From: a virus
Reading direction: 5' to 3' (one strand)
DNA length: 64,000 nt
Virus record (IMG/VR): IMGVR_UViG_3300021425_004462
Span: 1-64,000 of that record
Both the position numbers and the translations under genes were made by a program. Each line of letters opens with the position of its first letter. Position 1 is the stretch's first letter. Shown here piece after piece: positions 1 through 64,000 of this stretch. The notes below the pieces were generated by a model, which was given only the letters and a program-made list of their open reading frames with translations, made no database searches and had not been told where the DNA came from.

Positions 1-54
1 AGCCTCTCTGGTGATTCTAGCCTCTCTGGTGATTCTAGCCTCTCTGGTGATTCT
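1..54 (+). repeat. 18-bp coding tandem repeat (SLSGDS)n, first tract, truncated
   Basis: agcctctctggtgattct x3. Confidence 0.95.
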
Positions 55-1815
55 ATAATACAGGAGACCGGACAAAAAAGTTGGTTTACATTTGATGCAG
101 CTCAAGTATTAGTTCCCAGCTCTGATAGCTATGAATATCGGATACGTTTTACGAATGCTAAATTTGACAAAGTAGCATTCCAAAGCGCTATAGATGTATC
201 TGCCTTTGATCAAATAAATTTGGACTTCTTGATAGTTAAAACTTCTTTTACAGGTGCAGCATCCCAAAATTATGGCAATGGAGAGTTTGGTTACCCGGTT
301 TTAGCTTACGATATGGTTAGAGAGTCTGACGAAACTTTGGCTTGGGAAGCGTCTGATAACGAAGGTTTGAATAATGCTGTTTTCAGTGGAGGAGCTTTCC
401 CTAATTCTGAAAATATTATTCAAGGCAGTTCAAATACTGGCGAGGAACCTTTTGGCTTTTGGTTGGGTGGAGAAGGTGTGAAAATAATTCTTAGGATTTC
501 CAATACAGATACGCAGGAATGGACAGATGTCTATGTATATCAAACAATTGTAGATGCTACAGTCGTTTATGGTTCAGGCAGTAACTCTGGTGACTCTAGC
601 CTCTCGGGTGACTCTAGCCTCTCGGGTGACTCTAGCCTCTCTGGGGACTCTAGCCTCTCTGGTGACTCTAGCCTCTCTGGTGACTCTAGCCTCTCTGGTG
701 ACTCTAGCCTCTCTGGTGACTCTAGCCTCTCAGGCGACCAAGATCCAGCTGTTGTCGCCGAAGAAACTATTGCAAACCCAGAAAACGTACTTGGCGTATC
801 AGGAAATAATGAAGTCGTTACATCTGTAGGTACTGCGAGGGGTTCTGATTTTGATAATATTACCGTTACTTCTGTAACAACACTTGGAAATGACATCTTA
901 AGTCTTTCGGCAGCATCTGCCTCTCTACCTAATTCATTATCTGGAAACAATTCCATTTTGTCATTTGGTACTAATGCAGGGAGTTATAGGAATGAAAATA
1001 AGTATTTTATAAATACTATGAGTCCTGTACTTATGCTTACTGCAGATTTGGGGCTTATAATTAAAGATTTGACAGGACAGAGAATTTATGGACTACAATA
1101 TATTTTTCAAACAACTGGAACTAGCGAAATTAATGTTGGCAGTCAGAGCATTAGCTTGACTTTTGCAGATGCAGATAATATGTTGGTTACAGATGTATTA
1201 ACACTACTTGCCGACAAATTGAATGAAACATGGAGTTTCGCAGTAATTAAGCTTGAAGCTGAAGAAGTCTCCGTTCCTGACTCAGGTACAGCTTTCGGAG
1301 ACCAATCAGGAGAAATCACGTTATCAGGATATACAAGTTCTGGACCAACAAATATAACTTGTGAAATTGTAACTGATACAAGCACAATTGGCCAAAACAC
1401 TTCATCATCAACTTCTATATCTACCGGAAGTTCTCTCATGCAGAATCCTGCAGATACTTTGTTTAAAATATATAAGCAACTTGACGATGGGCCAAGTTAT
1501 CATAACATAAGCGCAGGTTGGACCATTCAAGGCTCAGGTAGTTATGGAATCGGGGTTCATTTAGATGCAAATCATGTTATAATAATAAGTAGTGAAGCAG
1601 GAGACGCTATTTCAGGAGGAGGATCATTCAGTGATAAAGGCAGTAGCGGTTCAATTAACTCAAGCACATCATCAACCGCAACTTATTTTACTATCGATAA
1701 AGCTAAGGATCCAGCAGGATTTTTAGCAGATATTAAATCTTTATATCAAGCTCAGGATGGCGCAGCTACAGATAAGTGGTCTTATGCGATATTAAAAGTA
1801 ACTTCTGTTTCATAA
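1..1815 (+). CDS. Ser/Thr/Gly-rich putative virion (tail/fibre) protein, 5'-truncated by the window edge
   Basis: Frame 1 is open from base 1 (SLSGDSSLSGD...QINLDF) into the listed 220..1815 ORF; two SGDSSL repeat tracts; composition typical of phage structural proteins. Confidence 0.6.
   Translation, partial: SLSGDSSLSGDSSLSGDSIIQETGQKSWFTFDAAQVLVPSSDSYEYRIRFTNAKFDKVAFQSAIDVSAFDQINLDFLIVKTSFTGAASQNYGNGEFGYPVLAYDMVRESDETLAWEASDNEGLNNAVFSGGAFPNSENIIQGSSNTGEEPFGFWLGGEGVKIILRISNTDTQEWTDVYVYQTIVDATVVYGSGSNSGDSSLSGDSSLSGDSSLSGDSSLSGDSSLSGDSSLSGDSSLSGDSSLSGDQDPAVVAEETIANPENVLGVSGNNEVVTSVGTARGSDFDNITVTSVTTLGNDILSLSAASASLPNSLSGNNSILSFGTNAGSYRNENKYFINTMSPVLMLTADLGLIIKDLTGQRIYGLQYIFQTTGTSEINVGSQSISLTFADADNMLVTDVLTLLADKLNETWSFAVIKLEAEEVSVPDSGTAFGDQSGEITLSGYTSSGPTNITCEIVTDTSTIGQNTSSSTSISTGSSLMQNPADTLFKIYKQLDDGPSYHNISAGWTIQGSGSYGIGVHLDANHVIIISSEAGDAISGGGSFSDKGSSGSINSSTSSTATYFTIDKAKDPAGFLADIKSLYQAQDGAATDKWSYAILKVTSVS
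586..738 (+). repeat. 18-bp coding tandem repeat (SGDSSL), about 8.5 copies
   Basis: tctggtgactctagcctc units with only synonymous third-position variation. Confidence 0.95.
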
Positions 1816-1828
1816 AGCTATTTTTCAG

Positions 1829-1833
1829 GTGTA
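1829..1833 (+). promoter_or_regulatory. GTGTA putative phage promoter element
   Basis: GTGTA 18 nt before phoH ATG. Confidence 0.5.
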
Positions 1834-1851
1834 TCTATATTACAGATACCC

Positions 1852-2586
1852 ATGCCTCGCAGAAAAAAGAAACCCGAGATTATCGACGAGTCTGATATTC
1901 AGAAAATAGAAGCTGATTTGCATAAAACAAATATTAAATTAAAAAAGATCAGTCTAACTGAAAAACAGTTAAAGTTATTAAAAATTATCTTTGATAAAGA
2001 TAGTAAAATAATATTTATTAGTGGTCCAGCAGGAACAAGTAAAACATATATAGCAATATATGGTGCATTACAATTATATAACATGAATAATGATCGCGGC
2101 ATCACATATGTCCGCACAATTGCAGAAAGTGGCGAAAAGAGTCTTGGCGCATTACCTGGAGAAATGGCGGAAAAAATAAATCCGTACATGATGCCAATGA
2201 ATGAAAAGCTCGATGAATTATTGATTCCTGGTCAAGCGAGTACATTAAAAGATAAAGAAATTGTTAAAGGTATGCCAATCAACTACTTGCGTGGCGCTAG
2301 CTGGAAAAACGAAATTGTAATCGCGGATGAATCCCAAAATTTCACCTTCAAGGAGCTGACTACGTTGATGACTAGGCTTGGTGAAGGTAGCAAATTATTG
2401 ATTTGCGGCGACCCCATGCAGAGTGATATTAATGGAAAGAGTGGTTTCGCGGAAATGTACGCATTATTTAATGACGAAGATAGTCGTGAACAAGGAGTAC
2501 ATACTTTTTATTTTGGAGCAGAAGATATTAAAAGAAGTGAAATATTAAAATACGTAATACATAAAATACAATCTCATAAAAAATAA
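1852..2586 (+). CDS. phoH: PhoH-family ATPase
   Basis: GPAGTSKT Walker A, LGALPG, YLRGASW, DESQN, TRLGEGSK, GDPMQSD motifs. Confidence 0.93.
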   Translation: MPRRKKKPEIIDESDIQKIEADLHKTNIKLKKISLTEKQLKLLKIIFDKDSKIIFISGPAGTSKTYIAIYGALQLYNMNNDRGITYVRTIAESGEKSLGALPGEMAEKINPYMMPMNEKLDELLIPGQASTLKDKEIVKGMPINYLRGASWKNEIVIADESQNFTFKELTTLMTRLGEGSKLLICGDPMQSDINGKSGFAEMYALFNDEDSREQGVHTFYFGAEDIKRSEILKYVIHKIQSHKK

Positions 2587-2736
2587 ATATTTTTATATTT
2601 AGAAATATATATAATAATGAAATTTTTGATCGGTAAAAATTATTTTAAAACTTAAAGATTTAGTTATTGTTGATCAAAAAAAGCCTTAGGCGATGTTATT
2701 GCATGTAAGTTAATTTTAATTAATTCTTAAAAAAAG

Positions 2737-2741
2737 GTGTA
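2737..2741 (+). promoter_or_regulatory. GTGTA putative phage promoter element
   Basis: GTGTA 9 nt before ATG 2751. Confidence 0.65.
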
Positions 2742-2750
2742 AAATCTTTT

Positions 2751-3086
2751 ATGGCAACATTTAAAAGCTCAGGATCAATAACTATGAGTGAGGTTCGAAC
2801 GTTTTTGCGAACAAAAGGGGCTACTGTGCCTGATTATAATGTAAGTTTAGCGTCATTGTTTGCCACTGTAGCAAGTCAAGGTATAACAACTCCTGGCGGA
2901 AATACTTCTGCTCCACATGCTATGAGCGAATTTTATGGAATGAATTATTCCACAACTTCACCTGGAACTCCAATCATCACTCTTCTCGGAGAGTCAGAAG
3001 TAAACCTTGAGCCTGGTAGCGCCCTACCTCCTCATATTGATGGTATAGGGCCAGACGATATTACTATAGATATGCCATCAAGTTAA
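2751..3086 (+). CDS. Small virion/fibre-like protein ending in a partial Ig-like (DUF5011-type) motif
   Basis: N-terminus SSGSITMSE...APHAMSEFYG resembles phage fibre N-termini; PIITLLGESEVNLEPG resembles the start of DUF5011 domains. Confidence 0.5.
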   Translation: MATFKSSGSITMSEVRTFLRTKGATVPDYNVSLASLFATVASQGITTPGGNTSAPHAMSEFYGMNYSTTSPGTPIITLLGESEVNLEPGSALPPHIDGIGPDDITIDMPSS

Positions 3087-3105
3087 TAGGTGTCAGAAGC
3101 TAAAA

Positions 3106-3417
3106 GTGAATTTAATTATAGAATCTTGCTTATCAGAACCTCCGAGTGAAATTAGTTGCTTTCGTGATATTACATTATTTGCTCGAACATATATCTTTGA
3201 TGATATTTTACTAGAATGTCCACCAGGAACGCGCACTGCTTATTGGAATTGGTTAAAGAGTTACGGCGCGCATGATTTCATATCTTACCTCATAAGGAAC
3301 ACCGATACTGAGCAGGGATATACAATAAAAACGGCCAACGATGCAAATATCACCGTTGACCGTATTGATGTCCGAAATTTAAATAATATTATTGTACGCC
3401 TGAATTCTCTGAAGTAA
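3106..3417 (+). CDS. Hypothetical protein
   Basis: 103-aa ORF, GTG start 11 nt after a GTGTC variant motif (3090-3094). Confidence 0.6.
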   Translation: MNLIIESCLSEPPSEISCFRDITLFARTYIFDDILLECPPGTRTAYWNWLKSYGAHDFISYLIRNTDTEQGYTIKTANDANITVDRIDVRNLNNIIVRLNSLK

Positions 3418-3679
3418 CTTCAGGGGAATTATTTGCACTTTCTAGTAAATTTTTAAATTCTTCGTCAGATAAACCATCTACCGCTTGCTTGGCTCTGTTG
3501 ATCGATTGGCTTTGAAGTAACTGAATTAATGTATTTACTGGAACGCCAGATAGTAAATCCACAACTGTTGCATTTTTGAGTAAGTCATTTGCTACAAATG
3601 TAATTACCTTTTCGGTATCTTGTTCAGAATGTTCGTTAGTATTTGCTTGTTCGGTTTTTTCTGCTGTTTCTGTTGTCAT
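3389..3679 (-). CDS. Hypothetical acidic protein
   Basis: 96-aa ORF directly downstream of 3686..3892 on the same strand. Confidence 0.65.
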   Translation of the reverse strand: MTTETAEKTEQANTNEHSEQDTEKVITFVANDLLKNATVVDLLSGVPVNTLIQLLQSQSINRAKQAVDGLSDEEFKNLLESANNSPEVTSENSGVQ

Positions 3680-3685
3680 AATATA

Positions 3686-3892
3686 TTATTGTTGATTAAA
3701 TTGATTATTATATAATTGTTGATTGTTATTTCTATAAATTTGATTAGTGAATAAATTATGAAATAATACTTGTTGTTGTAGTCTATTGATTTCTTTATTT
3801 TGATGCTTTACTAATTCATTCTGATCCCATGCAAACCACATAATAAAAAACAAAGCCAATAATAGGCTCACGATAGTTAAATGATCATTCAT
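3686..3892 (-). CDS. Small single-TM protein with coiled coil
   Basis: MNDHLTIVSLLLALFFIMWFAW hydrophobic segment; ATG 3892 is 11 nt after a GTGTT variant motif (3904-3908). Confidence 0.6.
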   Translation of the reverse strand: MNDHLTIVSLLLALFFIMWFAWDQNELVKHQNKEINRLQQQVLFHNLFTNQIYRNNNQQLYNNQFNQQ

Positions 3893-3933
3893 TAAGTTAT
3901 AATAACACATTTTTTATAAAAATAAACTTATAA

Positions 3934-3938
3934 GTGTA
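3934..3938 (+). promoter_or_regulatory. GTGTA putative phage promoter element
   Basis: GTGTATAAT upstream of the 3971 operon (32 nt to ATG). Confidence 0.55.
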
Positions 3939-3970
3939 TAATAAATATAGTGGCATTAAAATAAAACAAA

Positions 3971-6616
3971 ATGGCAATATCAAAAGATCTTTCTAACATT
4001 TCTGCTCCGTTTTTCCCTGGTTGGTCTTGGGAAGTTCTCGAAACATATACAGGCGGCGGGGTGAATATAATTGATGATGGCGACTGCCGTTTTCACTTCC
4101 TAGTAGATATACCTAGCGATTTTCCTGGAGAATTTACTGGTGAAGCTGGAGATTTATTGACTCCCGGACTATTCAAACATGGGACCGAGAGGACGATTTC
4201 CTATAGATATTATACCAACTGGAGGTATCTAAGCGCATGGCACATCAGAAATGGAGCAAAAGCTAATGAGGGGGGGTTTGACAGGTTTTATAATAATATT
4301 TTTAGATGGAAAAATTTTTCGAACTCGAACATTAATGATTTTGATGCATGGGGAGACTATCTGGATGTTAATAGCCTTCCAAATACTACGTTACCTGATG
4401 GATATCCTGGTTTCGAGACAGCTGTTGTTTATGAGCAGGGTAATGCTACACTCGGCTTGCCTTATAATATGGGGGCAGACGCTGGCCCTAATAGCGACTT
4501 AAATCATAATTATCCTCCATATAAATATCATTGTGATGCTAGCGATTTGACCGATGTTCATGATATTGCAAAATATTTAGATAGACCCAATCCAGAGTCA
4601 ACTACAACATATACGCAGAATATGTCGACTTCTACTAATATGTTTGTGGACGCTTTTGACCTAGACCAGTCACCGGGCAAACCATCAAGTAATTCAAGTA
4701 CTTCTGACAAAGAAGCATGGATTCGCTCTAGGTTGCAAATAGGGCAATACGATATAACTTATAAAACATATTGGGGTCTTCCAACTGTAACGTACCAAGG
4801 AGAAATTACATGGATTATAAAAAATGTAACACCTCAGCATCTTTACGATCCGACTTTTTTGGGGGTATATCCTGAACCTTCTTTATATGCCTATATACTG
4901 ACTCCTGCAGAAATAAAGCCAGTAATATTGTATCCTTCCGCAATAAATTATGGTGGCGGCGACATAGAGTATAATCAACCATCTACCTCATTATCTCCAG
5001 GAGGCATACAGTTTTGGAGTAATGACGATGAGGTTTTGGCAGGATCAAGCGTTAGTTGGTGTGGTGGCGGTGGCGGTGGCGGCGGTACATCACCTTCTTC
5101 CACATATTATTCAGACGCAGGAGCAACTGCAGAAGATGGCCAAGGTAATAATATTACTTCATATATTACTAAAATAGTTCAAAAATATAATACAGGCACT
5201 AGCTCTTGGGATACAATCGCGGAAATTAATGATCCTCATGTAAATCCTTGGGATGTTCCTTATATCAGTAGACAAGAAGGGGATAAATATAAAATTATAT
5301 ACAATGTAAAAGATGTAAATAATATTGCAGCGGAGTCAAAAACTCGATTAATTAATATCATTACAACAAGTCTTGACTTACCTGACCCTCCTGACCCTGG
5401 GGAGTTCTTGGGTAATGACCCAAACTCTACAGTGAATCAAAGTAACTATGAGTGGTACGATTATGCATCGATTGACAATACAAACTTTTACGGCTATAAT
5501 ACTTCAGTTCCAGCTTTTAGGGGTTCTTGGGTAAGATATAGGCTTGATTCAACAGAGGACGCGACAGACAACTTTGGGGCATATGACGATTACGGTATGA
5601 GATATAATGTTGTCTTTCATGAGGAGCCTTTTAGTGACATCTTTGAGCATCTCGGATACGGGCACTCTATTTTTGGTGCCAACAGAAGATATTATACAAA
5701 AAAAATAATTGATTTGTGGTTCACGGACGGAGTGTATGCGCCTATGAGCGATGATGTAATAACGGGCGGAAATTACATTCAAGCTGATCATGCATTCCTT
5801 AGCCAGAGAATAGGCGATGAATCAGAATATGCTGTATCACTGCCTATCTACAATGAAGATGGCTCTAAAGACACAGATAGGATGGTCTTTGATTCCATTG
5901 CATCGTCATACCGCATGTCTTTTGACGGGTTTGATATGGATTTATGGCAGAATGGAACTACGATGCGTCCAGGCTTTAGAAATCCAGTTGCTCCAGATTT
6001 CTGGGATCTAAGTGACCTTGGTAGAAATGTTCAATGGTATGTATCAGAAACACTTTCGAGTGACGGTGAATTTTTTGAAGACCCTAATGATCCAAATGGA
6101 TATGGTATGGTTAACGGAAAAGAATTTGCGGGTATTGAAAATTATGATTTTTTATCTCTTGACGGATATATGTATTATAAAGGTGAGTTAAAGATGACTC
6201 TGGAGCAAGCACAGGCAATTAACCCAAATGTCAGTACTTATGGGTGGAATAAAAATAGTCTGACAGGCGAGGACGCTATATGGACAAGAAACGGTTCATC
6301 AGAAATTTACCGAACTTTTAGAAGAACCGTCGCTAGGAAACCTTTAAACTCTGACCATACTGTTCAAACTGTGGTAGACGCATTAAAGGAAAGACGTTCT
6401 AATAGAACAGTTACTGGCGTTATAGCTCACAACGGGTACCATACATTGCATATAGACGGAGCAATACAAAAGTTTCAATCTGGTGAGTGGTATTATCCAA
6501 GCAACAGTCCAATGTTTGGGAAAAATTATTCTAATGTAGATATAAGTTCACCTTGTTTTGCTAATAATCTGCAGGGTTATTACTATGCAAAAGATTTTAC
6601 AATAGGTTCAACATAA
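3971..6616 (+). CDS. Large putative virion/receptor-binding protein with Ig-like (DUF5011-type) domain; paralogue of next gene
   Basis: YSDAGATAEDGQGNNITSYI...YNVKD Ig-like motif, poly-Gly hinge, C-terminal module shared with 6624..8450. Confidence 0.6.
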   Translation: MAISKDLSNISAPFFPGWSWEVLETYTGGGVNIIDDGDCRFHFLVDIPSDFPGEFTGEAGDLLTPGLFKHGTERTISYRYYTNWRYLSAWHIRNGAKANEGGFDRFYNNIFRWKNFSNSNINDFDAWGDYLDVNSLPNTTLPDGYPGFETAVVYEQGNATLGLPYNMGADAGPNSDLNHNYPPYKYHCDASDLTDVHDIAKYLDRPNPESTTTYTQNMSTSTNMFVDAFDLDQSPGKPSSNSSTSDKEAWIRSRLQIGQYDITYKTYWGLPTVTYQGEITWIIKNVTPQHLYDPTFLGVYPEPSLYAYILTPAEIKPVILYPSAINYGGGDIEYNQPSTSLSPGGIQFWSNDDEVLAGSSVSWCGGGGGGGGTSPSSTYYSDAGATAEDGQGNNITSYITKIVQKYNTGTSSWDTIAEINDPHVNPWDVPYISRQEGDKYKIIYNVKDVNNIAAESKTRLINIITTSLDLPDPPDPGEFLGNDPNSTVNQSNYEWYDYASIDNTNFYGYNTSVPAFRGSWVRYRLDSTEDATDNFGAYDDYGMRYNVVFHEEPFSDIFEHLGYGHSIFGANRRYYTKKIIDLWFTDGVYAPMSDDVITGGNYIQADHAFLSQRIGDESEYAVSLPIYNEDGSKDTDRMVFDSIASSYRMSFDGFDMDLWQNGTTMRPGFRNPVAPDFWDLSDLGRNVQWYVSETLSSDGEFFEDPNDPNGYGMVNGKEFAGIENYDFLSLDGYMYYKGELKMTLEQAQAINPNVSTYGWNKNSLTGEDAIWTRNGSSEIYRTFRRTVARKPLNSDHTVQTVVDALKERRSNRTVTGVIAHNGYHTLHIDGAIQKFQSGEWYYPSNSPMFGKNYSNVDISSPCFANNLQGYYYAKDFTIGST
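6468..6515 (+). repeat. 48-bp exact direct repeat, copy 1 (copy 2 at 8293-8340)
   Basis: aaaagtttcaatctggtgagtggtattatccaagcaacagtccaatgt occurs in both paralogues. Confidence 0.9.
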
Positions 6617-6623
6617 AATAGTA

Positions 6624-8450
6624 ATGGCCACATCAACTTATATAGTCAAGGCTCAATATGGGCGTTTTATTATAGACAATAGTTCTTTTTTAGCTATTTT
6701 TATTCCTGCTGGGGGTAGTATAATTTTTGATCAAAGTGACGCAAGTAATGCTGGTCATCCTATTAAAATTTCTACTACAAAAGATGGAACACACGCAAGC
6801 GGAAGTGAATATACTACTGGAGTAGTTGTTACTGGCACCGCTGGTTCTGCTGGCGCAAAAGTTCAATTCACTCCAGAAACAGATGGTATTTATTACTACT
6901 ATTGCGGCAACCATCCTAATATGGGAAGCAGTATAAGTTTTATTAAAACCGTTTTCACTGATTTGGGCGCAACTGCATACGATGCAGATGAAGGGAATTT
7001 AACAACTTCAATAAAAAAAGAAGTATATAAAGGCGGTGATTTATTAGCTACAATTACAAGCCCTCACGTTAATCCATGGGAAGTCGCTAATATAAGCTTG
7101 CCTCCGACCGCAACAGAAAATGCATCTTATACCATAAAATATAATGTAACTGATGCCTCTGCCGCAGTCGCTCAAGAGTACGTAAGGAATATAAATATTA
7201 ATATCATTACCACCAACCTCGATTTACCTGATGAGCCTGAGCCTGGGGAATTTGTGGCGGCAAAGAGTAGTACTAGGTGGAGGCTTCAGACAAGGACTTT
7301 GGAGGTAGACTCATCCTATGGGGCAGGCACTTTGATGTGGAGAGAAATGTTGATTAAATATGAAGGAGGGTCAGACGAATTGGGAGATTATGGGACCACG
7401 CAATCAAGTAACGGTAGATATTATTTTTGGGTTCCAGAATTTGAACAAGGCGAGGGGTGGGGCGGGCAAGATAATGTTAGCGCTTTAAAGGGTCATAGTA
7501 ATTTATTTTCTAACAGAAGATTTCTGAATAAAAATGGTATGGATTTATTTTTTCCTTTTGGAATATATAAACCCATGAATAATGCTGCGCAAAAAGTTAT
7601 ATACGCGAGCAGAGGGAGTCCTCAATATCTTGACTTAACAAATAGGCATGGAACTAACATTTCTGACTATGTAGATAGTATAATTCCTGTGTATAATTAT
7701 GATGGGACTAGTGGTACTGATCCAAGTTCTAGCCAATTTTTGACTGTCAGTCAAGTCACCGACCCACCAGCATATGATGACTCCGAATACAGTATGACTT
7801 TTGATGGTTTTGATGCAGATTTATGGCAATTTTCAACAACTATGGTTCCTGGTTTTAGATATAAAACTGGATCAAGTGCGCAATACCACCTCCTTGGACA
7901 ATCTTACGAGTTATGGTACTCAAGGTCTTTTGCTAAAGATGGTGCATATAATGATTCGGGTGAAATACATAATATTCCCTTGGCGGTAGCAGCAGGCTTA
8001 GAATTAGAAAATAATCCTCACTTGGAGTTTGATGGCTATATGTATTACAGGGGAAATCAGGCAACAACTAGTGGCAGTGATGCTCCGATCGGCGACGAAC
8101 TATATGCGGGTAATAGCCATGATAGTACCACCTATAGAAGGTTTACTTATGATATAGCAAGAAAGCCGCTGGGTTCAGACCATACCTTGAAAACTGTAGC
8201 GGACGCTCTAAAAGAAAGAAGGTCTAATAGGACCGTCATTAAAAACCCAGCATATTCTAGGACCAGTTCTTACTGGATTGATGGAGCAGTAAAAAAGTTT
8301 CAATCTGGTGAGTGGTATTATCCAAGCAACAGTCCAATGTCTGGCACTAATTTTTCTAGTATAACCGCAAGCGCACCTTATTCTGTTGAGGGCAAACAAT
8401 TTCAAAATAGATACTATTTCGCAAAAGATTTCACAATAGGCTCAACATAA
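6624..8450 (+). CDS. Putative virion protein: cupredoxin-like N-domain + Ig-like domain + shared C-terminal module
   Basis: FDQSDASNAGHP...YYYCGNHPNMG; TDLGATAYDADEGNLT; ends AKDFTIGST like the upstream paralogue. Confidence 0.62.
   Translation: MATSTYIVKAQYGRFIIDNSSFLAIFIPAGGSIIFDQSDASNAGHPIKISTTKDGTHASGSEYTTGVVVTGTAGSAGAKVQFTPETDGIYYYYCGNHPNMGSSISFIKTVFTDLGATAYDADEGNLTTSIKKEVYKGGDLLATITSPHVNPWEVANISLPPTATENASYTIKYNVTDASAAVAQEYVRNININIITTNLDLPDEPEPGEFVAAKSSTRWRLQTRTLEVDSSYGAGTLMWREMLIKYEGGSDELGDYGTTQSSNGRYYFWVPEFEQGEGWGGQDNVSALKGHSNLFSNRRFLNKNGMDLFFPFGIYKPMNNAAQKVIYASRGSPQYLDLTNRHGTNISDYVDSIIPVYNYDGTSGTDPSSSQFLTVSQVTDPPAYDDSEYSMTFDGFDADLWQFSTTMVPGFRYKTGSSAQYHLLGQSYELWYSRSFAKDGAYNDSGEIHNIPLAVAAGLELENNPHLEFDGYMYYRGNQATTSGSDAPIGDELYAGNSHDSTTYRRFTYDIARKPLGSDHTLKTVADALKERRSNRTVIKNPAYSRTSSYWIDGAVKKFQSGEWYYPSNSPMSGTNFSSITASAPYSVEGKQFQNRYYFAKDFTIGST
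8293..8340 (+). repeat. 48-bp exact direct repeat, copy 2
   Basis: Identical to 6468-6515. Confidence 0.9.
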
Positions 8451-8464
8451 AACCAAGAATAAGT

Positions 8465-8947
8465 ATGGCAAATTTTAGAATAGATCAACTTCAACCTTTA
8501 GCTGCTAATAGTTTAGATGCTAGCAGCGATTTCTTAATAGTGCAAAAACCTAATGCGGGCACTTTCAAGATGAGCGCAAATAATTTAGTAAATAATAGTG
8601 CTCAAATTGGCATTGCTTTTTTAGAAAGCGCGCAAACAATAAATTCAAATCAAGGTGGGTTCCTTAGTTATGATGTTACAAACGCAGGAGTTCCGAGCTC
8701 GGCGAATAGTGTTTTTCTTTCTATTCAGCATAGAGGGGCTGCGCATCCAGAGATGAATTTCAGCTTTTATACCGCAAATCATAATGGCTCAGAGAATGCA
8801 TCCGCTAAGCATAATTTTATATTCAACGCTAGCACGGCATCGCAATGGACCCATAATTCACTATGGGTGCCTGTCATTAATCAAAATATTTATTACCACA
8901 TAAGTTCAGACAATACATGGCATGTCTTTCTTCACGCTTATATGTGA
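8465..8947 (+). CDS. Putative tail-fibre-associated protein
   Basis: MANFRIDQL...DFLIVQ...TFKMSANNL resembles fibre attachment N-termini; lies in the fibre operon. Confidence 0.5.
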   Translation: MANFRIDQLQPLAANSLDASSDFLIVQKPNAGTFKMSANNLVNNSAQIGIAFLESAQTINSNQGGFLSYDVTNAGVPSSANSVFLSIQHRGAAHPEMNFSFYTANHNGSENASAKHNFIFNASTASQWTHNSLWVPVINQNIYYHISSDNTWHVFLHAYM

Positions 8948-9099
8948 TGCCTGTCCCCTCTCCAAAACCTAAAGAAAAAAATAGCGAATTTATGAATCGC
9001 TGTATGACATATTTATCAGATAAAAAAGAATTTAAAAATGCGAAGCAAAGGGCTGCCGTTTGTTATCAGCAAATTACTCGTAAAAGTAAAAAGTCTTGA
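8947..9099 (+). CDS. Small basic phage protein with PxP..E..F..RC...QR.A.C module
   Basis: TGATG stop/start overlap; MPVPSPKPKEKNSEFMNRCM...QRAAVC. Confidence 0.65.
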   Translation: MPVPSPKPKEKNSEFMNRCMTYLSDKKEFKNAKQRAAVCYQQITRKSKKS

Positions 9100-9124
9100 C
9101 TTTATAAATAAAATTTGAGATAAT
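9096..9124 (+). promoter_or_regulatory. sigma70-type promoter, predicted leaderless
   Basis: TTGACT-N17-GATAAT, 6 nt before ATG 9131. Confidence 0.7.
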
Positions 9125-9130
9125 TCCAGT

Positions 9131-10489
9131 ATGAAGTATTGGGTGTTATTTTTAATTAGTGTTAGTTTATTTGCAAATGATTATTCTGCTGTTTTAATTA
9201 GTGGTCATTCGAAAAATCGTTGCGATTTAGTTTTCTTGCAGCACGCTAAAGAGCATGAAAATTTTTCAGAAAAAATGTTGGATATGTGGAATCAAGCTTG
9301 CGATTATTATCCCTTGTTTAAGAGATACAAGAACTTTTTTAACATACATGCTATTAATAGAAATGATTTAGATATCAATGAATGGTGGAATAGGAGTCAT
9401 ATGCTTAAAGATCATTTTGATAAAGTAGATCAAAACTTTTCAAAAAGAGATCTCGGGCTGCTTGTCAGAAATCTAGATTACATAAAAGGGGCGGCAGTTC
9501 AAAGGCAAGGTAAAGAGGGTAGGATTGGATATATTTCTAACGCTAATTTTCAAGTGTTCATTCACGAAATGGCACATATGATTGCTTCATTGTCAGATCT
9601 TTATGAAAGTCATCATAGTTATACCGGTTATTATCCTGAAAACATAATTCTTCCAGATGATAATTTAATATTTGAAGGACACGATCACCTAGATCCTAAA
9701 CCAAAAAAAGGTTTTGATAAATGGAGTCGGTGGTATGGATACGTAGATCCAATTACATCTATAGTAATTGATGGCCCTTACATGCACCACAAAGAGCCAT
9801 ATAAGGATGAAAGAGCTCTACATTATATATCAAACTTTTGGGCTCCCACGTCTCATGCAACAATTATGAAAAACAATGCGGCATATTTTGATGCAGTATC
9901 AAGGGAGGAGATGATAATTAGATTATATGATTTCTGTGAACCAATTGATTCTTGCTCCGACAATAATTTGACAATAAATGACAATGACGTACTCGAGGTA
10001 AATGTTATTGATGATAATGTTATTGATGTATTATGGTTAGTAAATGATGAACCAGTATCTAATGATAATTACTTAGACATATCTGCTCTAAATTTAAAAT
10101 CAGACGCAAATATAACGCTTGTTGCTTGGGACTCCACTTTAAACACAGATTATGAGTCAGAAGATAGGGGCGGGTGGGTTAGAAGGGATACCGATAATAG
10201 GCTTGTTCAAGAAATTATATATAAATATAAGTTAGGCGACTCTAATAAAAAATGGGACGCTTTGATTCCTATGGCTGTATCAAATTGGAAAAAATCTTTT
10301 TGGTTCGGTAATTTTGCAGCATTTTCCAATAACTGGATTTATCATGAAAAATTAAAATGGGCGTATGTATACCAAGCGAATATTGGCATGTGGTTATTTT
10401 TGGAAGATCACGGATGGGCTTGGACTGCTAGGGGTATTTATCCCTATATCTATGAATCAATAAACCAAGAGTGGTTATATATTAATTAG
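9131..10489 (+). CDS. Secreted zinc metallopeptidase (M64 IgA-peptidase-like) with Trp-rich C-terminal domain
   Basis: Signal peptide; HEMAHMIASLSDLY (HExxH); C-terminal WFG..WIYH..W.Y..GW.WT..YPYIY. Confidence 0.7.
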   Translation: MKYWVLFLISVSLFANDYSAVLISGHSKNRCDLVFLQHAKEHENFSEKMLDMWNQACDYYPLFKRYKNFFNIHAINRNDLDINEWWNRSHMLKDHFDKVDQNFSKRDLGLLVRNLDYIKGAAVQRQGKEGRIGYISNANFQVFIHEMAHMIASLSDLYESHHSYTGYYPENIILPDDNLIFEGHDHLDPKPKKGFDKWSRWYGYVDPITSIVIDGPYMHHKEPYKDERALHYISNFWAPTSHATIMKNNAAYFDAVSREEMIIRLYDFCEPIDSCSDNNLTINDNDVLEVNVIDDNVIDVLWLVNDEPVSNDNYLDISALNLKSDANITLVAWDSTLNTDYESEDRGGWVRRDTDNRLVQEIIYKYKLGDSNKKWDALIPMAVSNWKKSFWFGNFAAFSNNWIYHEKLKWAYVYQANIGMWLFLEDHGWAWTARGIYPYIYESINQEWLYIN

Positions 10490-10679
10490 GAGTCTTTCGA
10501 GACTTAATTCTTTTAATTTCTTCTGGCAAAATCTTGATCACTTTTTCTGGCTGATTGCCCATCATTAATTCTGCAGGAGTGGAACCATTTAGTCTATCAT
10601 TCTCTGTTTTTAACCACCTAGTAGATTGATAAGAATTTAAATTTTTGCTTAATATTTCAAGTATAGACTTATGTGACAT
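10482..10679 (-). CDS. Stand-alone Xre/MbcA/ParS-type antitoxin C-terminal domain (DUF2384-like)
   Basis: WLKTENDRLNGSTPAELM...EKV matches the W...n..L.G.tP.ell pattern. Confidence 0.7.
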   Translation of the reverse strand: MSHKSILEILSKNLNSYQSTRWLKTENDRLNGSTPAELMMGNQPEKVIKILPEEIKRIKSRKTPN

Positions 10680-10688
10680 GTATTATAT

Positions 10689-10693
10689 TACAC
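10689..10693 (-). promoter_or_regulatory. GTGTA putative phage promoter element
   Basis: 9 nt before ATG 10679. Confidence 0.65.
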
Positions 10694-10707
10694 TATTTTT
10701 TATAAAA

Positions 10708-11316
10708 TTAAATTACAATGTATTTTATATGTTCTTGATTTGGATATTGTTCCAATAAAATGTGCTCACCTGTTTGAGGTTCGAATATATACCATCCTTG
10801 TGTCGTGAATACAATATTTAATGCATGTAAACCTCCTGCGGGTATTCCCCCGAATTCTTTTACTTGATCTACGATAACTAAGCCTACAGCAGGCTCTACT
10901 TTGTCGTTGCTTTTATAGCTCGATATCGAAAATAATGATTTGTATAGCATTGCAAAATTATCACAATCATGGCTTTCTCCTTGGTCGATCGGTAGTATTC
11001 CGTTTTCAAATTTCAACTTTTCAAACCAATTATTAAATTTTTTATATAAGAAAAAATCAACATATCTATATCTTGAATCTAATCTTAGAAATTGTAAGTC
11101 TTTGGGGGTATGTATTTTTACATTATTAAACCCTCTTCCGTATGCAAAATGATATGCAAAATCTCTGTTATCTAAAAAAGAATCTCTTTTTTCTTCTGTA
11201 GTTGGAATTGATTTTATTTCCTTTAGGTCTGTTTCAATGCAAGAACTTAATAGCCAAGTAGATAATACAACGCTAGAAAATACCGCAACGCACGATACGC
11301 AAAATTTATTTTTCAT
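10708..11316 (-). CDS. Exported/lipoprotein with papain/transglutaminase-like Cys-His-Glu triad
   Basis: Hydrophobic N-terminus ending LSSC; DCDNFA, HALN and EPQ motifs. Confidence 0.65.
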   Translation of the reverse strand: MKNKFCVSCVAVFSSVVLSTWLLSSCIETDLKEIKSIPTTEEKRDSFLDNRDFAYHFAYGRGFNNVKIHTPKDLQFLRLDSRYRYVDFFLYKKFNNWFEKLKFENGILPIDQGESHDCDNFAMLYKSLFSISSYKSNDKVEPAVGLVIVDQVKEFGGIPAGGLHALNIVFTTQGWYIFEPQTGEHILLEQYPNQEHIKYIVI

Positions 11317-11328
11317 TGTAATATAATA

Positions 11329-11348
11329 TACACTGAAATACTGGTGTA
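11329..11348. promoter_or_regulatory. Back-to-back divergent GTGTA elements
   Basis: Minus site 11329-11333 (12 nt to ATG 11316), plus site 11344-11348 (9 nt to ATG 11358). Confidence 0.7.
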
Positions 11349-11357
11349 TATAAATAC

Positions 11358-11792
11358 ATGGGTCCTATATTGAATACTATTATTGGTGCAGGAATCAAGT
11401 TAACATGTAATTTAGTTAATGCTTGGCTTGATCAAAAAAGGCAAGACCAATTGGCATTAGCTGCAAGAGATGAAAAAATGATGCAAGCTCTAATTAATAG
11501 TCAAAACGAGAACGCTAAAGACCCTTTCGTTAAAGTAACAAGAAGAATACTATTTATGAGTATTACATTTACAATGTGTTTTTTAATGATATATTATGCT
11601 ATGAACCCGCATATATCTTACGACCTAATTGTTCCTAAAGGAGAAGGATCTAGATTCGGTTTTTTTGGCTGGATTTTTGGAGCTAAAGATTGGGAGTTGG
11701 TAAAAATGACAGGTGGACTTATGCTTGCTTCGTTTATGGATTTATGTTTTATGGTTGTAGGTTTTTATGCAATACCAAGTAAAAGAAGATGA
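11358..11792 (+). CDS. Membrane protein, holin-like
   Basis: Two to three hydrophobic segments, basic C-terminus SKRR. Confidence 0.5.
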   Translation: MGPILNTIIGAGIKLTCNLVNAWLDQKRQDQLALAARDEKMMQALINSQNENAKDPFVKVTRRILFMSITFTMCFLMIYYAMNPHISYDLIVPKGEGSRFGFFGWIFGAKDWELVKMTGGLMLASFMDLCFMVVGFYAIPSKRR

Positions 11793-12037
11793 ATAAATTA
11801 TTTACACTATTAACCCTTTTCTGCACAGGGTGCGCGATAAAACAAAATGGTAACCCTCCTCCAGCGAAGGGATTTAAAAATTTAGATAAAAACAAAGATT
11901 CTGTAATAAGCTTGCAGGAATATAATGATATAGCAGCGCAAAGTTATGATTATCTAGGTCCAGCTATATGGATTGCTGTATTACTTGGCACTGTCTTCGT
12001 AATAGTTGCAACCGTTTCTTTTATATCCAAGAAATGA
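11789..12037 (+). CDS. Small lipoprotein with EF-hand-like loop and C-terminal TM helix
   Basis: Lipobox-like CTGC; DKNKDSVISLQE loop; hydrophobic C-terminus. Confidence 0.55.
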   Translation: MNKLFTLLTLFCTGCAIKQNGNPPPAKGFKNLDKNKDSVISLQEYNDIAAQSYDYLGPAIWIAVLLGTVFVIVATVSFISKK

Positions 12038-12624
12038 CTTCGGGTTTAGATGTTATTAGTGTTTTAACTGGAGTTGTCTCTGCTGCTACTGCAGTCCTTG
12101 GTGTTTGGCTAAAAATAAAATATGACGAAAAAAGAGACAAGCAGCTTAATTATGACCCGCAACTTCATGGTAATGTTATTACGGCTTTGGATTTTGTTAT
12201 AGATGAAACAGATGCAGATAGGGCATATATATTAGAATTTCATAATGGAGAGCATTATTTTTCTGGAAGAAGTCAACAAAAACTTAGCTGTACTTACGAA
12301 GTGGTTAGTGAAGGTATATCTGTTGAGTCTCATAATATTCAGAATATAAGGGTGTCTAATTTTCATGGGTTAGTAAAATCAATATCACAAGGAGAAACTT
12401 TTACCTGTAAGGACGTAGATGAATATAAGGACGATATGTCATTTAAAGCTTTTTTGCAGGGTAAGGGAGTAAAAAGCATGTTTGCTCGACCAGTCAAAAC
12501 TTTAAACGGTAAAATAATCGGAGTTATTATATTAGAATATGTTAAAGAGTCTCGCAGATGGAGTCAAGAAGCTGAGGAATTTTTGAGCAAGCAAACTCGA
12601 ATTATTAGCGGCTATTTGATATAA
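12034..12624 (+). CDS. Single-TM GAF-domain protein
   Basis: ATGA overlap start MTSGLDV; TM segment; ADRAYILEFHNG...GVKSMFARPV...IIGVI GAF pattern. Confidence 0.7.
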   Translation: MTSGLDVISVLTGVVSAATAVLGVWLKIKYDEKRDKQLNYDPQLHGNVITALDFVIDETDADRAYILEFHNGEHYFSGRSQQKLSCTYEVVSEGISVESHNIQNIRVSNFHGLVKSISQGETFTCKDVDEYKDDMSFKAFLQGKGVKSMFARPVKTLNGKIIGVIILEYVKESRRWSQEAEEFLSKQTRIISGYLI

Positions 12625-12643
12625 TTATTTTTTTGATTATAAT
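12616..12643 (+). promoter_or_regulatory. sigma70-type promoter
   Basis: TTGATA-N16-TATAAT, 8 nt before ATG 12652. Confidence 0.55.
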
Positions 12644-12651
12644 AATATACT

Positions 12652-12993
12652 ATGGCTTTTTCTTATTGTCCCCATTGTGGGTTTAAAAATATGTACTCCG
12701 TGCAGGCGCCTAAATTTTGCGGTGGCTGTGGGGAGAGTTTAAATATATTATCTGCAGCTAAAACAAAAGCTGCTGCGCGTAAAGCCAACTTAACGAAAGT
12801 TGATTTGGTTGATGATCCTGATGGGGTTGATATTTATGAGGTTCCTCGTATTTCAAAACTATCATACAGTATCGAAAATGATAGAAATAAATTTAATTTA
12901 AAAGATCTAATTCCATTAGAAGCTTTTGAGGAATTTGAAGAAGATAAACCTACAAAAAAACCGAAAAAGCGTGGAAGACCAAGAAAGTCCTAG
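12652..12993 (+). CDS. Zinc-ribbon protein
   Basis: CPHCG...FCGGCG; basic C-terminus KRGRPRK. Confidence 0.75.
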   Translation: MAFSYCPHCGFKNMYSVQAPKFCGGCGESLNILSAAKTKAAARKANLTKVDLVDDPDGVDIYEVPRISKLSYSIENDRNKFNLKDLIPLEAFEEFEEDKPTKKPKKRGRPRKS

Positions 12994-13714
12994 TTTTACT
13001 TACGAAGATAAAGCGGAAGAAATTGATATAGAAATTAAAAAGAGAAGGGGTAAGTGGTTTTTGGACTCCCTTGCCTGGTTCGATTTTGAAGATGTAGAGC
13101 AAATTATAAAAGCTCATATTTATAAAAAATGGCATCAATGGGATCAAAGGAGATCTTTGAAGCCTTGGATTAATAAGATTATTACTAATCAAATGAAAAA
13201 TATTTTGCGTAATAACTATAGTAATTTTGTGAGACCTTGTTTGAATTGCCCGTTTAATCAATCAGGCCCTGCCCAAGATGGCTGCAGTCATTCTTTATGT
13301 GGTTTTACAAAAAGTGGGCTTCAAGATTCTTCTTGTCCGCTATACGCAAAATGGGAGCGCACTAAAAAATCTGCTTACGGAATAAAAATGGCTCTAGCTT
13401 TGGAAAATCATAGTCACGAGGTTGGACAAATGCAAGACGCAAGTTTTGATATTCAGCAATGTCAGGATAAGTTAAATCAGTATATGCAAAAAGACTTATC
13501 AGAAAAACAATTTACAGTATATAAACTACTTTTTATTGAGCATAAAAGCGAAGAAGAGGTGGCTGAAAAAATGGGCTATAAAACATCAGAAAAAGGAAGA
13601 AAGGCAGGCTATAAACAAATTAAAAATCTAAAAAAAATATTCAAACAAAAAGCTCAAGAAATACTTGAAAAAGAAGATATTATTCCTGTAAAAAATGTTA
13701 TGTTATGGAGCTAA
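12971..13714 (+). CDS. Phage RNA polymerase sigma factor (sigma70-like) with Cys-rich insert
   Basis: Region 2-like FEDVEQII...KWHQWD...LKPWINKIITNQMKNILR; region 4-like LSEKQ...KSEEEVAEKMG; start uncertain (GTG 12971 or TTG 12926). Confidence 0.8.
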   Translation: MEDQESPSFTYEDKAEEIDIEIKKRRGKWFLDSLAWFDFEDVEQIIKAHIYKKWHQWDQRRSLKPWINKIITNQMKNILRNNYSNFVRPCLNCPFNQSGPAQDGCSHSLCGFTKSGLQDSSCPLYAKWERTKKSAYGIKMALALENHSHEVGQMQDASFDIQQCQDKLNQYMQKDLSEKQFTVYKLLFIEHKSEEEVAEKMGYKTSEKGRKAGYKQIKNLKKIFKQKAQEILEKEDIIPVKNVMLWS

Positions 13715-14757
13715 CTGATTCTCAGAAACAATTAATAATAGAAAACTCAAAAAAGATATCAGATCTTACGGAGTTAACTAGGCTTGCATTCCCTGATTGC
13801 GATAAAATTGATGGAAGAAGCAAGCAAGGAAGAGCTGTGAGAGCTTTCTTGGCTCAACAAGAAATTGAATACGAAACAAGACACCCTGAAGCCAAGCCCC
13901 CTATAGATTTAACCTTAGAGCAAAAACAATTTATTGATAATTCAATTAACGAAGGAATGACTTGTATGCAAGTCGCTTCAGTTCTGTTTCCTAATATGCG
14001 TGTGACTCATACAACAAAAGAATATCTTGCAGTGTTTGAGTATGTCGATGAAAATCAAAATTTGGAAACACCAGCTACAGAGAATGCTATAAACAAAAAA
14101 TATTCTCCGCCTAAAGCGCCAAGTAAGATAATTAAAAAAATAAATGATTATTGCCAAAAAGAAATTCAAGAAGATAAACTTAGCGTAACAGAAAGAAAAG
14201 GTGTTGAATCGTTGGGATCTTTTCTTGGTTCTCCTAGATTTGTTCAGGTTATTAATACATACGATAGCCAAGCAGATAGAGATTTATTTGAGGCTGAATT
14301 TGTTCGCGCAACATGGGATAAGCCGGATTTAACTAGCGATGAGATTAATTTATACATTAATGTATGTATGGATTATATACATTTAAAAAATATTCAAAGC
14401 GCAATTAATAAACTAAATAGAATGTTCGATGAGGCAGAAGATCAGCAAGATTTAACTGTGAGATTAGCTGAACTTTTAAAAACAAAAAGCGAAGAATACA
14501 ATCAATGCGAAAAAAGGATGGAATCATTAATTCAAAAGCTTCAAGGAGATAGATCGAAAAGAATATCCAGCCATCAAAGGCAGAACGCAAACATTTTAGC
14601 TCTTGTTCAATTATTTCAAGAGGAAGAGGAGAGGAAGGTCATGGTTAAAATTGCACAGTTGCAGAAGAAATCGGCAAAAGAAGAAGCAGATCATTTAGAG
14701 TCAATGCCTGACTGGAAGGCTCGTGTTTTAGGTATATCAAAAGAGGATGTCATCTAA
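13705..14757 (+). CDS. Hypothetical coiled-coil protein, candidate terminase small subunit
   Basis: HTH-like N-terminal segments and helical C-terminus, two genes upstream of terL; function inferred from position only. Confidence 0.45.
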   Translation: MELTDSQKQLIIENSKKISDLTELTRLAFPDCDKIDGRSKQGRAVRAFLAQQEIEYETRHPEAKPPIDLTLEQKQFIDNSINEGMTCMQVASVLFPNMRVTHTTKEYLAVFEYVDENQNLETPATENAINKKYSPPKAPSKIIKKINDYCQKEIQEDKLSVTERKGVESLGSFLGSPRFVQVINTYDSQADRDLFEAEFVRATWDKPDLTSDEINLYINVCMDYIHLKNIQSAINKLNRMFDEAEDQQDLTVRLAELLKTKSEEYNQCEKRMESLIQKLQGDRSKRISSHQRQNANILALVQLFQEEEERKVMVKIAQLQKKSAKEEADHLESMPDWKARVLGISKEDVI

Positions 14758-15667
14758 TACATGTAAGATTTGTGGCGCAGAATTTACTTCCGAGAGAAGT
14801 TTACATGCCCATTTGAAAAGTCACAAAATTATGCTTGCTGAATATTATACAAAATATTATCCAAGATATAATTTATTAAATGGTGACCCTTTGCCTTTTA
14901 AAAAAAAAGATGAATATTTTTCTAAAGACTTTTCTACTCATAATCAATTATTACAGTGGTGCGAAAGAGAGTCGGATGATATTGTAAAGCCATATATTTT
15001 GGGGCTTCTAAAAAAAAGAATTCTGGAAAAAAAATTAACAATTGCACCTTCGTCCTTAGAGTTAAAATTACACGAATTGCCAACTATAGAAATTTATAAA
15101 AAACATTTTGGATCATATACGGCTGCATGCAAAGAGGCGGGAGTTAAACCTATGTATGGTTCTCCTCTGCCTGATATATGGAAAAATAAAATTGACAACA
15201 TAGAAATATTTATTGATACGCGTGAACAACAGCCTCTGGTATTCCCTAGGTCACAGTCCCTAAAGTTAGAGTTTGGCGATTATGCTGTAGGGCAAGATCA
15301 TTATGATTATACTTATGTAGACCGTAAAGGCGAGCAAGATTTTAAGTCAACATTAAGCAAAAATAATTTAGAAAGATTTAAGCAAGAACTACAAAGAACA
15401 AAAGAATTTGATAGTTATTTATTTATTGTCACAGAAAGCCCTGTTTCCCAGATAGAAAAAAATAATAGGCGAAGTGCACATAAATCAAATTTAAAATATA
15501 TATATCATAACATGAGGGTTCTTAATCATGAATTCGCAGGATATTGTCAGTTTATATTTACTAAAAACAGAGAGCATAGCCAGAAAATTATTCCTAAGCT
15601 ATTGGTGTTAGGGAGAAAACTTTGGAATGTAGATTTGCAGTATTACATAGATAAGGATATTGTATAA
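14747..15667 (+). CDS. C2H2 zinc finger + ERCC4-type endonuclease
   Basis: CKICG...HLKSH; IDTREQQPL...GDY...DRKG. Confidence 0.8.
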   Translation: MSSNTCKICGAEFTSERSLHAHLKSHKIMLAEYYTKYYPRYNLLNGDPLPFKKKDEYFSKDFSTHNQLLQWCERESDDIVKPYILGLLKKRILEKKLTIAPSSLELKLHELPTIEIYKKHFGSYTAACKEAGVKPMYGSPLPDIWKNKIDNIEIFIDTREQQPLVFPRSQSLKLEFGDYAVGQDHYDYTYVDRKGEQDFKSTLSKNNLERFKQELQRTKEFDSYLFIVTESPVSQIEKNNRRSAHKSNLKYIYHNMRVLNHEFAGYCQFIFTKNREHSQKIIPKLLVLGRKLWNVDLQYYIDKDIV

Positions 15668-17538
15668 TGGCTTGGGAAACGGGAAAACAGTTATCTAGAA
15701 AAAGCGAAGAGGACTTTAATGAAAAGTTGCTGAAGATTGAAGGTTTTTTAGAAGAGAAGGAAGCTAAGCTTTTACTTTATCAATTTCTAAGGGAAAATAT
15801 TACATTTACTGCAGATTTAGTTAGCGGAGTCAAGCTCTTCCCTTTTCAGCATATGGCAATCAAAGCTATGTTTGAAACTGATTATTTTATGGGTGTATGG
15901 TCTCGAGGAATGAGTAAATCATTTACTACTGCAATATATGCTTATCTCGACGCAATATTAAATCAAGGTGTTGAGATTGGTATACTCTCTAAATCTTTTC
16001 GTCAAGCAAAAATGATTTTTAAGAAAATCGAAGATATTGCATCGAAGCCTGGCGCTACATATTTATCTCAATGCATAACTCATAAATCAAAAAGTAATGA
16101 TGAATGGTTGCTTGAAATTGGTTCTAGTCGCATACGAGCTTTGCCACTTGGTGATGGTGAAAAGCTGCGGGGCTTTCGTTTTCACAGAATCATTATCGAC
16201 GAGTTTGCTCTTATGCCTGAAAGAATTTATAATGAGGTTATTATACCTTTCCTTAGTGTTGTTGAAAATCCAACACAAAGAGAAGAGTTGTATAATTTAG
16301 AGACAGATTTGATAGATAAAGGAGAAATGACTGAAGATGAGAGACATATTTGGCCGAATAATAAATTGATCGCATTATCTTCTGCAAGCTATAAGTTTGA
16401 ATATATGTATAAAGCATACGAACAATTTGAAGAGCTTATTATGAAGGGAGGGGACAAGCATTCTGATGCGCATAGGATCATTATGCAATTCAGTTATGAT
16501 TGCGCTCCAAAACAGCTATATGATAAAAATTTGATAGAGCAAGCAAAGTCTACAATGAGTCAAAGTCAATTCGATAGAGAGTTTGGGTCTATATTTACGG
16601 ATGACAGTAGCGGATACTTTAAAACTTCTAAAATGGCGGCATGCACTTTGCAGGATGGAGAAAGGCCGAATATTGAAGTGTGCGGAGAAGTCGGAGAAAA
16701 GTATATATTAGCATTCGATCCTAGTTGGGCTGAAAGCGAAAGCAGCGATGATTTCGCTATGATGGTGTTAAAATTAAATGACGATAAAAAAATTGGAACT
16801 GTAGTCCATAGTTATGCATTATCTGGAACAAACTTAAAGCAGCATATATTTTATTTTCATTATTTACTAACTCATTTTAATATTGTATCTATTGTCGGAG
16901 ATTATAATGGAGGGGTTCAGTTTATTAATGCTTGTAATGAAAGTAGTTTATTTAAAAAGAATAAAATTAATATTGGATGCTTGAATACTAATTTTGATGA
17001 TATTGAACACTATCAACAAAAGCTTCTAGAAGGTAAAAGAGAATACAATCTTGAAACAAGGCACATTTGTTATTTAAGAAAACCAACAAGCCAATGGATA
17101 AGACTAGCTAACGAGTTACTTCAAGCTAATTTTGATCATAGAAGGATCTATTTTGCATCGCGCGCAATTGACGATTCATATAACGAACAAAGAAAAAAGA
17201 AAATACCAATACAAGACTTAAAATTTTTAAGAACCTCTCAGAGTTTAGAAAGGCAAACTAACGCTGCAAAAATGATTGATTTTGTAGAGCATCAATTTGA
17301 TATGATTAATTTAATTAAAGCTCAGTGCGCTTTAATTCAGATAACTACTTCAGCAGGCGGAACTCAAACATTCGATTTGCCTCCAAATTTAAAAAGGCAA
17401 ACTGGTCCAGAAAAAGCGAGAAAAGATTCTTATTCTGCGTTAGTCCTTGGAAACTGGATGATTAAGTTATATTATGATATGATGAATGTTAAAGTGGAAA
17501 ATGTAAACTACACCTTTACTCCCATGTTTATAAACTGA
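15667..17538 (+). CDS. terL: Terminase large subunit
   Basis: SRGMSKS Walker A, LRGFRFHRIIIDE Walker B, FDREF, LAFDPS nuclease, KDSYSA. Confidence 0.88.
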   Translation: MAWETGKQLSRKSEEDFNEKLLKIEGFLEEKEAKLLLYQFLRENITFTADLVSGVKLFPFQHMAIKAMFETDYFMGVWSRGMSKSFTTAIYAYLDAILNQGVEIGILSKSFRQAKMIFKKIEDIASKPGATYLSQCITHKSKSNDEWLLEIGSSRIRALPLGDGEKLRGFRFHRIIIDEFALMPERIYNEVIIPFLSVVENPTQREELYNLETDLIDKGEMTEDERHIWPNNKLIALSSASYKFEYMYKAYEQFEELIMKGGDKHSDAHRIIMQFSYDCAPKQLYDKNLIEQAKSTMSQSQFDREFGSIFTDDSSGYFKTSKMAACTLQDGERPNIEVCGEVGEKYILAFDPSWAESESSDDFAMMVLKLNDDKKIGTVVHSYALSGTNLKQHIFYFHYLLTHFNIVSIVGDYNGGVQFINACNESSLFKKNKINIGCLNTNFDDIEHYQQKLLEGKREYNLETRHICYLRKPTSQWIRLANELLQANFDHRRIYFASRAIDDSYNEQRKKKIPIQDLKFLRTSQSLERQTNAAKMIDFVEHQFDMINLIKAQCALIQITTSAGGTQTFDLPPNLKRQTGPEKARKDSYSALVLGNWMIKLYYDMMNVKVENVNYTFTPMFIN

Positions 17539-17543
17539 GTGTA
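17539..17543 (+). promoter_or_regulatory. GTGTA putative phage late promoter of the head operon
   Basis: 11 nt before ATG 17555. Confidence 0.65.
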
Positions 17544-17554
17544 ACACATTGCAA

Positions 17555-19162
17555 ATGTCATTACCATATAAATATAAAACAACATTCGATAATATCGTTC
17601 TTGCTTCAAGTGAGGTTGGGGAATCTGATATTAGCACAGCGTCATTAGAGTCATTAAGGCCGCTTATTCCAAAAAATATTGATCTAGAAAAAAACATAGA
17701 TCTACTAGCGGTTGCTTTTAACGCTGCTGTTGTAAACAAATTTAATAAAAATGGAGACGGAATTGATAGTGAAACTGCTGTAGCAGTTAAAGAATACTTT
17801 GTCCATAAGCCGACTAATATAGAGCATGATAGAGATAAAATTGTGGGCCATATTGTTTCTGCAGGATTCTCAAAATATGGTAATTCGTCTGAGCTTATGG
17901 ATGATGATTCTGCTCTTATTGAAGATCAGGCTTACAATATCGCTCTCGCAGCTGTTATTTATAGAACTGCAAGTAAAGAGTTTGCTGAGTTGGTCGAAAA
18001 CTCAACTAGTGCTGACAGTGATTATTACCAAACAGTATCTGCAAGTTGGGAGGTCGGTTTTAATGATTATGTTATTTCTGTGGGGGGAGATGATCTCTAT
18101 GAATCATCAATTATTTCTGATCCAGAAGAAATCAAAGCATACTCTCCATATTTAAAATCTTTAGGAGGAAAAGGAACGCTAAAAGATGGAAGAAAAGTGA
18201 ATAGATTAATAGTTGGAGATATTTATCCTCTAGGCATCGGCTTTACTTCAAATCCTGCAGCTGACGTAAAAGGTTTAATTGCTGAACAAAATAATAGACA
18301 AGAAGAAAAGTCAAGCAGAAACGAACCAATTGATAAGATTATTATTAAAAGCAAAAAAACTTCCCATTCTTCTGAAGAAAATGTACTAAACAAAGAACCA
18401 CATAATACTATTATGGATAAAGATCAAATAATTAATGAATTCCGAGCAGCTTTAGATGAAAAGCTTGGCAGCCAAGATTTCTCTGAAGAAAGCGTCGCTA
18501 GCATTTCCAAAGTGTTTATCGAAGCTATCCGAGAGAAAGGCGAGCAATACGTCGCCGATCTTGAAAAAGCTAAAGCTGAAAAAGAAGAGGCTGTTCAGGC
18601 TCAAAATTCTCTTCAAGAAAAAATGACTGAAGTAGAAGAACAGCTTAACGCGACAAAAGAAAAACTTTCCGCTCTTGAAGAAGAAAACTCTGCTAGAGAG
18701 GCAGAAGTAAGATTCAATGCAAGAATGGAAGCTCTCAACGAAGTTTACGAACTTGACGAAGAGGATTCTAAGATCGTTGCATCTGAACTTTCAACACTTG
18801 ATTCAACAGATGATAGCTTTGCAGCTTATCAAGAAAAATTAGCTAAAATTTGGAAGCATAAAAACAAAGAAGTTATAGCTGCTGAACAAAAAGCTTTTGA
18901 AGATAGAGTGGCTCAGGAAGTTCAAAAAAGACTTACTGAAACTCAAGCTAACACAGAAGAAGCTTCCCAAGAAGTTGTTGAGGTATCTGAGGCATCAAGC
19001 TCTGAAGAAACTGATGAAGCCGATGAGGTTTCTGAAGCTTTAGAAAATCTTGAAGTCGAAGAAGCGGCTGTTATTAATAATAACGAAGGTTCATCCGAAG
19101 GAGATTCTCTTAGAGATCGTTTCGCGAAAACTTTCAAACAATCAGTAAAAATTTCATACTAA
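17555..19162 (+). CDS. Prohead protease fused to acidic coiled-coil scaffold
   Basis: NKNGD, NIEH, SASWEVGF, GIGFTSNPAA motifs, then Glu-rich helical tail; precedes capsid genes. Confidence 0.8.
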   Translation: MSLPYKYKTTFDNIVLASSEVGESDISTASLESLRPLIPKNIDLEKNIDLLAVAFNAAVVNKFNKNGDGIDSETAVAVKEYFVHKPTNIEHDRDKIVGHIVSAGFSKYGNSSELMDDDSALIEDQAYNIALAAVIYRTASKEFAELVENSTSADSDYYQTVSASWEVGFNDYVISVGGDDLYESSIISDPEEIKAYSPYLKSLGGKGTLKDGRKVNRLIVGDIYPLGIGFTSNPAADVKGLIAEQNNRQEEKSSRNEPIDKIIIKSKKTSHSSEENVLNKEPHNTIMDKDQIINEFRAALDEKLGSQDFSEESVASISKVFIEAIREKGEQYVADLEKAKAEKEEAVQAQNSLQEKMTEVEEQLNATKEKLSALEEENSAREAEVRFNARMEALNEVYELDEEDSKIVASELSTLDSTDDSFAAYQEKLAKIWKHKNKEVIAAEQKAFEDRVAQEVQKRLTETQANTEEASQEVVEVSEASSSEETDEADEVSEALENLEVEEAAVINNNEGSSEGDSLRDRFAKTFKQSVKISY

Positions 19163-19180
19163 AAAAGAAAGAAAAAAATT

Positions 19181-19801
19181 ATGGCAAAAAGAATACTACC
19201 ATACCGAGACTACAGTGAGCACGACGTTGTTAATCTGTTCGCGCTTGAAATTGGCAGCGGAGACGATTTATCTACATTCGTTTCTAATGGCAGTGGAAAG
19301 TTCGACGCAGGAGTCGTTGTTTCTGTAAGCGCGGGAGACCTACCTGGTGAGGTTTCCGAATTGCGTGCTGCAAGCTCAGATAAACTTCGTGAATATCTGG
19401 GTGCTAGTTTTAGCGGTGCGCATATTGGATTCAACGGATACCCCGCTAACGGTATGACCGTTGCTCCTGCTGCTGCTGGCAGTCGTGGACTTGGAATCAC
19501 GCTTCGTGAGACCTTGGCTTTCGACGAGAATGGAGAAAAATTACTCTATTATAAACAAAAACTTGATGAAGCTCAAGGAGTGCTTCCTGGTCAAACAGTT
19601 CCTGTTTTGACTCGCGGATTAGTTCTTCTTACTGGTAGCGCAATCAACGGAACTCCATCTGTTGGAGATGATCTTGAGGTTAAAGCTGGTGGATTGTTAG
19701 GAACGCAAAGTTCTGGAGTAACAGTCGGTTCTGTAATCGCTATTGGAGAAGAAAGCGATGATAATACAGCTAAGAAATATCTCTGCAGAGTCAGCTTCTA
19801 A
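19181..19801 (+). CDS. Head decoration/cement protein
   Basis: Gly-rich beta protein (LGITL...DENGEKL...VPVLTRG) between scaffold and major capsid. Confidence 0.7.
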   Translation: MAKRILPYRDYSEHDVVNLFALEIGSGDDLSTFVSNGSGKFDAGVVVSVSAGDLPGEVSELRAASSDKLREYLGASFSGAHIGFNGYPANGMTVAPAAAGSRGLGITLRETLAFDENGEKLLYYKQKLDEAQGVLPGQTVPVLTRGLVLLTGSAINGTPSVGDDLEVKAGGLLGTQSSGVTVGSVIAIGEESDDNTAKKYLCRVSF

Positions 19802-19819
19802 GAAAGGAATTAAAAAATA

Positions 19820-20962
19820 ATGAAAATTACTTTAGAAAGAACACCCGAGCAAGTCGAGCTTATTAAAGCTATGGCTTCGAAAAATAGAGATGTTGCTTAT
19901 GAAGCTCAAACTGCTTTGGCCGAATTTATTGGTCCAGTTTTGGCAGAAGTTGTTAATGCAGCTCCTACAGTAAGTAATATGTTTAATTCTCTTCAGTTTA
20001 ATTCTGATGAGAGCCCAAGCATTCCCTTGGATCTCTATCACGACATCACTGATGAAGATTACATTCAGGTTTGGAGTCAATCTGTTCCTGGAGGTCTTCC
20101 AACTAACCAAGTCGCTCCTTCACAAAGCGAGCTTAAGTTCACAACTTATACTCTCGACAGTGCATTGAGCTTCGATAAGCGCTACGCTTCTCGTTCAAGA
20201 CTTGACGTTGTAAGTAAAACATTTACCCGCATGGCGCAAGAAATCCTTCTTAAGCAAGAAAAGACTTCTGCGACCATGATTATGACCGCATTGGCTAACG
20301 CTACAACAAACACTGAAAAGCATGTTATTCGTTCTGCTCAAGCAAACCGTTTCTTACTTTCTGATCTTAATAAATTATTTACTAAGGCAAAAAGAATTAA
20401 CGCAGCTTGGACTGGCGGAACTCCTGCTGAACGCCGCGGACGCGGAATCACAGATCTTCTTGTTTCTCCTGAAATCGTAGAAGAAATTCGTGGCTTGGCT
20501 TACAATCCGATCAACACTAAAGGTCCTGACGGAGAAGAACCAACCGCATCGGGTCCTGGTATTGCTGGTACAGACACTATGCGTGATGCTATCTTCAATA
20601 GCGCTGGAATTCCTGAATTCTATGGCGTATCTATCCAAGAGTATAATGAAATGGGTGATGGTCAAAAATGGAATACTGTTTTCGATACAGCTGCTGGAGA
20701 GACAAAGTTTGATGCGCATTATGTAACTGGCGGAGAAGCAGCTGTATTTAACGGTACTAGCGAACAAATCCTTGTTGGAGTTGATCTTAGCCGTGAATCT
20801 ATGATTCGTGCAGTGGCAACTGATTCCGAGTCTGGAGACGAGTTCTCTCTCGTTGCAGATGACCAATTCGTAACACGTCAATCAAAAATTGGTTATTATG
20901 GTTCTCTTGAAGAGGGTCGTATGATCATCGACGATCGCGTGTTGATGGGTCTTATCGTTTAA
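19820..20962 (+). CDS. Major capsid protein
   Basis: 380 aa, follows protease-scaffold and decoration genes, SD aaggaa, strong terminator after; DLLVSPE and IGYYG motifs fit an HK97 fold. Confidence 0.82.
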   Translation: MKITLERTPEQVELIKAMASKNRDVAYEAQTALAEFIGPVLAEVVNAAPTVSNMFNSLQFNSDESPSIPLDLYHDITDEDYIQVWSQSVPGGLPTNQVAPSQSELKFTTYTLDSALSFDKRYASRSRLDVVSKTFTRMAQEILLKQEKTSATMIMTALANATTNTEKHVIRSAQANRFLLSDLNKLFTKAKRINAAWTGGTPAERRGRGITDLLVSPEIVEEIRGLAYNPINTKGPDGEEPTASGPGIAGTDTMRDAIFNSAGIPEFYGVSIQEYNEMGDGQKWNTVFDTAAGETKFDAHYVTGGEAAVFNGTSEQILVGVDLSRESMIRAVATDSESGDEFSLVADDQFVTRQSKIGYYGSLEEGRMIIDDRVLMGLIV

Positions 20963-20991
20963 TTCTAAACGAATTAACGTTTTATAAAAGG

Positions 20992-21025
20992 TCCACCTCA
21001 GGCAACTGGGGTGGATTTTTTATTT
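20992..21025 (+). terminator. Rho-independent terminator after major capsid gene
   Basis: tccacctcag-gcaa-ctggggtgga followed by a T tract. Confidence 0.85.
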
Positions 21026-21042
21026 AAATTCTTTATAATAAT

Positions 21043-21047
21043 GTGTA
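21043..21047 (+). promoter_or_regulatory. GTGTA putative phage promoter element
   Basis: Just after the capsid terminator; 29 nt to ATG 21077 with an SD-like aaggt in the leader. Confidence 0.55.
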
Positions 21048-21076
21048 TAAATATATCAAGGTAAAAGGTTATTACT

Positions 21077-21472
21077 ATGGCAAATAAAAAACAATCGAGT
21101 AAATCTAAATCTTCCAAGAAAAAATTAGCAGATTTAGAACAAACAAATGGCAAGGTATATGAAGATCAAGTAGCTCGCGCAAGAGAGCTTGAAGATCTTC
21201 TTGGAATACCTAAGATTAACCCTTTCAAAACTAATGACAAAAAAGTCTTTCAAGAAATGCTTCAAGATATGAATTTAACAGATCTACAGGCCTTTGCAGT
21301 AAAAGTGGGCGTTTTTCCTTCTGGAAACAAAACCGTACTAAAAAACAAAATTAAACGAGCATTTGATTCAAGTTTGCATGGAAAGGGTAGCGTTCAAATC
21401 ATGGGGGATCCTATGAAGCTAGATCCGAAGAACCCAAAACATAAAGAAGTTATTGACTATTTAAATAATTAA
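21077..21472 (+). CDS. Hypothetical basic protein (head module)
   Basis: 131-aa ORF after the capsid gene. Confidence 0.7.
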   Translation: MANKKQSSKSKSSKKKLADLEQTNGKVYEDQVARARELEDLLGIPKINPFKTNDKKVFQEMLQDMNLTDLQAFAVKVGVFPSGNKTVLKNKIKRAFDSSLHGKGSVQIMGDPMKLDPKNPKHKEVIDYLNN

Positions 21473-21473
21473 A

Positions 21474-21992
21474 ATGGCACACGATTTATTTCCAGATACA
21501 AATTTAGGAAAGCTTGCGGTAGATATATATGATCAAGAGATTGGTTTTCAGGAACATGGAGAATCTAGAAATAAAGAGATTGGTTTAATATCTGGTTGGC
21601 TTGAGGGTCATCTTGGCGAACTAAATAATTTAATTTTTACTTCTTTTAGTGGGCAAAATCCAGAAGCTTTTAATTTAGAAGAACAAGGAATACTTAGAGA
21701 AATGTATCTCTCTGAGTACAACCGAAAAGCTCATAGACGTGTTTTAAGAGGTATTGATGGTAGTGATGGCAGTCCAGACTTTAGAATGATAAAAGAAGGA
21801 GATTCTGTCATTCAAAGATCAGATAAAAATGCTACAGCAAAAAATTACCAACAGGCCTATAATGCTTCTAGGGAAAGAGTTAAAGAATTAGTTGCTGCAT
21901 ATAATATATATGGAGCTAAACCAAATCAAGTTGTAGGAAAGGATTCTCCCGTGACAGGTAGATATCCAGGTGTTGACGGATATTATTCATAA
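21474..21992 (+). CDS. Putative head-tail connector/adaptor
   Basis: Helical 172-aa protein downstream of the capsid gene; positional inference. Confidence 0.45.
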   Translation: MAHDLFPDTNLGKLAVDIYDQEIGFQEHGESRNKEIGLISGWLEGHLGELNNLIFTSFSGQNPEAFNLEEQGILREMYLSEYNRKAHRRVLRGIDGSDGSPDFRMIKEGDSVIQRSDKNATAKNYQQAYNASRERVKELVAAYNIYGAKPNQVVGKDSPVTGRYPGVDGYYS

Positions 21993-21996
21993 TCTA

Positions 21997-22001
21997 GTGT
22001 A
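21997..22001 (+). promoter_or_regulatory. GTGTA putative phage promoter element
   Basis: 12 nt before ATG 22014. Confidence 0.65.
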
Positions 22002-22013
22002 AATAAATAAATT

Positions 22014-22526
22014 ATGAGCGAATCAAATGCAGAAATAAATTACAATAATAAAATTATTAAATCCGAACTATACCATCTCTGGAAGAAGTCTAGAATAATG
22101 TACGATATGATTAAGGATGATCGTGATTTACAGGACTGGCAAAAAAAGAATATCCAGCAAGCAAGAGACTTATTAGATAAAGCTTTAATGTATAGCGAAT
22201 ATGATAATATGTTTCCCGAAAGAAAAGATGAAGAAATTGATGAACCTGCCAAAAATAATTTCTTATCGAATGAGGATAAAAGATATCCTACTCCAGCTGC
22301 GCAAGAAAGTGGGGATCAATTTGTTACAAGATGCATATTGGACGCAAATATGAAGAGAAGATATCCAGTGCAAGGAGATAGATTTTCTGCATGTATGACA
22401 TTGTTTAATGAAAATAAAAATAATGTAAGCGAGGACTTGCATAATAATCCTGGGGAAAAATTTGAAGATCCTATGGAAACTAAAGATCCTGATTTAAAGG
22501 ATCCTGTCAAGCCTATACTTCCTTGA
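22014..22526 (+). CDS. Hypothetical protein with PxP..E..F..RC...R..AC module
   Basis: YPTPAAQESGDQFVTRC...DRFSAC. Confidence 0.65.
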   Translation: MSESNAEINYNNKIIKSELYHLWKKSRIMYDMIKDDRDLQDWQKKNIQQARDLLDKALMYSEYDNMFPERKDEEIDEPAKNNFLSNEDKRYPTPAAQESGDQFVTRCILDANMKRRYPVQGDRFSACMTLFNENKNNVSEDLHNNPGEKFEDPMETKDPDLKDPVKPILP

Positions 22527-24969
22527 TTTTAAAAGATACTTTCTCTTTTAGATAGGAGAATTTAATTTGTTGATTATCGTCTAATTCTTTAGAAAGAAGG
22601 AGTTTTGATAATTCATTTTCTAAATTCTTTTGAATAAGTCGTTTTACAGGTCTTGCACCCATTTTCTGTTTAACAGCTTCAGCGGCAATATAATTTACAA
22701 AAGAAGGCGTTGCTCTAATAGATATTTTTCTATCTTTTAGCTTTTCTGATACATTATTTATTTCTAATTTAACTATTTTCTTTAATTGATCTACATTAAA
22801 ATCCTGAAACAATATTATCTCATTTAATCTATTTAGAAATTCAGGCTTAAAGAATACTTTTAATTCTGCTATAAGCTTTTGCTTGATTTGGTCTCCTGAC
22901 TCTAGTTGATTGAAGCCTATCATTGGTTTGGATACTTTTTCACTACCTATATTGCCTGTTAATATAACAATGCAATTATTAAAATTAACTTTACGCCCTG
23001 AATTATCTGTGACAAAACCTTCTTCGAGAATTTGTAGTAATATATTTAATACATCGGGGTGAGCTTTTTCGACTTCGTCAAAAAGAATAACGCTGTAAGG
23101 GTTTCTTCGAACTTTTTCTGTAAGCTCCCCGCCCTCTTCGTAACCTACATATCCCGGCGATGCACCAATTAATCTACTGGCAGATATCTTCTCTGAAAAC
23201 TCACTCATGTCTAGCTGGATGAGTTTGTCTTGTCCACCATAAATAAATTCTGCAATGCATTTTGCTGTGTATGTTTTTCCTGTTCCGCTTGCGCCGACAA
23301 GCAAAAAACTACCTACAGGTTTTCTTGGGTCTCTCAACCCGGATTTTGACCTTAAAATACACTCTGAAATTTCTTCTAGAGCTTTTGTTTGACCAATTAT
23401 TCTTTTCTTTAAAGAATTAAATAATCCTAACATTTTTTCAGAATCTTTTTGAGACATATCCTCAACAGGAACCCCTGTTCTTGAGGACACTACTTCAAAA
23501 ATATCTTTATCTGTAACTTCGATTCTTGTTTTAATTGTTTTTTTTGCCCATTTTTCAATAACGCTATCATATTCTTCTAAAAGATCTATTTGTTTTTCTC
23601 CGTTTTTTATGCTTTTAGAACTTAATAAATTATTCCTAGACTCATCAACAGCAATCTCTTCTAGCTCTTTTTCAATTTCTTTGGCTCTTTTGGGTCTAGT
23701 AATATTTTTAATTTTTACTTTAGATCCAGCTTGGTCCATGATATCTAAAGCTTTATCTGGAAACTGCTTTTCTAATAGATATCTTGCGCTTAAATCTACA
23801 ATCAATTTAAGAACTTCTTTAGAATAATGTATAGAATGAAAGCTTTCGTATTTCTTTTTTACTCCTGAAATTATTTCAAGAGTTTCTTCCTTAGAGGGCT
23901 CTTTCACCTTAATGGATTGAAACCTTCTGTCTAAAGCGCCATCTTTTAGTATTGTTTTTTTGTATTCATTTTGAGTAGTTGCCCCAATGCATTTTATTTC
24001 TCCTCTGGCAAGAAGTGGTTTTAATAAATTAGCTGCATCCATACCGCCTTCTGCATTTCCAGCTCCAACGAGAGTATGTATTTCGTCTATAAATAAAATA
24101 ATATTTGGATCTTTTTTCGCTTCATCAATTATACCTTTTAACCTTTCTTCGAACTGACCTCTATATTTTGTGCCAGCTATGAGTGATCCTAGATCTAAAG
24201 AGTATATTATTTTTCCTAAAAGAAAATCTGGAGATTCACTTTTGACTATTTTTTGAGCTAAACCTTCTACGATAGCAGTTTTTCCTACTCCAGGTTCCCC
24301 AAGAAGCACTGGATTATTTTTAGTTCTTCTACAAAGAATTTCGCAAGCCATATCGATCTCTTCTTGTTTTCCTATAATATTATCAAATTTACCTTTTAAT
24401 GCTAAAACATTAAAATTAACCGCATGCTTATCAAGCAAGTTTGATGATTCTTTTGTTTTTGCAGTAGATTTTTGAGGTGGAGATTGAGAAGCTTTTTGAT
24501 TGTGAACGTATGCATGATCTTTTGATAAATGCAAATATTCTCTGACTTCTGTAATAATGTCTTCCGCGGAAACATTAAACAAAGAAAAGTAAAAGGGGAT
24601 GTTTGAGTTTTCATATTTTAATAAAGCAAGTAATATATGCTCTATTCCTACGTATTCGTGCTCAAGTTTCTCACTAATTGATGCTGAAACCTTTAATACT
24701 AAATGAAAATGTTCATCATATTCTGGCTGAGTCTCTAAATCATCTACTGAGGGCATTTGCACAAAATTTTCTTCTAGTTGAGATTTAATTTGAATACGAT
24801 CTATATTTAGCAGAAATAATATTTCACTCAGAATCCCTGCATTTAATTGAATCATTCCATAAAAAAGATGCTCTAAGGAAACTTCCTTGTGGTAATATGA
24901 TTCTGCAGTAGATTTAGCTTTATTTATAGCTTGCTGCGCCCGAGGAGTAAAGTTGGGTTTTGGTATCAT
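22513..24969 (-). CDS. clpC: ClpC-like AAA+ unfoldase (Clp protease ATPase subunit)
   Basis: Clp N-domain (FTPRAQ, EHLF, EHILLAL), [33 protein letters not shown] loop; start 24969 or 24975. Confidence 0.92.
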
Positions 24970-24980
24970 TTTCATGTTAT

Positions 24981-24985
24981 TACAC
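24981..24985 (-). promoter_or_regulatory. GTGTA putative phage promoter element
   Basis: 11 nt before ATG 24969. Confidence 0.6.
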
Positions 24986-24991
24986 TCTAAA

Positions 24992-27550
24992 CTATTTAAC
25001 TTCAGACATTTTCATATATATCTTTTCGTCCATTATACTCAATGAATCTAGAAAAACAATATCTTCACCTTTTCTTCCGTATGCCACTATTATACTCTTT
25101 TTTGATGGAGTTTTATTCTTTGAATCAAAATATCTATCATAGTAATTACCTCTGCGGGAGTTTAAAAGCATAGCGTCATATTTACCATGTTCATCTGTAA
25201 TTGATAATTTCATATATTTATTTCCATTTCTAGATGTTCTTTTAATGCAGTCTTCAACAACTCCAATAAATTTACCTTTATCATCTGAATTCATGAGGTT
25301 TAAGTCTCTTGAGTCTTTTAACGACTCATAAGAGTCCATAAAACATGATTTTAATGAAGAGCTATGGCTATATCCTAGAAGCTCTGTTTCAAAATACCAA
25401 TTAGCAAATCCTTGATACATTTTATTTTTATCGTAAATCTCTTTATATAAATCGTATTTTTTCTTAAATGTTTTGAATCTAGATTCTTTCATTAAAGGTT
25501 TACCATCGTCTCCTACTAGATCTCCTTTTTTAGCGTCTGCTATACAGTTTAGAAGTTTATATTCATACTTTTCTCCAAGAGCGATAAAGTTCCGCTTTTC
25601 TCTATCTGTTAATAAATTAAATGCTTGGGCCTCTAAAACCATCAACGACCTGTTTTTACCTTTACTCTCTAAGGCTCCAGCTTGAATTAATGCGCTCAAT
25701 ATACCAATATTTAATCCAGCTTGCTTTGCCGCGAGAAAAATATCATATTTCGTTGGGGTTTCGCTTGAGCGAAAGTTTTTGAGGGAATGTAAAGACTTTT
25801 CGCTTACCCCTTTGATGCTATTTAATCCAAATCGTATATCTTTACCTTCAATTGAAAAATCCATACCAGATTTAGCTAAGTCTGGAGAAAGTAATTTTAT
25901 TCCAAAATGAGAAAGCTCTTGACAAACTTTAGCTATTTCCTCTTGTGGAGATGGCTCGTATTTAGTCATCTTGAGAAGAGATATAAAGAATTGCTGTGGA
26001 TAATTAAATTTTAAATAAGCTGTCCATGCGGATAAAGTTGCATAGGCTAGAGAGTGGGATTTATTAAAAGAGTAATTAGCGCTATCTTCTGCTACGCTCC
26101 ACAAGATGTGCGATATCTCTCTAGGTAAATCATTTTCCTCTACTTTGTCTTCAATCTTCTTTTTCCAAGCTGGCATTTGTTCTACTTTTTTCTTACCGAC
26201 AATTCTTCTTAATTGTTCCGCTTCATCAAGAGTAAATCCAACTTTAACTGCCATTTGCATCAATTGCTCTTGGTAAAGTGGGATTCCTCCTGTATAATCC
26301 AAAACATCACTAAAGAACTCGTGAATAACCTGCGCTTCTTCTGTTTCAGAATATGTAGCATAATTATCTAAAAATTCTAGAGCTCCAGGCCTACCAATCG
26401 CTACAACCGCACTAAGTTGCTCTAGGTCCCTTGGTTTAATCTTTTTGCAAACCCTATAGTTTGTATCGGATTCAAGCTGAAAAAGCCCGTGAGGCGTTCT
26501 GAGTGTCTGCAATGGCTTATATACATCTGAATCATTTAGATCTACAGTAGAAATGTCTATGTCTAGATTTTTGCAGACATCATAAATAACGCTCAAGGTT
26601 CTTAATCCTAAAATATCGAACTTAACCATTAATTCTGCAACCCAATTCATATCGTATCCTGTAACCAAAGCTCCGTCATTTGATTTTTGAATTGGACAAA
26701 TATCTGTGATTTTTTGAAAAGAAATTGCAATACCGCTAGGATGAACTCCCGTATTTTTGTTTAAACCTTCTAATTTAAGAGCGATCTCAAATACTTCTGG
26801 ATTGGCTGCTGCCCAATCTGCGAATTTTTCACTTTCTTCTATTGCAGAAGAAATTGGCATAACAACTCCAAACTTTTTGGGGATAGTGTCACTAACTTCA
26901 TTGACCTCTTGCTCAGAAAATTCTCCAACAATTTTTCCACACTCTTTCACGCAAAGCTTTCCACTTAAGGTATTTAGCGTTAATATTTTAGCTGTACGAG
27001 CGGGATGTTTTTTTTCAATATATTCTATAACTTCAGCTCTTCTTTCATAAGCTATGTCGTTATCTACATCAGCTAAAAGACTTCCATCTAAATAGATTTC
27101 TCCATCTTTTTCTATTTTTCTTGCCCTACTTTTTGAAACAAAACGCTCAAAGAAAAGGCTGTACTTGACCGGATCTACATTTGTAACCCCAATTAGATAC
27201 AAAACCAAAGAGCCTGCAGCAGACCCTCTTCCTGGACCTGTCGGTATATCATTTTCGTGACAATAGTTTATTATGTCCCAGTTTAATAAAATATAATCTA
27301 TAAATCCTAATTCATCTAATATCTTTAATTCAGATTTTGCTCTTTCAAAATATTCTTTTTTATTTTTTAGCTTATCTATTCCTCTGTCATATACTCCTTT
27401 GTGACATAATTTGCGTAGAAAGTCTAGGTTAGAAATGTCTTCTGATGCTTCGAGCATTTCATAGTATTTCTTTTCAATTTTAATTTCTGGTAATTTTACG
27501 CCAGGAGGCGCACAGTCTTGGTAGTCTGTAAATTGTTCTGTAAAACTCAT
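24992..27550 (-). CDS. dnaE: DNA polymerase III alpha catalytic core (family C), lacking most of the PHP domain
   Basis: GPGRGSAAGSL, FERF, DVDND, HPSG, KFDILGL, YQEQ, FNKSH, IRFGL; TAATG overlap start. Confidence 0.93.
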   Translation of the reverse strand: MSFTEQFTDYQDCAPPGVKLPEIKIEKKYYEMLEASEDISNLDFLRKLCHKGVYDRGIDKLKNKKEYFERAKSELKILDELGFIDYILLNWDIINYCHENDIPTGPGRGSAAGSLVLYLIGVTNVDPVKYSLFFERFVSKSRARKIEKDGEIYLDGSLLADVDNDIAYERRAEVIEYIEKKHPARTAKILTLNTLSGKLCVKECGKIVGEFSEQEVNEVSDTIPKKFGVVMPISSAIEESEKFADWAAANPEVFEIALKLEGLNKNTGVHPSGIAISFQKITDICPIQKSNDGALVTGYDMNWVAELMVKFDILGLRTLSVIYDVCKNLDIDISTVDLNDSDVYKPLQTLRTPHGLFQLESDTNYRVCKKIKPRDLEQLSAVVAIGRPGALEFLDNYATYSETEEAQVIHEFFSDVLDYTGGIPLYQEQLMQMAVKVGFTLDEAEQLRRIVGKKKVEQMPAWKKKIEDKVEENDLPREISHILWSVAEDSANYSFNKSHSLAYATLSAWTAYLKFNYPQQFFISLLKMTKYEPSPQEEIAKVCQELSHFGIKLLSPDLAKSGMDFSIEGKDIRFGLNSIKGVSEKSLHSLKNFRSSETPTKYDIFLAAKQAGLNIGILSALIQAGALESKGKNRSLMVLEAQAFNLLTDREKRNFIALGEKYEYKLLNCIADAKKGDLVGDDGKPLMKESRFKTFKKKYDLYKEIYDKNKMYQGFANWYFETELLGYSHSSSLKSCFMDSYESLKDSRDLNLMNSDDKGKFIGVVEDCIKRTSRNGNKYMKLSITDEHGKYDAMLLNSRRGNYYDRYFDSKNKTPSKKSIIVAYGRKGEDIVFLDSLSIMDEKIYMKMSEVK

Positions 27551-28194
27551 TATACTTCTATCTCCCATATCATTTTTTTGAATACTTCGTAGTTAACTCT
27601 AATGTCATATAATGCATCATGCAATTTTTTCTCATCAAAGTCAACATCAAAATCTTTGCAGCACTGCTTGAGGTTACAACTTAAACCTCTTTCAATCAAA
27701 TGGTTAAGTCGATATTGCCATGCTAAAAAATTATCATCTTTATCCAGCCTTATTCTCTTTTTAAGAGCTTTTGCAAGACATAAGGTGTCCACTAAATGCT
27801 CTGTATAGCTAAAGTCGGTTTCTGAGTTTTCATCAATAAGTTTGCGATGAACATTATGCATGTAAACATCAAATCCTAGTAAGTTGTGGCCGACTTTAAG
27901 ATAGGAGTCGTCATACAAATATTTCTCGAAGTGGTCTAAGGCAGCTTTGGGGCATGTGGCCTTTTTCTTATATTTTGCCTCAGTAAAGCCAGTGATCTTT
28001 GCTGCGTCAGGTGATACATTTAATTCATCCCATTTGAGCCAGTAATCTTTTTGCTCTACAATTTTATTATTTTCTATTACAAGAAATGCTAATTGCCATG
28101 GTTTATTATTTGATACAAGATTTAAATTACATGTTTCATAATCAAACAGTAAATACTTTTTATTCTTTTGAAATCTAAGCAGTGATTCTTTCAT
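27550..28194 (-). CDS. dnaQ: DEDDh 3'-5' exonuclease (DnaQ/epsilon-like)
   Basis: FDYET, HNLLGFD, VDTL, HDALYD. Confidence 0.88.
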   Translation of the reverse strand: MKESLLRFQKNKKYLLFDYETCNLNLVSNNKPWQLAFLVIENNKIVEQKDYWLKWDELNVSPDAAKITGFTEAKYKKKATCPKAALDHFEKYLYDDSYLKVGHNLLGFDVYMHNVHRKLIDENSETDFSYTEHLVDTLCLAKALKKRIRLDKDDNFLAWQYRLNHLIERGLSCNLKQCCKDFDVDFDEKKLHDALYDIRVNYEVFKKMIWEIEV

Positions 28195-28948
28195 TTTTTT
28201 CCTTCCAACTTTCGAAGCAAAATTCATTGCTACCAAAGTGGTCTAAGTTTGGTTTTGATAATGTTTTATTGCCGAAAGTACGGCCTGTAATGCACTTGTA
28301 GGTTTGTAGCGCCTGCACATCTTTTTTCTTATTATAATAAATACTCTTCGTTTGTTGTAATGTCAGATTATTTTTATTTGCATATTCTTCAACCTTACTT
28401 GCTACGAAGTTGTCAAAAGGTAATGAATTATTTTCTATAAAAAGCGTTGGCTTGCAAAAATCAAAATTTGGGGTGCAATTGCAAAATTTAATTAAATTAT
28501 TAAATATAAAGGAATCATAAAACGGAATTGCCATTAATAGATCTTTATTGTTCCAGAATCTTTTAAGTGTTTTTCTGTCTACGCAGTTATAGTTTTCTGT
28601 ATAAGCTGCGCTAGAAATATTATTTAATAATTTACATCCTTTTGAGTTTTTTGCGAAAATAATAATTTTGTGAGAGCATTGTTGATTTTCTTCTTTGGGG
28701 TTAACTTTCGCATCTTCCTTCATATCAATCCTTAATCCAAAAATTAATTTCAATCCAAGATTATCCGCTTGCTTTTTGGCTTGCAGGAATCCTGTTAAAG
28801 AATCTTCTACAAGAACTACTTCTTTTAAATTATTTTCTTTGGCAATTGTAAAAACACTATCTGACTTCCCTTCTTTATGTGTAATTGGATCTTCAAGCGT
28901 TAATATACTTTTGCCAATAGAAAAGTGGCTTTTGAATAATGGTATCAT
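28175..28948 (-). CDS. Stand-alone PHP-like domain matching the DnaE N-terminus
   Basis: KSHFSIGKSIL...LVEDSLTGF...IFG...IIIFAKNSKGCKLL parallels the DnaE PHP pattern; start MIPLF at 28948. Confidence 0.8.
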   Translation of the reverse strand: MIPLFKSHFSIGKSILTLEDPITHKEGKSDSVFTIAKENNLKEVVLVEDSLTGFLQAKKQADNLGLKLIFGLRIDMKEDAKVNPKEENQQCSHKIIIFAKNSKGCKLLNNISSAAYTENYNCVDRKTLKRFWNNKDLLMAIPFYDSFIFNNLIKFCNCTPNFDFCKPTLFIENNSLPFDNFVASKVEEYANKNNLTLQQTKSIYYNKKKDVQALQTYKCITGRTFGNKTLSKPNLDHFGSNEFCFESWKEKNERITA

Positions 28949-28955
28949 GCTATCT

Positions 28956-28984
28956 ATTCTATAATAAATACAGTTCAATGTCAA
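28956..28984 (-). promoter_or_regulatory. sigma70-type promoter, predicted leaderless
   Basis: TTGACA-N17-TAGAAT, 7 nt before ATG 28948. Confidence 0.8.
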
Positions 28985-29017
28985 GAAAGAAAAGTTGTTA
29001 ACAGCTGTATATTCCTA

Positions 29018-29046
29018 TTGACAATTACCCCCTCAAATGTTAATAT
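29018..29046 (+). promoter_or_regulatory. sigma70-type promoter for nrdA
   Basis: TTGACA-N17-TAATAT, divergent from the polymerase promoter. Confidence 0.7.
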
Positions 29047-29058
29047 TTTAAACACAAT

Positions 29059-31494
29059 ATGGATATAAAAGTAAAAAAACGAAACGGACGTCTTCAAGAC
29101 TTTAATGTCGAGAAAATTAATGCCAATGTTGAACGCGCATGTGATGATATCGCTGATGTGTCAGTAAGTGAAATCGTGTTAGATGCTCAGCTTCAACTAT
29201 ATGACAAAATAACGACTAAGGAGATTGACACAGCTCTTATATTAAGTGCTCGAGAAAAAATAGAAAAGGAGCCTAACTATAGTTATGCTGCAGCTAGACT
29301 GTTATTGAATACAGTTTATAAAGAAGTTTTTAAAGAAGGTGTTGATAGCGACGCATTTGAACTTCAATACAGAAAGAGCTTTATTCAAGGAATAAAAAAG
29401 CTTGTCAAAAGCGGTAAGCTTAATAGTAGAATGTTGGAGTATGATTTAGGGAAGCTTTCTGAGGCTATTCGTATTCGTAGAGATAACTCTTTTAAATACT
29501 TAGGTATACAAATTTTAACAGATAGATATTTTATCAGAGAAGATGGTAAAATTATGGAGGCTCCTCAATCTTTTTGGATGAGGGTAGCTATGGGCCTAGC
29601 CTTAAACGAAGAAGATAAAGAGGATTGGGCTATTAAATATTATGATATGTTTAGTCAATTCTTGTATACTTCTTCTACTCCAACTCTTTTTAATAGTGGA
29701 ACAGTGAGATCTCAGTTGAGTTCTTGTTATTTAAATACTTTTGATGATAGTATTGATGGTATTTTTGACGGAGCTTGGCAGGAAGCGCGTAAAAGTAAAT
29801 ACGCTGGAGGTCTAGGTCTTGACGTAACCCCTTTTAGATCAACAGGTTCGCACATTAAGGGCACTAATGGGATTTCTAGCGGACTTGTTCCTTGGCTTAA
29901 AATTTATAACGACCTTCTTGTGGCAGTAAATCAAGGAGGTAAAAGACCTGGGGCTGGATGCGCTTACTTAGAGCCTTGGCATTTGGATTTTGAGGACTTT
30001 TTAAATTTAAGAAGAAACACTGGAGATGACCGATTAAGGTGTCATGATATGAATACCGCTTCTTGGATTCCTGATGAATTTATGAGAAGAGTTCAAAACG
30101 AAGATGCTTGGTACTTTTTTGATCCAAAAGAATCGGGCTTGCATGATTTGTTTGGCGAAGAATTTGATAAAAAGTATAATGAACTATGTAATCAAGCAGA
30201 AGACGGTCTGATTAAAAATTACAGAGTAACTCCAGCTAAGGAGTTATGGAAAAAAATGCTAAAGGTCTTATTTGAAACCTCTCATCCATGGAATACATTC
30301 AAAGATCCATGTAATATTAGATATACAAATCAACATGAAGGGGTTGTTCACAGTAGTAATCTTTGTACAGAAATAACCTTGCACACTAAAGCTTCTCAAT
30401 ACGAAAAAGGCGAAAAAACCAGTATTGGAGAAACTGCGGTCTGTAATCTTGGTTCAGTAAATCTTTTAAATCATTTAAATGATGATAACACCTTAGATTA
30501 TGATAAATTAAAAAATACTATTCACACTGCGATTAGAGCATTAGATAGTGTTGTCGATCTTAATTTTTATCCAACTAAAGAAGCAGAAGCTAGTAATTTG
30601 AAGCATCGTCCTATTGGTTTAGGCATGATGGCTCTTCATGATATTTGTCACAGAATGAATATTAATATTGACAGTGATGAAGCTGTAGAGTTTAATGATA
30701 AATTATTTGAATTTTATTCTTATCATGCAATATATGCTAGTTCATTGTTAGCAAAAGAAAAAGGTAAATACGATACATTTGAGGGGTCTCTCTGGAGCAG
30801 AAATATTCTACCTATTGACTCTAATAATAGATTGATGAACTATCGCACAAAATCTAAAGAATCTGAAAGAGGCGAGGGAGAGAGCATGAAAGATGAATGG
30901 TTAGAGTTAAGGGCTCATATTTCTAAGTTTGGAATGAGAAATAGTAATGTAATGGCAATAGCTCCGACTGCAACTATAGGTTATATAAATGGAGTAGAGC
31001 AAAGTATTGAACCTAACTTTTCCGTATTGTTTGTATACGAAAACAAAAGCGGAAATTTCTTTATTACGAATGAGCACTTTATTAATGATATGAAAAATGC
31101 TGGGTTATGGAATAGCAAAATAGCCAAGCTTGTGAAAAGCGTCGACGGAGACCTGTCTTTGCTCAATGGAGATATTCCGCCTGAATTAAAAAAGAAGTAT
31201 AAAACAGCATTTGATCGAGATATGTTTAAGTTGATTGAATGTAATGCAGCTCGCCAAAAATGGATAGATCAAGCAGTAAGTTTTAATCTTTATAATAAAT
31301 CAACTTCTTTAAAGTATTTAAATGATGTTTATATGTCTTGTTGGGAGGCTGGGTTAAAAACAACTTATTATCTTCGTAATCGCGCTGCATCCAAAGTAGA
31401 GAAAGCTCATAATGATGAAAGTAAAAAACAAGGGCCTTCCGCTTGTAGTATAGAGGCAATGAAAAACGGGGGTGAATGTGAAAGCTGTCAGTAA
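29059..31494 (+). CDS. nrdA: Class I ribonucleotide reductase alpha subunit with ATP cone
   Basis: VKKRNG ATP cone, TPTLFN, SSCYL, NLCTEI, VCNLGS, APTAT, KTTYYLR, C-terminal CESCQ. Confidence 0.96.
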   Translation: MDIKVKKRNGRLQDFNVEKINANVERACDDIADVSVSEIVLDAQLQLYDKITTKEIDTALILSAREKIEKEPNYSYAAARLLLNTVYKEVFKEGVDSDAFELQYRKSFIQGIKKLVKSGKLNSRMLEYDLGKLSEAIRIRRDNSFKYLGIQILTDRYFIREDGKIMEAPQSFWMRVAMGLALNEEDKEDWAIKYYDMFSQFLYTSSTPTLFNSGTVRSQLSSCYLNTFDDSIDGIFDGAWQEARKSKYAGGLGLDVTPFRSTGSHIKGTNGISSGLVPWLKIYNDLLVAVNQGGKRPGAGCAYLEPWHLDFEDFLNLRRNTGDDRLRCHDMNTASWIPDEFMRRVQNEDAWYFFDPKESGLHDLFGEEFDKKYNELCNQAEDGLIKNYRVTPAKELWKKMLKVLFETSHPWNTFKDPCNIRYTNQHEGVVHSSNLCTEITLHTKASQYEKGEKTSIGETAVCNLGSVNLLNHLNDDNTLDYDKLKNTIHTAIRALDSVVDLNFYPTKEAEASNLKHRPIGLGMMALHDICHRMNINIDSDEAVEFNDKLFEFYSYHAIYASSLLAKEKGKYDTFEGSLWSRNILPIDSNNRLMNYRTKSKESERGEGESMKDEWLELRAHISKFGMRNSNVMAIAPTATIGYINGVEQSIEPNFSVLFVYENKSGNFFITNEHFINDMKNAGLWNSKIAKLVKSVDGDLSLLNGDIPPELKKKYKTAFDRDMFKLIECNAARQKWIDQAVSFNLYNKSTSLKYLNDVYMSCWEAGLKTTYYLRNRAASKVEKAHNDESKKQGPSACSIEAMKNGGECESCQ

Positions 31495-31763
31495 TGAACA
31501 GACACAAGCATCTAAAGGCTTTCAAAGAAGCGATTCTTCGTTGTAAATTAATTAGAAAAGACTTAAGGAAGATAAATTCTAATATAGATTCAGTAAATTA
31601 CCGCAAGCAAAGAGATTTCGCTGAAACAGCCTATTTGCAAACACTAGAAGAAATTATCGATCAGGGGAAAAAATATTTAAGCTTAAATGCAGAAGCTGAT
31701 GAATCGATAAGAGTTGCAATTGATATAGAAAAATATCAAAATCTTTTGGATAAATTAATATAA
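31494..31763 (+). CDS. Hypothetical protein
   Basis: 89-aa ORF with TAATG overlap, between nrdA and nrdB. Confidence 0.6.
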   Translation: MNRHKHLKAFKEAILRCKLIRKDLRKINSNIDSVNYRKQRDFAETAYLQTLEEIIDQGKKYLSLNAEADESIRVAIDIEKYQNLLDKLI

Positions 31764-31771
31764 ACTTAATC

Positions 31772-31800
31772 TTGACTTTGATCGTTATTTATTATACAAT
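31772..31800 (+). promoter_or_regulatory. sigma70-type promoter, predicted leaderless
   Basis: TTGACT-N17-TACAAT, 6 nt before ATG 31807. Confidence 0.8.
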
Positions 31801-31806
31801 AAAACT

Positions 31807-32820
31807 ATGAATGATAAAACAGGAGAATTACTAACAGAAAATATAGCGGGGGTAAATAGAATTTTACCACACAAACATAAATATGCATGGGATCTATTTT
31901 TAAAAAGTTGTGCAAATAACTGGATGCCTACTGAAATCAGTATGCAAAATGACATTAAACAATGGAAAAATGATGAAATTACTGAAGACGAAAAATTACT
32001 CGTTAAACGCTGCCTTGGGTTCTTTGCGGGATCTGAGTCTTTGGTTGGTAATAATCTGCTGCTTTCGGCTTTTAGATTTATTACTGATGCTGAATGCCGT
32101 CAGTATATACTTCGTCAAGCTTTTGAGGAAAGCCTTCATAACCTTACGGTAGTTTATATTTGTGATAGCCTAGATCTTAATATAGAAGAAGTTTTCGCTG
32201 CTTATGAAACAATTCCAAGTATTAAAGCTAAAGATGACTTTTTAATGGGCATTACTAATGATATTAGTCGTCAAGATTTTGACGCTCATACTATAGAGGG
32301 CAAGCAAGAAATTTTACGCAATTTTTTGACTTATTGGATTGTTTGCGAAGGAACATTCTTTTTTAGCGGATTTGCAATGTTATTGGCTTTAGGTAGACAA
32401 AACAAACTTCAAGGAATATCTGACCAAATTAAATATACTCTAAGGGACGAAAGTTCTCATATTGCGTTCGGAACTTATTTAATTAACACCTTGATTGATC
32501 AAAATCCAGAAATATGGACAAAAGAAATTCAAAATGAATTTGTGGAGCATATGAAAAAAGCTGTAGAGCTTGAAATAGCTTATGCTCACGATGTTCTTCC
32601 TACAGGAATACTTGGGCTAAATGCAGACATGTTTGTTGACTATATGCACTACATTGGAAATCGTAGATTAGAGGGTATTGGCTTAGACTATCGCTTTCCT
32701 AGCGATAAAAATCCTTTCCCTTGGCTTAGTGAGGTTGTTGATGTTCAAGCAATGGGAAATTTCTTTGAAAGAAGAGTTAGAGAGTATCAACAAAGCGGAT
32801 CTTTAGAAGACGATTTCTAA
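31807..32820 (+). CDS. nrdB: Ribonucleotide reductase beta subunit, class Ic-like (no radical Tyr)
   Basis: GFFAGSESLVGNN, EESLHNLTV, EGTFFFSGF, RDESSH, NFFERRVREY. Confidence 0.93.
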   Translation: MNDKTGELLTENIAGVNRILPHKHKYAWDLFLKSCANNWMPTEISMQNDIKQWKNDEITEDEKLLVKRCLGFFAGSESLVGNNLLLSAFRFITDAECRQYILRQAFEESLHNLTVVYICDSLDLNIEEVFAAYETIPSIKAKDDFLMGITNDISRQDFDAHTIEGKQEILRNFLTYWIVCEGTFFFSGFAMLLALGRQNKLQGISDQIKYTLRDESSHIAFGTYLINTLIDQNPEIWTKEIQNEFVEHMKKAVELEIAYAHDVLPTGILGLNADMFVDYMHYIGNRRLEGIGLDYRFPSDKNPFPWLSEVVDVQAMGNFFERRVREYQQSGSLEDDF

Positions 32821-33885
32821 TAAAGAAGATTCAACTGTTACTCCTGGACCAAAAGTTGCAGAAAAAATATTTTTCTCACCGTTTGAGCGATTTTCCAAAA
32901 TCTCTTTTAGTACAAATAAAATAGTGGGGCTACTCATATTTCCGTATTCTTTAAGAATATTTCTAGAATGTTTTAAATCTGCATCAGGTTTAAATTTTTG
33001 AAACGAATCAAGTATTGCCCTTCCCCCAGGGTGAATTGCCCAACAATCTATAGAGTTCTCTATTTCCAATATATGCTCGAGAGCTTCATTTATATTTTCG
33101 GATATAAAACTTGGAAGATCTGAATTTAAGGTTAAATCAAAACCATTGTCTCCGATTTTCCATGCTAAATTTTTTCCATCATCATTTATGACATGAGAAT
33201 TGAATGATTTAACTTCTAGAAATGGTTGTGTTTTTGTTAATTTTTCATCAGAAGAAACTATGCAGGCCGCACACCCATCAGAGAAAATAGAGTTTCCTAT
33301 AATATAGTTGGGATCATCTGTTAGTTTCATGTGAAGCGTACACATCTCAATGCAAACAACTAAAACCTTAGCATCTTTATTGCTCTTACAAAATTCTGAT
33401 GCGGTTTTTAATGCGGGAAATGCAGCTTGACATCCCATAAATCCAATATTTACCCTTTCTATGTTTTTATTTAAATTAAATTCATTTATTATCTCTATAT
33501 CTAAACCTGGATTATAAAAACCTGTACATGAAACGGTTATAAGGTGGGTAATTTCTTGTAGGTTTATTTTGTTTGAAATTTTTGATATCGCCTTGAAGGC
33601 GAGGGGTCCGCTATTTTTTTTATATATATTATTTCTTTCTGAAGTAGAAGGGTTATGCAAAGTCTTGTTTTCATTTCTATGAAAAAGTTCTGTTTCCGTA
33701 GTTGAAAGCCTTAAGTCTTTTAATACGGAATATCTATTTTTAATACCAGATTTTTTGATTGCTTGTTTAATTAAAAGCTTGTATCTTCTGTCATCTTGAA
33801 ATTCATTGATGAAATTGTAAATTTCTTCTTGACTACCTTTATGTTCAGGGTTTGAGGTTTCTATGCAGTTTATATAAATTCCCAT
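32803..33885 (-). CDS. Type III polyketide synthase (chalcone synthase superfamily)
   Basis: VSCTG, GFMGCQAAF (catalytic Cys), EMCTLH, FSDG, HPGGRAIL (His), GNMSS (Asn), FGPG. Confidence 0.92.
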   Translation of the reverse strand: MGIYINCIETSNPEHKGSQEEIYNFINEFQDDRRYKLLIKQAIKKSGIKNRYSVLKDLRLSTTETELFHRNENKTLHNPSTSERNNIYKKNSGPLAFKAISKISNKINLQEITHLITVSCTGFYNPGLDIEIINEFNLNKNIERVNIGFMGCQAAFPALKTASEFCKSNKDAKVLVVCIEMCTLHMKLTDDPNYIIGNSIFSDGCAACIVSSDEKLTKTQPFLEVKSFNSHVINDDGKNLAWKIGDNGFDLTLNSDLPSFISENINEALEHILEIENSIDCWAIHPGGRAILDSFQKFKPDADLKHSRNILKEYGNMSSPTILFVLKEILENRSNGEKNIFSATFGPGVTVESSLLEIVF

Positions 33886-33922
33886 AAAATATATTATGGA
33901 AATTTAAAATGAATTCAATAAA

Positions 33923-35215
33923 TTACCCTAAAATGTCTAATAGAGGCTCTCCCTTGTGTGCTATAGTAAAAGGTCTTCCTGAGGGAGAGTATTGGTAGTC
34001 ATTTAATGGTAAACCCAAAGTGTGTGCAATTGTCGCATTTAAGTCTTCTGGTTTAATAGGTTTGCCTTCTGTAGGAGTTCGACCCGTTTTGTCGGTCTCT
34101 CCATAAGTCATTCCACCTTTAATTCCTCCTCCTGCTAAAAAAGCTGTAAAGCAATAAGGCCAGTGATCTCTTCCGTCTCTTCCGTTAATATTTGGAGTTC
34201 TTCCGAATTCAGAAGTTAAAACTACCAAGGTATCGGAAAGCATACCTCTTCGATTTAAATCAATTAGCAGACCACTTAATGCGTGATCAATATCGGTGCA
34301 ATTTGCTGCTACTCTGTCAAAGTTATTATCGTGCGTATCCCATCCTCCCCTTGTTACTTCAACATATCTTACGCCATGCTCTACAAGCCTTCTTGCTAAT
34401 AAGCATCCTTTTGCAAAATTAGTTTGCCCATAAAGATTACTTGTTGACTCAGGCTCTTTTGTGATATCAAAAGCGTTTAAATCATTACTGTTCATTAATT
34501 TAATTGCATCTTTATATAAGTCAGAATAAGCTCTTACTTTTTTCTGTGGAAACTGAGTAGAGAAATTTTCATTTAAAGCTTCTGCAATAGATATTCTACT
34601 TTGGAAATGTTCATGATCCAAGTATGAGGCCATTTTACTATTAGCTAATCCTGAGCTTGGATTATTAATTGGCAATGCTCCATATTTAGATTCTAAAAAA
34701 CCAGCGCCGCCTCCGCCGCCACCTATTTTAACATTGCTGGGTATTGTTCTGTTGATTGAGCCAGAAAGTTTAGATACCCAGCTACCAAATGTAGGGTGAA
34801 CAATTGTACCTCTTTTAAGATAGCTTGTGTGCATTAAATAACTGGCTTGCTCATGCGCTCCTTGGCTTGTGTTCATTGTTTTAATTATTGCTGCATGATG
34901 CATAAGCTCGGCAGTTTTTGGCAAGTTTTCAGAAAGAATTACTCCATCTGCGCTTGTTGGTATAGATTTGGTGGGACCTTGAATATCTGGAGCGTCTGGC
35001 TTTGGTCCAAATGTATCAAGGTGAGACATAGCTCCTCCCATATTTAAATAAATTACGTGCCTTGCTGTAGGAACTCTTGCTCCTGGATTTAGCGCACTAA
35101 CACTATTATGTATATATGCTCCTGCCATTGGCATAAGTCCTACCCCAAAACATGCTTTTGCGGCATGAGCTATAAATTCTCTTCTTCCTAGTTCATCTAT
35201 TGTATTAAAGTTCAT
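33923..35215 (-). CDS. DUF1501-family Tat-exported protein
   Basis: RREF twin-arginine signal; GGAMSHLDTF, CLLARRLVEHGVRYVEV, GWDTH, SEFGRTP, GRDHW. Confidence 0.9.
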   Translation of the reverse strand: MNFNTIDELGRREFIAHAAKACFGVGLMPMAGAYIHNSVSALNPGARVPTARHVIYLNMGGAMSHLDTFGPKPDAPDIQGPTKSIPTSADGVILSENLPKTAELMHHAAIIKTMNTSQGAHEQASYLMHTSYLKRGTIVHPTFGSWVSKLSGSINRTIPSNVKIGGGGGGAGFLESKYGALPINNPSSGLANSKMASYLDHEHFQSRISIAEALNENFSTQFPQKKVRAYSDLYKDAIKLMNSNDLNAFDITKEPESTSNLYGQTNFAKGCLLARRLVEHGVRYVEVTRGGWDTHDNNFDRVAANCTDIDHALSGLLIDLNRRGMLSDTLVVLTSEFGRTPNINGRDGRDHWPYCFTAFLAGGGIKGGMTYGETDKTGRTPTEGKPIKPEDLNATIAHTLGLPLNDYQYSPSGRPFTIAHKGEPLLDILG

Positions 35216-35225
35216 AATAGATTAT

Positions 35226-35259
35226 TACACAATTTTGAGAAAAGTCAACACAAAGTGTA
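35226..35259. promoter_or_regulatory. Back-to-back divergent GTGTA elements (plus a minus-strand TTGACT at 35243-35248)
   Basis: Minus site 35226-35230 is 10 nt before ATG 35215; plus site 35255-35259 is 9 nt before GTG 35269. Confidence 0.7.
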
Positions 35260-35268
35260 TGATATATT

Positions 35269-35655
35269 GTGCAGTTTTTATTACTTATCTTCTTAACTTG
35301 CAGTATTTTATGCGCTAAATTACAGATTAAAGATTATTTGGATGATTGCGATTGGTGCAAGAATCAGCTTAAAAGCACTCAACCTTTAGATATTGGTGAA
35401 TGGAGTATGAGATGCCAAAAAAAGCCGAAACCAATATGGTTTAATTATAGAAATATAGGCAGAGTCTATGGAACTTATAAAGAAAAAACTTCTATGTGTT
35501 GGATTTATTCTGAGAAATTAGGCTGGATATATAACACTCCTCAATACAAAGATTATATTTATACTCACAAACTTGGATGGATATATATAAAAGATGGTAA
35601 GGTTTATGTTTTTAAAAAGAAAAAGTGGGATTATTTTACAAATATAAATTCATGA
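35269..35655 (+). CDS. Small secreted Trp/Tyr-rich protein with CxxC
   Basis: Signal peptide; CDWC; two IYxxKLGWIY repeats. Confidence 0.65.
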   Translation: MQFLLLIFLTCSILCAKLQIKDYLDDCDWCKNQLKSTQPLDIGEWSMRCQKKPKPIWFNYRNIGRVYGTYKEKTSMCWIYSEKLGWIYNTPQYKDYIYTHKLGWIYIKDGKVYVFKKKKWDYFTNINS

Positions 35656-37901
35656 GTGTTAATTAATGTCCATATTATTTCTTTGTATGCATCTTTAGTA
35701 TTTTTTATATTATCTGTAAAAATTTTAATTTCTTTAGTAGAAGGTTCTCTATTTAATATATATTTATATCCTATTGTAATTTTATCACTCAATGACTTTT
35801 GAGACTCTATTGCTTTTATAATTTCAAAGTTTTTATTTTTTAATAATCTAGTTTCAACAAATCCATTCAGGAGATTTAATACTTGTGTCGCAGAGGCACT
35901 TTTATTTGCGTTTTCTATCTGCTCCCTATCTGAACCACCAAACTCACGAATAAGGTGCCCTATGGGCGCAGGAGAGGGTAGTTCTGAGGCTCTAACTGAA
36001 TTGCGGTCTTTCACAAAGTTTTGCTTATACTCTTTTTTCTTATTTTCCATTTGAGATTTGAATTTATCAACACAAGACTCACAACAAAAAGCTACAGTTT
36101 CTCCGTTTTCATTTAGGGCTAATAATGTTGGGTCAATTGCTCTACCCGGTTTGATTGGACAGTCTGTGTTTATTGGCTTACTGAATTTAGACTTGCTTTG
36201 AGTTTTAGGTCTTTCAGTTTTGTTTATTTTTGCCATCAATTCTGAAAACAATTCTTCTCCTGTCATTTCTGAAAAATTTTGAAAATTTTGATATCCTTTT
36301 GTGTTTTGCTCTAATTTTCTAGAATCAACATTATTTACTGTCAAATTAACTAAAGAGTCCCAGATTTGCTCTCCACTCATTCTTTCAAGTATAGGTCCTT
36401 GATAGAAATATGGTACTGCATTTTTAGATTGATTTTCGCTGTCTGGGCCAGCTACAACCCATTTCACTTCTACAGGCATAGACTGATCTTTGTTGTCTTT
36501 AGGGATAACGTCTCTAACCACAGACTGACGCTGAAAAGTTTTTGTATTATATAATATTCTAAGAAATTCCTTAAGGTCATAATTTAATGCAACCATAACT
36601 TTTTCGAGATGAAGTTGAAGTTTTGGGTCCGTAGCTAATGTGTCGTCAAACATATTGTCTATGGGCTCAATTAATGCTAGTCCAAAAGCTTCTTTCCAGA
36701 GTCGATTGACAATGACTGCTGTAAATCTTGGGTTTGAATCTGAAGCTAGCCAGTTTGCATAAATTTCTCTAGATCCTGATTGAGGAGCTTTTGTTTTAAT
36801 ATCTATCTCTTCTCCAAAAATAGTTTTACCCATTAACGATTGGTTTGGTTTTGCGTTGTCGTATTGATAATCTTTCGGAAGATTTATCTTTCCATTACCC
36901 ATGCTGGCTAGTCCGGTTTGAAGAATATCTTGTATATCTCTCACGCCGTTTTGTAATTGCCTTGATTTTTGCGGCTCATCATTATTTTCTAACTTGCGTC
37001 TTTCATCTCTCGCTAATCTGTTTAATACGGTTAAATTTTCTGGACTTTTGGTTCTTAAGTTAGTTGAGCCACTCGTAAAAGCTGCCATTTCATAAAATTG
37101 CTTTTGAGTCCATCGATCAAATGGATGATCGTGGCACTGGGCACATTCTAAGCTAGTACCTAAAAATACTCTAACTGTATTTGCCATACTGTCTAATGGC
37201 ATGTTTACATCACGAGCAAAATAACTAACTCCTTCATTACCTTTGATCCATAATGGGCCAGAAGAAGAAAGCATCTCTCTCACCCATTCATCATAAGGCT
37301 TGTTGTTAGAGATGAAATCTTTGACATAATTTTTATATGGAACACCAGATATTCTATTATTTAATCTGTCTTTAATTCTTAATATATCTGCCCAGAAATT
37401 AAACCAATGACTTACATATCCTTCACTACCTAATAATTGATCAATTAGCTGCGATCTTTTGTTTTTATCTTTTCTATTTAAAAAAGTATCTACTTCTGTT
37501 AAAGATGGAGTTCTGCCTATAACCTTTAAGTATGATCTGCGTAAAAATGTAGCGTCGTCAACTTCTTTATTTGGTCGAAGATTATATCCTCTAAGTTTTG
37601 TTTCGATCAAGCTATCAATATAATTGGCATGAGTTTTTAAATCTTTCTCTGATAGCGGTTTTTTGAATTTAGGCAAAGCTTCGTGACTGGGCGGAAAGTT
37701 ATTTTTAATATAAGCTTGATTATCTTCTGTTAAAGAATCTATCGCTATTCTGAATAACTGTAAATCACTAGATCTTTTTATTAAAGCGTGGGTTGCATTC
37801 GCCTCAAGAATATCTCCTTTAAGATCTTTTCCGTTATTAAAATAAAGCGTATCGCCGAAGCAATAAATTGATGATAAGAATAATAAAATTAGTTTTTTCA
37901 T
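35631..37901 (-). CDS. DUF1549/DUF1553 (PSCyt2/PSD1) cytochrome-c-type protein with YHS-like insert
   Basis: Signal MKKLILLF at 37901; DDATFLRR, CAQCHDHPFD heme motif, NPRFTAVIVNRLW, CPIK...FCCESC, EFIF end. Confidence 0.9.
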   Translation of the reverse strand: MKKLILLFLSSIYCFGDTLYFNNGKDLKGDILEANATHALIKRSSDLQLFRIAIDSLTEDNQAYIKNNFPPSHEALPKFKKPLSEKDLKTHANYIDSLIETKLRGYNLRPNKEVDDATFLRRSYLKVIGRTPSLTEVDTFLNRKDKNKRSQLIDQLLGSEGYVSHWFNFWADILRIKDRLNNRISGVPYKNYVKDFISNNKPYDEWVREMLSSSGPLWIKGNEGVSYFARDVNMPLDSMANTVRVFLGTSLECAQCHDHPFDRWTQKQFYEMAAFTSGSTNLRTKSPENLTVLNRLARDERRKLENNDEPQKSRQLQNGVRDIQDILQTGLASMGNGKINLPKDYQYDNAKPNQSLMGKTIFGEEIDIKTKAPQSGSREIYANWLASDSNPRFTAVIVNRLWKEAFGLALIEPIDNMFDDTLATDPKLQLHLEKVMVALNYDLKEFLRILYNTKTFQRQSVVRDVIPKDNKDQSMPVEVKWVVAGPDSENQSKNAVPYFYQGPILERMSGEQIWDSLVNLTVNNVDSRKLEQNTKGYQNFQNFSEMTGEELFSELMAKINKTERPKTQSKSKFSKPINTDCPIKPGRAIDPTLLALNENGETVAFCCESCVDKFKSQMENKKKEYKQNFVKDRNSVRASELPSPAPIGHLIREFGGSDREQIENANKSASATQVLNLLNGFVETRLLKNKNFEIIKAIESQKSLSDKITIGYKYILNREPSTKEIKIFTDNIKNTKDAYKEIIWTLINTHEFIFVK

Positions 37902-37931
37902 TGTAGGATTATAATATTTATAAACTATAAT

Positions 37932-37936
37932 TACAC
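37932..37936 (-). promoter_or_regulatory. GTGTA putative phage promoter element
   Basis: Abuts the terminator U-tract; 30 nt to ATG 37901. Confidence 0.55.
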
Positions 37937-37962
37937 AAAAAAGCCACCCATTTCTGGGTGGC
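37937..37962 (-). terminator. Rho-independent terminator after the beta-barrel gene
   Basis: gccaccca-tttc-tgggtggc stem with an A6 tract on the + strand. Confidence 0.85.
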
Positions 37963-37986
37963 GATATGGAACGTTTATTAGATTTC

Positions 37987-38637
37987 TTAAAAAGAAAAAC
38001 TAAGTCCTGCAGACAATAAATCTTCTCCGTCCATAGATTCAGAGTCGACTCTAGCATATCCTACAGAAGCTTCGATAGAATCAGTTAGATCTTTTGAAAG
38101 AATCGCTCCGACTTGATAGTAATCGTTGTTTTGAAGATCATACCTATCTGCATTACCAACTGATCCGCCCACAGTTAGGTTTGCGAATTGCAAATTAAAA
38201 CCATGAGATACCCCTCCTTCGAATACATAGTTATTATCACTAGTATCTCTTTGAATTAATACATAAGGCGACAATGCAGTATTCAAGCTCAATCTCACAA
38301 CTGCATCAAGTTGGCTTTTACCGTTTACAGCTTCTTCATGCTCAAAGCCTACATAAGCTTTGAGTAGATCTGTAAATTTAGAAGAAGCTCCTACAGAAAA
38401 AATATAAACACTTTGTCCATCAGAGAGTTCATCGAAAGAAGACGCCGAACCCTCAAGGGTTAAGCTTTCAATTTCTTGACTATAACCCACCGAAGCAGAA
38501 AGATTTTCTTCTGTCAATAAGGAGCCTTTGTTGAATGTATCAGTTCCGTATTCAAGAGATACAGAACCTGATCCAGCATAAGCCGCGTTAATAATAAGCG
38601 CCGTAATGGCAGTAAGGGTAATTAATAATTTTTTCAT
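37987..38637 (-). CDS. Outer-membrane beta-barrel protein (putative porin)
   Basis: Signal peptide ending AYA, amphipathic beta strands, C-terminal AGLSFSF. Confidence 0.8.
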   Translation of the reverse strand: MKKLLITLTAITALIINAAYAGSGSVSLEYGTDTFNKGSLLTEENLSASVGYSQEIESLTLEGSASSFDELSDGQSVYIFSVGASSKFTDLLKAYVGFEHEEAVNGKSQLDAVVRLSLNTALSPYVLIQRDTSDNNYVFEGGVSHGFNLQFANLTVGGSVGNADRYDLQNNDYYQVGAILSKDLTDSIEASVGYARVDSESMDGEDLLSAGLSFSF

Positions 38638-38649
38638 AATTAAAGTAGG

Positions 38650-38677
38650 ATTATATATTATATATCAAAAAAGTCAA
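38650..38677 (-). promoter_or_regulatory. sigma70-type promoter
   Basis: TTGACT-N16-TATAAT upstream of the beta-barrel gene. Confidence 0.6.
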
Positions 38678-39126
38678 TCAATTTTTATTTTATTTAGAGA
38701 TTTTCCTTTTCTGCGAGGTATTGTGATTTCTAATATACCATTATTCATAGAGGCAGATATTTTATCAGAATCTAATTCTGATGTGAGCTTGAATGTATTC
38801 TTGAATCCATCTTTAAAGATTTGTTGCTGAATGTACTCTCCTTCAATAGATTCTTCTTTTGGGGTTTTATAAGAAACAGAAAGCTTTCCGTTGTCGCATT
38901 CGATGTTGATATCTTCCTTGGGTATTCCTGGAGTTAGTAGTTCTATTATGGTTTCTTTTTCTCGCGCTATAACATTAGCTTGAACTGGGTAATCATCTAG
39001 CTCATTGAAATAATTTGTTTCTTCAGGTAGTGAGAAATTAAGGAATAAATCATTTAATAGATTATTCATTGTTGTTTTTGTTTTACTTGAATCTGGTCTG
39101 TAATTTTTTTTGAAGTAATATGACAT
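38674..39126 (-). CDS. Small heat shock protein (Hsp20/alpha-crystallin)
   Basis: PGIPKEDINI...LSVS...F.NTF.L...ISASMNNGILEITIP. Confidence 0.9.
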   Translation of the reverse strand: MSYYFKKNYRPDSSKTKTTMNNLLNDLFLNFSLPEETNYFNELDDYPVQANVIAREKETIIELLTPGIPKEDINIECDNGKLSVSYKTPKEESIEGEYIQQQIFKDGFKNTFKLTSELDSDKISASMNNGILEITIPRRKGKSLNKIKID

Positions 39127-39184
39127 AATTATATATTGTTGAGGGTTAAAATATTATAACCTATATTTGCAAAAGTTATGCCAA

Positions 39185-39781
39185 TTATTTTTTAAAAAGA
39201 AAGTTTCTCCATTCTGGACGCTCTGATTGGAACGGATGAAAGAATGGATACGGATAAGAAGGCTTTAAATCCTCACCTTTATAGTTTTTGTAAGGATATA
39301 TGGCAGCTTTTTTTGAGTTGCAGGGTTGGCAAGTTAATGTGACATTATGACTCTCTTTTGTGCCACCTTTACTTTTTGGATAAATATGTTCTATTGTTGT
39401 ATCTTTTATATCAAACTTATCTCCACAAATTTGACATCTACCTTTATATCTTTTATGTAAATATCTTAAATTAGGTTTTTCTTTTGTTTGGTATACCCAT
39501 TTTGCGGTAGTGAGTAATATAGTGGGTACGGGGTATAGTTTGTTCGATGAAGACATAAATGGCTGATTCTTGTAATAAGAAGCTCGCTCTTCATCTATCC
39601 ACTCTTCCCAAAATAACGGCTCTCCTGATTGAGATAAAACTTTAACTGAAGAATTTTTATCAAAAACAGAGCCGCAAGATATTAATTTCCTAATACCTTC
39701 TTTCGCTGTAGTGATATTGATTGGAGTCCAGAAGTGAGAGAGTATTAATACTACTCTATCTTTTCCTTGTATGAGATCCAA
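39185..39781 (-). CDS. HNH endonuclease (McrA-like)
   Basis: CQICG...TIEHIYPKSKGG...NVTLTCQPCNSKK. Confidence 0.9.
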   Translation of the reverse strand: MDLIQGKDRVVLILSHFWTPINITTAKEGIRKLISCGSVFDKNSSVKVLSQSGEPLFWEEWIDEERASYYKNQPFMSSSNKLYPVPTILLTTAKWVYQTKEKPNLRYLHKRYKGRCQICGDKFDIKDTTIEHIYPKSKGGTKESHNVTLTCQPCNSKKAAIYPYKNYKGEDLKPSYPYPFFHPFQSERPEWRNFLFKK

Positions 39782-39783
39782 TA

Positions 39784-41211
39784 TTATTTATTTTCGTGGT
39801 GTCCGCCTTTAGAGGATTTGGGCTTTTCATGGGTGTAGCCCATTTTTTTCATCTTAAGGTGATCTTCTAAAGTTTTGGCTTTATAGCCTTTTCCTGTCTT
39901 GGGGTCATACATCATATGGGGTTCAAAATCTTCTTTGGCATAATCTTTTTTCATTTTTTTAGATTGAGCTTTTTTAATTGCTTCTTTTGAAGGATAGTCT
40001 TTATCTCCTGGCTTCGCAGGTTTATAGTTTTTGCCCATTCTTTTTTTCTTTTTTTGAATGTTTTCCCAAAGTCCTGCATCAGAAGTTTTTTCTTGTTTTT
40101 TAAGAATTGCGTCTTGTAATGGCTTGGGTAATTTTTTTTGCTTTTCTGTTAGGCCCGCTTCTCCTTTTTCATATAAAGAGCTTTTCATTTTATCGTATTG
40201 CATGGCACATGTAGCATATGTTTTATCTTTATCCATTCCTGCTGTATTGACTAAATCCTTATCGTAGCTCGCACAATGATCCATGAATGGTTTTTTCATA
40301 TAATCTTCAGCGGCTTCAGAAGATTCTTGAGGCGCTTCTGACTTTTCTTCTTCTCCTTTAGTCATTTTAGTAACACTTTTTTTACTCCACATTTTACAGC
40401 TCCAATAGCGGGCTTTTGTTTTTGGCCCAGGGTTTTCGCAGTTGTGGCGAGCTCTAAAATTCTTGCGACGACCAGGGTCATCACGTTTGATTTCCATATT
40501 TGGATCACCAAAATTTACTTTAACAACATTTCCTTTTTCGTTTTTAACGTAAACAGAAAACTTTTTTGGACCTTTGGGTGTTCTAAAAGGTTTGTTTAGT
40601 TTTTTTCCTTTATTCGATTCTGCCGCCCAACTTTCTTCGCTCACATACTCTTCGAAGCCTAGCTCATCAACATCAATAAAAATTGTACTCCACATTTCAT
40701 CTGTAAACTCCGGATCTTCTTGAAGCTGGTGGTTATAAATATCTAACTTCGCTTCAATGAAATCTTCTTCTGTGAAAAAGTTTTCTTCTCGCACTCCATC
40801 ATCAATAAGAACGTTCGCAGAAGCTTTAGCAATATCTTGATCAGCTTTCCTGTAGGAGTCTTTTACTTTGCCGCCTCTCACCATTTTTAAAAATGTATTT
40901 ACTCGAGCCATGGCCCATTGACCTCTACTTTTGCCTGGTCTATGGCTGGATGAAAATGCTCCTGCCCCTCTGCGATAAACTTTCTTTAATTGTGAAAGCG
41001 TAACCTTTTTGCTGTATTTTGAATTATGTTCTTTAACTTTTGATTTGAGAGACTCTAATACTTTTTCTGAAAAGGTAATTTTTCCGCCTTTTTCTCCTGC
41101 GCTTCCTGGCTTATTTTTATCTGAGCCTTTGCGTTTTTCTGATTTTTTTGCGGGTGTTTGCGCTGAACTCTTTGGTCCAGGACGTTTAGCTGAGTGAGAT
41201 TCGTTTTCCAT
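39784..41211 (-). CDS. Very basic multi-module phage protein, probable internal head protein
   Basis: KVYRRGAGAF..HRPG..QWAMARVN and KKFSVYV..VNFGDPNM..RRKNFRARHNC..ARYWSC modules recalled from phage DUFs (DUF5824/DUF6321-like). Confidence 0.6.
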   Translation of the reverse strand: MENESHSAKRPGPKSSAQTPAKKSEKRKGSDKNKPGSAGEKGGKITFSEKVLESLKSKVKEHNSKYSKKVTLSQLKKVYRRGAGAFSSSHRPGKSRGQWAMARVNTFLKMVRGGKVKDSYRKADQDIAKASANVLIDDGVREENFFTEEDFIEAKLDIYNHQLQEDPEFTDEMWSTIFIDVDELGFEEYVSEESWAAESNKGKKLNKPFRTPKGPKKFSVYVKNEKGNVVKVNFGDPNMEIKRDDPGRRKNFRARHNCENPGPKTKARYWSCKMWSKKSVTKMTKGEEEKSEAPQESSEAAEDYMKKPFMDHCASYDKDLVNTAGMDKDKTYATCAMQYDKMKSSLYEKGEAGLTEKQKKLPKPLQDAILKKQEKTSDAGLWENIQKKKKRMGKNYKPAKPGDKDYPSKEAIKKAQSKKMKKDYAKEDFEPHMMYDPKTGKGYKAKTLEDHLKMKKMGYTHEKPKSSKGGHHENK

Positions 41212-41220
41212 ATTTATTTA

Positions 41221-42177
41221 TTACACAAATTTTTCTTTATTTTCTATGTACCATGAGTATGTTTTTTTGATTCCGTCTCTGAGTGATGTTGCAGGCTTGT
41301 ATCCCATTTTTAATAATTTATTATTGTCCATTTTTTTGCGATAAGTTCCATCTGGTTTAGATGAGTCGAATAATATATCTCCTTTATAGTTAACTATATC
41401 TTGTATTATATTAGTTAATTCAAGAATAGAAACTTCATCTTCAGAGCCGCAATTAATATGAGAAATTTTTTGATCATATATGTCTTTAGCCTCGACATTT
41501 TCTAAGCAATATTTTAATGCATCAGCTAAATCATCGACGTATAAAAATTCACGCAAGGGCTTTCCTGTGCCCCATACTTCGATATTCTTTTCGTTATTTT
41601 CTTTTGCTTCGTGAACTTTTCTGATGAGAGCTGGTAGCACATGAGAGCTTTTTAAATCAAAGTTATCTCTAGGGCCATACATATTGCAAGGCATAACTGA
41701 ATAAAAATTATTTTTATATTGATCATAGAAGCTTTCGCATAATTTGATTGCTGCTATTTTTGCAATTGCATATGGTTCATTGGTTTTCTCTAACACATCG
41801 GTTAGAAGGCTATCTTCTGTGATTGGTATTTTTGCATCTCTAGGGTATATGCAAGAGCTGCCGAGATTTATAAGTTTGTGAACATTATACACATGGGAAG
41901 CGTGAATTAAATTACTTGCTATCTGCAGGTTTTGATATATAAAATCTGCACGGTAGATATTGTTTGCAAGAATTCCTCCGACTTTTGCTGCACAAATTAT
42001 GACTACATCAGGCCTTTCTTGCCCAAAGAATTTATTAACTTCTGCTTGATTGGTTAGATCTAATTCCTTTCGGGTTTTGGTTAATAAATTTTTATAACTA
42101 TTTTTAGTAAGATTATCTAGAACCGCAGACCCTACCATTCCGTTGTGCCCGGCAATGAAGATTTTTTTATTATTCAT
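41221..42177 (-). CDS. fcl: GDP-L-fucose synthase
   Basis: GHNGMVGS, AAKVGGILAN, LGSSCIYP, YAIAK, WGTGKPLREFLYVDD, KPDG. Confidence 0.95.
   Translation of the reverse strand: MNNKKIFIAGHNGMVGSAVLDNLTKNSYKNLLTKTRKELDLTNQAEVNKFFGQERPDVVIICAAKVGGILANNIYRADFIYQNLQIASNLIHASHVYNVHKLINLGSSCIYPRDAKIPITEDSLLTDVLEKTNEPYAIAKIAAIKLCESFYDQYKNNFYSVMPCNMYGPRDNFDLKSSHVLPALIRKVHEAKENNEKNIEVWGTGKPLREFLYVDDLADALKYCLENVEAKDIYDQKISHINCGSEDEVSILELTNIIQDIVNYKGDILFDSSKPDGTYRKKMDNNKLLKMGYKPATSLRDGIKKTYSWYIENKEKFV
41222..41226 (-). promoter_or_regulatory. GTGTA putative phage promoter element
   Basis: 10 nt before ATG 41211, overlapping the fcl stop codon. Confidence 0.65.
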
Positions 42178-43205
42178 CGACTTAATTGCATGTAGTCATT
42201 TTGATACATTTTTTTAACTAAACCTTTAAAATCAGTCTTCCTGGTCCAACCCATTTCTTTTTCTGCTAAACTGCAGTCTCCGCATAATTCATGGACTTCT
42301 GCAGGTCGATAGAATTTAGGGTTTACCTCAAAAATTAATTCACCATCTAAGGTATAGTATTTTTCATTATCCTCAGATCCAGAGGATTCAAATTGAATTC
42401 CTGCACATTTTAAAGTTTCATTTAAAAACTCTCTAACAGTGTGCATTTCGCCGCTACCTAGAACGTAATTTTTAGGTTTTTCTTGATTTAACATGAGCCA
42501 AACGCCTTCCATGAAATCTTCTGCGTCACTCCAATCTCTTTTAGCTTCTAGGTTTCCAAGTTTTAAAACAGGTATTTGCTTTTTATCTTCTATAGCTAAT
42601 TTTATTCTAGCTACTGTATGGCTAATTTTTCTTGTTACAAAATCCAATCCTCTCCTTGACCCTTCATGGTTGAACAGCCAACCTTGAACTGCATACAGGT
42701 CATAGGATTCTCTATAGACCCTGACAATATGTCTAGCTGCGCATTTTGCAGCTCCATATGGACTTTGAGGTCTAAGAGGGTGAGTTTCGTCTTGAGGGCT
42801 GCAAATTACATCTCCAAATTCCTCTGAAGATCCCGCATTGTAAAACTTACAACTTGGCGCAAACCTACGTATTGATTCTAAGATATGTAAAACTGCATCA
42901 GCGTCTGTATCCCATGTTTGAATTGGGTAGTCCCAACTTCCCGCTACAAATGACTGTGCAGCAAAATTTATAAAAAAATCTGGGTGAATATCGATAATTA
43001 CATCTCTAATACTGTGTGCATCATTTAAATCCATATTAATTAATTCAAATCTAGATTGATTTTCTAAGTGCAAAATGTTCTCGTGGTTTTTTACGCTCAA
43101 ACGGCGAGCTGTGCCGTATATTTTATAATCTGTATTTTGTAAAAGATAATCAACCATATGGCTGCCATCTTGGCCCGTTACTCCTGTTACTATAATTTTT
43201 TTCAT
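42174..43205 (-). CDS. gmd: GDP-mannose 4,6-dehydratase
   Basis: TGVTGQDGS, AAQSFV, SSEEFG, SPYGAAK, FNHE, FVTRKI, GNLEAKRDW, RPAEV. Confidence 0.95.
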   Translation of the reverse strand: MKKIIVTGVTGQDGSHMVDYLLQNTDYKIYGTARRLSVKNHENILHLENQSRFELINMDLNDAHSIRDVIIDIHPDFFINFAAQSFVAGSWDYPIQTWDTDADAVLHILESIRRFAPSCKFYNAGSSEEFGDVICSPQDETHPLRPQSPYGAAKCAARHIVRVYRESYDLYAVQGWLFNHEGSRRGLDFVTRKISHTVARIKLAIEDKKQIPVLKLGNLEAKRDWSDAEDFMEGVWLMLNQEKPKNYVLGSGEMHTVREFLNETLKCAGIQFESSGSEDNEKYYTLDGELIFEVNPKFYRPAEVHELCGDCSLAEKEMGWTRKTDFKGLVKKMYQNDYMQLSR

Positions 43206-43597
43206 TTTAACATTAAAATTGAATTTATTGTGTTTTCTGTCATTGGTGTTGGTAAAGAATTTTCTTGTATATTATAATACCCCCATTCGTCATGTTCAAA
43301 AAAATCTTTTGCATTTTCATCTGGAAAAATTAGATCATGCAATTCCGAGTGAAAGACTGCGAATTTATGCGTTCTGCTCATATCGTAAGACGTTAAAAAC
43401 TTTGTGTTTTCTGATTTAATAGTAATTAGAGTTTCTTCATAGACTTCTCTGATTGCAGCTAGTTTTGGGTCTTCATCTAGTTCTATCATGCCACAAGGCA
43501 TTGACCAATGCCCTGCAAAGTTATGACAAATATGGCTGCGCCGACCTAGGAGTACTAGATTATTAAAAGTTAATAATACTCCCGCTGCTTTATACAT
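43202..43597 (-). CDS. NUDIX hydrolase
   Basis: GMIELDEDPKLAAIREVYEET Nudix box. Confidence 0.85.
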   Translation of the reverse strand: MYKAAGVLLTFNNLVLLGRRSHICHNFAGHWSMPCGMIELDEDPKLAAIREVYEETLITIKSENTKFLTSYDMSRTHKFAVFHSELHDLIFPDENAKDFFEHDEWGYYNIQENSLPTPMTENTINSILMLK

Positions 43598-44669
43598 CTA
43601 AAAAGTCATCTAATTTTTCTTTGTTTTGCCAGTGCGGACATCCATCGTAATTCATTTTTACTATTTCATCTCCATCTTCTAGCTCAAGCTCGTGTTTGCA
43701 ATCAATAAATGCGCTTTTTTTAATTTTACCTTCAGAATCTTTTAATACATAATATTCCATAGGTTTGCGGTATGGACAAATAAAAGCTTTTATTGGTTCT
43801 CCATTTTTATCCAAAACGGGTTGACCTCTTGACATTTTATAACCATCTTTTCCGCAAGCTAAAGGTCCTCCGAAAGTTCCATCTCTTGGAAAATCTTGTT
43901 TAGCAGCAAGGTTGCTAATTGCGGCATTTTCATCAAAATTATCAAGATACTCTTGAAATTGAGTTAATTGATACTCAAAACCTTCGAGTTCTTCAGGTGT
44001 AATTTTATCCATACGCAAATAGCCTTTTCCATAATTACCTAAGAGATCTTTATCTAGATCAAATCTCAGAAACAAAAATTCGCTTTGGGGGTCTGTTTCT
44101 GGCATGAGGTGTTTTACTGCCAGGCAATATATTAAATTCTGTAAATTATCTGTTACCTCCTTACCTTTAAAAACTGACTTGCTACTTTTAAAATCTCGAA
44201 TAACGACAGAATTGTCTTTGTATACAAAAAGTTTATCTATATATCCGCGAATTGCATACCTAATTCCTTGTTCTTCTTTATGTATTTCTAGGTCAAAAAA
44301 TTGTTCTGATTCAGCTTTTACTGGCTTTTCTTCGCTGTCGCCAAAGAAGTCGCACCTTAAGCCGTTAACTATCATTTCATCTATTAATTCAAGATTCTCT
44401 GAGTCGTTTACAGAAAGTTCTTCGGCTTCCTTTTTCACTTGCGCTGCTACAACTTCTGTATTCCAAATTGTACCTTCTTTTACTATTTTGTTGAATTCTC
44501 TTTTATGTTTGTCACCTAATAGCTCAAATACATTGTGGCAAATAGTTCCTCGACTTGATCCATCATTTCCTGAATCTGGAAGTTTTAATTTGTAGTTGCA
44601 CCAATAAGTCCAGCTACAAGTTTGTGCGGTTTTTATTCTACTTGCGGATAATTTAGTTAACTCACTCAT
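43590..44669 (-). CDS. PD-(D/E)XK RecB-family exonuclease
   Basis: LSASRI..C, GTICH, RGYIDKL, IRDFKSS, QNLIY, C-terminal Cys cluster. Confidence 0.85.
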   Translation of the reverse strand: MSELTKLSASRIKTAQTCSWTYWCNYKLKLPDSGNDGSSRGTICHNVFELLGDKHKREFNKIVKEGTIWNTEVVAAQVKKEAEELSVNDSENLELIDEMIVNGLRCDFFGDSEEKPVKAESEQFFDLEIHKEEQGIRYAIRGYIDKLFVYKDNSVVIRDFKSSKSVFKGKEVTDNLQNLIYCLAVKHLMPETDPQSEFLFLRFDLDKDLLGNYGKGYLRMDKITPEELEGFEYQLTQFQEYLDNFDENAAISNLAAKQDFPRDGTFGGPLACGKDGYKMSRGQPVLDKNGEPIKAFICPYRKPMEYYVLKDSEGKIKKSAFIDCKHELELEDGDEIVKMNYDGCPHWQNKEKLDDFLDV

Positions 44670-45699
44670 TGGCTATAATTTTTTTATTTTTTAATAAAGT
44701 TTTAGGCAATGATTTATGTATTTGATTTATCTTTTCTAGAATAAAAGATCTTTGCTTTTCAGGATTAATGGATTGTAACTTTTCATTCCATAATTTAAAG
44801 TCTGATTCAGACATTTCTCCGAAGTCTTTTTTATTTGGTAGGCATATTGAAATTTGATTCGGGTCATAGTAATTAAGTAGTTTTAAATAATTTTTAATAC
44901 TTGCATTTAATCCACGATTTTCTGATGAATGCTGGTCGTTGTTTAAAGATATGATTATATTGGAAACATTTAAAGCTAACGTCGAGCATATAAGTTTTGA
45001 AGATATGTCTAATCCAAAAGTAACTAAAACGTTTTTATATCCATTTTCATTTAAGTTAAGCATATCACCAATACTCTCGACAAAAATCACTGATTGAGAT
45101 TCATTTATACTTTGCTTTGTTTCTTCGCTTACATATAATGGGTATATCCAACCTTTCTTCTTTCCTATATGCTTCCATTTTGGGCGACCGTCTAGATTCG
45201 ACATGTCTCTACCTGAGAAGCCATGTATTTGATTATACTCATTATAAATTGGAAAAACAAATCTTTTATTTAATTTGCCGCTAGTAGCGAATCCACCTTT
45301 TAACGATTTTAACACTTCTGTAGAAATACCTTTATCATTATAAAATTTATAATGAGGTAATAATTTTTTAAGGCAATCTTCTGGGTATATTTCTTCCATT
45401 TCTAATTTCTCCGAAAAAGTTAATCTATTATAATTTGCACCAATATCTTCTTCATCAACATATTGTTTTATTTGCTTTGGATCATTTGTACCTAATGTTA
45501 TTTCTACGAGACGTTTAAATGGAGAGAAGGCGCTGTTTTGCACATGATCTTTCCAGACCCCCGTATTCTTGTATATTTGTATTGCAGTTTTATTATCTCC
45601 GTTCCTAAAAACTGCATTAGTTTGCCAATAAGCTCCTCTATCTGAAAGTTTATAGCCTAAACTAAGAAGTGATTCTTTAAGTTTTTCTTGAGATATCAT
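44662..45699 (-). CDS. DNA primase (DnaG-like, TOPRIM)
   Basis: RFVFPI...GFSGR...PKWKH, VESIGD, KKDFGEM; adjacent to the helicase. Confidence 0.85.
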   Translation of the reverse strand: MISQEKLKESLLSLGYKLSDRGAYWQTNAVFRNGDNKTAIQIYKNTGVWKDHVQNSAFSPFKRLVEITLGTNDPKQIKQYVDEEDIGANYNRLTFSEKLEMEEIYPEDCLKKLLPHYKFYNDKGISTEVLKSLKGGFATSGKLNKRFVFPIYNEYNQIHGFSGRDMSNLDGRPKWKHIGKKKGWIYPLYVSEETKQSINESQSVIFVESIGDMLNLNENGYKNVLVTFGLDISSKLICSTLALNVSNIIISLNNDQHSSENRGLNASIKNYLKLLNYYDPNQISICLPNKKDFGEMSESDFKLWNEKLQSINPEKQRSFILEKINQIHKSLPKTLLKNKKIIANE

Positions 45700-47213
45700 T
45701 AAATATTTGGAAGTTCCTCCATAAATCCTTGTACTGCTTCAACTCCTTCGGAATCCATATGGTCAACCAAGTCTTGAAGGTCTCCACGCTCTTCAAGTGC
45801 AAAATTTTCCATATGAAGGTTGATGTAGTTTTTTCTTTTGCTTCCATCAGGCATTTCTACTGGTTGTAGTGCCCTATGAACATCTTTGCCTAGCCATCTG
45901 TATTTTAAGCAGATTAACTTATGCGTACCAAAGCCTTCAGGCTCTGATTGAATTTCGTCCATTGTTTTCTGTCGTAATAAAAACAAGTGGGAACAGAATT
46001 GCGTAATTTGATCAGAAAGGGAAACAATACTTTCATCATCGACTACATTTTCGGCGCTACGATTATTTGTAATACCGAGTCTATTACTCTGAACACTAGT
46101 TAGCATTGCAACTGTCGGGGCATCATTAAAGCATAATTCTTTTTGGATTAATTGCTTAAACTTATCAACCATTCTACCCACGGTTTCCCATGAGCTTGCT
46201 CCGTTTTGCCTTTCATATGTTGTTTTAATGTAATCGAAGCTAAAGATCATTTTATTCCCGCGACCTATTTCCGAATAATAGAATCTACGAATAATATTCA
46301 ACATACTATCGATGCTATGACCTGCGACGTTATAATAGTAGAATTTAAAGTTTTTAATCTTGTTCCATGTCTGTCTGACTTTATCAACAATCTCTTGTCC
46401 TGCCTGTCTCCACCTACCTGTTTCAAGTAAGTGCATTGGTACTCCAGATAAAGCAGAGCATTGTCTTATTATAAGTTCTTCTTTACTCATCTCTCCATTA
46501 TCAAAATGAAGTACTGGGACGTGCCCATTAATTGAAGATACTTTTGTGCAAAAGTCCATACAAAATTGCGTTTTACCTACCCCTGCCCTTGCGACTACAA
46601 CGGTTATGTTTCCTGGGCGCAATAAAGAACCATATAATTCATTTACTCTTTGATGCGGGCCCATTAAACCAAATTCATCAATAGGGTTATTGCCCCTGTC
46701 TTCGATAAAATCTTCCATTTCATCAAATAAGTTTTCTGGCTTATTTGACCCTATTTCATAAAGGTTAACTTTATCGTTATATATTTTATCTGCTTCACTG
46801 ACAATGTCGTCAAATGAAGCGCTACTAGATAATGATTTCATATTTTTAGCAACTTGTAAAGAGGAGTTATGTATCTCTCTTCGGACTGTTATTTTTTTAA
46901 GCTCTTGCGCCGCCTTTAAGACACCTTCTTTAGAGATCTGCCTTAAAGATAAGGCTTTGATATAATCTGCGATATTTATGTTATCCTCGAAGGATATATT
47001 TAAAGATTGAACTCTTTGGGTTAGAATTACTTCATCTAAAGACTCTGCTTGCTCTAGACTTTGTCTTAAAACACAAAAAATGGTTTTATTTACAATAGTG
47101 TTACTGTCAAAAAAATCTTTTTCATCTATGAAGGAGGCAATTAGAGGATAAGATTCTGGGTATTTTATTAGGCCCGCTATTAAGTGTTGTTCTAGTTCAT
47201 ATGAATATACCAT
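45699..47213 (-). CDS. dnaB: Replicative DNA helicase
   Basis: ELEQHLIAGL N-domain, ARAGVGKT, EMS, FDYIK, QSNR. Confidence 0.9.
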   Translation of the reverse strand: MVYSYELEQHLIAGLIKYPESYPLIASFIDEKDFFDSNTIVNKTIFCVLRQSLEQAESLDEVILTQRVQSLNISFEDNINIADYIKALSLRQISKEGVLKAAQELKKITVRREIHNSSLQVAKNMKSLSSSASFDDIVSEADKIYNDKVNLYEIGSNKPENLFDEMEDFIEDRGNNPIDEFGLMGPHQRVNELYGSLLRPGNITVVVARAGVGKTQFCMDFCTKVSSINGHVPVLHFDNGEMSKEELIIRQCSALSGVPMHLLETGRWRQAGQEIVDKVRQTWNKIKNFKFYYYNVAGHSIDSMLNIIRRFYYSEIGRGNKMIFSFDYIKTTYERQNGASSWETVGRMVDKFKQLIQKELCFNDAPTVAMLTSVQSNRLGITNNRSAENVVDDESIVSLSDQITQFCSHLFLLRQKTMDEIQSEPEGFGTHKLICLKYRWLGKDVHRALQPVEMPDGSKRKNYINLHMENFALEERGDLQDLVDHMDSEGVEAVQGFMEELPNI

Positions 47214-47219
47214 GTTCGT

Positions 47220-47248
47220 ATGGTATCATATATTATGAATTTAGTCAA
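47220..47248 (-). promoter_or_regulatory. sigma70-type promoter, predicted leaderless
   Basis: TTGACT-N17-TACCAT, 6 nt before ATG 47213. Confidence 0.7.
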
Positions 47249-47526
47249 GAGATTTCTTCATCACCAAAATCATTTAGGGGATCCAAGTGTATTTCTTGTG
47301 CAGAAACTTGTTCTAAGTATTGCTCAAGGGCTTTTCGTAATCCCATTTCTATAATTGGAGAATTAGCTTTTGTAATAATTGAGGGTAAACCTTCTTGGTT
47401 TACATATGATAAAATAAATCCGCTGTCTCCACCTGTGGACCCTGAGAATTCGAAAAGTTGGGTAATAATATTTTCAGGCAAGTTAAATGGCTCCAGTTTT
47501 TCTGGGTCAATGTGTTCTTCATTCAT
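47245..47526 (-). CDS. Hypothetical acidic protein
   Basis: 93-aa ORF with its own GTGTA element. Confidence 0.7.
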   Translation of the reverse strand: MNEEHIDPEKLEPFNLPENIITQLFEFSGSTGGDSGFILSYVNQEGLPSIITKANSPIIEMGLRKALEQYLEQVSAQEIHLDPLNDFGDEEIS

Positions 47527-47536
47527 AATATGTTAT

Positions 47537-47541
47537 TACAC
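47537..47541 (-). promoter_or_regulatory. GTGTA putative phage promoter element
   Basis: 10 nt before ATG 47526. Confidence 0.65.
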
Positions 47542-47544
47542 ATA

Positions 47545-47955
47545 TTAAAGATGAACACCAAAGTTTTCGAATAGTTTTTCATTTAATTTATCTTCTTCGT
47601 ATATTTCAATTAACTGAATATCATTTAGTTCGCAAAATTTAAGTTTGTCTTGATCTCTTTTTAATTGATTAATATAATTAATCTTATTCTTTCCATGGAA
47701 GAAGGGGACGTATTTTGTATGCTGTTTTCCTTGCACTTCAACCGCAATTTTTTTATTTGCATTATAAAAATCTAAAGAAAGTTTTGTTCCTGCAACAGGA
47801 AACTCTTCAAATACAATATGGTTGCTCCAATATTCTTTAAGAAACTGTTTGGTTCTGTATTGTATTTTACTTCGACTTGGCCCATCCCAGTTAATTAAAT
47901 AATTTTTAGCCTTTTTAACAGTTCTAGTTCCTCCAAATAAAGTCTTAAAGCGCAT
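47545..47955 (-). CDS. Vsr/DUF559-like endonuclease
   Basis: LDFY...IAVEVQGKQH...RDQDK..FCE. Confidence 0.8.
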   Translation of the reverse strand: MRFKTLFGGTRTVKKAKNYLINWDGPSRSKIQYRTKQFLKEYWSNHIVFEEFPVAGTKLSLDFYNANKKIAVEVQGKQHTKYVPFFHGKNKINYINQLKRDQDKLKFCELNDIQLIEIYEEDKLNEKLFENFGVHL

Positions 47956-49051
47956 TAGTTAAATTCTTAAAATCTTGATACAGAAAATCCGAAAGTTTTT
48001 CGTTTTCTTCTAGATAATCAATCAACCTTTGCTCTCCTTGAAATTTTTCATTTATTTCTAGCTTTTTATCAGAAAGTTCTTTAATTAAATCTTCCGAAAC
48101 AGATATCCACGCGCCTTTCTTTTCTATTAAATTAAAAAGATATAACATGTCAAGAATTTCTCTAGCTCTCCATACTGACTTACCGTCTTTTTGTCCGTAT
48201 TTAATTGGATACCTTACTGAAGATCCAGTTTTTTCATTTACACTTTTCCTGAATTTAATCTTACAGTAATGCCCTATAGGTTCACCTTTATCATCTAATT
48301 TTGTTGCGGTTGGGTTTTTAAAAATTAAATCAGAAGTATAACGCTCTTCAAATTCTAGAATAAAGTTCGCGTAGTGCTTGATTGCATTACCTCCTGCCTG
48401 CTTGACTTTTGGGCCTCCTCTAGACGCGTAGGGATTAGTTGCTACTTCAACTCTAACTTGACTAGTTAAAATCATTGTGTGACCCATTTTTGTTATAGGT
48501 AAAACCATTTTCTTTAAAAATACAGAAGTTATTAATGCTCCTCCTGCAACTTGCTCTGATTCTGCGAAAGGCTTATCAATATCATTTACTCTGCATAATG
48601 CATCAACACTATCGATTATGAACATATATTTCTTGTTGTGCTCATTATGAAAAACCAATTCTCTTATTAATTCGAAGACTTTTTCAAATACATTACAATC
48701 AAAAACGAAGAATTTTTCTGGATCTGTGTCTATTCCTGATCTTTCGATCATCTCGGGACTAAACCTTCCCTCGCTTTTGATATAAATTATCATACCTTCT
48801 TTTTTAAACATTTTTTGAAAGTTTTTAGCGAAAGCCATAGCACAGCTAGTTTTCCCCCCTTCATTTATACCTGTAAATCGATGCGCTCCACCAGGTAAAC
48901 CTCCTCCTAATGCTATATCTAGATTCAAGCTTCCGCTTGGAATTTTATATTCTTCACTTTCATGAAAATTATAATGATATTTTTGATTATCTTTGTCCGA
49001 TAAGAATTTAGATATTTGATCTGTAGTTTTAATTTCTTTAGTTTTGCTCAT
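47945..49051 (-). CDS. recA: RecA/UvsX-like recombinase
   Basis: SGSLNLDIALGGGLP, GINEGGKT, IIDSV, SQVR, GGNAIKHYA, KKGAW. Confidence 0.9.
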   Translation of the reverse strand: MSKTKEIKTTDQISKFLSDKDNQKYHYNFHESEEYKIPSGSLNLDIALGGGLPGGAHRFTGINEGGKTSCAMAFAKNFQKMFKKEGMIIYIKSEGRFSPEMIERSGIDTDPEKFFVFDCNVFEKVFELIRELVFHNEHNKKYMFIIDSVDALCRVNDIDKPFAESEQVAGGALITSVFLKKMVLPITKMGHTMILTSQVRVEVATNPYASRGGPKVKQAGGNAIKHYANFILEFEERYTSDLIFKNPTATKLDDKGEPIGHYCKIKFRKSVNEKTGSSVRYPIKYGQKDGKSVWRAREILDMLYLFNLIEKKGAWISVSEDLIKELSDKKLEINEKFQGEQRLIDYLEENEKLSDFLYQDFKNLTNAL

Positions 49052-49376
49052 CTATAAATTGCCTGATTGTTTTTGTCTTTTTAGATACTAACTTATCTTC
49101 TCCAAATTTCTTGCCAATTTTAATATTTTCTTTTGGAGGTATTTTATAATTAAATTCTCTATATTTTTTTCTTATCTTTTTTAAGCCCATGGGACTTCTT
49201 AGCAATGCTAGAGAATTAGATTTAGGTAGCGAGACCTTTTCCCAAAATTCTATTTGAGGGAACATTTCTAATAAATCATTTAGAATTTTCATTTCCCTTG
49301 CCCAAAAAAATCTTTTTTGAGTTTTAGGCTCTTCTACTAATTTTTTTATTAGATCTTTTTTATGAGTCTGCTTCAC
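49038..49376 (-). CDS. Hypothetical basic protein
   Basis: GTG start 6 nt after the putative -10; first gene of the recA operon. Confidence 0.7.
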   Translation of the reverse strand: MKQTHKKDLIKKLVEEPKTQKRFFWAREMKILNDLLEMFPQIEFWEKVSLPKSNSLALLRSPMGLKKIRKKYREFNYKIPPKENIKIGKKFGEDKLVSKKTKTIRQFIDEQN

Positions 49377-49382
49377 TCATAA

Positions 49383-49411
49383 ACATTAACATATATATAT
49401 TTTTTTGTCAA
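49383..49411 (-). promoter_or_regulatory. sigma70-type promoter, predicted leaderless
   Basis: TTGACA-N17-TAATGT. Confidence 0.6.
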
Positions 49412-51489
49412 GAAATAAATTCGTATGTTGGCTTTTGCTGTCTATATGATCTATTATCTAATCTTGAGTCAAGATATTTTCTTATGCTTGTGTCAAAAAC
49501 TTTTCTCATTAAGGGGGTTTCTTGGTTTGGGCATAAATCATCTATCTCTGCAGCAAGCGCTTGACAATTTAGTATGTCAGCTTTAGAAAAATCTATTTCT
49601 CTTGTAAACTTATGAGAGCCCTTTAGTGATGATGGGATTACAACTTCAAAGCCGTTGGGCGTATTGGATTTTATTATTAAATCTTTTTCCTTGGATGAAT
49701 TCAATTGATTTAAGGCTTTTTCTTTTTCTTTTTCTAGTGAATCAATTGACTTTTGTAGTTCTGATATTTGATTCTGATGTGTTTTTAGATTTTTATTTTC
49801 TTCACTTAATTGTTTTTTTTCCTTATTTAATCTTTGTATGTTTTGGTCTTTGTAAGTTATTTTTTGGTTTAATTCTTTAATTAATATTTTATTTTGAGAA
49901 TTTTCTTTTAATGTGTCACTTTCTTTAGATTTCAGTAAATCAATTTCTGATAATATGTCTTGAAGTTTTAACTCGCAAGACTGCATATCTTTCTTTGTTG
50001 CAGAAAGAGCTTCTTTATGATTATTATGTTTAATTGCAATTTTTTTAATTTCTTGAATATCTGTTTTAAATTTTGAAGCTTTATCTAAAACTTTTTTCTT
50101 TTCTATTTTAAGTTCTTCTAATTCAACTTTTCTCTTTTCTCGCTTAGCTTCTAGTTTAGCTATCTCTTCCTTAATTGGTGAATGTTGTTCAATTTCTAGA
50201 GCATATTTTTCAGCTTCTATTTTAGCTTCTCTTGAGGACTCTTTGTATTTTTCAAGCTCTTGTTTGTATAAATTGATTTGAGATTCTTTTAATTCAATGA
50301 TCTTCTCTTCTTGTTCGAGGTCTTTTTTCTTTTCTCTAAGCTGACTTTCTTGTTCTTCAAGTTCTTTGGATAAAATTTTAATCTCAGCATTTTTTGTGAT
50401 TATTTGACTTTCATCTATTTGTAAGCCTGGAAATCTTTTCATTAAGCTGATATGAGCAGCAAGAACAAGTAATACCGCAAGGGGGTCAAATACGAAAATA
50501 AGTATTATTATAACTATTCTTACTGCTTTACCCATATCGAACTCTACCCCAGTGAAATCAGATATAAGTTCAGCAACATATTTAATGGGTCCAACTTCAG
50601 CTTCTAGTTGCCTTGAGCCATCGTCATAATTGAATTTTTCTTTTTCTAATTCATCAATTTTATTTAAAGATTCAGCTATCTTATTATTATATTCTTCTAT
50701 TTTATTTTTGACTTCATCAGGTTTATCAAATCCAATGGATTGATATTCTTGTATTCTTTTTCTGATGTCTGAAATTAAAGAAGATGTCTCGTTTCTGTAT
50801 TTAGATATACGCGCTTCTATTTCACTTTTCTTTTTACTTAATTCAGCTCTTTCCTCTGCTTGGTCTGCAGTAATTTGCTCTAGATCCTTCTTTTTGCTAG
50901 AAAAAAGCCCTCCAGATTTACTTTTAATAGAATTAAGTTCTTCGTTTAATTTATCAATTCTAGATTCAATAGGAATTAACATTTTGTTGTCCAACTCAAT
51001 ATCTTTTTCTAGTTGTTTCGTAAGTTGATCTATCTTTTTTTGTTCTAAATTGATATTTTCTTGGCTTTTGTCGTTTAAGTTTTGATTGCTATTTTCTGCC
51101 TGAGTGATTAGATCTTTTTGTCTTAAAATGAAATCTTTTTCTCTTTGTATTTTATTTTCTACTTGAGTGGCTAGCGCGATATTTTTCTCGGCATTAGCCT
51201 CGTGCTCTATGTGAGACTTAGAAAGGAATCCAAAAATTCCCATGCTGGTAATCCCCATGAGAACTAGTATTGCCGAAAATAAATATATTTTTATAGTTTT
51301 TGGAGCGGAACTCCAATTATTGTGAAGCCATATTGCTGCAATAATTTTTCCAACTTCTAAGGCTGCACCCATAGCTATAACGGCTTCTATTGAGCCGGGG
51401 AAAATTGTAGCTAAACCTATTATGCTAAAATAAGCCGCTATACAAGAAATACTTAATGCGGATAATAATGTCAATATTGCAAAGATCAT
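49408..51489 (-). CDS. Membrane-anchored long coiled-coil protein
   Basis: N-terminal TMs (AAYFSIIGL, ITSMGIFGFLSK), EAEVGPIKY, IFVFDPLAV TM, extensive heptad repeats. Confidence 0.75.
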   Translation of the reverse strand: MIFAILTLLSALSISCIAAYFSIIGLATIFPGSIEAVIAMGAALEVGKIIAAIWLHNNWSSAPKTIKIYLFSAILVLMGITSMGIFGFLSKSHIEHEANAEKNIALATQVENKIQREKDFILRQKDLITQAENSNQNLNDKSQENINLEQKKIDQLTKQLEKDIELDNKMLIPIESRIDKLNEELNSIKSKSGGLFSSKKKDLEQITADQAEERAELSKKKSEIEARISKYRNETSSLISDIRKRIQEYQSIGFDKPDEVKNKIEEYNNKIAESLNKIDELEKEKFNYDDGSRQLEAEVGPIKYVAELISDFTGVEFDMGKAVRIVIIILIFVFDPLAVLLVLAAHISLMKRFPGLQIDESQIITKNAEIKILSKELEEQESQLREKKKDLEQEEKIIELKESQINLYKQELEKYKESSREAKIEAEKYALEIEQHSPIKEEIAKLEAKREKRKVELEELKIEKKKVLDKASKFKTDIQEIKKIAIKHNNHKEALSATKKDMQSCELKLQDILSEIDLLKSKESDTLKENSQNKILIKELNQKITYKDQNIQRLNKEKKQLSEENKNLKTHQNQISELQKSIDSLEKEKEKALNQLNSSKEKDLIIKSNTPNGFEVVIPSSLKGSHKFTREIDFSKADILNCQALAAEIDDLCPNQETPLMRKVFDTSIRKYLDSRLDNRSYRQQKPTYEFIS

Positions 51490-51725
51490 TGCGGCTTATA
51501 GTTCGAGTTGGGCGGCTGTATTTTGTTAGTAGGATCTACCGTTGATAAACTAGGCCTATTTGAGTTAGCAAAATCGCCTTTGTTATCATTTCCGTAGTAA
51601 CCTTTTTCTCCTTTTTGAAGAGAAGGGTTGTTTTTTTGTTGGCTTGGATAGTCATATTGACCTGGAGATGACTCTCTATTGTCATTCGGGTATCTGAAAT
51701 TTGGGTCTTCGTTTGGTTTACTCAT
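51486..51725 (-). CDS. Hypothetical low-complexity protein
   Basis: 79-aa ORF, ATGA overlap with the next gene. Confidence 0.6.
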   Translation of the reverse strand: MSKPNEDPNFRYPNDNRESSPGQYDYPSQQKNNPSLQKGEKGYYGNDNKGDFANSNRPSLSTVDPTNKIQPPNSNYKPQ

Positions 51726-51726
51726 A

Positions 51727-51906
51727 TTAGTCTTTACACTCTAAGTCGGTTATTTTCGCGGTAATTGTTTGCCCGTTCTCTAATTCGATAGTTGCAAAGA
51801 TAGCTCCGTCATCTGGCCCTCCGATTTCTTCATATTCATGTATGATTTTTCCGACCATTTCTACGCCATTAACTCTAACTATGCACATTTTGGGTTTTTT
51901 ATTCAT
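51727..51906 (-). CDS. Hypothetical small beta-rich protein
   Basis: ATG 51906 is 10 nt after GTGTA. Confidence 0.6.
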   Translation of the reverse strand: MNKKPKMCIVRVNGVEMVGKIIHEYEEIGGPDDGAIFATIELENGQTITAKITDLECKD

Positions 51907-51916
51907 TATTCTTATA

Positions 51917-51991
51917 TACACTATCATTGTCTTTAGAAAGTTCAAAAGTTAACTTTGGACTTTTATTAGACTTTGCTTTAACTTTTGTGTA
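51917..51991. promoter_or_regulatory. Divergent GTGTA elements flanking an ACTTT-repeat/palindrome region
   Basis: Minus GTGTA 51917-51921, plus GTGTA 51987-51991, palindrome AAAGTTAACTTT at 51945-51956. Confidence 0.65.
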
Positions 51992-52000
51992 TTATAATTG

Positions 52001-53986
52001 ATGAGCAAGAGAAAATACGTAAAGCGTTCGGATTATTGGAATAAATTTAATAAACAATCTGAGCCAGATTTGAATTCTTTAATTAATATACCTATTTCAG
52101 AGCCTTTTAGTTCGGGCGAGCCTTATTACTCGGAGTCGACGGCCTCTAGCTATATGAGAACTGAATCTAAATCAGATGGCCTAGCTTCGAGGAGAAACTC
52201 TGTTCATAAAAGTAATAAAAAGTTTAGGTTTTCTAATATAGCTGGAGGAATGCTTCCTTATGTTTATGGTAATGATGGGGTTAATGTAAGAGATACAATA
52301 GAGCTTTGTCAGAAAGCTTATGCCAATATATCTGTTTTTAGAAATGCTATTGATGTAATGTCTGAGTTTGCTAATTCAAATCTTTATCTTGAGGGAGGGA
52401 CTCAAAAATCTAGAGACTTTATATACAAATGGTTTGATAAGGTTAACTTGTGGAACCTTAAAGATCAATATTTCAGGGAATACTATAGAAGTGGTAATAT
52501 ATTTTTATATAGAGTAGATGGAGAATTTTCTAAAACAGATTTTGATAAATTGAGTAAAATATATGGGTCAACGATATCTTTGAAGCCTGGCAAATTGCCC
52601 GTAAAGTATATCGTTCTAAATCCTTACGATATTGTGGCGGCGAGAGGGTCTTCGTTTGAAACTGCATTGTATGAAAAAATATTATCTGAATATGATATTG
52701 AAAGATTAAAAAATCCAAAGACTGAATATGATCAACAAGTCTATGAAGCTTTAGATGATGCTACTAAAGAAAAAATTAAAAATGGAAAGTATAATCAAGA
52801 CGGAATTAGGGTAAAATTAGATCCTGGGCATTTAGTATATTCTTTTTATAAAAAACAAGATTATGAGCCTTTTGCAATTCCTTTTGGGTATCCCGTATTG
52901 GATGATATTAATTTTAAATTAGAGTTAAAGAAGATTGATCAAGCTATTTGTAGAACAATAGAAAATGTAATTCTTCTCATCACAATGGGCGCAGAGCCTG
53001 ATAAGGGCGGCATTAATCCTAGAAATATGGAAGCGATGCAAAATTTATTTAAAAACGAAAGCGTAGGAAGGGTGCTTGTGAGCGATTATACAACTAAGGC
53101 TCAATTTATTATTCCTGATATTGGTAAAGTTGTTGGTCCTGCAAAATATGAAGTTATTAATAATGACATTAAAGAGGGTTTGCAGAATGTTATTGTTGGT
53201 GATGAACGATATAGTAATACTCAGGTTAAGGCTAAAATATTTTTAGAAAGATTGAAGGAATCTAGAAACGCTTTTATTTACGATTTTCTTCAACCGCAAA
53301 TTAAAATGATTTGCCAAAACTTGGGATTCAGGAAGTATCCTAAAGTAAAATTTGAAGAAACAGATATAAAAGATGAAGTGCAACTTCAAAGAGTTGCAAC
53401 AAGATTGATGGAGTTAGGAATTATAACTCCGCAACAAGGTATGACCGCTTTAGAGAAAGGTATATATCCTGATCCTGAAGAATTAGAATCTGCTCAAAGA
53501 GAGTATGTTGAACAAAGGAAAGACGGTTTGTATAATCCTATAGTTGGAGGGGTACCAATGATAACTCCCGGAACAGATGACTCTCCGACTTCTAAAGAAA
53601 ATCAAGTTAAGAATGAAGTTGGTAGGCCGGTAGGGACTTCAGATATTCCTCAGGAATCAACTGCGGCTTTATTTAGTAGAGAAAATATACAAGATGTAAT
53701 TTATAGTTCTGAAAACCTTCAGAGGTTTGCTGTTTTAGAAATGAAAAATAAACTTGGAAAAAAGAGACTTAAGAAGGGAGAAAAAAATATGGTTGATGAG
53801 CTTTGTCAATCAGTTATACTTTCGACGGATACAGATAATTGGGAGAATCAAATAGAGGAATGTATTAATGATCCAAATAATATAGAAAGTTTGTACCCTA
53901 TGGCTGGGGTTCAGGATTTAGCATCTGAGCATGGGCTTGATCTATATTCTGCTGCATTGTTATATCACAGTAAGAAAAGGACTTAA
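52001..53986 (+). CDS. Portal protein
   Basis: CQKAY..FRNAIDVM, FREYYRSGN.F.Y, KKQDYEPFAIP, GRVLVSDY, GRP tail; size and pattern typical of phage portals. Confidence 0.8.
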   Translation: MSKRKYVKRSDYWNKFNKQSEPDLNSLINIPISEPFSSGEPYYSESTASSYMRTESKSDGLASRRNSVHKSNKKFRFSNIAGGMLPYVYGNDGVNVRDTIELCQKAYANISVFRNAIDVMSEFANSNLYLEGGTQKSRDFIYKWFDKVNLWNLKDQYFREYYRSGNIFLYRVDGEFSKTDFDKLSKIYGSTISLKPGKLPVKYIVLNPYDIVAARGSSFETALYEKILSEYDIERLKNPKTEYDQQVYEALDDATKEKIKNGKYNQDGIRVKLDPGHLVYSFYKKQDYEPFAIPFGYPVLDDINFKLELKKIDQAICRTIENVILLITMGAEPDKGGINPRNMEAMQNLFKNESVGRVLVSDYTTKAQFIIPDIGKVVGPAKYEVINNDIKEGLQNVIVGDERYSNTQVKAKIFLERLKESRNAFIYDFLQPQIKMICQNLGFRKYPKVKFEETDIKDEVQLQRVATRLMELGIITPQQGMTALEKGIYPDPEELESAQREYVEQRKDGLYNPIVGGVPMITPGTDDSPTSKENQVKNEVGRPVGTSDIPQESTAALFSRENIQDVIYSSENLQRFAVLEMKNKLGKKRLKKGEKNMVDELCQSVILSTDTDNWENQIEECINDPNNIESLYPMAGVQDLASEHGLDLYSAALLYHSKKRT

Positions 53987-53988
53987 TC

Positions 53989-55083
53989 ATGGGCGCCTTC
54001 GAGACTTTCGTAAATGCTAACTTAGGTATAAGAAAGCCTTTGATCCTTGACGTAGGACATCCTACTGAAAGCTCTAAGGCGGCAGGTATTGTTGGCTCTG
54101 AGTATGTTGATACTCAAACTAATAATGTTTACGAAAAAACTGGAGAAAATAATCTAGAAGATTGGGTTTATGTTAGAACCCTAGGTGACTCGCTAAGAAT
54201 AGACGTCATTAATTTAGATCAACGGGTTGATGAATTAGAGGAGCTGAATAAGGACACTTTAATTTTAAATAAAAGTTCTGCTGCTCAAAATTTTTCATCA
54301 ACCGTTAATTTACCGAATAATATTACCGATTTAAATATAAGCTATGAATCCTTAGGTAATGATGTAGTTTATTTATCCTCTCCTAGGGTTTTTGCTTCGC
54401 TGAGATTTGACTCGGAGCCGAATTCTTTTTATGTATATAATATATTTAATGTAACAACAAGTGATTTTAGTATACAGTTTTCCGATAATGTAATTGAGCC
54501 TGATTGTAAATTAGATATACTTATTTCTGCGTCTGCAAGTCAAATTAGTGGGTACGTAGAGGGAACGACTGGAGATACTGGTGGGACAACTGGAGATACT
54601 GGAGATACTGGAGGAGTAACTGGAGATATTAGCGGGACTTCCTTCGTTTGGTTTAATGAGGTTGATGACCGCTTAATTATAAGAAATACTGTTTTAAAAA
54701 CTGAAGACCCTGCATTAACTTATTGGGAGTACGACGGAAACTATATTAAGCCTCTAGAGTCTGGTTCTTTGTTTAGTGGAGATTACTCTCAGTTTTTTAT
54801 TGAAACGGGTCAAAATATTACTTTATTTGATGAAGCAACAGACGAGTCTTATACTATTAATGACGGCGAAGCTCCTGTAGGAGGTGATGCCCAATCTGTG
54901 ACATTCTTTTCCTCAGAAGATCAAACATTAACAATGCTAGAGTCTCCAGAAGTTTTAACAGATCCTGCTATAGAACTTTTTGAAACAGGAAATAACTCCT
55001 TGATTCCTTTGGGGTCGCCACAAGAAACGCAAGTAGATTCTCAATATTTCCAAGAAACAGGAGATTATGTAACTATAATTTAA
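53989..55083 (+). CDS. Acidic putative virion protein
   Basis: Co-transcribed with portal; TGDTGG linker repeats. Confidence 0.55.
   Translation: MGAFETFVNANLGIRKPLILDVGHPTESSKAAGIVGSEYVDTQTNNVYEKTGENNLEDWVYVRTLGDSLRIDVINLDQRVDELEELNKDTLILNKSSAAQNFSSTVNLPNNITDLNISYESLGNDVVYLSSPRVFASLRFDSEPNSFYVYNIFNVTTSDFSIQFSDNVIEPDCKLDILISASASQISGYVEGTTGDTGGTTGDTGDTGGVTGDISGTSFVWFNEVDDRLIIRNTVLKTEDPALTYWEYDGNYIKPLESGSLFSGDYSQFFIETGQNITLFDEATDESYTINDGEAPVGGDAQSVTFFSSEDQTLTMLESPEVLTDPAIELFETGNNSLIPLGSPQETQVDSQYFQETGDYVTII
54568..54627 (+). repeat. Short imperfect coding repeat (TGD/TGG)
   Basis: actggagat x4 interspersed. Confidence 0.75.
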
Positions 55084-55089
55084 AAAAAT

Positions 55090-55094
55090 GTGTA
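55090..55094 (+). promoter_or_regulatory. GTGTA putative phage promoter element
   Basis: 9 nt before ATG 55104. Confidence 0.65.
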
Positions 55095-55103
55095 TAATAT
55101 AAC

Positions 55104-55619
55104 ATGTCAACAAAAAGTATAATTCCTAGAGGTAGCGGAGAAGGTGGGCTTGGTCTTAATGATGTTAGGTGGGGCGAAGCTTATTTTGATAACGGTCATT
55201 TCAATAGTTTAGAAATTAGCGGGAAAAGAGTTCTCGTTGAAGGTGATGCTCAAGGAGGGTCTTCTCAGGATTTGAGTAATTTTCATGAAAAAAATTCTGA
55301 TGGAGGATTGACTGTTACTGGACAGGTAAATCTTTCGGGGCATATTATCCCGCTAGAAAACGCTCAATTCGATTTGGGTTCTGCAGAGAAAAAAATCAGA
55401 CATCTGTTTTTGAGTGATAATTCTATGTTTATAGGGGACCAGTCAATTTCTGTGGATGATAATAAGAATTTATTACTACCTTCTGGAATAAAACTGGGAG
55501 GAGAAAATGGTTTAAGTATAACTCAAAACCAAGATGGAAGAATAGTTTTCCCAGAGCAGGGATTTGTTATTGGCGGGGGAGACGGTTCTAACGAATTGAT
55601 TGATGGTGGGTATTTTTAA
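55104..55619 (+). CDS. Short tail-fibre-like protein
   Basis: IIPR..GGLG...RW and GHIIP...FDLGSAEKKIRHLFLS fibre repeats; IDGGYF end. Confidence 0.7.
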   Translation: MSTKSIIPRGSGEGGLGLNDVRWGEAYFDNGHFNSLEISGKRVLVEGDAQGGSSQDLSNFHEKNSDGGLTVTGQVNLSGHIIPLENAQFDLGSAEKKIRHLFLSDNSMFIGDQSISVDDNKNLLLPSGIKLGGENGLSITQNQDGRIVFPEQGFVIGGGDGSNELIDGGYF

Positions 55620-55621
55620 TC

Positions 55622-56302
55622 TTATATTGGTTTTAAATTTTTTGTCAATATTTCAAATATAGAATTTTTTATACCTTCGTTACCTTTTCCCCATTTATAC
55701 ATAACGTCATTTCTAATTTGACCCATTTGCTGTTCTATCTTTTGAATTTCTTTTTTGAGTAGATCTATGATTTCCGGAGATATTTTTTTGATATCTATAT
55801 TTAATTCTAGGGCGACTTTAAGTATTTTTCTAAAATCTCCATTCTGTTTTCCCTCCACGACTTCATTGTAGAGGTCTAGCCTTTCTTCTAGTTCTTCCCC
55901 TGTTAGATCTTTGTTTAAGTCTGGATGGGTTTTCTTGACCACTTCTCTGAATAAGTTATTCACTTCTTCATTTGATAATTCAGTAGATCTATCTTTTTTA
56001 TCAGGAACGGATTCAAAGGGGTGTTTTATTTTTTTATTGTCGCAGTACTCTATCATTTTTGCTATGAAGTCTCTACGTATTTCTTCAAATTCTTCAACTA
56101 ATTCTTCGTGCTCTAGATTTAAATATATTGCTTTGTGTCGTAATTTATTAAATATTTTTTTTAGTTTTTTTTGAGCTTCTGGTGCAGAATATTTAACGGG
56201 TAAATTTTCTTTTGTATATTTTTTATTGCTAGGTTCGTGTTTACCTAGCGGATGTTTTTCTCTTTCTGAAAACAAATCGTCAAACAAATCTTTTCTATTC
56301 AT
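55622..56302 (-). CDS. J-domain (DnaJ-like) protein
   Basis: LFREVVKKTHPDLN HPD motif in helical context. Confidence 0.75.
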   Translation of the reverse strand: MNRKDLFDDLFSEREKHPLGKHEPSNKKYTKENLPVKYSAPEAQKKLKKIFNKLRHKAIYLNLEHEELVEEFEEIRRDFIAKMIEYCDNKKIKHPFESVPDKKDRSTELSNEEVNNLFREVVKKTHPDLNKDLTGEELEERLDLYNEVVEGKQNGDFRKILKVALELNIDIKKISPEIIDLLKKEIQKIEQQMGQIRNDVMYKWGKGNEGIKNSIFEILTKNLKPI

Positions 56303-56311
56303 ATATTATTT

Positions 56312-56316
56312 TACAC
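56312..56316 (-). promoter_or_regulatory. GTGTA putative phage promoter element
   Basis: 9 nt before ATG 56302, abutting a terminator U-tract. Confidence 0.65.
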
Positions 56317-56342
56317 AAAAAAAGGCGACCCAAAGGGTCGCC
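56317..56342 (-). terminator. Rho-independent terminator
   Basis: ggcgaccc-aaa-gggtcgcc stem with an A7 tract on the + strand. Confidence 0.85.
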
Positions 56343-56372
56343 CGAGATAACTAAATATCTTTCTCGTAGATG

Positions 56373-57104
56373 TTACGCAATAGAAGCGATGAGCTCTACT
56401 GTATAATTTGAAGAAGGTGTGCTGTCTGCAAATGTTACAGTGGCTGCAGTCGTGCTTACTGAACTAACCATGCATGCGATAATTGGATCACTAGAATTAG
56501 AGCTTTTGAGCTGAGCTACAACGATTGGAGTTGAGCTAAATGTGCGACCAAAGCTAATTGATCCGGAATTGTCGACACCGTTACCTACGCTTGTGCTAAC
56601 TGCGACTACATCATTAGTTGATATATTGTGAGCCAAGCTAGAAATGTCAACATCAAGGTCAGATGTTCCATCTGAGTTTATAGCAGCAAGACTGGAGATA
56701 TCAACATTAACATCTGACAAGTTGTCGGTGTCTACAGCATTTAAGCTAGAAATGTCAGCATTAAGATCTGACAAGTTGTCGGTGTCTACAGAATTTAAGC
56801 TAGAAATGTCAGCATTAAGATCTGACAAGTTGTCGGTGTCTACAGCATTTAAGCTAGAAATGTCAGCATTAAGATCTGACAAGTTGTCGGTGTCTACAGC
56901 ATTTAAGCTAGAAATGTCAGCATTAAGATCTGACAAGTTGTCGGTGTCTACGGTTTGAAGGCTGGAGATATCCGCTTCAATTGTGCCGCGTGACATAAGT
57001 GTGCTGCCTTGTGCACTTTTGATTTCAAAAGCGCCAGCAGAACTCGCTTCAAGGAGGAGATTACCTCCAAGATTTAATGACTCGGTACGAAATACTTTTG
57101 CCAT
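56373..57104 (-). CDS. Fibre-like protein: coiled-coil repeat stalk + C-terminal H-type-lectin/gp53-like beta domain
   Basis: 18-aa repeats DTDNLSDLNADISSLNAV; ISFGRTFSSTPIVVA...VSTTAATV C-domain; ATG 57104. Confidence 0.65.
   Translation of the reverse strand: MAKVFRTESLNLGGNLLLEASSAGAFEIKSAQGSTLMSRGTIEADISSLQTVDTDNLSDLNADISSLNAVDTDNLSDLNADISSLNAVDTDNLSDLNADISSLNSVDTDNLSDLNADISSLNAVDTDNLSDVNVDISSLAAINSDGTSDLDVDISSLAHNISTNDVVAVSTSVGNGVDNSGSISFGRTFSSTPIVVAQLKSSNSSDPIIACMVSSVSTTAATVTFADSTPSSNYTVELIASIA
56713..56951 (-). repeat. 54-bp coding tandem repeat, about 4.5 near-perfect copies plus degenerate flanks
   Basis: tctgacaagttgtcggtgtctacagcatttaagctagaaatgtcagcattaaga unit. Confidence 0.93.
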
Positions 57105-57113
57105 ATATTGATA

Positions 57114-57118
57114 TACAC
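57114..57118 (-). promoter_or_regulatory. GTGTA putative phage promoter element
   Basis: 9 nt before ATG 57104. Confidence 0.65.
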
Positions 57119-57149
57119 GCAAAAATTATTAAATTGAGAATTTTTATTT

Positions 57150-59129
57150 TTATTTAAAGTTGCTCCAATAGCTTATAAATATTTTTTTTAATTGAAGTGG
57201 GTACGACATAAAATGTAATATAAATGTGTTATTATTTACAAATCTGGGGTCAGTATTGAATTCGTTCATTTCAAATATTTTTCTATTAAATCCCGCCGAA
57301 TCTGATCTTTTAAGTATTTGACAAAATATTTCTTGATCTCCTCCACTAGCATATAATGAAGATTTATCCCCCTGGAAATCTCGCCATCTTTTTATTAAGT
57401 TTTTTGTATATTGGTGCGATTTAAATAATAATACTCCGCTGTTTAGCATGGAATTGTTGCCAATATCCTTGGTTGCTAAGATAAATTTTTTAGGAGCTTT
57501 TTGGATTATGCTTTCAAATCTTTTTTCTGGATTAAAGATTAATGTATCGGAATCCATCCATACTATATATTCATGATTATCAATATGATTTAGTAGCGCT
57601 TGCGCTTTCGACCAGTTTGGATTAGATTCTTTTTCAAGTTTTTCGCGGTAAATATAAAATGTATAACCTTGCTTTTCGCAATATTCTTTTATGCATTTTT
57701 CTGAGTAAATGGCATAGTCAGATATTTCTTTTGTGTATAAACTAACTATAGCTATTTTTTGATTTGGATTATATGTGTTGAATTTATTTTTGGGAATTTC
57801 TGCTTTGGGTAATTGATTCGAGATATATTTTAGGAAATTGTAATCTTTGAAATTTTTCCATTGATCTTTGAGTTCAATAAATTGTTGTTGTTTTGTTTTT
57901 AAAAGAGGATTGATTGCGTGTTGAATTAAATTTTCATCACAACAAAAGCATATATTATATGTCTTGCGGGTTGTAATTATTTCTTTAATTTTTTGTTTAA
58001 TGTTTGATTTTTGCTTGTCCCACCAAGAAGCTAGCTTTAGGCGGTACTCATTCTGCCACTCATTTTTTTTTGACAATACCATAATTTCATCTGCAGCTTT
58101 ATCCCAATCAGAAAATTGTATCAATGGGTGATCACTGCCAAATAAATCGTTCCAATATTCATCTGCCTCGATAATAGGAATGCTCCCACCCTCAATAGCT
58201 TCATATAATCTGAACGTATCTGGATTGGTGCGTCCCTTGGGGCAGATAGTAAAAATAGATTGTTCAATTATTTTTTTATACCTTATAATATCAATACTAT
58301 CGTTGGATAGCCAGGACTTATTTACGTTAAGGAAATAAGGAGCGTCAATTTTGCTAAGACTTTTTATTATGTTTTTTCTATTTCCTTTTTTATAAGTTTG
58401 ACCCATGAAGTTCCAGATGTATTTTTTTTGGGTCATATTAAAATATTTTTCATTCATTATTCGTGGGTACATTTTTCGATCTTCCTTTATAATAGTTCGA
58501 ATACCACTATCTTTAGAACTGGTAGATCCTTTATATTCAACATTCATTTCGAAACCTCGAATCAGGAAGTTGTTTAGTTTGTGATATCTAAAACAAAAAA
58601 AAGTAAATATATCTCCATACCAATGTTTTATTTCTTCTGGAATATATGTAAAGTCAGCTTTAAAAAAGCAGAAAAACATTCCAGGTCCATGGTTGATTAC
58701 TGTCTTATAAGGTGTTAGCTCTTTATGGTTGGGGAAATTACTATAATGAAACTCGTGATTTTTATCTGTCACAAGTTTTCCGTTTATGCTATTTGGGTCC
58801 ATGAATATACCTCCAACTTTGTTGGGTATATTATTTAATATAAAATTAAATATATCGCAATCGATTAAGTTGTCGTCATTAATGATGCAACACAATTCGT
58901 TTTTAGCTCTATCTACTCCAAGGTTGGCGCTTGCATTAAAGTATAAACCTGTGCTTTGTCGTAGAATTTTAACTTTATTAAAGCTGTATATCCATTCGGG
59001 AGTATTTTCGATTCTATTGTCGATAATTAATATTTCATCAATATCACCTGTGTTGTCTAAATCACAAATTAATTTTTGCATTAATTTATTGGCTTGCCAA
59101 ACGGTGGGAATTATTACTGAAAATTTCAT
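57150..59129 (-). CDS. Multi-domain glycosyltransferase: GT2-like + exostosin/GT47-like C-half + GT34-like
   Basis: FSVIIPT..INDD; WNFMGQ..CPKG..DTFRLYEAIEGGSIPI; WSK..WMDSD..LNSGV..DQE. Confidence 0.8.
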   Translation of the reverse strand: MKFSVIIPTVWQANKLMQKLICDLDNTGDIDEILIIDNRIENTPEWIYSFNKVKILRQSTGLYFNASANLGVDRAKNELCCIINDDNLIDCDIFNFILNNIPNKVGGIFMDPNSINGKLVTDKNHEFHYSNFPNHKELTPYKTVINHGPGMFFCFFKADFTYIPEEIKHWYGDIFTFFCFRYHKLNNFLIRGFEMNVEYKGSTSSKDSGIRTIIKEDRKMYPRIMNEKYFNMTQKKYIWNFMGQTYKKGNRKNIIKSLSKIDAPYFLNVNKSWLSNDSIDIIRYKKIIEQSIFTICPKGRTNPDTFRLYEAIEGGSIPIIEADEYWNDLFGSDHPLIQFSDWDKAADEIMVLSKKNEWQNEYRLKLASWWDKQKSNIKQKIKEIITTRKTYNICFCCDENLIQHAINPLLKTKQQQFIELKDQWKNFKDYNFLKYISNQLPKAEIPKNKFNTYNPNQKIAIVSLYTKEISDYAIYSEKCIKEYCEKQGYTFYIYREKLEKESNPNWSKAQALLNHIDNHEYIVWMDSDTLIFNPEKRFESIIQKAPKKFILATKDIGNNSMLNSGVLLFKSHQYTKNLIKRWRDFQGDKSSLYASGGDQEIFCQILKRSDSAGFNRKIFEMNEFNTDPRFVNNNTFILHFMSYPLQLKKIFISYWSNFK

Positions 59130-61030
59130 TTTAAAAAATTTTTCTTGCAACCTAATGGAATAAATGAAACGTTATCAGCGACAGCGTCGCTTCTGTAGTA
59201 TTGTCGAAATACATGTTTGAAATTTTTGTAATGATCTATCTCTGCGTAGCAATGTTCGTCACTAAGGTGAACTAATATGCAGTTTTTACATTTATTGAAA
59301 TATTCCTTCAGTGATTTAATTCGGTTTTTTAAAAATTGTCTAACATTTTCTTCATAAAGGTTTACATTTTTTGCATATATATCACTATATACTATAACGC
59401 TATTTTCTTGAGGGTTTTTCATTTCGATATCAAATACTTTTTCGGGATTCATGTCTTGAAATAATTCTAATATAAAATCTTCTTCATATAAGTTATTGTT
59501 TAAGAATACAATTTTTGCCTCAATAGGTTTTGTGATGGACCGCTTTAGTTTATGGAGATCTATCGTGTTTCCCTTTGTGTACATTTTATTATTAAAATCT
59601 TCTGATAAAGAGTTTATGAAAACATTTTTTCTGCCTTGACTAAGGAAGTAATCTAAGTATTTAAAATCTCCATAATCTTCCTTTTTGCCACAAGGAGGTA
59701 GGGGTCTTCCTGGAATTTTAATCCATAGATTTGGAATATTGAATGCATCAGCACAAATTAATCCATGTAGTGAGCTACTTACTATAGCAGAGCAAGAGTA
59801 GATTTTATCTATAACATTTTGCCATTTATCTGTGGGGTTAATTAAATGGAATCTATCGTCATCTCTGATTAAATTTTTAAAAATATCTATATTAGAAATG
59901 TGTGGCACTAATCCTATTTTTTTTCCCAGCTCTTTATTTTTTTTAGGCTTGTAAAACATGGGTAAAAGTAAAGCCGGGTCACCGAGGTAGGTATTGCTAA
60001 CATCCATTCCTGCTGAGCGTACACATTGGAGTGTTAATGGCCCCCTAACGCATCTGAATTCATTATTGAAATTTGGTATCTTTTCTGAGTGGTGGTGTAG
60101 ACCTGCACCGCAGACGATTTCTTTTTCTTTGAGATCGCCTAGAGTTGAACCTATTAGTTTAATTTGTTTATATTCACCTTTACAATTAAATTTTACGCTA
60201 TCTCCGAATAAAAACTTAGCGATGGGCACGTTTAACTCGTCTCCAAAATTGCCGAAACCTTTTTTATAACGCCAGTACGAAACGTTAGTAACTTCTTTGG
60301 ATGAAAATTTTTCTTTATCGTGTCTTATATCTGAGTTTTTATCAATTTCAGGGTTGTCATTTTTTTCATGTAATTGATATGACATTAATGGGTTCAGGTG
60401 GTAAATAGAATTTGGCGCAGAGAATAATTTGTTTTGATTGAAAAATTTTTGCATAAAGTTATCTAGGGCCTCATTTATTCCTCCTTGTTCTACCCACTGA
60501 CATAAAGTGGATGCTGCTTGCTTGCTTAGTATGTATGAGCTTGCGTTCATATGCCAATAATGATCATTTTCTGAGAAGAAATTATTTTTTTTAATATTAA
60601 AGAAGTGGTTATTGTATTCTTTTGTTACCTTATGATAATGAGGTTTATTCCAGGGTTGGCAGCCACCTAGGTATATTAAGTTATAATTATTAGGTATATA
60701 ATTACTGTAAACTTGATTCCAGGAATTGGTAAACCCTTTTTTAAAGACTACATCGTCTTCTAGTATTAAATAATTATCGGCCTCTCTATCTAGTGTTAGC
60801 TGTTTCCATAACCTGTAATGACTTAGAGCGCATGCTATTTCTGCTTTTGTTAGCTTATTGAAAGATTTTTTAAAAATATTTTTTATTTCTTGATTAAGTT
60901 CTAATTCTTTTGCGTTAATAGCTGGAAACCTTTCCGCTGAAAATGGTAGGTTTTTGTTTATATGATCTAACCTATCTTTTCGTCTATCAAGGTTTATAAA
61001 AAAAGATCTACTTATTCGATTTAATTTCAT
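59126..61030 (-). CDS. Multi-domain glycan enzyme: GT25-like + polysaccharide pyruvyltransferase-like + exostosin-like N-half
   Basis: INLDRRKDR..EIACALSH..ILEDD; GNFGDELN..VRGPLT..GDPALL..SSSLHG; HLSDE..FRQYY..IPLG. Confidence 0.8.
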   Translation of the reverse strand: MKLNRISRSFFINLDRRKDRLDHINKNLPFSAERFPAINAKELELNQEIKNIFKKSFNKLTKAEIACALSHYRLWKQLTLDREADNYLILEDDVVFKKGFTNSWNQVYSNYIPNNYNLIYLGGCQPWNKPHYHKVTKEYNNHFFNIKKNNFFSENDHYWHMNASSYILSKQAASTLCQWVEQGGINEALDNFMQKFFNQNKLFSAPNSIYHLNPLMSYQLHEKNDNPEIDKNSDIRHDKEKFSSKEVTNVSYWRYKKGFGNFGDELNVPIAKFLFGDSVKFNCKGEYKQIKLIGSTLGDLKEKEIVCGAGLHHHSEKIPNFNNEFRCVRGPLTLQCVRSAGMDVSNTYLGDPALLLPMFYKPKKNKELGKKIGLVPHISNIDIFKNLIRDDDRFHLINPTDKWQNVIDKIYSCSAIVSSSLHGLICADAFNIPNLWIKIPGRPLPPCGKKEDYGDFKYLDYFLSQGRKNVFINSLSEDFNNKMYTKGNTIDLHKLKRSITKPIEAKIVFLNNNLYEEDFILELFQDMNPEKVFDIEMKNPQENSVIVYSDIYAKNVNLYEENVRQFLKNRIKSLKEYFNKCKNCILVHLSDEHCYAEIDHYKNFKHVFRQYYRSDAVADNVSFIPLGCKKNFLK

Positions 61031-62129
61031 TTATTAATTTACTATATATATTTATATTTTTATATTCAAACGGACTAAATTGACTTAGGTGGGATCGAGC
61101 TTGCTGTGTATATTCACTTAAAGTTTTTTGATGATTTAAGATTGCATTATATAATTGATTGGATCCCATTTTGATGTCGTGTTTGCTATAATAATATCCT
61201 ATATCACATAGACTGGGGCAATTATGGATTAGGGGTAAGCCCATATATAATTGCTCGAAATTCGCATAATTGAATTCATTATCATTCTGGTGGCTAATAA
61301 CTGTACTACCAAACTTACTTAATGCATCGAGTGACCCCCATCTGTTATTAAAAAAACAGAAATTTTTCTTGCTTAAGATATTTAGTCTTTTTACGAAATT
61401 TTCAAAATATTTTCCAGTCCTGATTTTTTCTGCGCAAAAAGTATTGATAGCTCCTAAAGTGCCGGGCCTTTCGGTTTCAAGTCTTTCGCAAATCATTAAG
61501 GGGACAAAGCATGTTTTTATTGTATTTAAGTTTGGTTCGAAAATGCAGATTTTATTAACATAGTCAGGCTTAAAGAATGGATTTAAGTTTTTTTTATTTA
61601 GATCTTTAATTTTATCTTGAACAAAAGATGGTTCCCATATCATGGGAGTTACTATAACATCATCCATCCCGTAGTATGTTTTTATGTATTCTATACCAGA
61701 GGAGTGATGTGGAAGGATCCATATTTGATCTATATACTTATTGGTATCTTTGGGATTAATTTGTATATCTTGATTTTTATATCTTTCGTCAAATAAAGTA
61801 TTATATGTATCTATGTATAATTTATGACCAAAATGAGCTATGATAATTTTTAATTTAGGATTACGATCCTTTAATTCTTTATATATTTTTGCGGGGATAT
61901 CGTATCCCGCGATAATTAGAATGTCTAGTTTTTCGTTTTTATCGATAATTAAATCTTGTAGTAGCATACCCTTGTGCTTAAAATGCATTTTATTTTTGGG
62001 TATATCTTTAGTAATATAATAGCATTCATGACCTATTCTTTTGAATAAATCATAAAGGAAGACAATATTTTGCTGCATTCCATTTGCCCAGAATGCAATG
62101 GACATATCGAGGGTAATTCCTATTTTCAT
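61008..62129 (-). CDS. DUF2827-family putative glycosyltransferase
   Basis: FWANGMQQN, FEPNLN..K, ISHQ..N..NY, PLIHN, GYYY. Confidence 0.75.
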   Translation of the reverse strand: MKIGITLDMSIAFWANGMQQNIVFLYDLFKRIGHECYYITKDIPKNKMHFKHKGMLLQDLIIDKNEKLDILIIAGYDIPAKIYKELKDRNPKLKIIIAHFGHKLYIDTYNTLFDERYKNQDIQINPKDTNKYIDQIWILPHHSSGIEYIKTYYGMDDVIVTPMIWEPSFVQDKIKDLNKKNLNPFFKPDYVNKICIFEPNLNTIKTCFVPLMICERLETERPGTLGAINTFCAEKIRTGKYFENFVKRLNILSKKNFCFFNNRWGSLDALSKFGSTVISHQNDNEFNYANFEQLYMGLPLIHNCPSLCDIGYYYSKHDIKMGSNQLYNAILNHQKTLSEYTQQARSHLSQFSPFEYKNINIYSKLINEIKSNK

Positions 62130-63202
62130 GACAATAATTTTTTATATTTCTCTATCACGAATGGATTGTTAGGTGAGAATTTATTAAGTATAGTTTCAGA
62201 TTGTTTCTTGTATTCTTCTAAATTTTTATCGTGAAAAGTTAACGCTAGCCTTAGTGCTTCAGCGCCTTTTTTCGTATCATATTCAGGGTAGAAATAACCA
62301 GCTGATTTTATATATTCAGAGTTATGCACTAGGGGGATATTGAAATATAATGCTTCAAGATAAGTATAATTCAGCCCGTTTAATAATTGATTTGATAGTG
62401 ATACTGAAATTTTGTTCGCAAATAAATTAGTTACTCTTTGCCTGTGATTGAAATTCACTTTTCCACCTTTTTGTATATCTAGTTGCCACATCATTCTTTT
62501 GAAGAAATTAGCTTCTTTTAGTTTTGATGTGCAATAAACATTTAATGATTCAAATAAACTTTTATCTTCCGAGTAAAGTTCTTCTGCTATCATGATTGAA
62601 GGTAGGCAGTGTTTTGTTGTGTTTAAGTTTGGTTCAAAAATTCCTATATGCTTGGGCTTATCTTTTGAATAAAAGCAACTTTTACCGGCTTTATTCCATA
62701 TCTTTTCATGCATTTTCATATATTGCGAACTCCATATATATGGAAGTTCGAGGACTTTTTCATTTTTGTAATAAGTTCTGAAATAATTGAAGGAAAATTT
62801 GTAATGAGGTGATACCCAATTTTCGTCAACTCTATATGGGATTAAGGGGGATGTTGTATTCCAGCTTGATTGTTCTATGTCAGCTAATAATCTATTTCCA
62901 TAGTGGACATGAATGTTCCTGCATGCAGGTTTAAGTTCTTTTATCTTATCTATTATTGAATGCTTTAGCATCCATGTAGTTTGTAGGACAGCATATAGAT
63001 CATCTATATAATCTAGTATTTCATGCTCTTCTAATATTAATATATCTGTAGGTGGGTCTACGCAATCATCTATTTTGTGATTTACTGCAATTATAGGCTC
63101 GAAGCCTATGTTTTGTAAAAGTTCAGCCAGGAATACAATGTTTTGTTGCAAGCCATTGCTGAAAATTCCGTTTTTGTAATTCGCGGTCAATAATATTCTC
63201 AT
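62126..63202 (-). CDS. DUF2827-family putative glycosyltransferase
   Basis: IFSNGLQQN, PYIWS, FEPNLN..K, NGLNY.YLEALY, PLVHNS, GYFY. Confidence 0.78.
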   Translation of the reverse strand: MRILLTANYKNGIFSNGLQQNIVFLAELLQNIGFEPIIAVNHKIDDCVDPPTDILILEEHEILDYIDDLYAVLQTTWMLKHSIIDKIKELKPACRNIHVHYGNRLLADIEQSSWNTTSPLIPYRVDENWVSPHYKFSFNYFRTYYKNEKVLELPYIWSSQYMKMHEKIWNKAGKSCFYSKDKPKHIGIFEPNLNTTKHCLPSIMIAEELYSEDKSLFESLNVYCTSKLKEANFFKRMMWQLDIQKGGKVNFNHRQRVTNLFANKISVSLSNQLLNGLNYTYLEALYFNIPLVHNSEYIKSAGYFYPEYDTKKGAEALRLALTFHDKNLEEYKKQSETILNKFSPNNPFVIEKYKKLLS

Positions 63203-63212
63203 TGACTAAATT

Positions 63213-63217
63213 TACAC
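63213..63217 (-). promoter_or_regulatory. GTGTA putative phage promoter element of the glycosyltransferase operon
   Basis: 10 nt before ATG 63202. Confidence 0.65.
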
Positions 63218-63219
63218 AA

Positions 63220-64000
63220 TTAATCTTCAGAAATAACAAAAGAAGCTGGATTTAATGTTGATGTATTTGCGGATCTATTTAGTTTATCTAAATTAAAAAT
63301 AAAACTTCCGTCTGAATCCGTAAGTCCGCTTGAATTGCATATTGTAAATTTATTATTCACATCGTAAGAATTATCTAATTGTATTCCATCAGAATAAGAT
63401 TGATAGGTATATATTGTTCCTCCATTTGGAGCTGTACCGCCTTCAGAAACATTTTCAAAAGTTACGTTACTAGTGTTTGAAACAGTAGTTCCTATGTTAG
63501 CAAGGCCTGCCCCTAAGCTATTTGGGGAAGCATTGACTGTTCTGGATGAGAATCCTGCAAGGGTATAATTTGGATTAGTTAAAATTGAATTTGTTGTAAT
63601 TCCCGCTAAATTAGTTGCAGTTACACTCCATGAAAAAGTTCCTTTTGTATCAGAGTCTGAAACTGTAATTGTATAAGAATTGCTTGTTTTTCCTGTTCCA
63701 GAACTATTTATAGTAAGAGTAGATTGGTTGCTTTGGGACGAATCTAGAGTTAAAGTTGGAGTGTTTAGCATTAACTGTGAACTTTCAAGATCGAAATTGT
63801 CTGATATTCCTGACGGTGAGCTTGATAGTTTTAAAGACAAATTGTTTATTGATAAAGTTAGTGGTGCGTTCGCTATATTTACTACATCTTGGAGTTGGAT
63901 AGTTATACCATTTGATGTTTTTGTTCCTGATAGGGTGAAATTGTCAATAGATATATTATATGAACCACCTAGTCTAGAAACCTCTTTTTTAACTAAAGCG
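63220..64000 (-). CDS. Ser/Thr/Asn-rich putative virion protein, 5'-truncated by the window edge
   Basis: Frame stays open from 63999 into the listed 63220..63840 ORF; Ig-like beta composition. Confidence 0.6.
   Translation of the reverse strand, partial: ALVKKEVSRLGGSYNISIDNFTLSGTKTSNGITIQLQDVVNIANAPLTLSINNLSLKLSSSPSGISDNFDLESSQLMLNTPTLTLDSSQSNQSTLTINSSGTGKTSNSYTITVSDSDTKGTFSWSVTATNLAGITTNSILTNPNYTLAGFSSRTVNASPNSLGAGLANIGTTVSNTSNVTFENVSEGGTAPNGGTIYTYQSYSDGIQLDNSYDVNNKFTICNSSGLTDSDGSFIFNLDKLNRSANTSTLNPASFVISED

What the first reader, a model, noticed from the sequence alone, without database searches (positions are those of the whole stretch)
32803..38637. Phage-borne PVC-type envelope/redox cassette: beta-barrel, DUF1549/1553 heme protein, Tat DUF1501 and type III PKS
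Seen: four same-strand genes between nrdB and hsp20. They encode an outer-membrane beta-barrel, a secreted protein with an intact CAQCH heme motif, an RR-signal DUF1501 protein and a type III PKS 37 bp further on. Established: DUF1549/DUF1553 plus DUF1501 pairs are hugely expanded, uncharacterised hallmarks of Planctomycetota/Verrucomicrobiota genomes. Seen: the heme and DUF1501 genes are each preceded by the same GTGTA motif as the capsid and portal operons, and the DNA is as AT-rich as the phage core. Inference: this is a domesticated, late-expressed phage module that remodels the host periplasm or envelope (redox enzyme pair plus an aromatic lipid), not fresh host contamination. I know of no description of this combination in a phage, and one compact copy would be a tractable handle on DUF1501/1553 function.
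Basis: partly seen in the sequence, partly recalled or inferred. Interest (0 to 1): 0.88.

Follow-up and report, generated by a model that had tools for sequence, protein, structure and literature searches.

The report
Phage-borne Opitutales DUF1501 enzyme pair
A large uncultured ocean phage carries two strongly conserved exported genes copied from marine Verrucomicrobia (a phosphatase/sulfatase-fold enzyme and its haem-motif partner, predicted to bind each other), while the neighbouring polyketide synthase and outer-membrane protein genes are separate add-ons and not part of one cassette.

Summary
The genes are real. On the minus strand lie an OMP-like gene, a PSCyt2/PSD1 (DUF1549/DUF1553) gene with CAQCH, a Tat-signal DUF1501 gene and an intact type III PKS. 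They sit in a 122-kb IMG/VR phage record.

They are not one cassette. Among 49 related phage loci, DUF1553 adjoins DUF1501 in 33 and the OMP adjoins the pair in 17. The PKS occurs in 1 of 47. In the window a terminator-like hairpin separates the OMP from DUF1553, and an opposite-strand gene splits the pair.

The core is a host-derived pair. The nearest cellular copies (72-80% identity) are one conserved locus in 23 marine Opitutales genomes. A single phage clade is rejected (AU p 3e-5). Phage copies evolve at dN/dS of about 0.02-0.09.

DUF1501 models as an alkaline-phosphatase-superfamily enzyme without the sulfatase motif. A related phage's pair is predicted to form a heterodimer (score 0.85, best control 0.00).

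The substrate is unknown, and "late expression" and "envelope remodelling" are not shown.

This scan has already noted the same pair on other DNA: 167 notes in at least 118 genomes. My literature searches found no published phage report.

The parts
33923..35215 (-). DUF1501 gene (430 aa): a Tat-signal, alkaline-phosphatase-superfamily enzyme. It is the core auxiliary gene.
   Evidence: - Pfam PF07394: E 2.3e-109, 366.6 bits.
- R11 and R12 are invariant in 41 of 41 homologues.
- AF2 model pLDDT 85.5.
- VIA-align Z 20.8 to ENPP6 and 19.9 to PafA; S1 sulfatases reach at most 19.2.
- Present in 49 IMG/VR loci.
- dN/dS 0.018-0.09.
35631..37901 (-). PSCyt2/PSD1 (DUF1549/DUF1553) gene (756 aa): a Sec-signal partner protein with an SHD1-like N-terminal domain, CAQCH and one TRASH-like Cys motif.
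   Evidence: - Pfam hits.
- C253, C256, H257 and H259 are invariant in 24 of 24 sequences.
- Residues 15-71 match SHD1 at Z 7.4.
- TRASH_HVO_1752_C is a weak hit (E 0.008), and a CPIK...FCCESC motif is present.
- Adjacent to DUF1501 in 33 of 49 phage loci.
35226..35230 (-). GTGTA motif 10 nt before the DUF1501 ATG. It lies inside a sigma-70-like site at 35248-35221.
   Evidence: TTGACT-16-AATAAT, 10 of 12 matches, preceded by TG.
35269..35655 (+). orf128: a small protein with a signal-peptide-like N-terminus and no known family, inserted on the opposite strand between the two genes. It has its own GTGTA at 35255-35259 (N9, GTG start).
   Evidence: - ORF.
- No Pfam or NCBIfam hit.
- A homologue above 50% identity sits at the same place in 9 of 49 loci.
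- Motif seen.
37932..37936 (-). GTGTA motif 30 nt before the DUF1553 ATG.
37943..37962 (-). Terminator-like hairpin followed by a T run, just after the OMP gene's stop codon.
   Evidence: 8 pairs, 6 of them GC.
37987..38637 (-). OMP-like gene (216 aa). It belongs to the upstream DUF5824-HNH-hsp20-OMP unit, not to the enzyme pair.
   Evidence: - Phage_OMP E 3.8e-4, below the cut-off.
- Found in 36 of 49 loci and adjacent to the pair in 17.
- The only GTGTA upstream of this unit is at 41222.
32803..33885 (-). Type III polyketide synthase (360 aa): a sporadic add-on, probably co-transcribed with DUF1501.
   Evidence: - Pfam Chal_sti_synt_N and _C.
- C152, H285 and N316 are invariant in 18 of 18 sequences.
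- Found in 1 of 47 related loci and on a single IMG/VR contig.
- No GTGTA in the 37-bp spacer.

Best explanation
**What it is**
The window is part of an uncultured marine phage whose hosts are probably marine Opitutales (Verrucomicrobiota). The core of the finding is a host-derived auxiliary gene pair.
- DUF1501 is a Tat-exported metalloenzyme of the alkaline-phosphatase/sulfatase superfamily.
- The upstream PSCyt2/PSD1 protein is Sec-exported. It carries an invariant CxxCH and a TRASH-like Cys motif.

**How it most likely works (inferred)**
- The two proteins form a periplasmic heterodimer. The C-terminal helices of PSD1 dock on the helical cap of DUF1501. This is a prediction, made with a related phage's pair.
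- The complex supplements the host's own orthologous locus during infection.
- My most likely guess, at about one in three, is hydrolysis of a phospho- or sulfo-ester to release a limiting nutrient. The haem-motif subunit would link it to the host's adjacent c-type cytochromes. The substrate is unknown.

**What is not part of it**
- The OMP-like gene belongs with hsp20 in a separate transcription unit.
- The type III PKS is a recent insertion found in only one sublineage. It is catalytically intact and probably co-transcribed with DUF1501. No functional tie to the pair is shown.
For: **Phage context**
- The record is a 122-kb IMG/VR virus record, CheckV completeness 86%.
- Terminase, DnaE-type polymerase, DnaB-like helicase and tail-fibre families match in 5 of 10 proteins tested.

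**Spread among phages**
- DUF1501 is found in 49 distinct viral loci at 62-99% identity.
- DUF1553 lies directly upstream in 33 of the 49.

**Host origin**
- Of the best 80 cellular loci, 23 (L051-L073) are 72-80% identical in DUF1501. All 23 are titled Opitutia, Opitutales, Puniceicoccaceae, Verrucomicrobiota or Ca. Seribacter. Apart from two exceptions set out in the full report (L074 and L080), no other of the 80 exceeds 52%.
- Those 23 loci have GC 0.38-0.52 and share no other gene with the phage, except a 31-36% hit in 4 of them.
- They keep one synteny: multihaem-TPR gene | DUF1553 | DUF1501 | PSCyt1 cytochrome | SufS | sulfatase.

**Phylogeny**
- Phage and Opitutales copies form one clade with 100% SH-aLRT support.
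- The phage label needs at least 3 changes on the tree.
- A single phage clade is rejected: delta lnL 195, AU p 3.1e-5.

**Selection**
- Window against L003: dN 0.013, dS 0.73, ratio 0.018 for DUF1501.
- The median ratio is 0.074 over 39 usable DUF1501 pairs and 0.063 over 12 usable DUF1553 pairs.

**Fold**
- Z 19.8-20.8 to ENPP6, ENPP7, ENPP4, PafA and Xac NPP; sulfatases reach at most 19.2.
- There is no [CS]xPxR motif.
- Invariant residues are T68, H121, D293, H295, N297, N298, R339, R349 and H351.

**Complex**
- ipSAE 0.85 (runs 0.84-0.86), best of 3 controls 0.00.
- That mark was reached by 58 of 80 solved complexes and 2 of 110 mismatched pairs.
- The runs share at least 86% of their contacts, and partner pLDDT is at least 87.
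- No solved relative exists that could explain the pass from memory.

**Transcription units**
Against: **Function and expression**
- No function of any DUF1501 or PSD1 protein has been tested anywhere that I could find.
- Hydrolase chemistry rests on fold alone. NPP-type and sulfatase-type matches differ by only about 1.5 Z units.
- No expression data were obtained.

**The complex prediction**
- It used the pair of a related phage (L026; 73% and 53% identical to the window's proteins), because the window's pair exceeded the size limit.
- It used my own alignments.
- The predicted interface residues are no more conserved than the rest: 0.557 against 0.568 for DUF1553, and 0.504 against 0.582 for DUF1501.
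- The CxxCH is not in the predicted interface.
- The CxxCH lies in a stretch modelled at pLDDT below 50. Haem attachment is therefore unproven.

**Gene content**
- 15 of 49 phage loci carry DUF1501 with no DUF1553, so the partner is dispensable for the phage.
- The host's third gene, the PSCyt1 cytochrome, is never carried by the phages.

**Statistics and host**
- dS is close to saturation in many pairs. Only 39 of 136 and 12 of 45 pairs were usable.
- The host assignment is inferred from gene phylogeny alone.
Confidence: 0.6

Rival explanations
1. All four genes form one domesticated, late-expressed envelope and redox cassette: an OMP, a redox enzyme pair and a PKS-made aromatic lipid that together remodel the host periplasm or envelope.
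For: - All four genes are on the same strand and contiguous in the window and in L002.
- Three of the products carry export signals.
- The PKS follows DUF1501 after 37 bp with no GTGTA of its own, so it is probably co-transcribed.
- GC3 is uniform across the genes.
Against: - The PKS is present in 1 of 47 related loci and on one IMG/VR contig.
- The OMP is adjacent to the pair in only 17 of 49 loci and lies elsewhere in 19 more.
- A terminator-like hairpin follows the OMP gene.
- An opposite-strand gene splits the pair.
- 15 loci have DUF1501 alone.
- GTGTA also precedes non-structural genes, so it does not mark late genes.
Confidence: 0.07
2. The pair is an envelope-modifying or exclusion device and not a nutrient-scavenging enzyme. 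On this reading DUF1501 acts like the alkaline-phosphatase-superfamily transferases (EptA, LtaS, PbgA-type). It would alter a periplasmic or outer-membrane component so as to block superinfection or protect the infected cell.
For: - The fold search also lists LtaS (Z 17.2), EptA (16.6), EptC (16.1) and PbgA/YejM (16.4 and 16.1).
- Phages often export exclusion proteins (general knowledge, not from any call).
- The pair frequently neighbours the OMP and hsp20 genes: the OMP is adjacent in 17 of 49 loci.
Against: - Those transferases score below the NPP, PafA and sulfatase matches.
- They are membrane-anchored, whereas DUF1501 has a Tat signal and, by my reading, an AxA-type cleavage site.
- The gene is an orthologue of a conserved chromosomal host locus that sits with cytochromes. 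That pattern fits a housekeeping metabolic role.
Confidence: 0.15
3. The pair is a genuine redox enzyme. The CxxCH haem of PSCyt2 passes electrons between a substrate bound by DUF1501 and the host's PSCyt1 and multihaem cytochromes. The phage would use it to boost host respiration or detoxification.
For: - The CxxCH is invariant in 24 of 24 sequences.
- In the host, a PSCyt1 cytochrome gene lies directly downstream in 22 of the 22 loci that gave hits. A multihaem-TPR gene lies upstream in 13 of them.
- Kamneva et al. 2012 (PMC3542564; passages read) proposed an electron-transport role.
Against: - Known alkaline-phosphatase-superfamily enzymes are hydrolases, transferases or mutases (general knowledge, not from any call).
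- The phages never carry the cytochrome genes, and 15 loci lack even the CxxCH partner.
- The CxxCH is not in the predicted interface.
Confidence: 0.15
4. The region is host DNA joined to phage DNA by misassembly or mis-binning.
For: The nearest cellular copies are 72-80% identical, and two NCBI proteins at 77-80% identity are labelled as Verrucomicrobiota MAG proteins.
Against: - 49 viral contigs carry the gene between phage genes.
- L002 repeats the whole arrangement at 88.8% DNA identity.
- GC3 is 0.24, like its phage neighbours, while host loci have GC 0.38-0.52.
- No other host gene is present in the phage DNA.
- The error found runs the other way. L074, a 210-kb contig in a 'Cellvibrionales' MAG with GC 0.35, carries phage genes.
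Confidence: 0.02

Closest known systems
The 'DUF1501 + PSCyt1/PSCyt2/PSD1 conserved genetic module' of Planctomycetes, Verrucomicrobia and Lentisphaerae (Kamneva et al. 2012, PMC3542564, passages read; He et al. 2017, PMC5615132, passages read)
   Same: - A Tat-signal DUF1501 gene lies next to a signal-peptide PSCyt2/PSD1 gene on the same strand.
- The CxxCH is kept.
- The function is unknown in both cases.
   Different: - Here the module is carried by a phage.
- It is a single copy, not one of many paralogues.
- The phage protein has no PSCyt1 domain. In the Opitutales donor locus, PSCyt1 is a separate third gene, which the phages never carry.
- In this window the pair is split by an opposite-strand gene.
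- The partner carries a TRASH-like Cys motif that the more distant homologues lack.
Phage auxiliary metabolic genes for nutrient acquisition, such as cyanophage pstS and phoA (recalled; not taken from any call)
   Same: - The gene is host-derived.
- It is embedded among phage genes.
- Its composition has shifted to match the phage.
- It is under purifying selection.
- The product is exported.
   Different: - No substrate or pathway is known.
- It is a two-subunit module.
- The host is Verrucomicrobiota.
- No match exists in 50,697 deposited phage records.
NPP/PafA-type phosphodiesterases and phosphatases, and S1 sulfatases (alkaline-phosphatase superfamily)
   Same: The core fold matches: Z 19.8-20.8 over 242-275 aligned residues at rmsd 3.0-4.5 for the NPP and PafA entries, and Z up to 19.2 for sulfatases.
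   Different: - Sequence identity is only 11-17%.
- There is no formylglycine motif.
- Only the C-terminal third aligns to sulfatases by profile methods.
- DUF1501 has an extra helical cap, which is where the partner is predicted to dock.
The type III PKS annotated in Streptomyces phage ZL12 (GQ919031)
   Same: It is a type III PKS gene in a record deposited as a phage.
   Different: - It is only 24% identical.
- Its host is an actinomycete.
- The window's PKS is nearest (42-46%) to proteins labelled Bacteroidota, Balneolales and Verrucomicrobia.

Membership tests
DUF1501 (PF07394) | Pfam model match above the gathering score | tested here: met
   366.6 bits against a cut-off of 27, covering profile positions 1-390 of 390.
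DUF1501 (PF07394) | Twin-arginine (Tat) signal | tested here: met
   GRREFI is present, and R11 and R12 are invariant in 41 of 41 sequences. Actual export was not tested.
PSCyt2/PSD1 (PF07583 + PF07587) | Both Pfam models above the gathering score, plus a CxxCH inside PSCyt2 | tested here: met
   155.2 and 90.3 bits. CAQCH is invariant in 24 of 24 sequences.
PSCyt2/PSD1 as a c-type cytochrome | Covalently bound haem | not testable with these tools
   Only the motif is seen, and the model is of low confidence there (residues 249-263 at pLDDT below 50).
PVC DUF1501-PSCyt/PSD1 genetic module (Kamneva 2012) | The two genes are adjacent on one strand | tested here: met
   They are adjacent in 33 of 49 phage loci. 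In the window they are on the same strand but 415 bp apart, with orf128 between them.
PVC DUF1501-PSCyt/PSD1 genetic module (Kamneva 2012) | A PSCyt1 cytochrome c domain in the partner protein | tested here: not met
   There is no PSCyt1 hit in the phage protein even at E up to 10. In the host, PSCyt1 is a separate downstream gene with no homologue in phage DNA. The paper also describes architectures without it.
S1 (formylglycine) sulfatase | A C/S-x-P-x-R motif that carries the formylglycine | tested here: not met
   The motif is absent from the window's DUF1501, and only 1 of 41 homologues has any such pentapeptide in its first 150 residues. The host's neighbouring true sulfatase has an invariant CTPSR.
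Alkaline-phosphatase superfamily | Core alpha/beta fold | tested here: met
   Z 15.6-20.8 to the 50 listed superfamily entries. Foldseek gives E 2.4e-7 to sulfatases.
Alkaline-phosphatase superfamily | Metal-binding Asp/His residues and a nucleophile in the active site | tested here: inconclusive
   Invariant D293, H295, H351, H121 and T68 are candidates. No residue-level superposition was available, and profile alignment covered only the C-terminal third.
Type III polyketide synthase | Chal_sti_synt N and C domains and the Cys-His-Asn triad | tested here: met
   80.2 and 77.1 bits against a cut-off of 27. C152, H285 and N316 are invariant in 18 of 18 sequences. The product was not tested.
Phage_OMP (PF24653) beta-barrel | Pfam model match above the gathering score | tested here: not met
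   21.1 bits against 27, E 3.8e-4, covering only residues 1-111. The signal peptide and the C-terminal Phe are my own reading of the sequence. The fold was not modelled.
Auxiliary metabolic gene (AMG) | Of cellular origin, flanked by phage genes and conserved in phages | tested here: met
Auxiliary metabolic gene (AMG) | A defined metabolic reaction | not testable with these tools
   No member of either family has a tested function in the papers I searched.

The most novel reading that the evidence does not exclude
- DUF1501 and PSCyt2/PSD1 together would be a previously unrecognised kind of two-subunit periplasmic enzyme. A haem- and metal-bearing helical subunit would dock on the cap of an alkaline-phosphatase-fold catalytic subunit and couple ester processing to the cytochrome chain.
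- Phages of marine Opitutales would have captured this one paralogue several times because it relieves a nutrient bottleneck during infection.
- In this sublineage the enzyme would be transcribed together with a phage type III PKS, so that a phenolic lipid is made in the infected cell.
Probability: 0.15. Interest if true: 0.8.

Novelty: new variant of a known kind. Interest (0 to 1): 0.55.

Why it matters
- DUF1501 and PSCyt/PSD1 proteins are among the largest orphan families of Planctomycetota and Verrucomicrobiota, with tens of paralogues per genome. No function has been tested for any of them.
- Phages have picked one particular paralogue pair, more than once, and keep it under strong purifying selection. 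That marks this orthologue as physiologically important.
- The phage copy is compact, AT-rich and single-copy. Together with a concrete heterodimer prediction, it makes expression, structure determination and activity screening practical.
- It also links a family of 120-210-kb marine phages to Opitutales hosts. As far as I recall, few phages are known for these bacteria.
- The PKS is a rare example of a polyketide synthase in a marine phage, but it is a side feature.

Tried and rejected
**Searches that found nothing or little**
- DNA search of the 5.8-kb region against deposited phages: no match.
- DUF1501 protein against 50,697 deposited phage records: no match.
- Literature:
  - 'DUF1501' + 'phage' gave 2 papers, both irrelevant. 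One is a 61-aa weak CDD hit. The other I saw only in the search listing.
  - 'DUF1553' + 'DUF1501' gave 0 papers.
  - 'DUF1501' + 'virus' + 'auxiliary metabolic' gave 0 papers.
  - 'DUF1501' alone gave 12 papers.
  - 'DUF1800' gave 6 papers, none on function as judged from the listing.
- NCBIfam: no family for either DUF protein, the OMP or orf128.
- Pfam at E up to 10: no link from PSD1 to DUF1800 or to any other family.
- ESM Atlas: the nearest named clusters were DUF1552 (HXXSHH) at 0.80-0.81. That is below the level at which shuffled proteins also score, so it is only a lead.

**Structure and profile comparisons that did not resolve the question**
- Fold search with the whole DUF1553 model: no match at Z 8 or more. 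Only the N-terminal domain resembles SHD1, and the single domains were not searched separately.
- Profile-profile alignment of DUF1501 to the host sulfatases: only the C-terminal third aligned (probability 6%), so no active-site mapping was possible.
- I expected the interface residues to be more conserved than the rest, and they are not.

**Sequencing runs**
- 20 rows in 11 studies hold part of the stretch, and no RNA holder is listed. None of these was laid, so this is evidence of nothing.

**Other limits**
- Supplementary files were not consulted. Figure S14 of Kamneva et al. (the DUF1501 phylogeny) might show where the Opitutales orthologue sits.

Full report
**What is in the window**

The region holds five genes, not four. 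Four lie on the minus strand.
- 38637..37987 encodes a 216-aa OMP-like protein. Pfam Phage_OMP gives only E 3.8e-4, 21.1 bits against a cut-off of 27.
- 37901..35631 encodes a 756-aa PSCyt2/PSD1 (DUF1549/DUF1553) protein (E 2.9e-45 and 1.7e-25).
- 35215..33923 encodes a 430-aa DUF1501 protein (E 2.3e-109).
- 33885..32803 encodes a 360-aa type III PKS.

The fifth gene is a 128-aa ORF on the plus strand (35269..35655). It lies between DUF1553 and DUF1501 and matches no known family.

The single CAQCH is at residue 253. The GRREFI twin arginine is invariant in 41 of 41 homologues. GC3 is 0.23-0.24 for all five genes from the PKS to hsp20.

**Is it a phage?**

The window is the first 64 kb of a 122,059-base IMG/VR virus record, classed linear, with CheckV completeness 86%. 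Of 10 large proteins tested against PHROGs, 5 matched families: terminase large subunit, DNA polymerase, DnaB-like helicase, tail fibre and ATP-dependent protease. The other 5 matched nothing. The polymerase is DnaE-like and at most 35% identical to those of deposited phages.

**Transcription units**

GTGTA is a real signal in this genome.
- There are 81 sites against about 254 expected from base composition.
- 24 of them fall in the 3.1% of bases outside ORFs.
- 18 of 81 have an ATG 9-10 nt downstream.

It precedes DUF1501 (N10), orf128 (N9, GTG start) and DUF1553 (N30). Upstream of DUF1501 it is part of a sigma-70-like TTGACT-16-AATAAT site with a TG.

No GTGTA lies before the PKS, the OMP gene or hsp20. 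The nearest one upstream of the OMP heads the DUF5824 gene at 41211. A hairpin of 8 pairs (6 of them GC) followed by a T run sits just after the OMP stop codon.

The likely units are therefore:
- DUF5824-HNH-hsp20-OMP;
- DUF1553;
- orf128, on the opposite strand;
- DUF1501-PKS.

The motif also heads a ClpB-like ATPase gene and glycosyltransferase genes, so it does not mark late genes.

**Relatives among phages**

A scan of IMG/VR with DUF1501 gave 55 pattern matches. Of these, 53 encode a relative, in 49 distinct loci at 62-99% identity, on contigs of up to 214 kb.

Synteny in those 49 loci:

| Feature | Count |
|---|---|
| DUF1553 directly upstream of DUF1501 | 33 of 49 |
| DUF1553 absent with at least 2.5 kb of upstream DNA available | 15 of 49 |
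| Too short to tell (L041) | 1 of 49 |
| OMP homologue anywhere in the locus | 36 of 49 |
| OMP within 400 bp of the pair | 17 of 49 |
| orf128 homologue above 50% identity between the two genes | 9 of 49 |
| PKS, among loci with at least 1.2 kb of downstream DNA | 1 of 47 |

A separate IMG/VR scan with the PKS found the same single contig. That contig, L002, repeats the window's whole arrangement at 88.8% DNA identity over 1,503 bp. This argues against a chimeric assembly. In L003, which is 98% identical in DUF1501, the printed junction sequence shows a GC-rich hairpin where the window has the PKS (my reading).

No deposited phage genome has DUF1501 (0 of 50,697 records at E up to 1e-5).

**Cellular source**

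A scan of one genome per GTDB species gave 350 pattern matches. Of these, 325 encode relatives, and the best 80 were kept.
- Loci L051-L073 (23 loci) are 72-80% identical. All are titled Opitutia, Opitutales, Puniceicoccaceae, Verrucomicrobiota or Candidatus Seribacter, and two are single-cell genomes.
- L080 is a partial Verrucomicrobiota hit at 75%.
- L074, at 70%, is a 210-kb contig in a 'Cellvibrionales' MAG.
- Every other locus is at or below 52%.

I ran 103 ORF products of the phage record against all loci. L051-L073 share only DUF1553 (47-58%; 33% for a truncated copy; no hit in L072, where DUF1501 starts 6 bases from the contig end) and DUF1501, plus a 31-36% hit to one phage protein in 4 loci. 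Their GC is 0.38-0.52 against 0.34 for the phage. L074 has GC 0.35 and three further phage genes, so I count it as a mis-binned phage contig.

The Opitutales loci keep one synteny: multihaem-cytochrome-TPR gene (divergent) | DUF1553 | DUF1501 | PSCyt1 cytochrome c | SufS-family cysteine desulfurase | S1 sulfatase. Of the 22 loci that gave hits:
- 22 have the PSCyt1 gene directly downstream;
- 19 have SufS and the sulfatase;
- 13 have the multihaem gene.

None of these neighbours has a homologue in any phage locus or in the whole phage record at E up to 1e-3.

**Phylogeny and selection**

The maximum-likelihood tree has 98 rows. I dropped rows shorter than 380 aa or longer than 480 aa, and L101-L130. 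It joins 50 phage and 23 Opitutales copies in one clade with 100% SH-aLRT support, and the phage label needs at least 3 changes. Forcing one phage clade costs 195 log-likelihood units (AU p 3.1e-5). The same paralogue has therefore moved between Opitutales and their phages more than once.

Phage copies are under strong purifying selection.
- Window against L003: dN 0.013, dS 0.73, ratio 0.018 for DUF1501, and ratio 0.049 for DUF1553.
- The median ratios are 0.074 (39 usable of 136 pairs) and 0.063 (12 usable of 45 pairs).
- dS is near saturation in the remaining pairs, and no phage-host pair was usable.

**What the proteins look like**

*DUF1501*
- The AF2 model has pLDDT 85.5 and pTM 0.85.
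- VIA-align gives ENPP6 Z 20.8, ENPP7 20.7, ENPP4 20.2, PafA 19.9 and Xac NPP 19.8. S1 sulfatases follow at 19.2 or below, then LtaS, EptA, PbgA and classical alkaline phosphatases at 15.6-17.2.
- Foldseek ranks sulfatases first, at E 2.4e-7.
- By sequence, only the C-terminal third matches sulfatases.
- The formylglycine motif is absent, while the host's neighbouring true sulfatase has an invariant CTPSR.
- Invariant residues include T68, H121, W292-D293-T294-H295, N297, N298, R339, R349 and H351.
- It is therefore an alkaline-phosphatase-superfamily metalloenzyme, not a formylglycine sulfatase. Its chemistry is unresolved.

*DUF1553*
- The model has pLDDT 71.6 and is mostly helical. It is poorly modelled around the CxxCH.
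- No solved fold reaches Z 8. Residues 15-71 resemble an SHD1 domain (Z 7.4, rmsd 2.0, 56 residues aligned).
- C253, C256, H257 and H259 are invariant in 24 of 24 sequences.
- A CPxK...x...FCCxxC motif gives a weak TRASH hit (E 0.008).
  - It occurs twice in 8 of the 10 Opitutales proteins aligned.
  - It occurs once in the window and the 8 phage proteins closest to it.
  - It is absent from L026 and from the 4 distant homologues.

**Do the two proteins bind?**

The window's own pair was too long for the tool, so I used the pair of the related phage L026: residues 98-714 and 54-436, with alignments of 23 and 41 rows.
- The score was 0.85 (runs 0.85, 0.86, 0.84). The best of 3 controls was 0.00.
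- That mark was reached by 58 of 80 solved complexes and 2 of 110 mismatched pairs. These counts hold only roughly, because my own alignments were used.
- The runs share at least 86% of their contacts, and partner pLDDT is at least 87.
- The interface joins the C-terminal PSD1 helices (residues 603-714) to the helical cap of DUF1501 (residues 165-247).
- No relative of either protein has been solved, so the pass is unlikely to come from memory.

Two points count against the prediction. Interface residues are no more conserved than the rest (0.557 against 0.568, and 0.504 against 0.582). The CxxCH is not at the interface.

**The PKS**

Its Cys-His-Asn triad is intact (C152, H285 and N316 invariant in 18 of 18 sequences). 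Its close relatives are few: 94%, 70%, 67% and a partial one at 71%. All other hits are at or below 46%, and the labelled ones come from Bacteroidota, Balneolales, Verrucomicrobia and others. The only deposited phage with a match is Streptomyces phage ZL12, at 24% identity and annotated as a type III PKS. The PKS is therefore a rare, recent addition to one sublineage.

**Literature and earlier notes**

Kamneva et al. 2012 (PMC3542564, passages read) described the DUF1501 + PSCyt/PSD1 module of PVC bacteria. They proposed electron transport and membrane targeting, with function unknown. He et al. 2017 (PMC5615132, passages read) also say nothing is known of the function. No paper I found reports the module in a phage.

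This scan has noted the same pair on other DNA, with 167 notes in at least 118 genomes. Earlier follow-ups reached the same Opitutales and Verrucomicrobia origin. I re-derived that origin independently here.

**Verdict**

The interpretation as a single four-gene, late-expressed envelope cassette does not.

What is there is a host-derived, strongly conserved two-gene periplasmic enzyme module. Related phages often carry it as DUF1501 alone. The OMP-hsp20 unit and a sporadic PKS lie beside it.

The mechanism is part shown and part inferred.
- Export signals and fold are shown by sequence and model.
- The heterodimer is predicted.
- Ester hydrolysis for nutrient release is my best guess, at about one in three.
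- A redox role and an envelope-modifying role remain open.

Noticed in passing
whole G000 record; in the window e.g. 2737, 11344, 21997, 35255, 51987, 55090 (+) and 10689, 11329, 24981, 35226, 41222, 47537, 56312, 63213 (-): GTGTA is about three times rarer than expected (81 sites against about 254), yet it is concentrated before start codons. 24 sites lie in the 3.1% of bases outside ORFs, and 18 have an ATG 9-10 nt downstream. The following bases usually read TAtAAt. This looks like a -10-type promoter giving leaderless or near-leaderless mRNAs. It heads genes of many classes, not only structural ones.
   Followed up: partly
window 35269-35655 (+): orf128 is a small protein with a signal-peptide-like N-terminus and repeated KLGWIY-like segments, and it matches no family. 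It is inserted between DUF1553 and DUF1501 in the window and in 9 of 49 related loci. In the other loci that have both genes, the two lie 14-76 bp apart.
   Followed up: partly
L074 (contig of 210,818 bases in a MAG titled Cellvibrionales): With GC 0.35, a DUF1501 of the phage clade and three further homologues of this phage's genes, it is most likely a phage contig binned into a bacterial MAG.
   Followed up: partly
L051-L073, about 7 kb around the DUF1501 match: Marine Opitutales keep a fixed locus: multihaem cytochrome-TPR | PSCyt2/PSD1 with two TRASH-like motifs | DUF1501 | PSCyt1 cytochrome c | SufS-family desulfurase | S1 sulfatase. In L056, glyoxalase-family and low-molecular-weight phosphatase (LMWPc) genes follow (both confirmed by Pfam there only; L064 and L054 have ORFs of similar size at the same place, not scanned). 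The phages take only the first two enzyme genes.
   Followed up: partly
window 35631-37901 (-), protein residues about 585-625: The copy number of the TRASH-like Cys motif (CPIK...FCCESC) differs by lineage. It is 2 in 8 of the 10 host proteins aligned, 1 in the window and the 8 phage proteins closest to it, and 0 in the L026 phage protein and the 4 distant homologues. This suggests a dispensable metal-binding insert in PSD1.
   Followed up: partly
window 39185-39781 (-): An HNH endonuclease gene (HNH_5, E 3.1e-13) sits between the DUF5824 gene and hsp20. It is missing from some related loci, as expected for a mobile homing-type gene.
   Followed up: no
window 24992-27568 (-) and 22513-24975 (-): The replicative polymerase is DnaE-like (Pol III alpha type) and at most 35% identical to deposited phages. 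Next to it lies an 820-aa ClpB-like ATPase (phrog_4871, E 2.6e-243). This phage family has no cultured relative in the collection searched.
   Followed up: no
window 9131-10489 (+): A 452-aa phage protein with no Pfam or PHROG family has 31-36% matches in 4 Opitutales loci. In L064 the match falls inside a cadherin/TSP3-repeat protein gene. It may be a host-like adhesion domain on a phage fibre.
   Followed up: no
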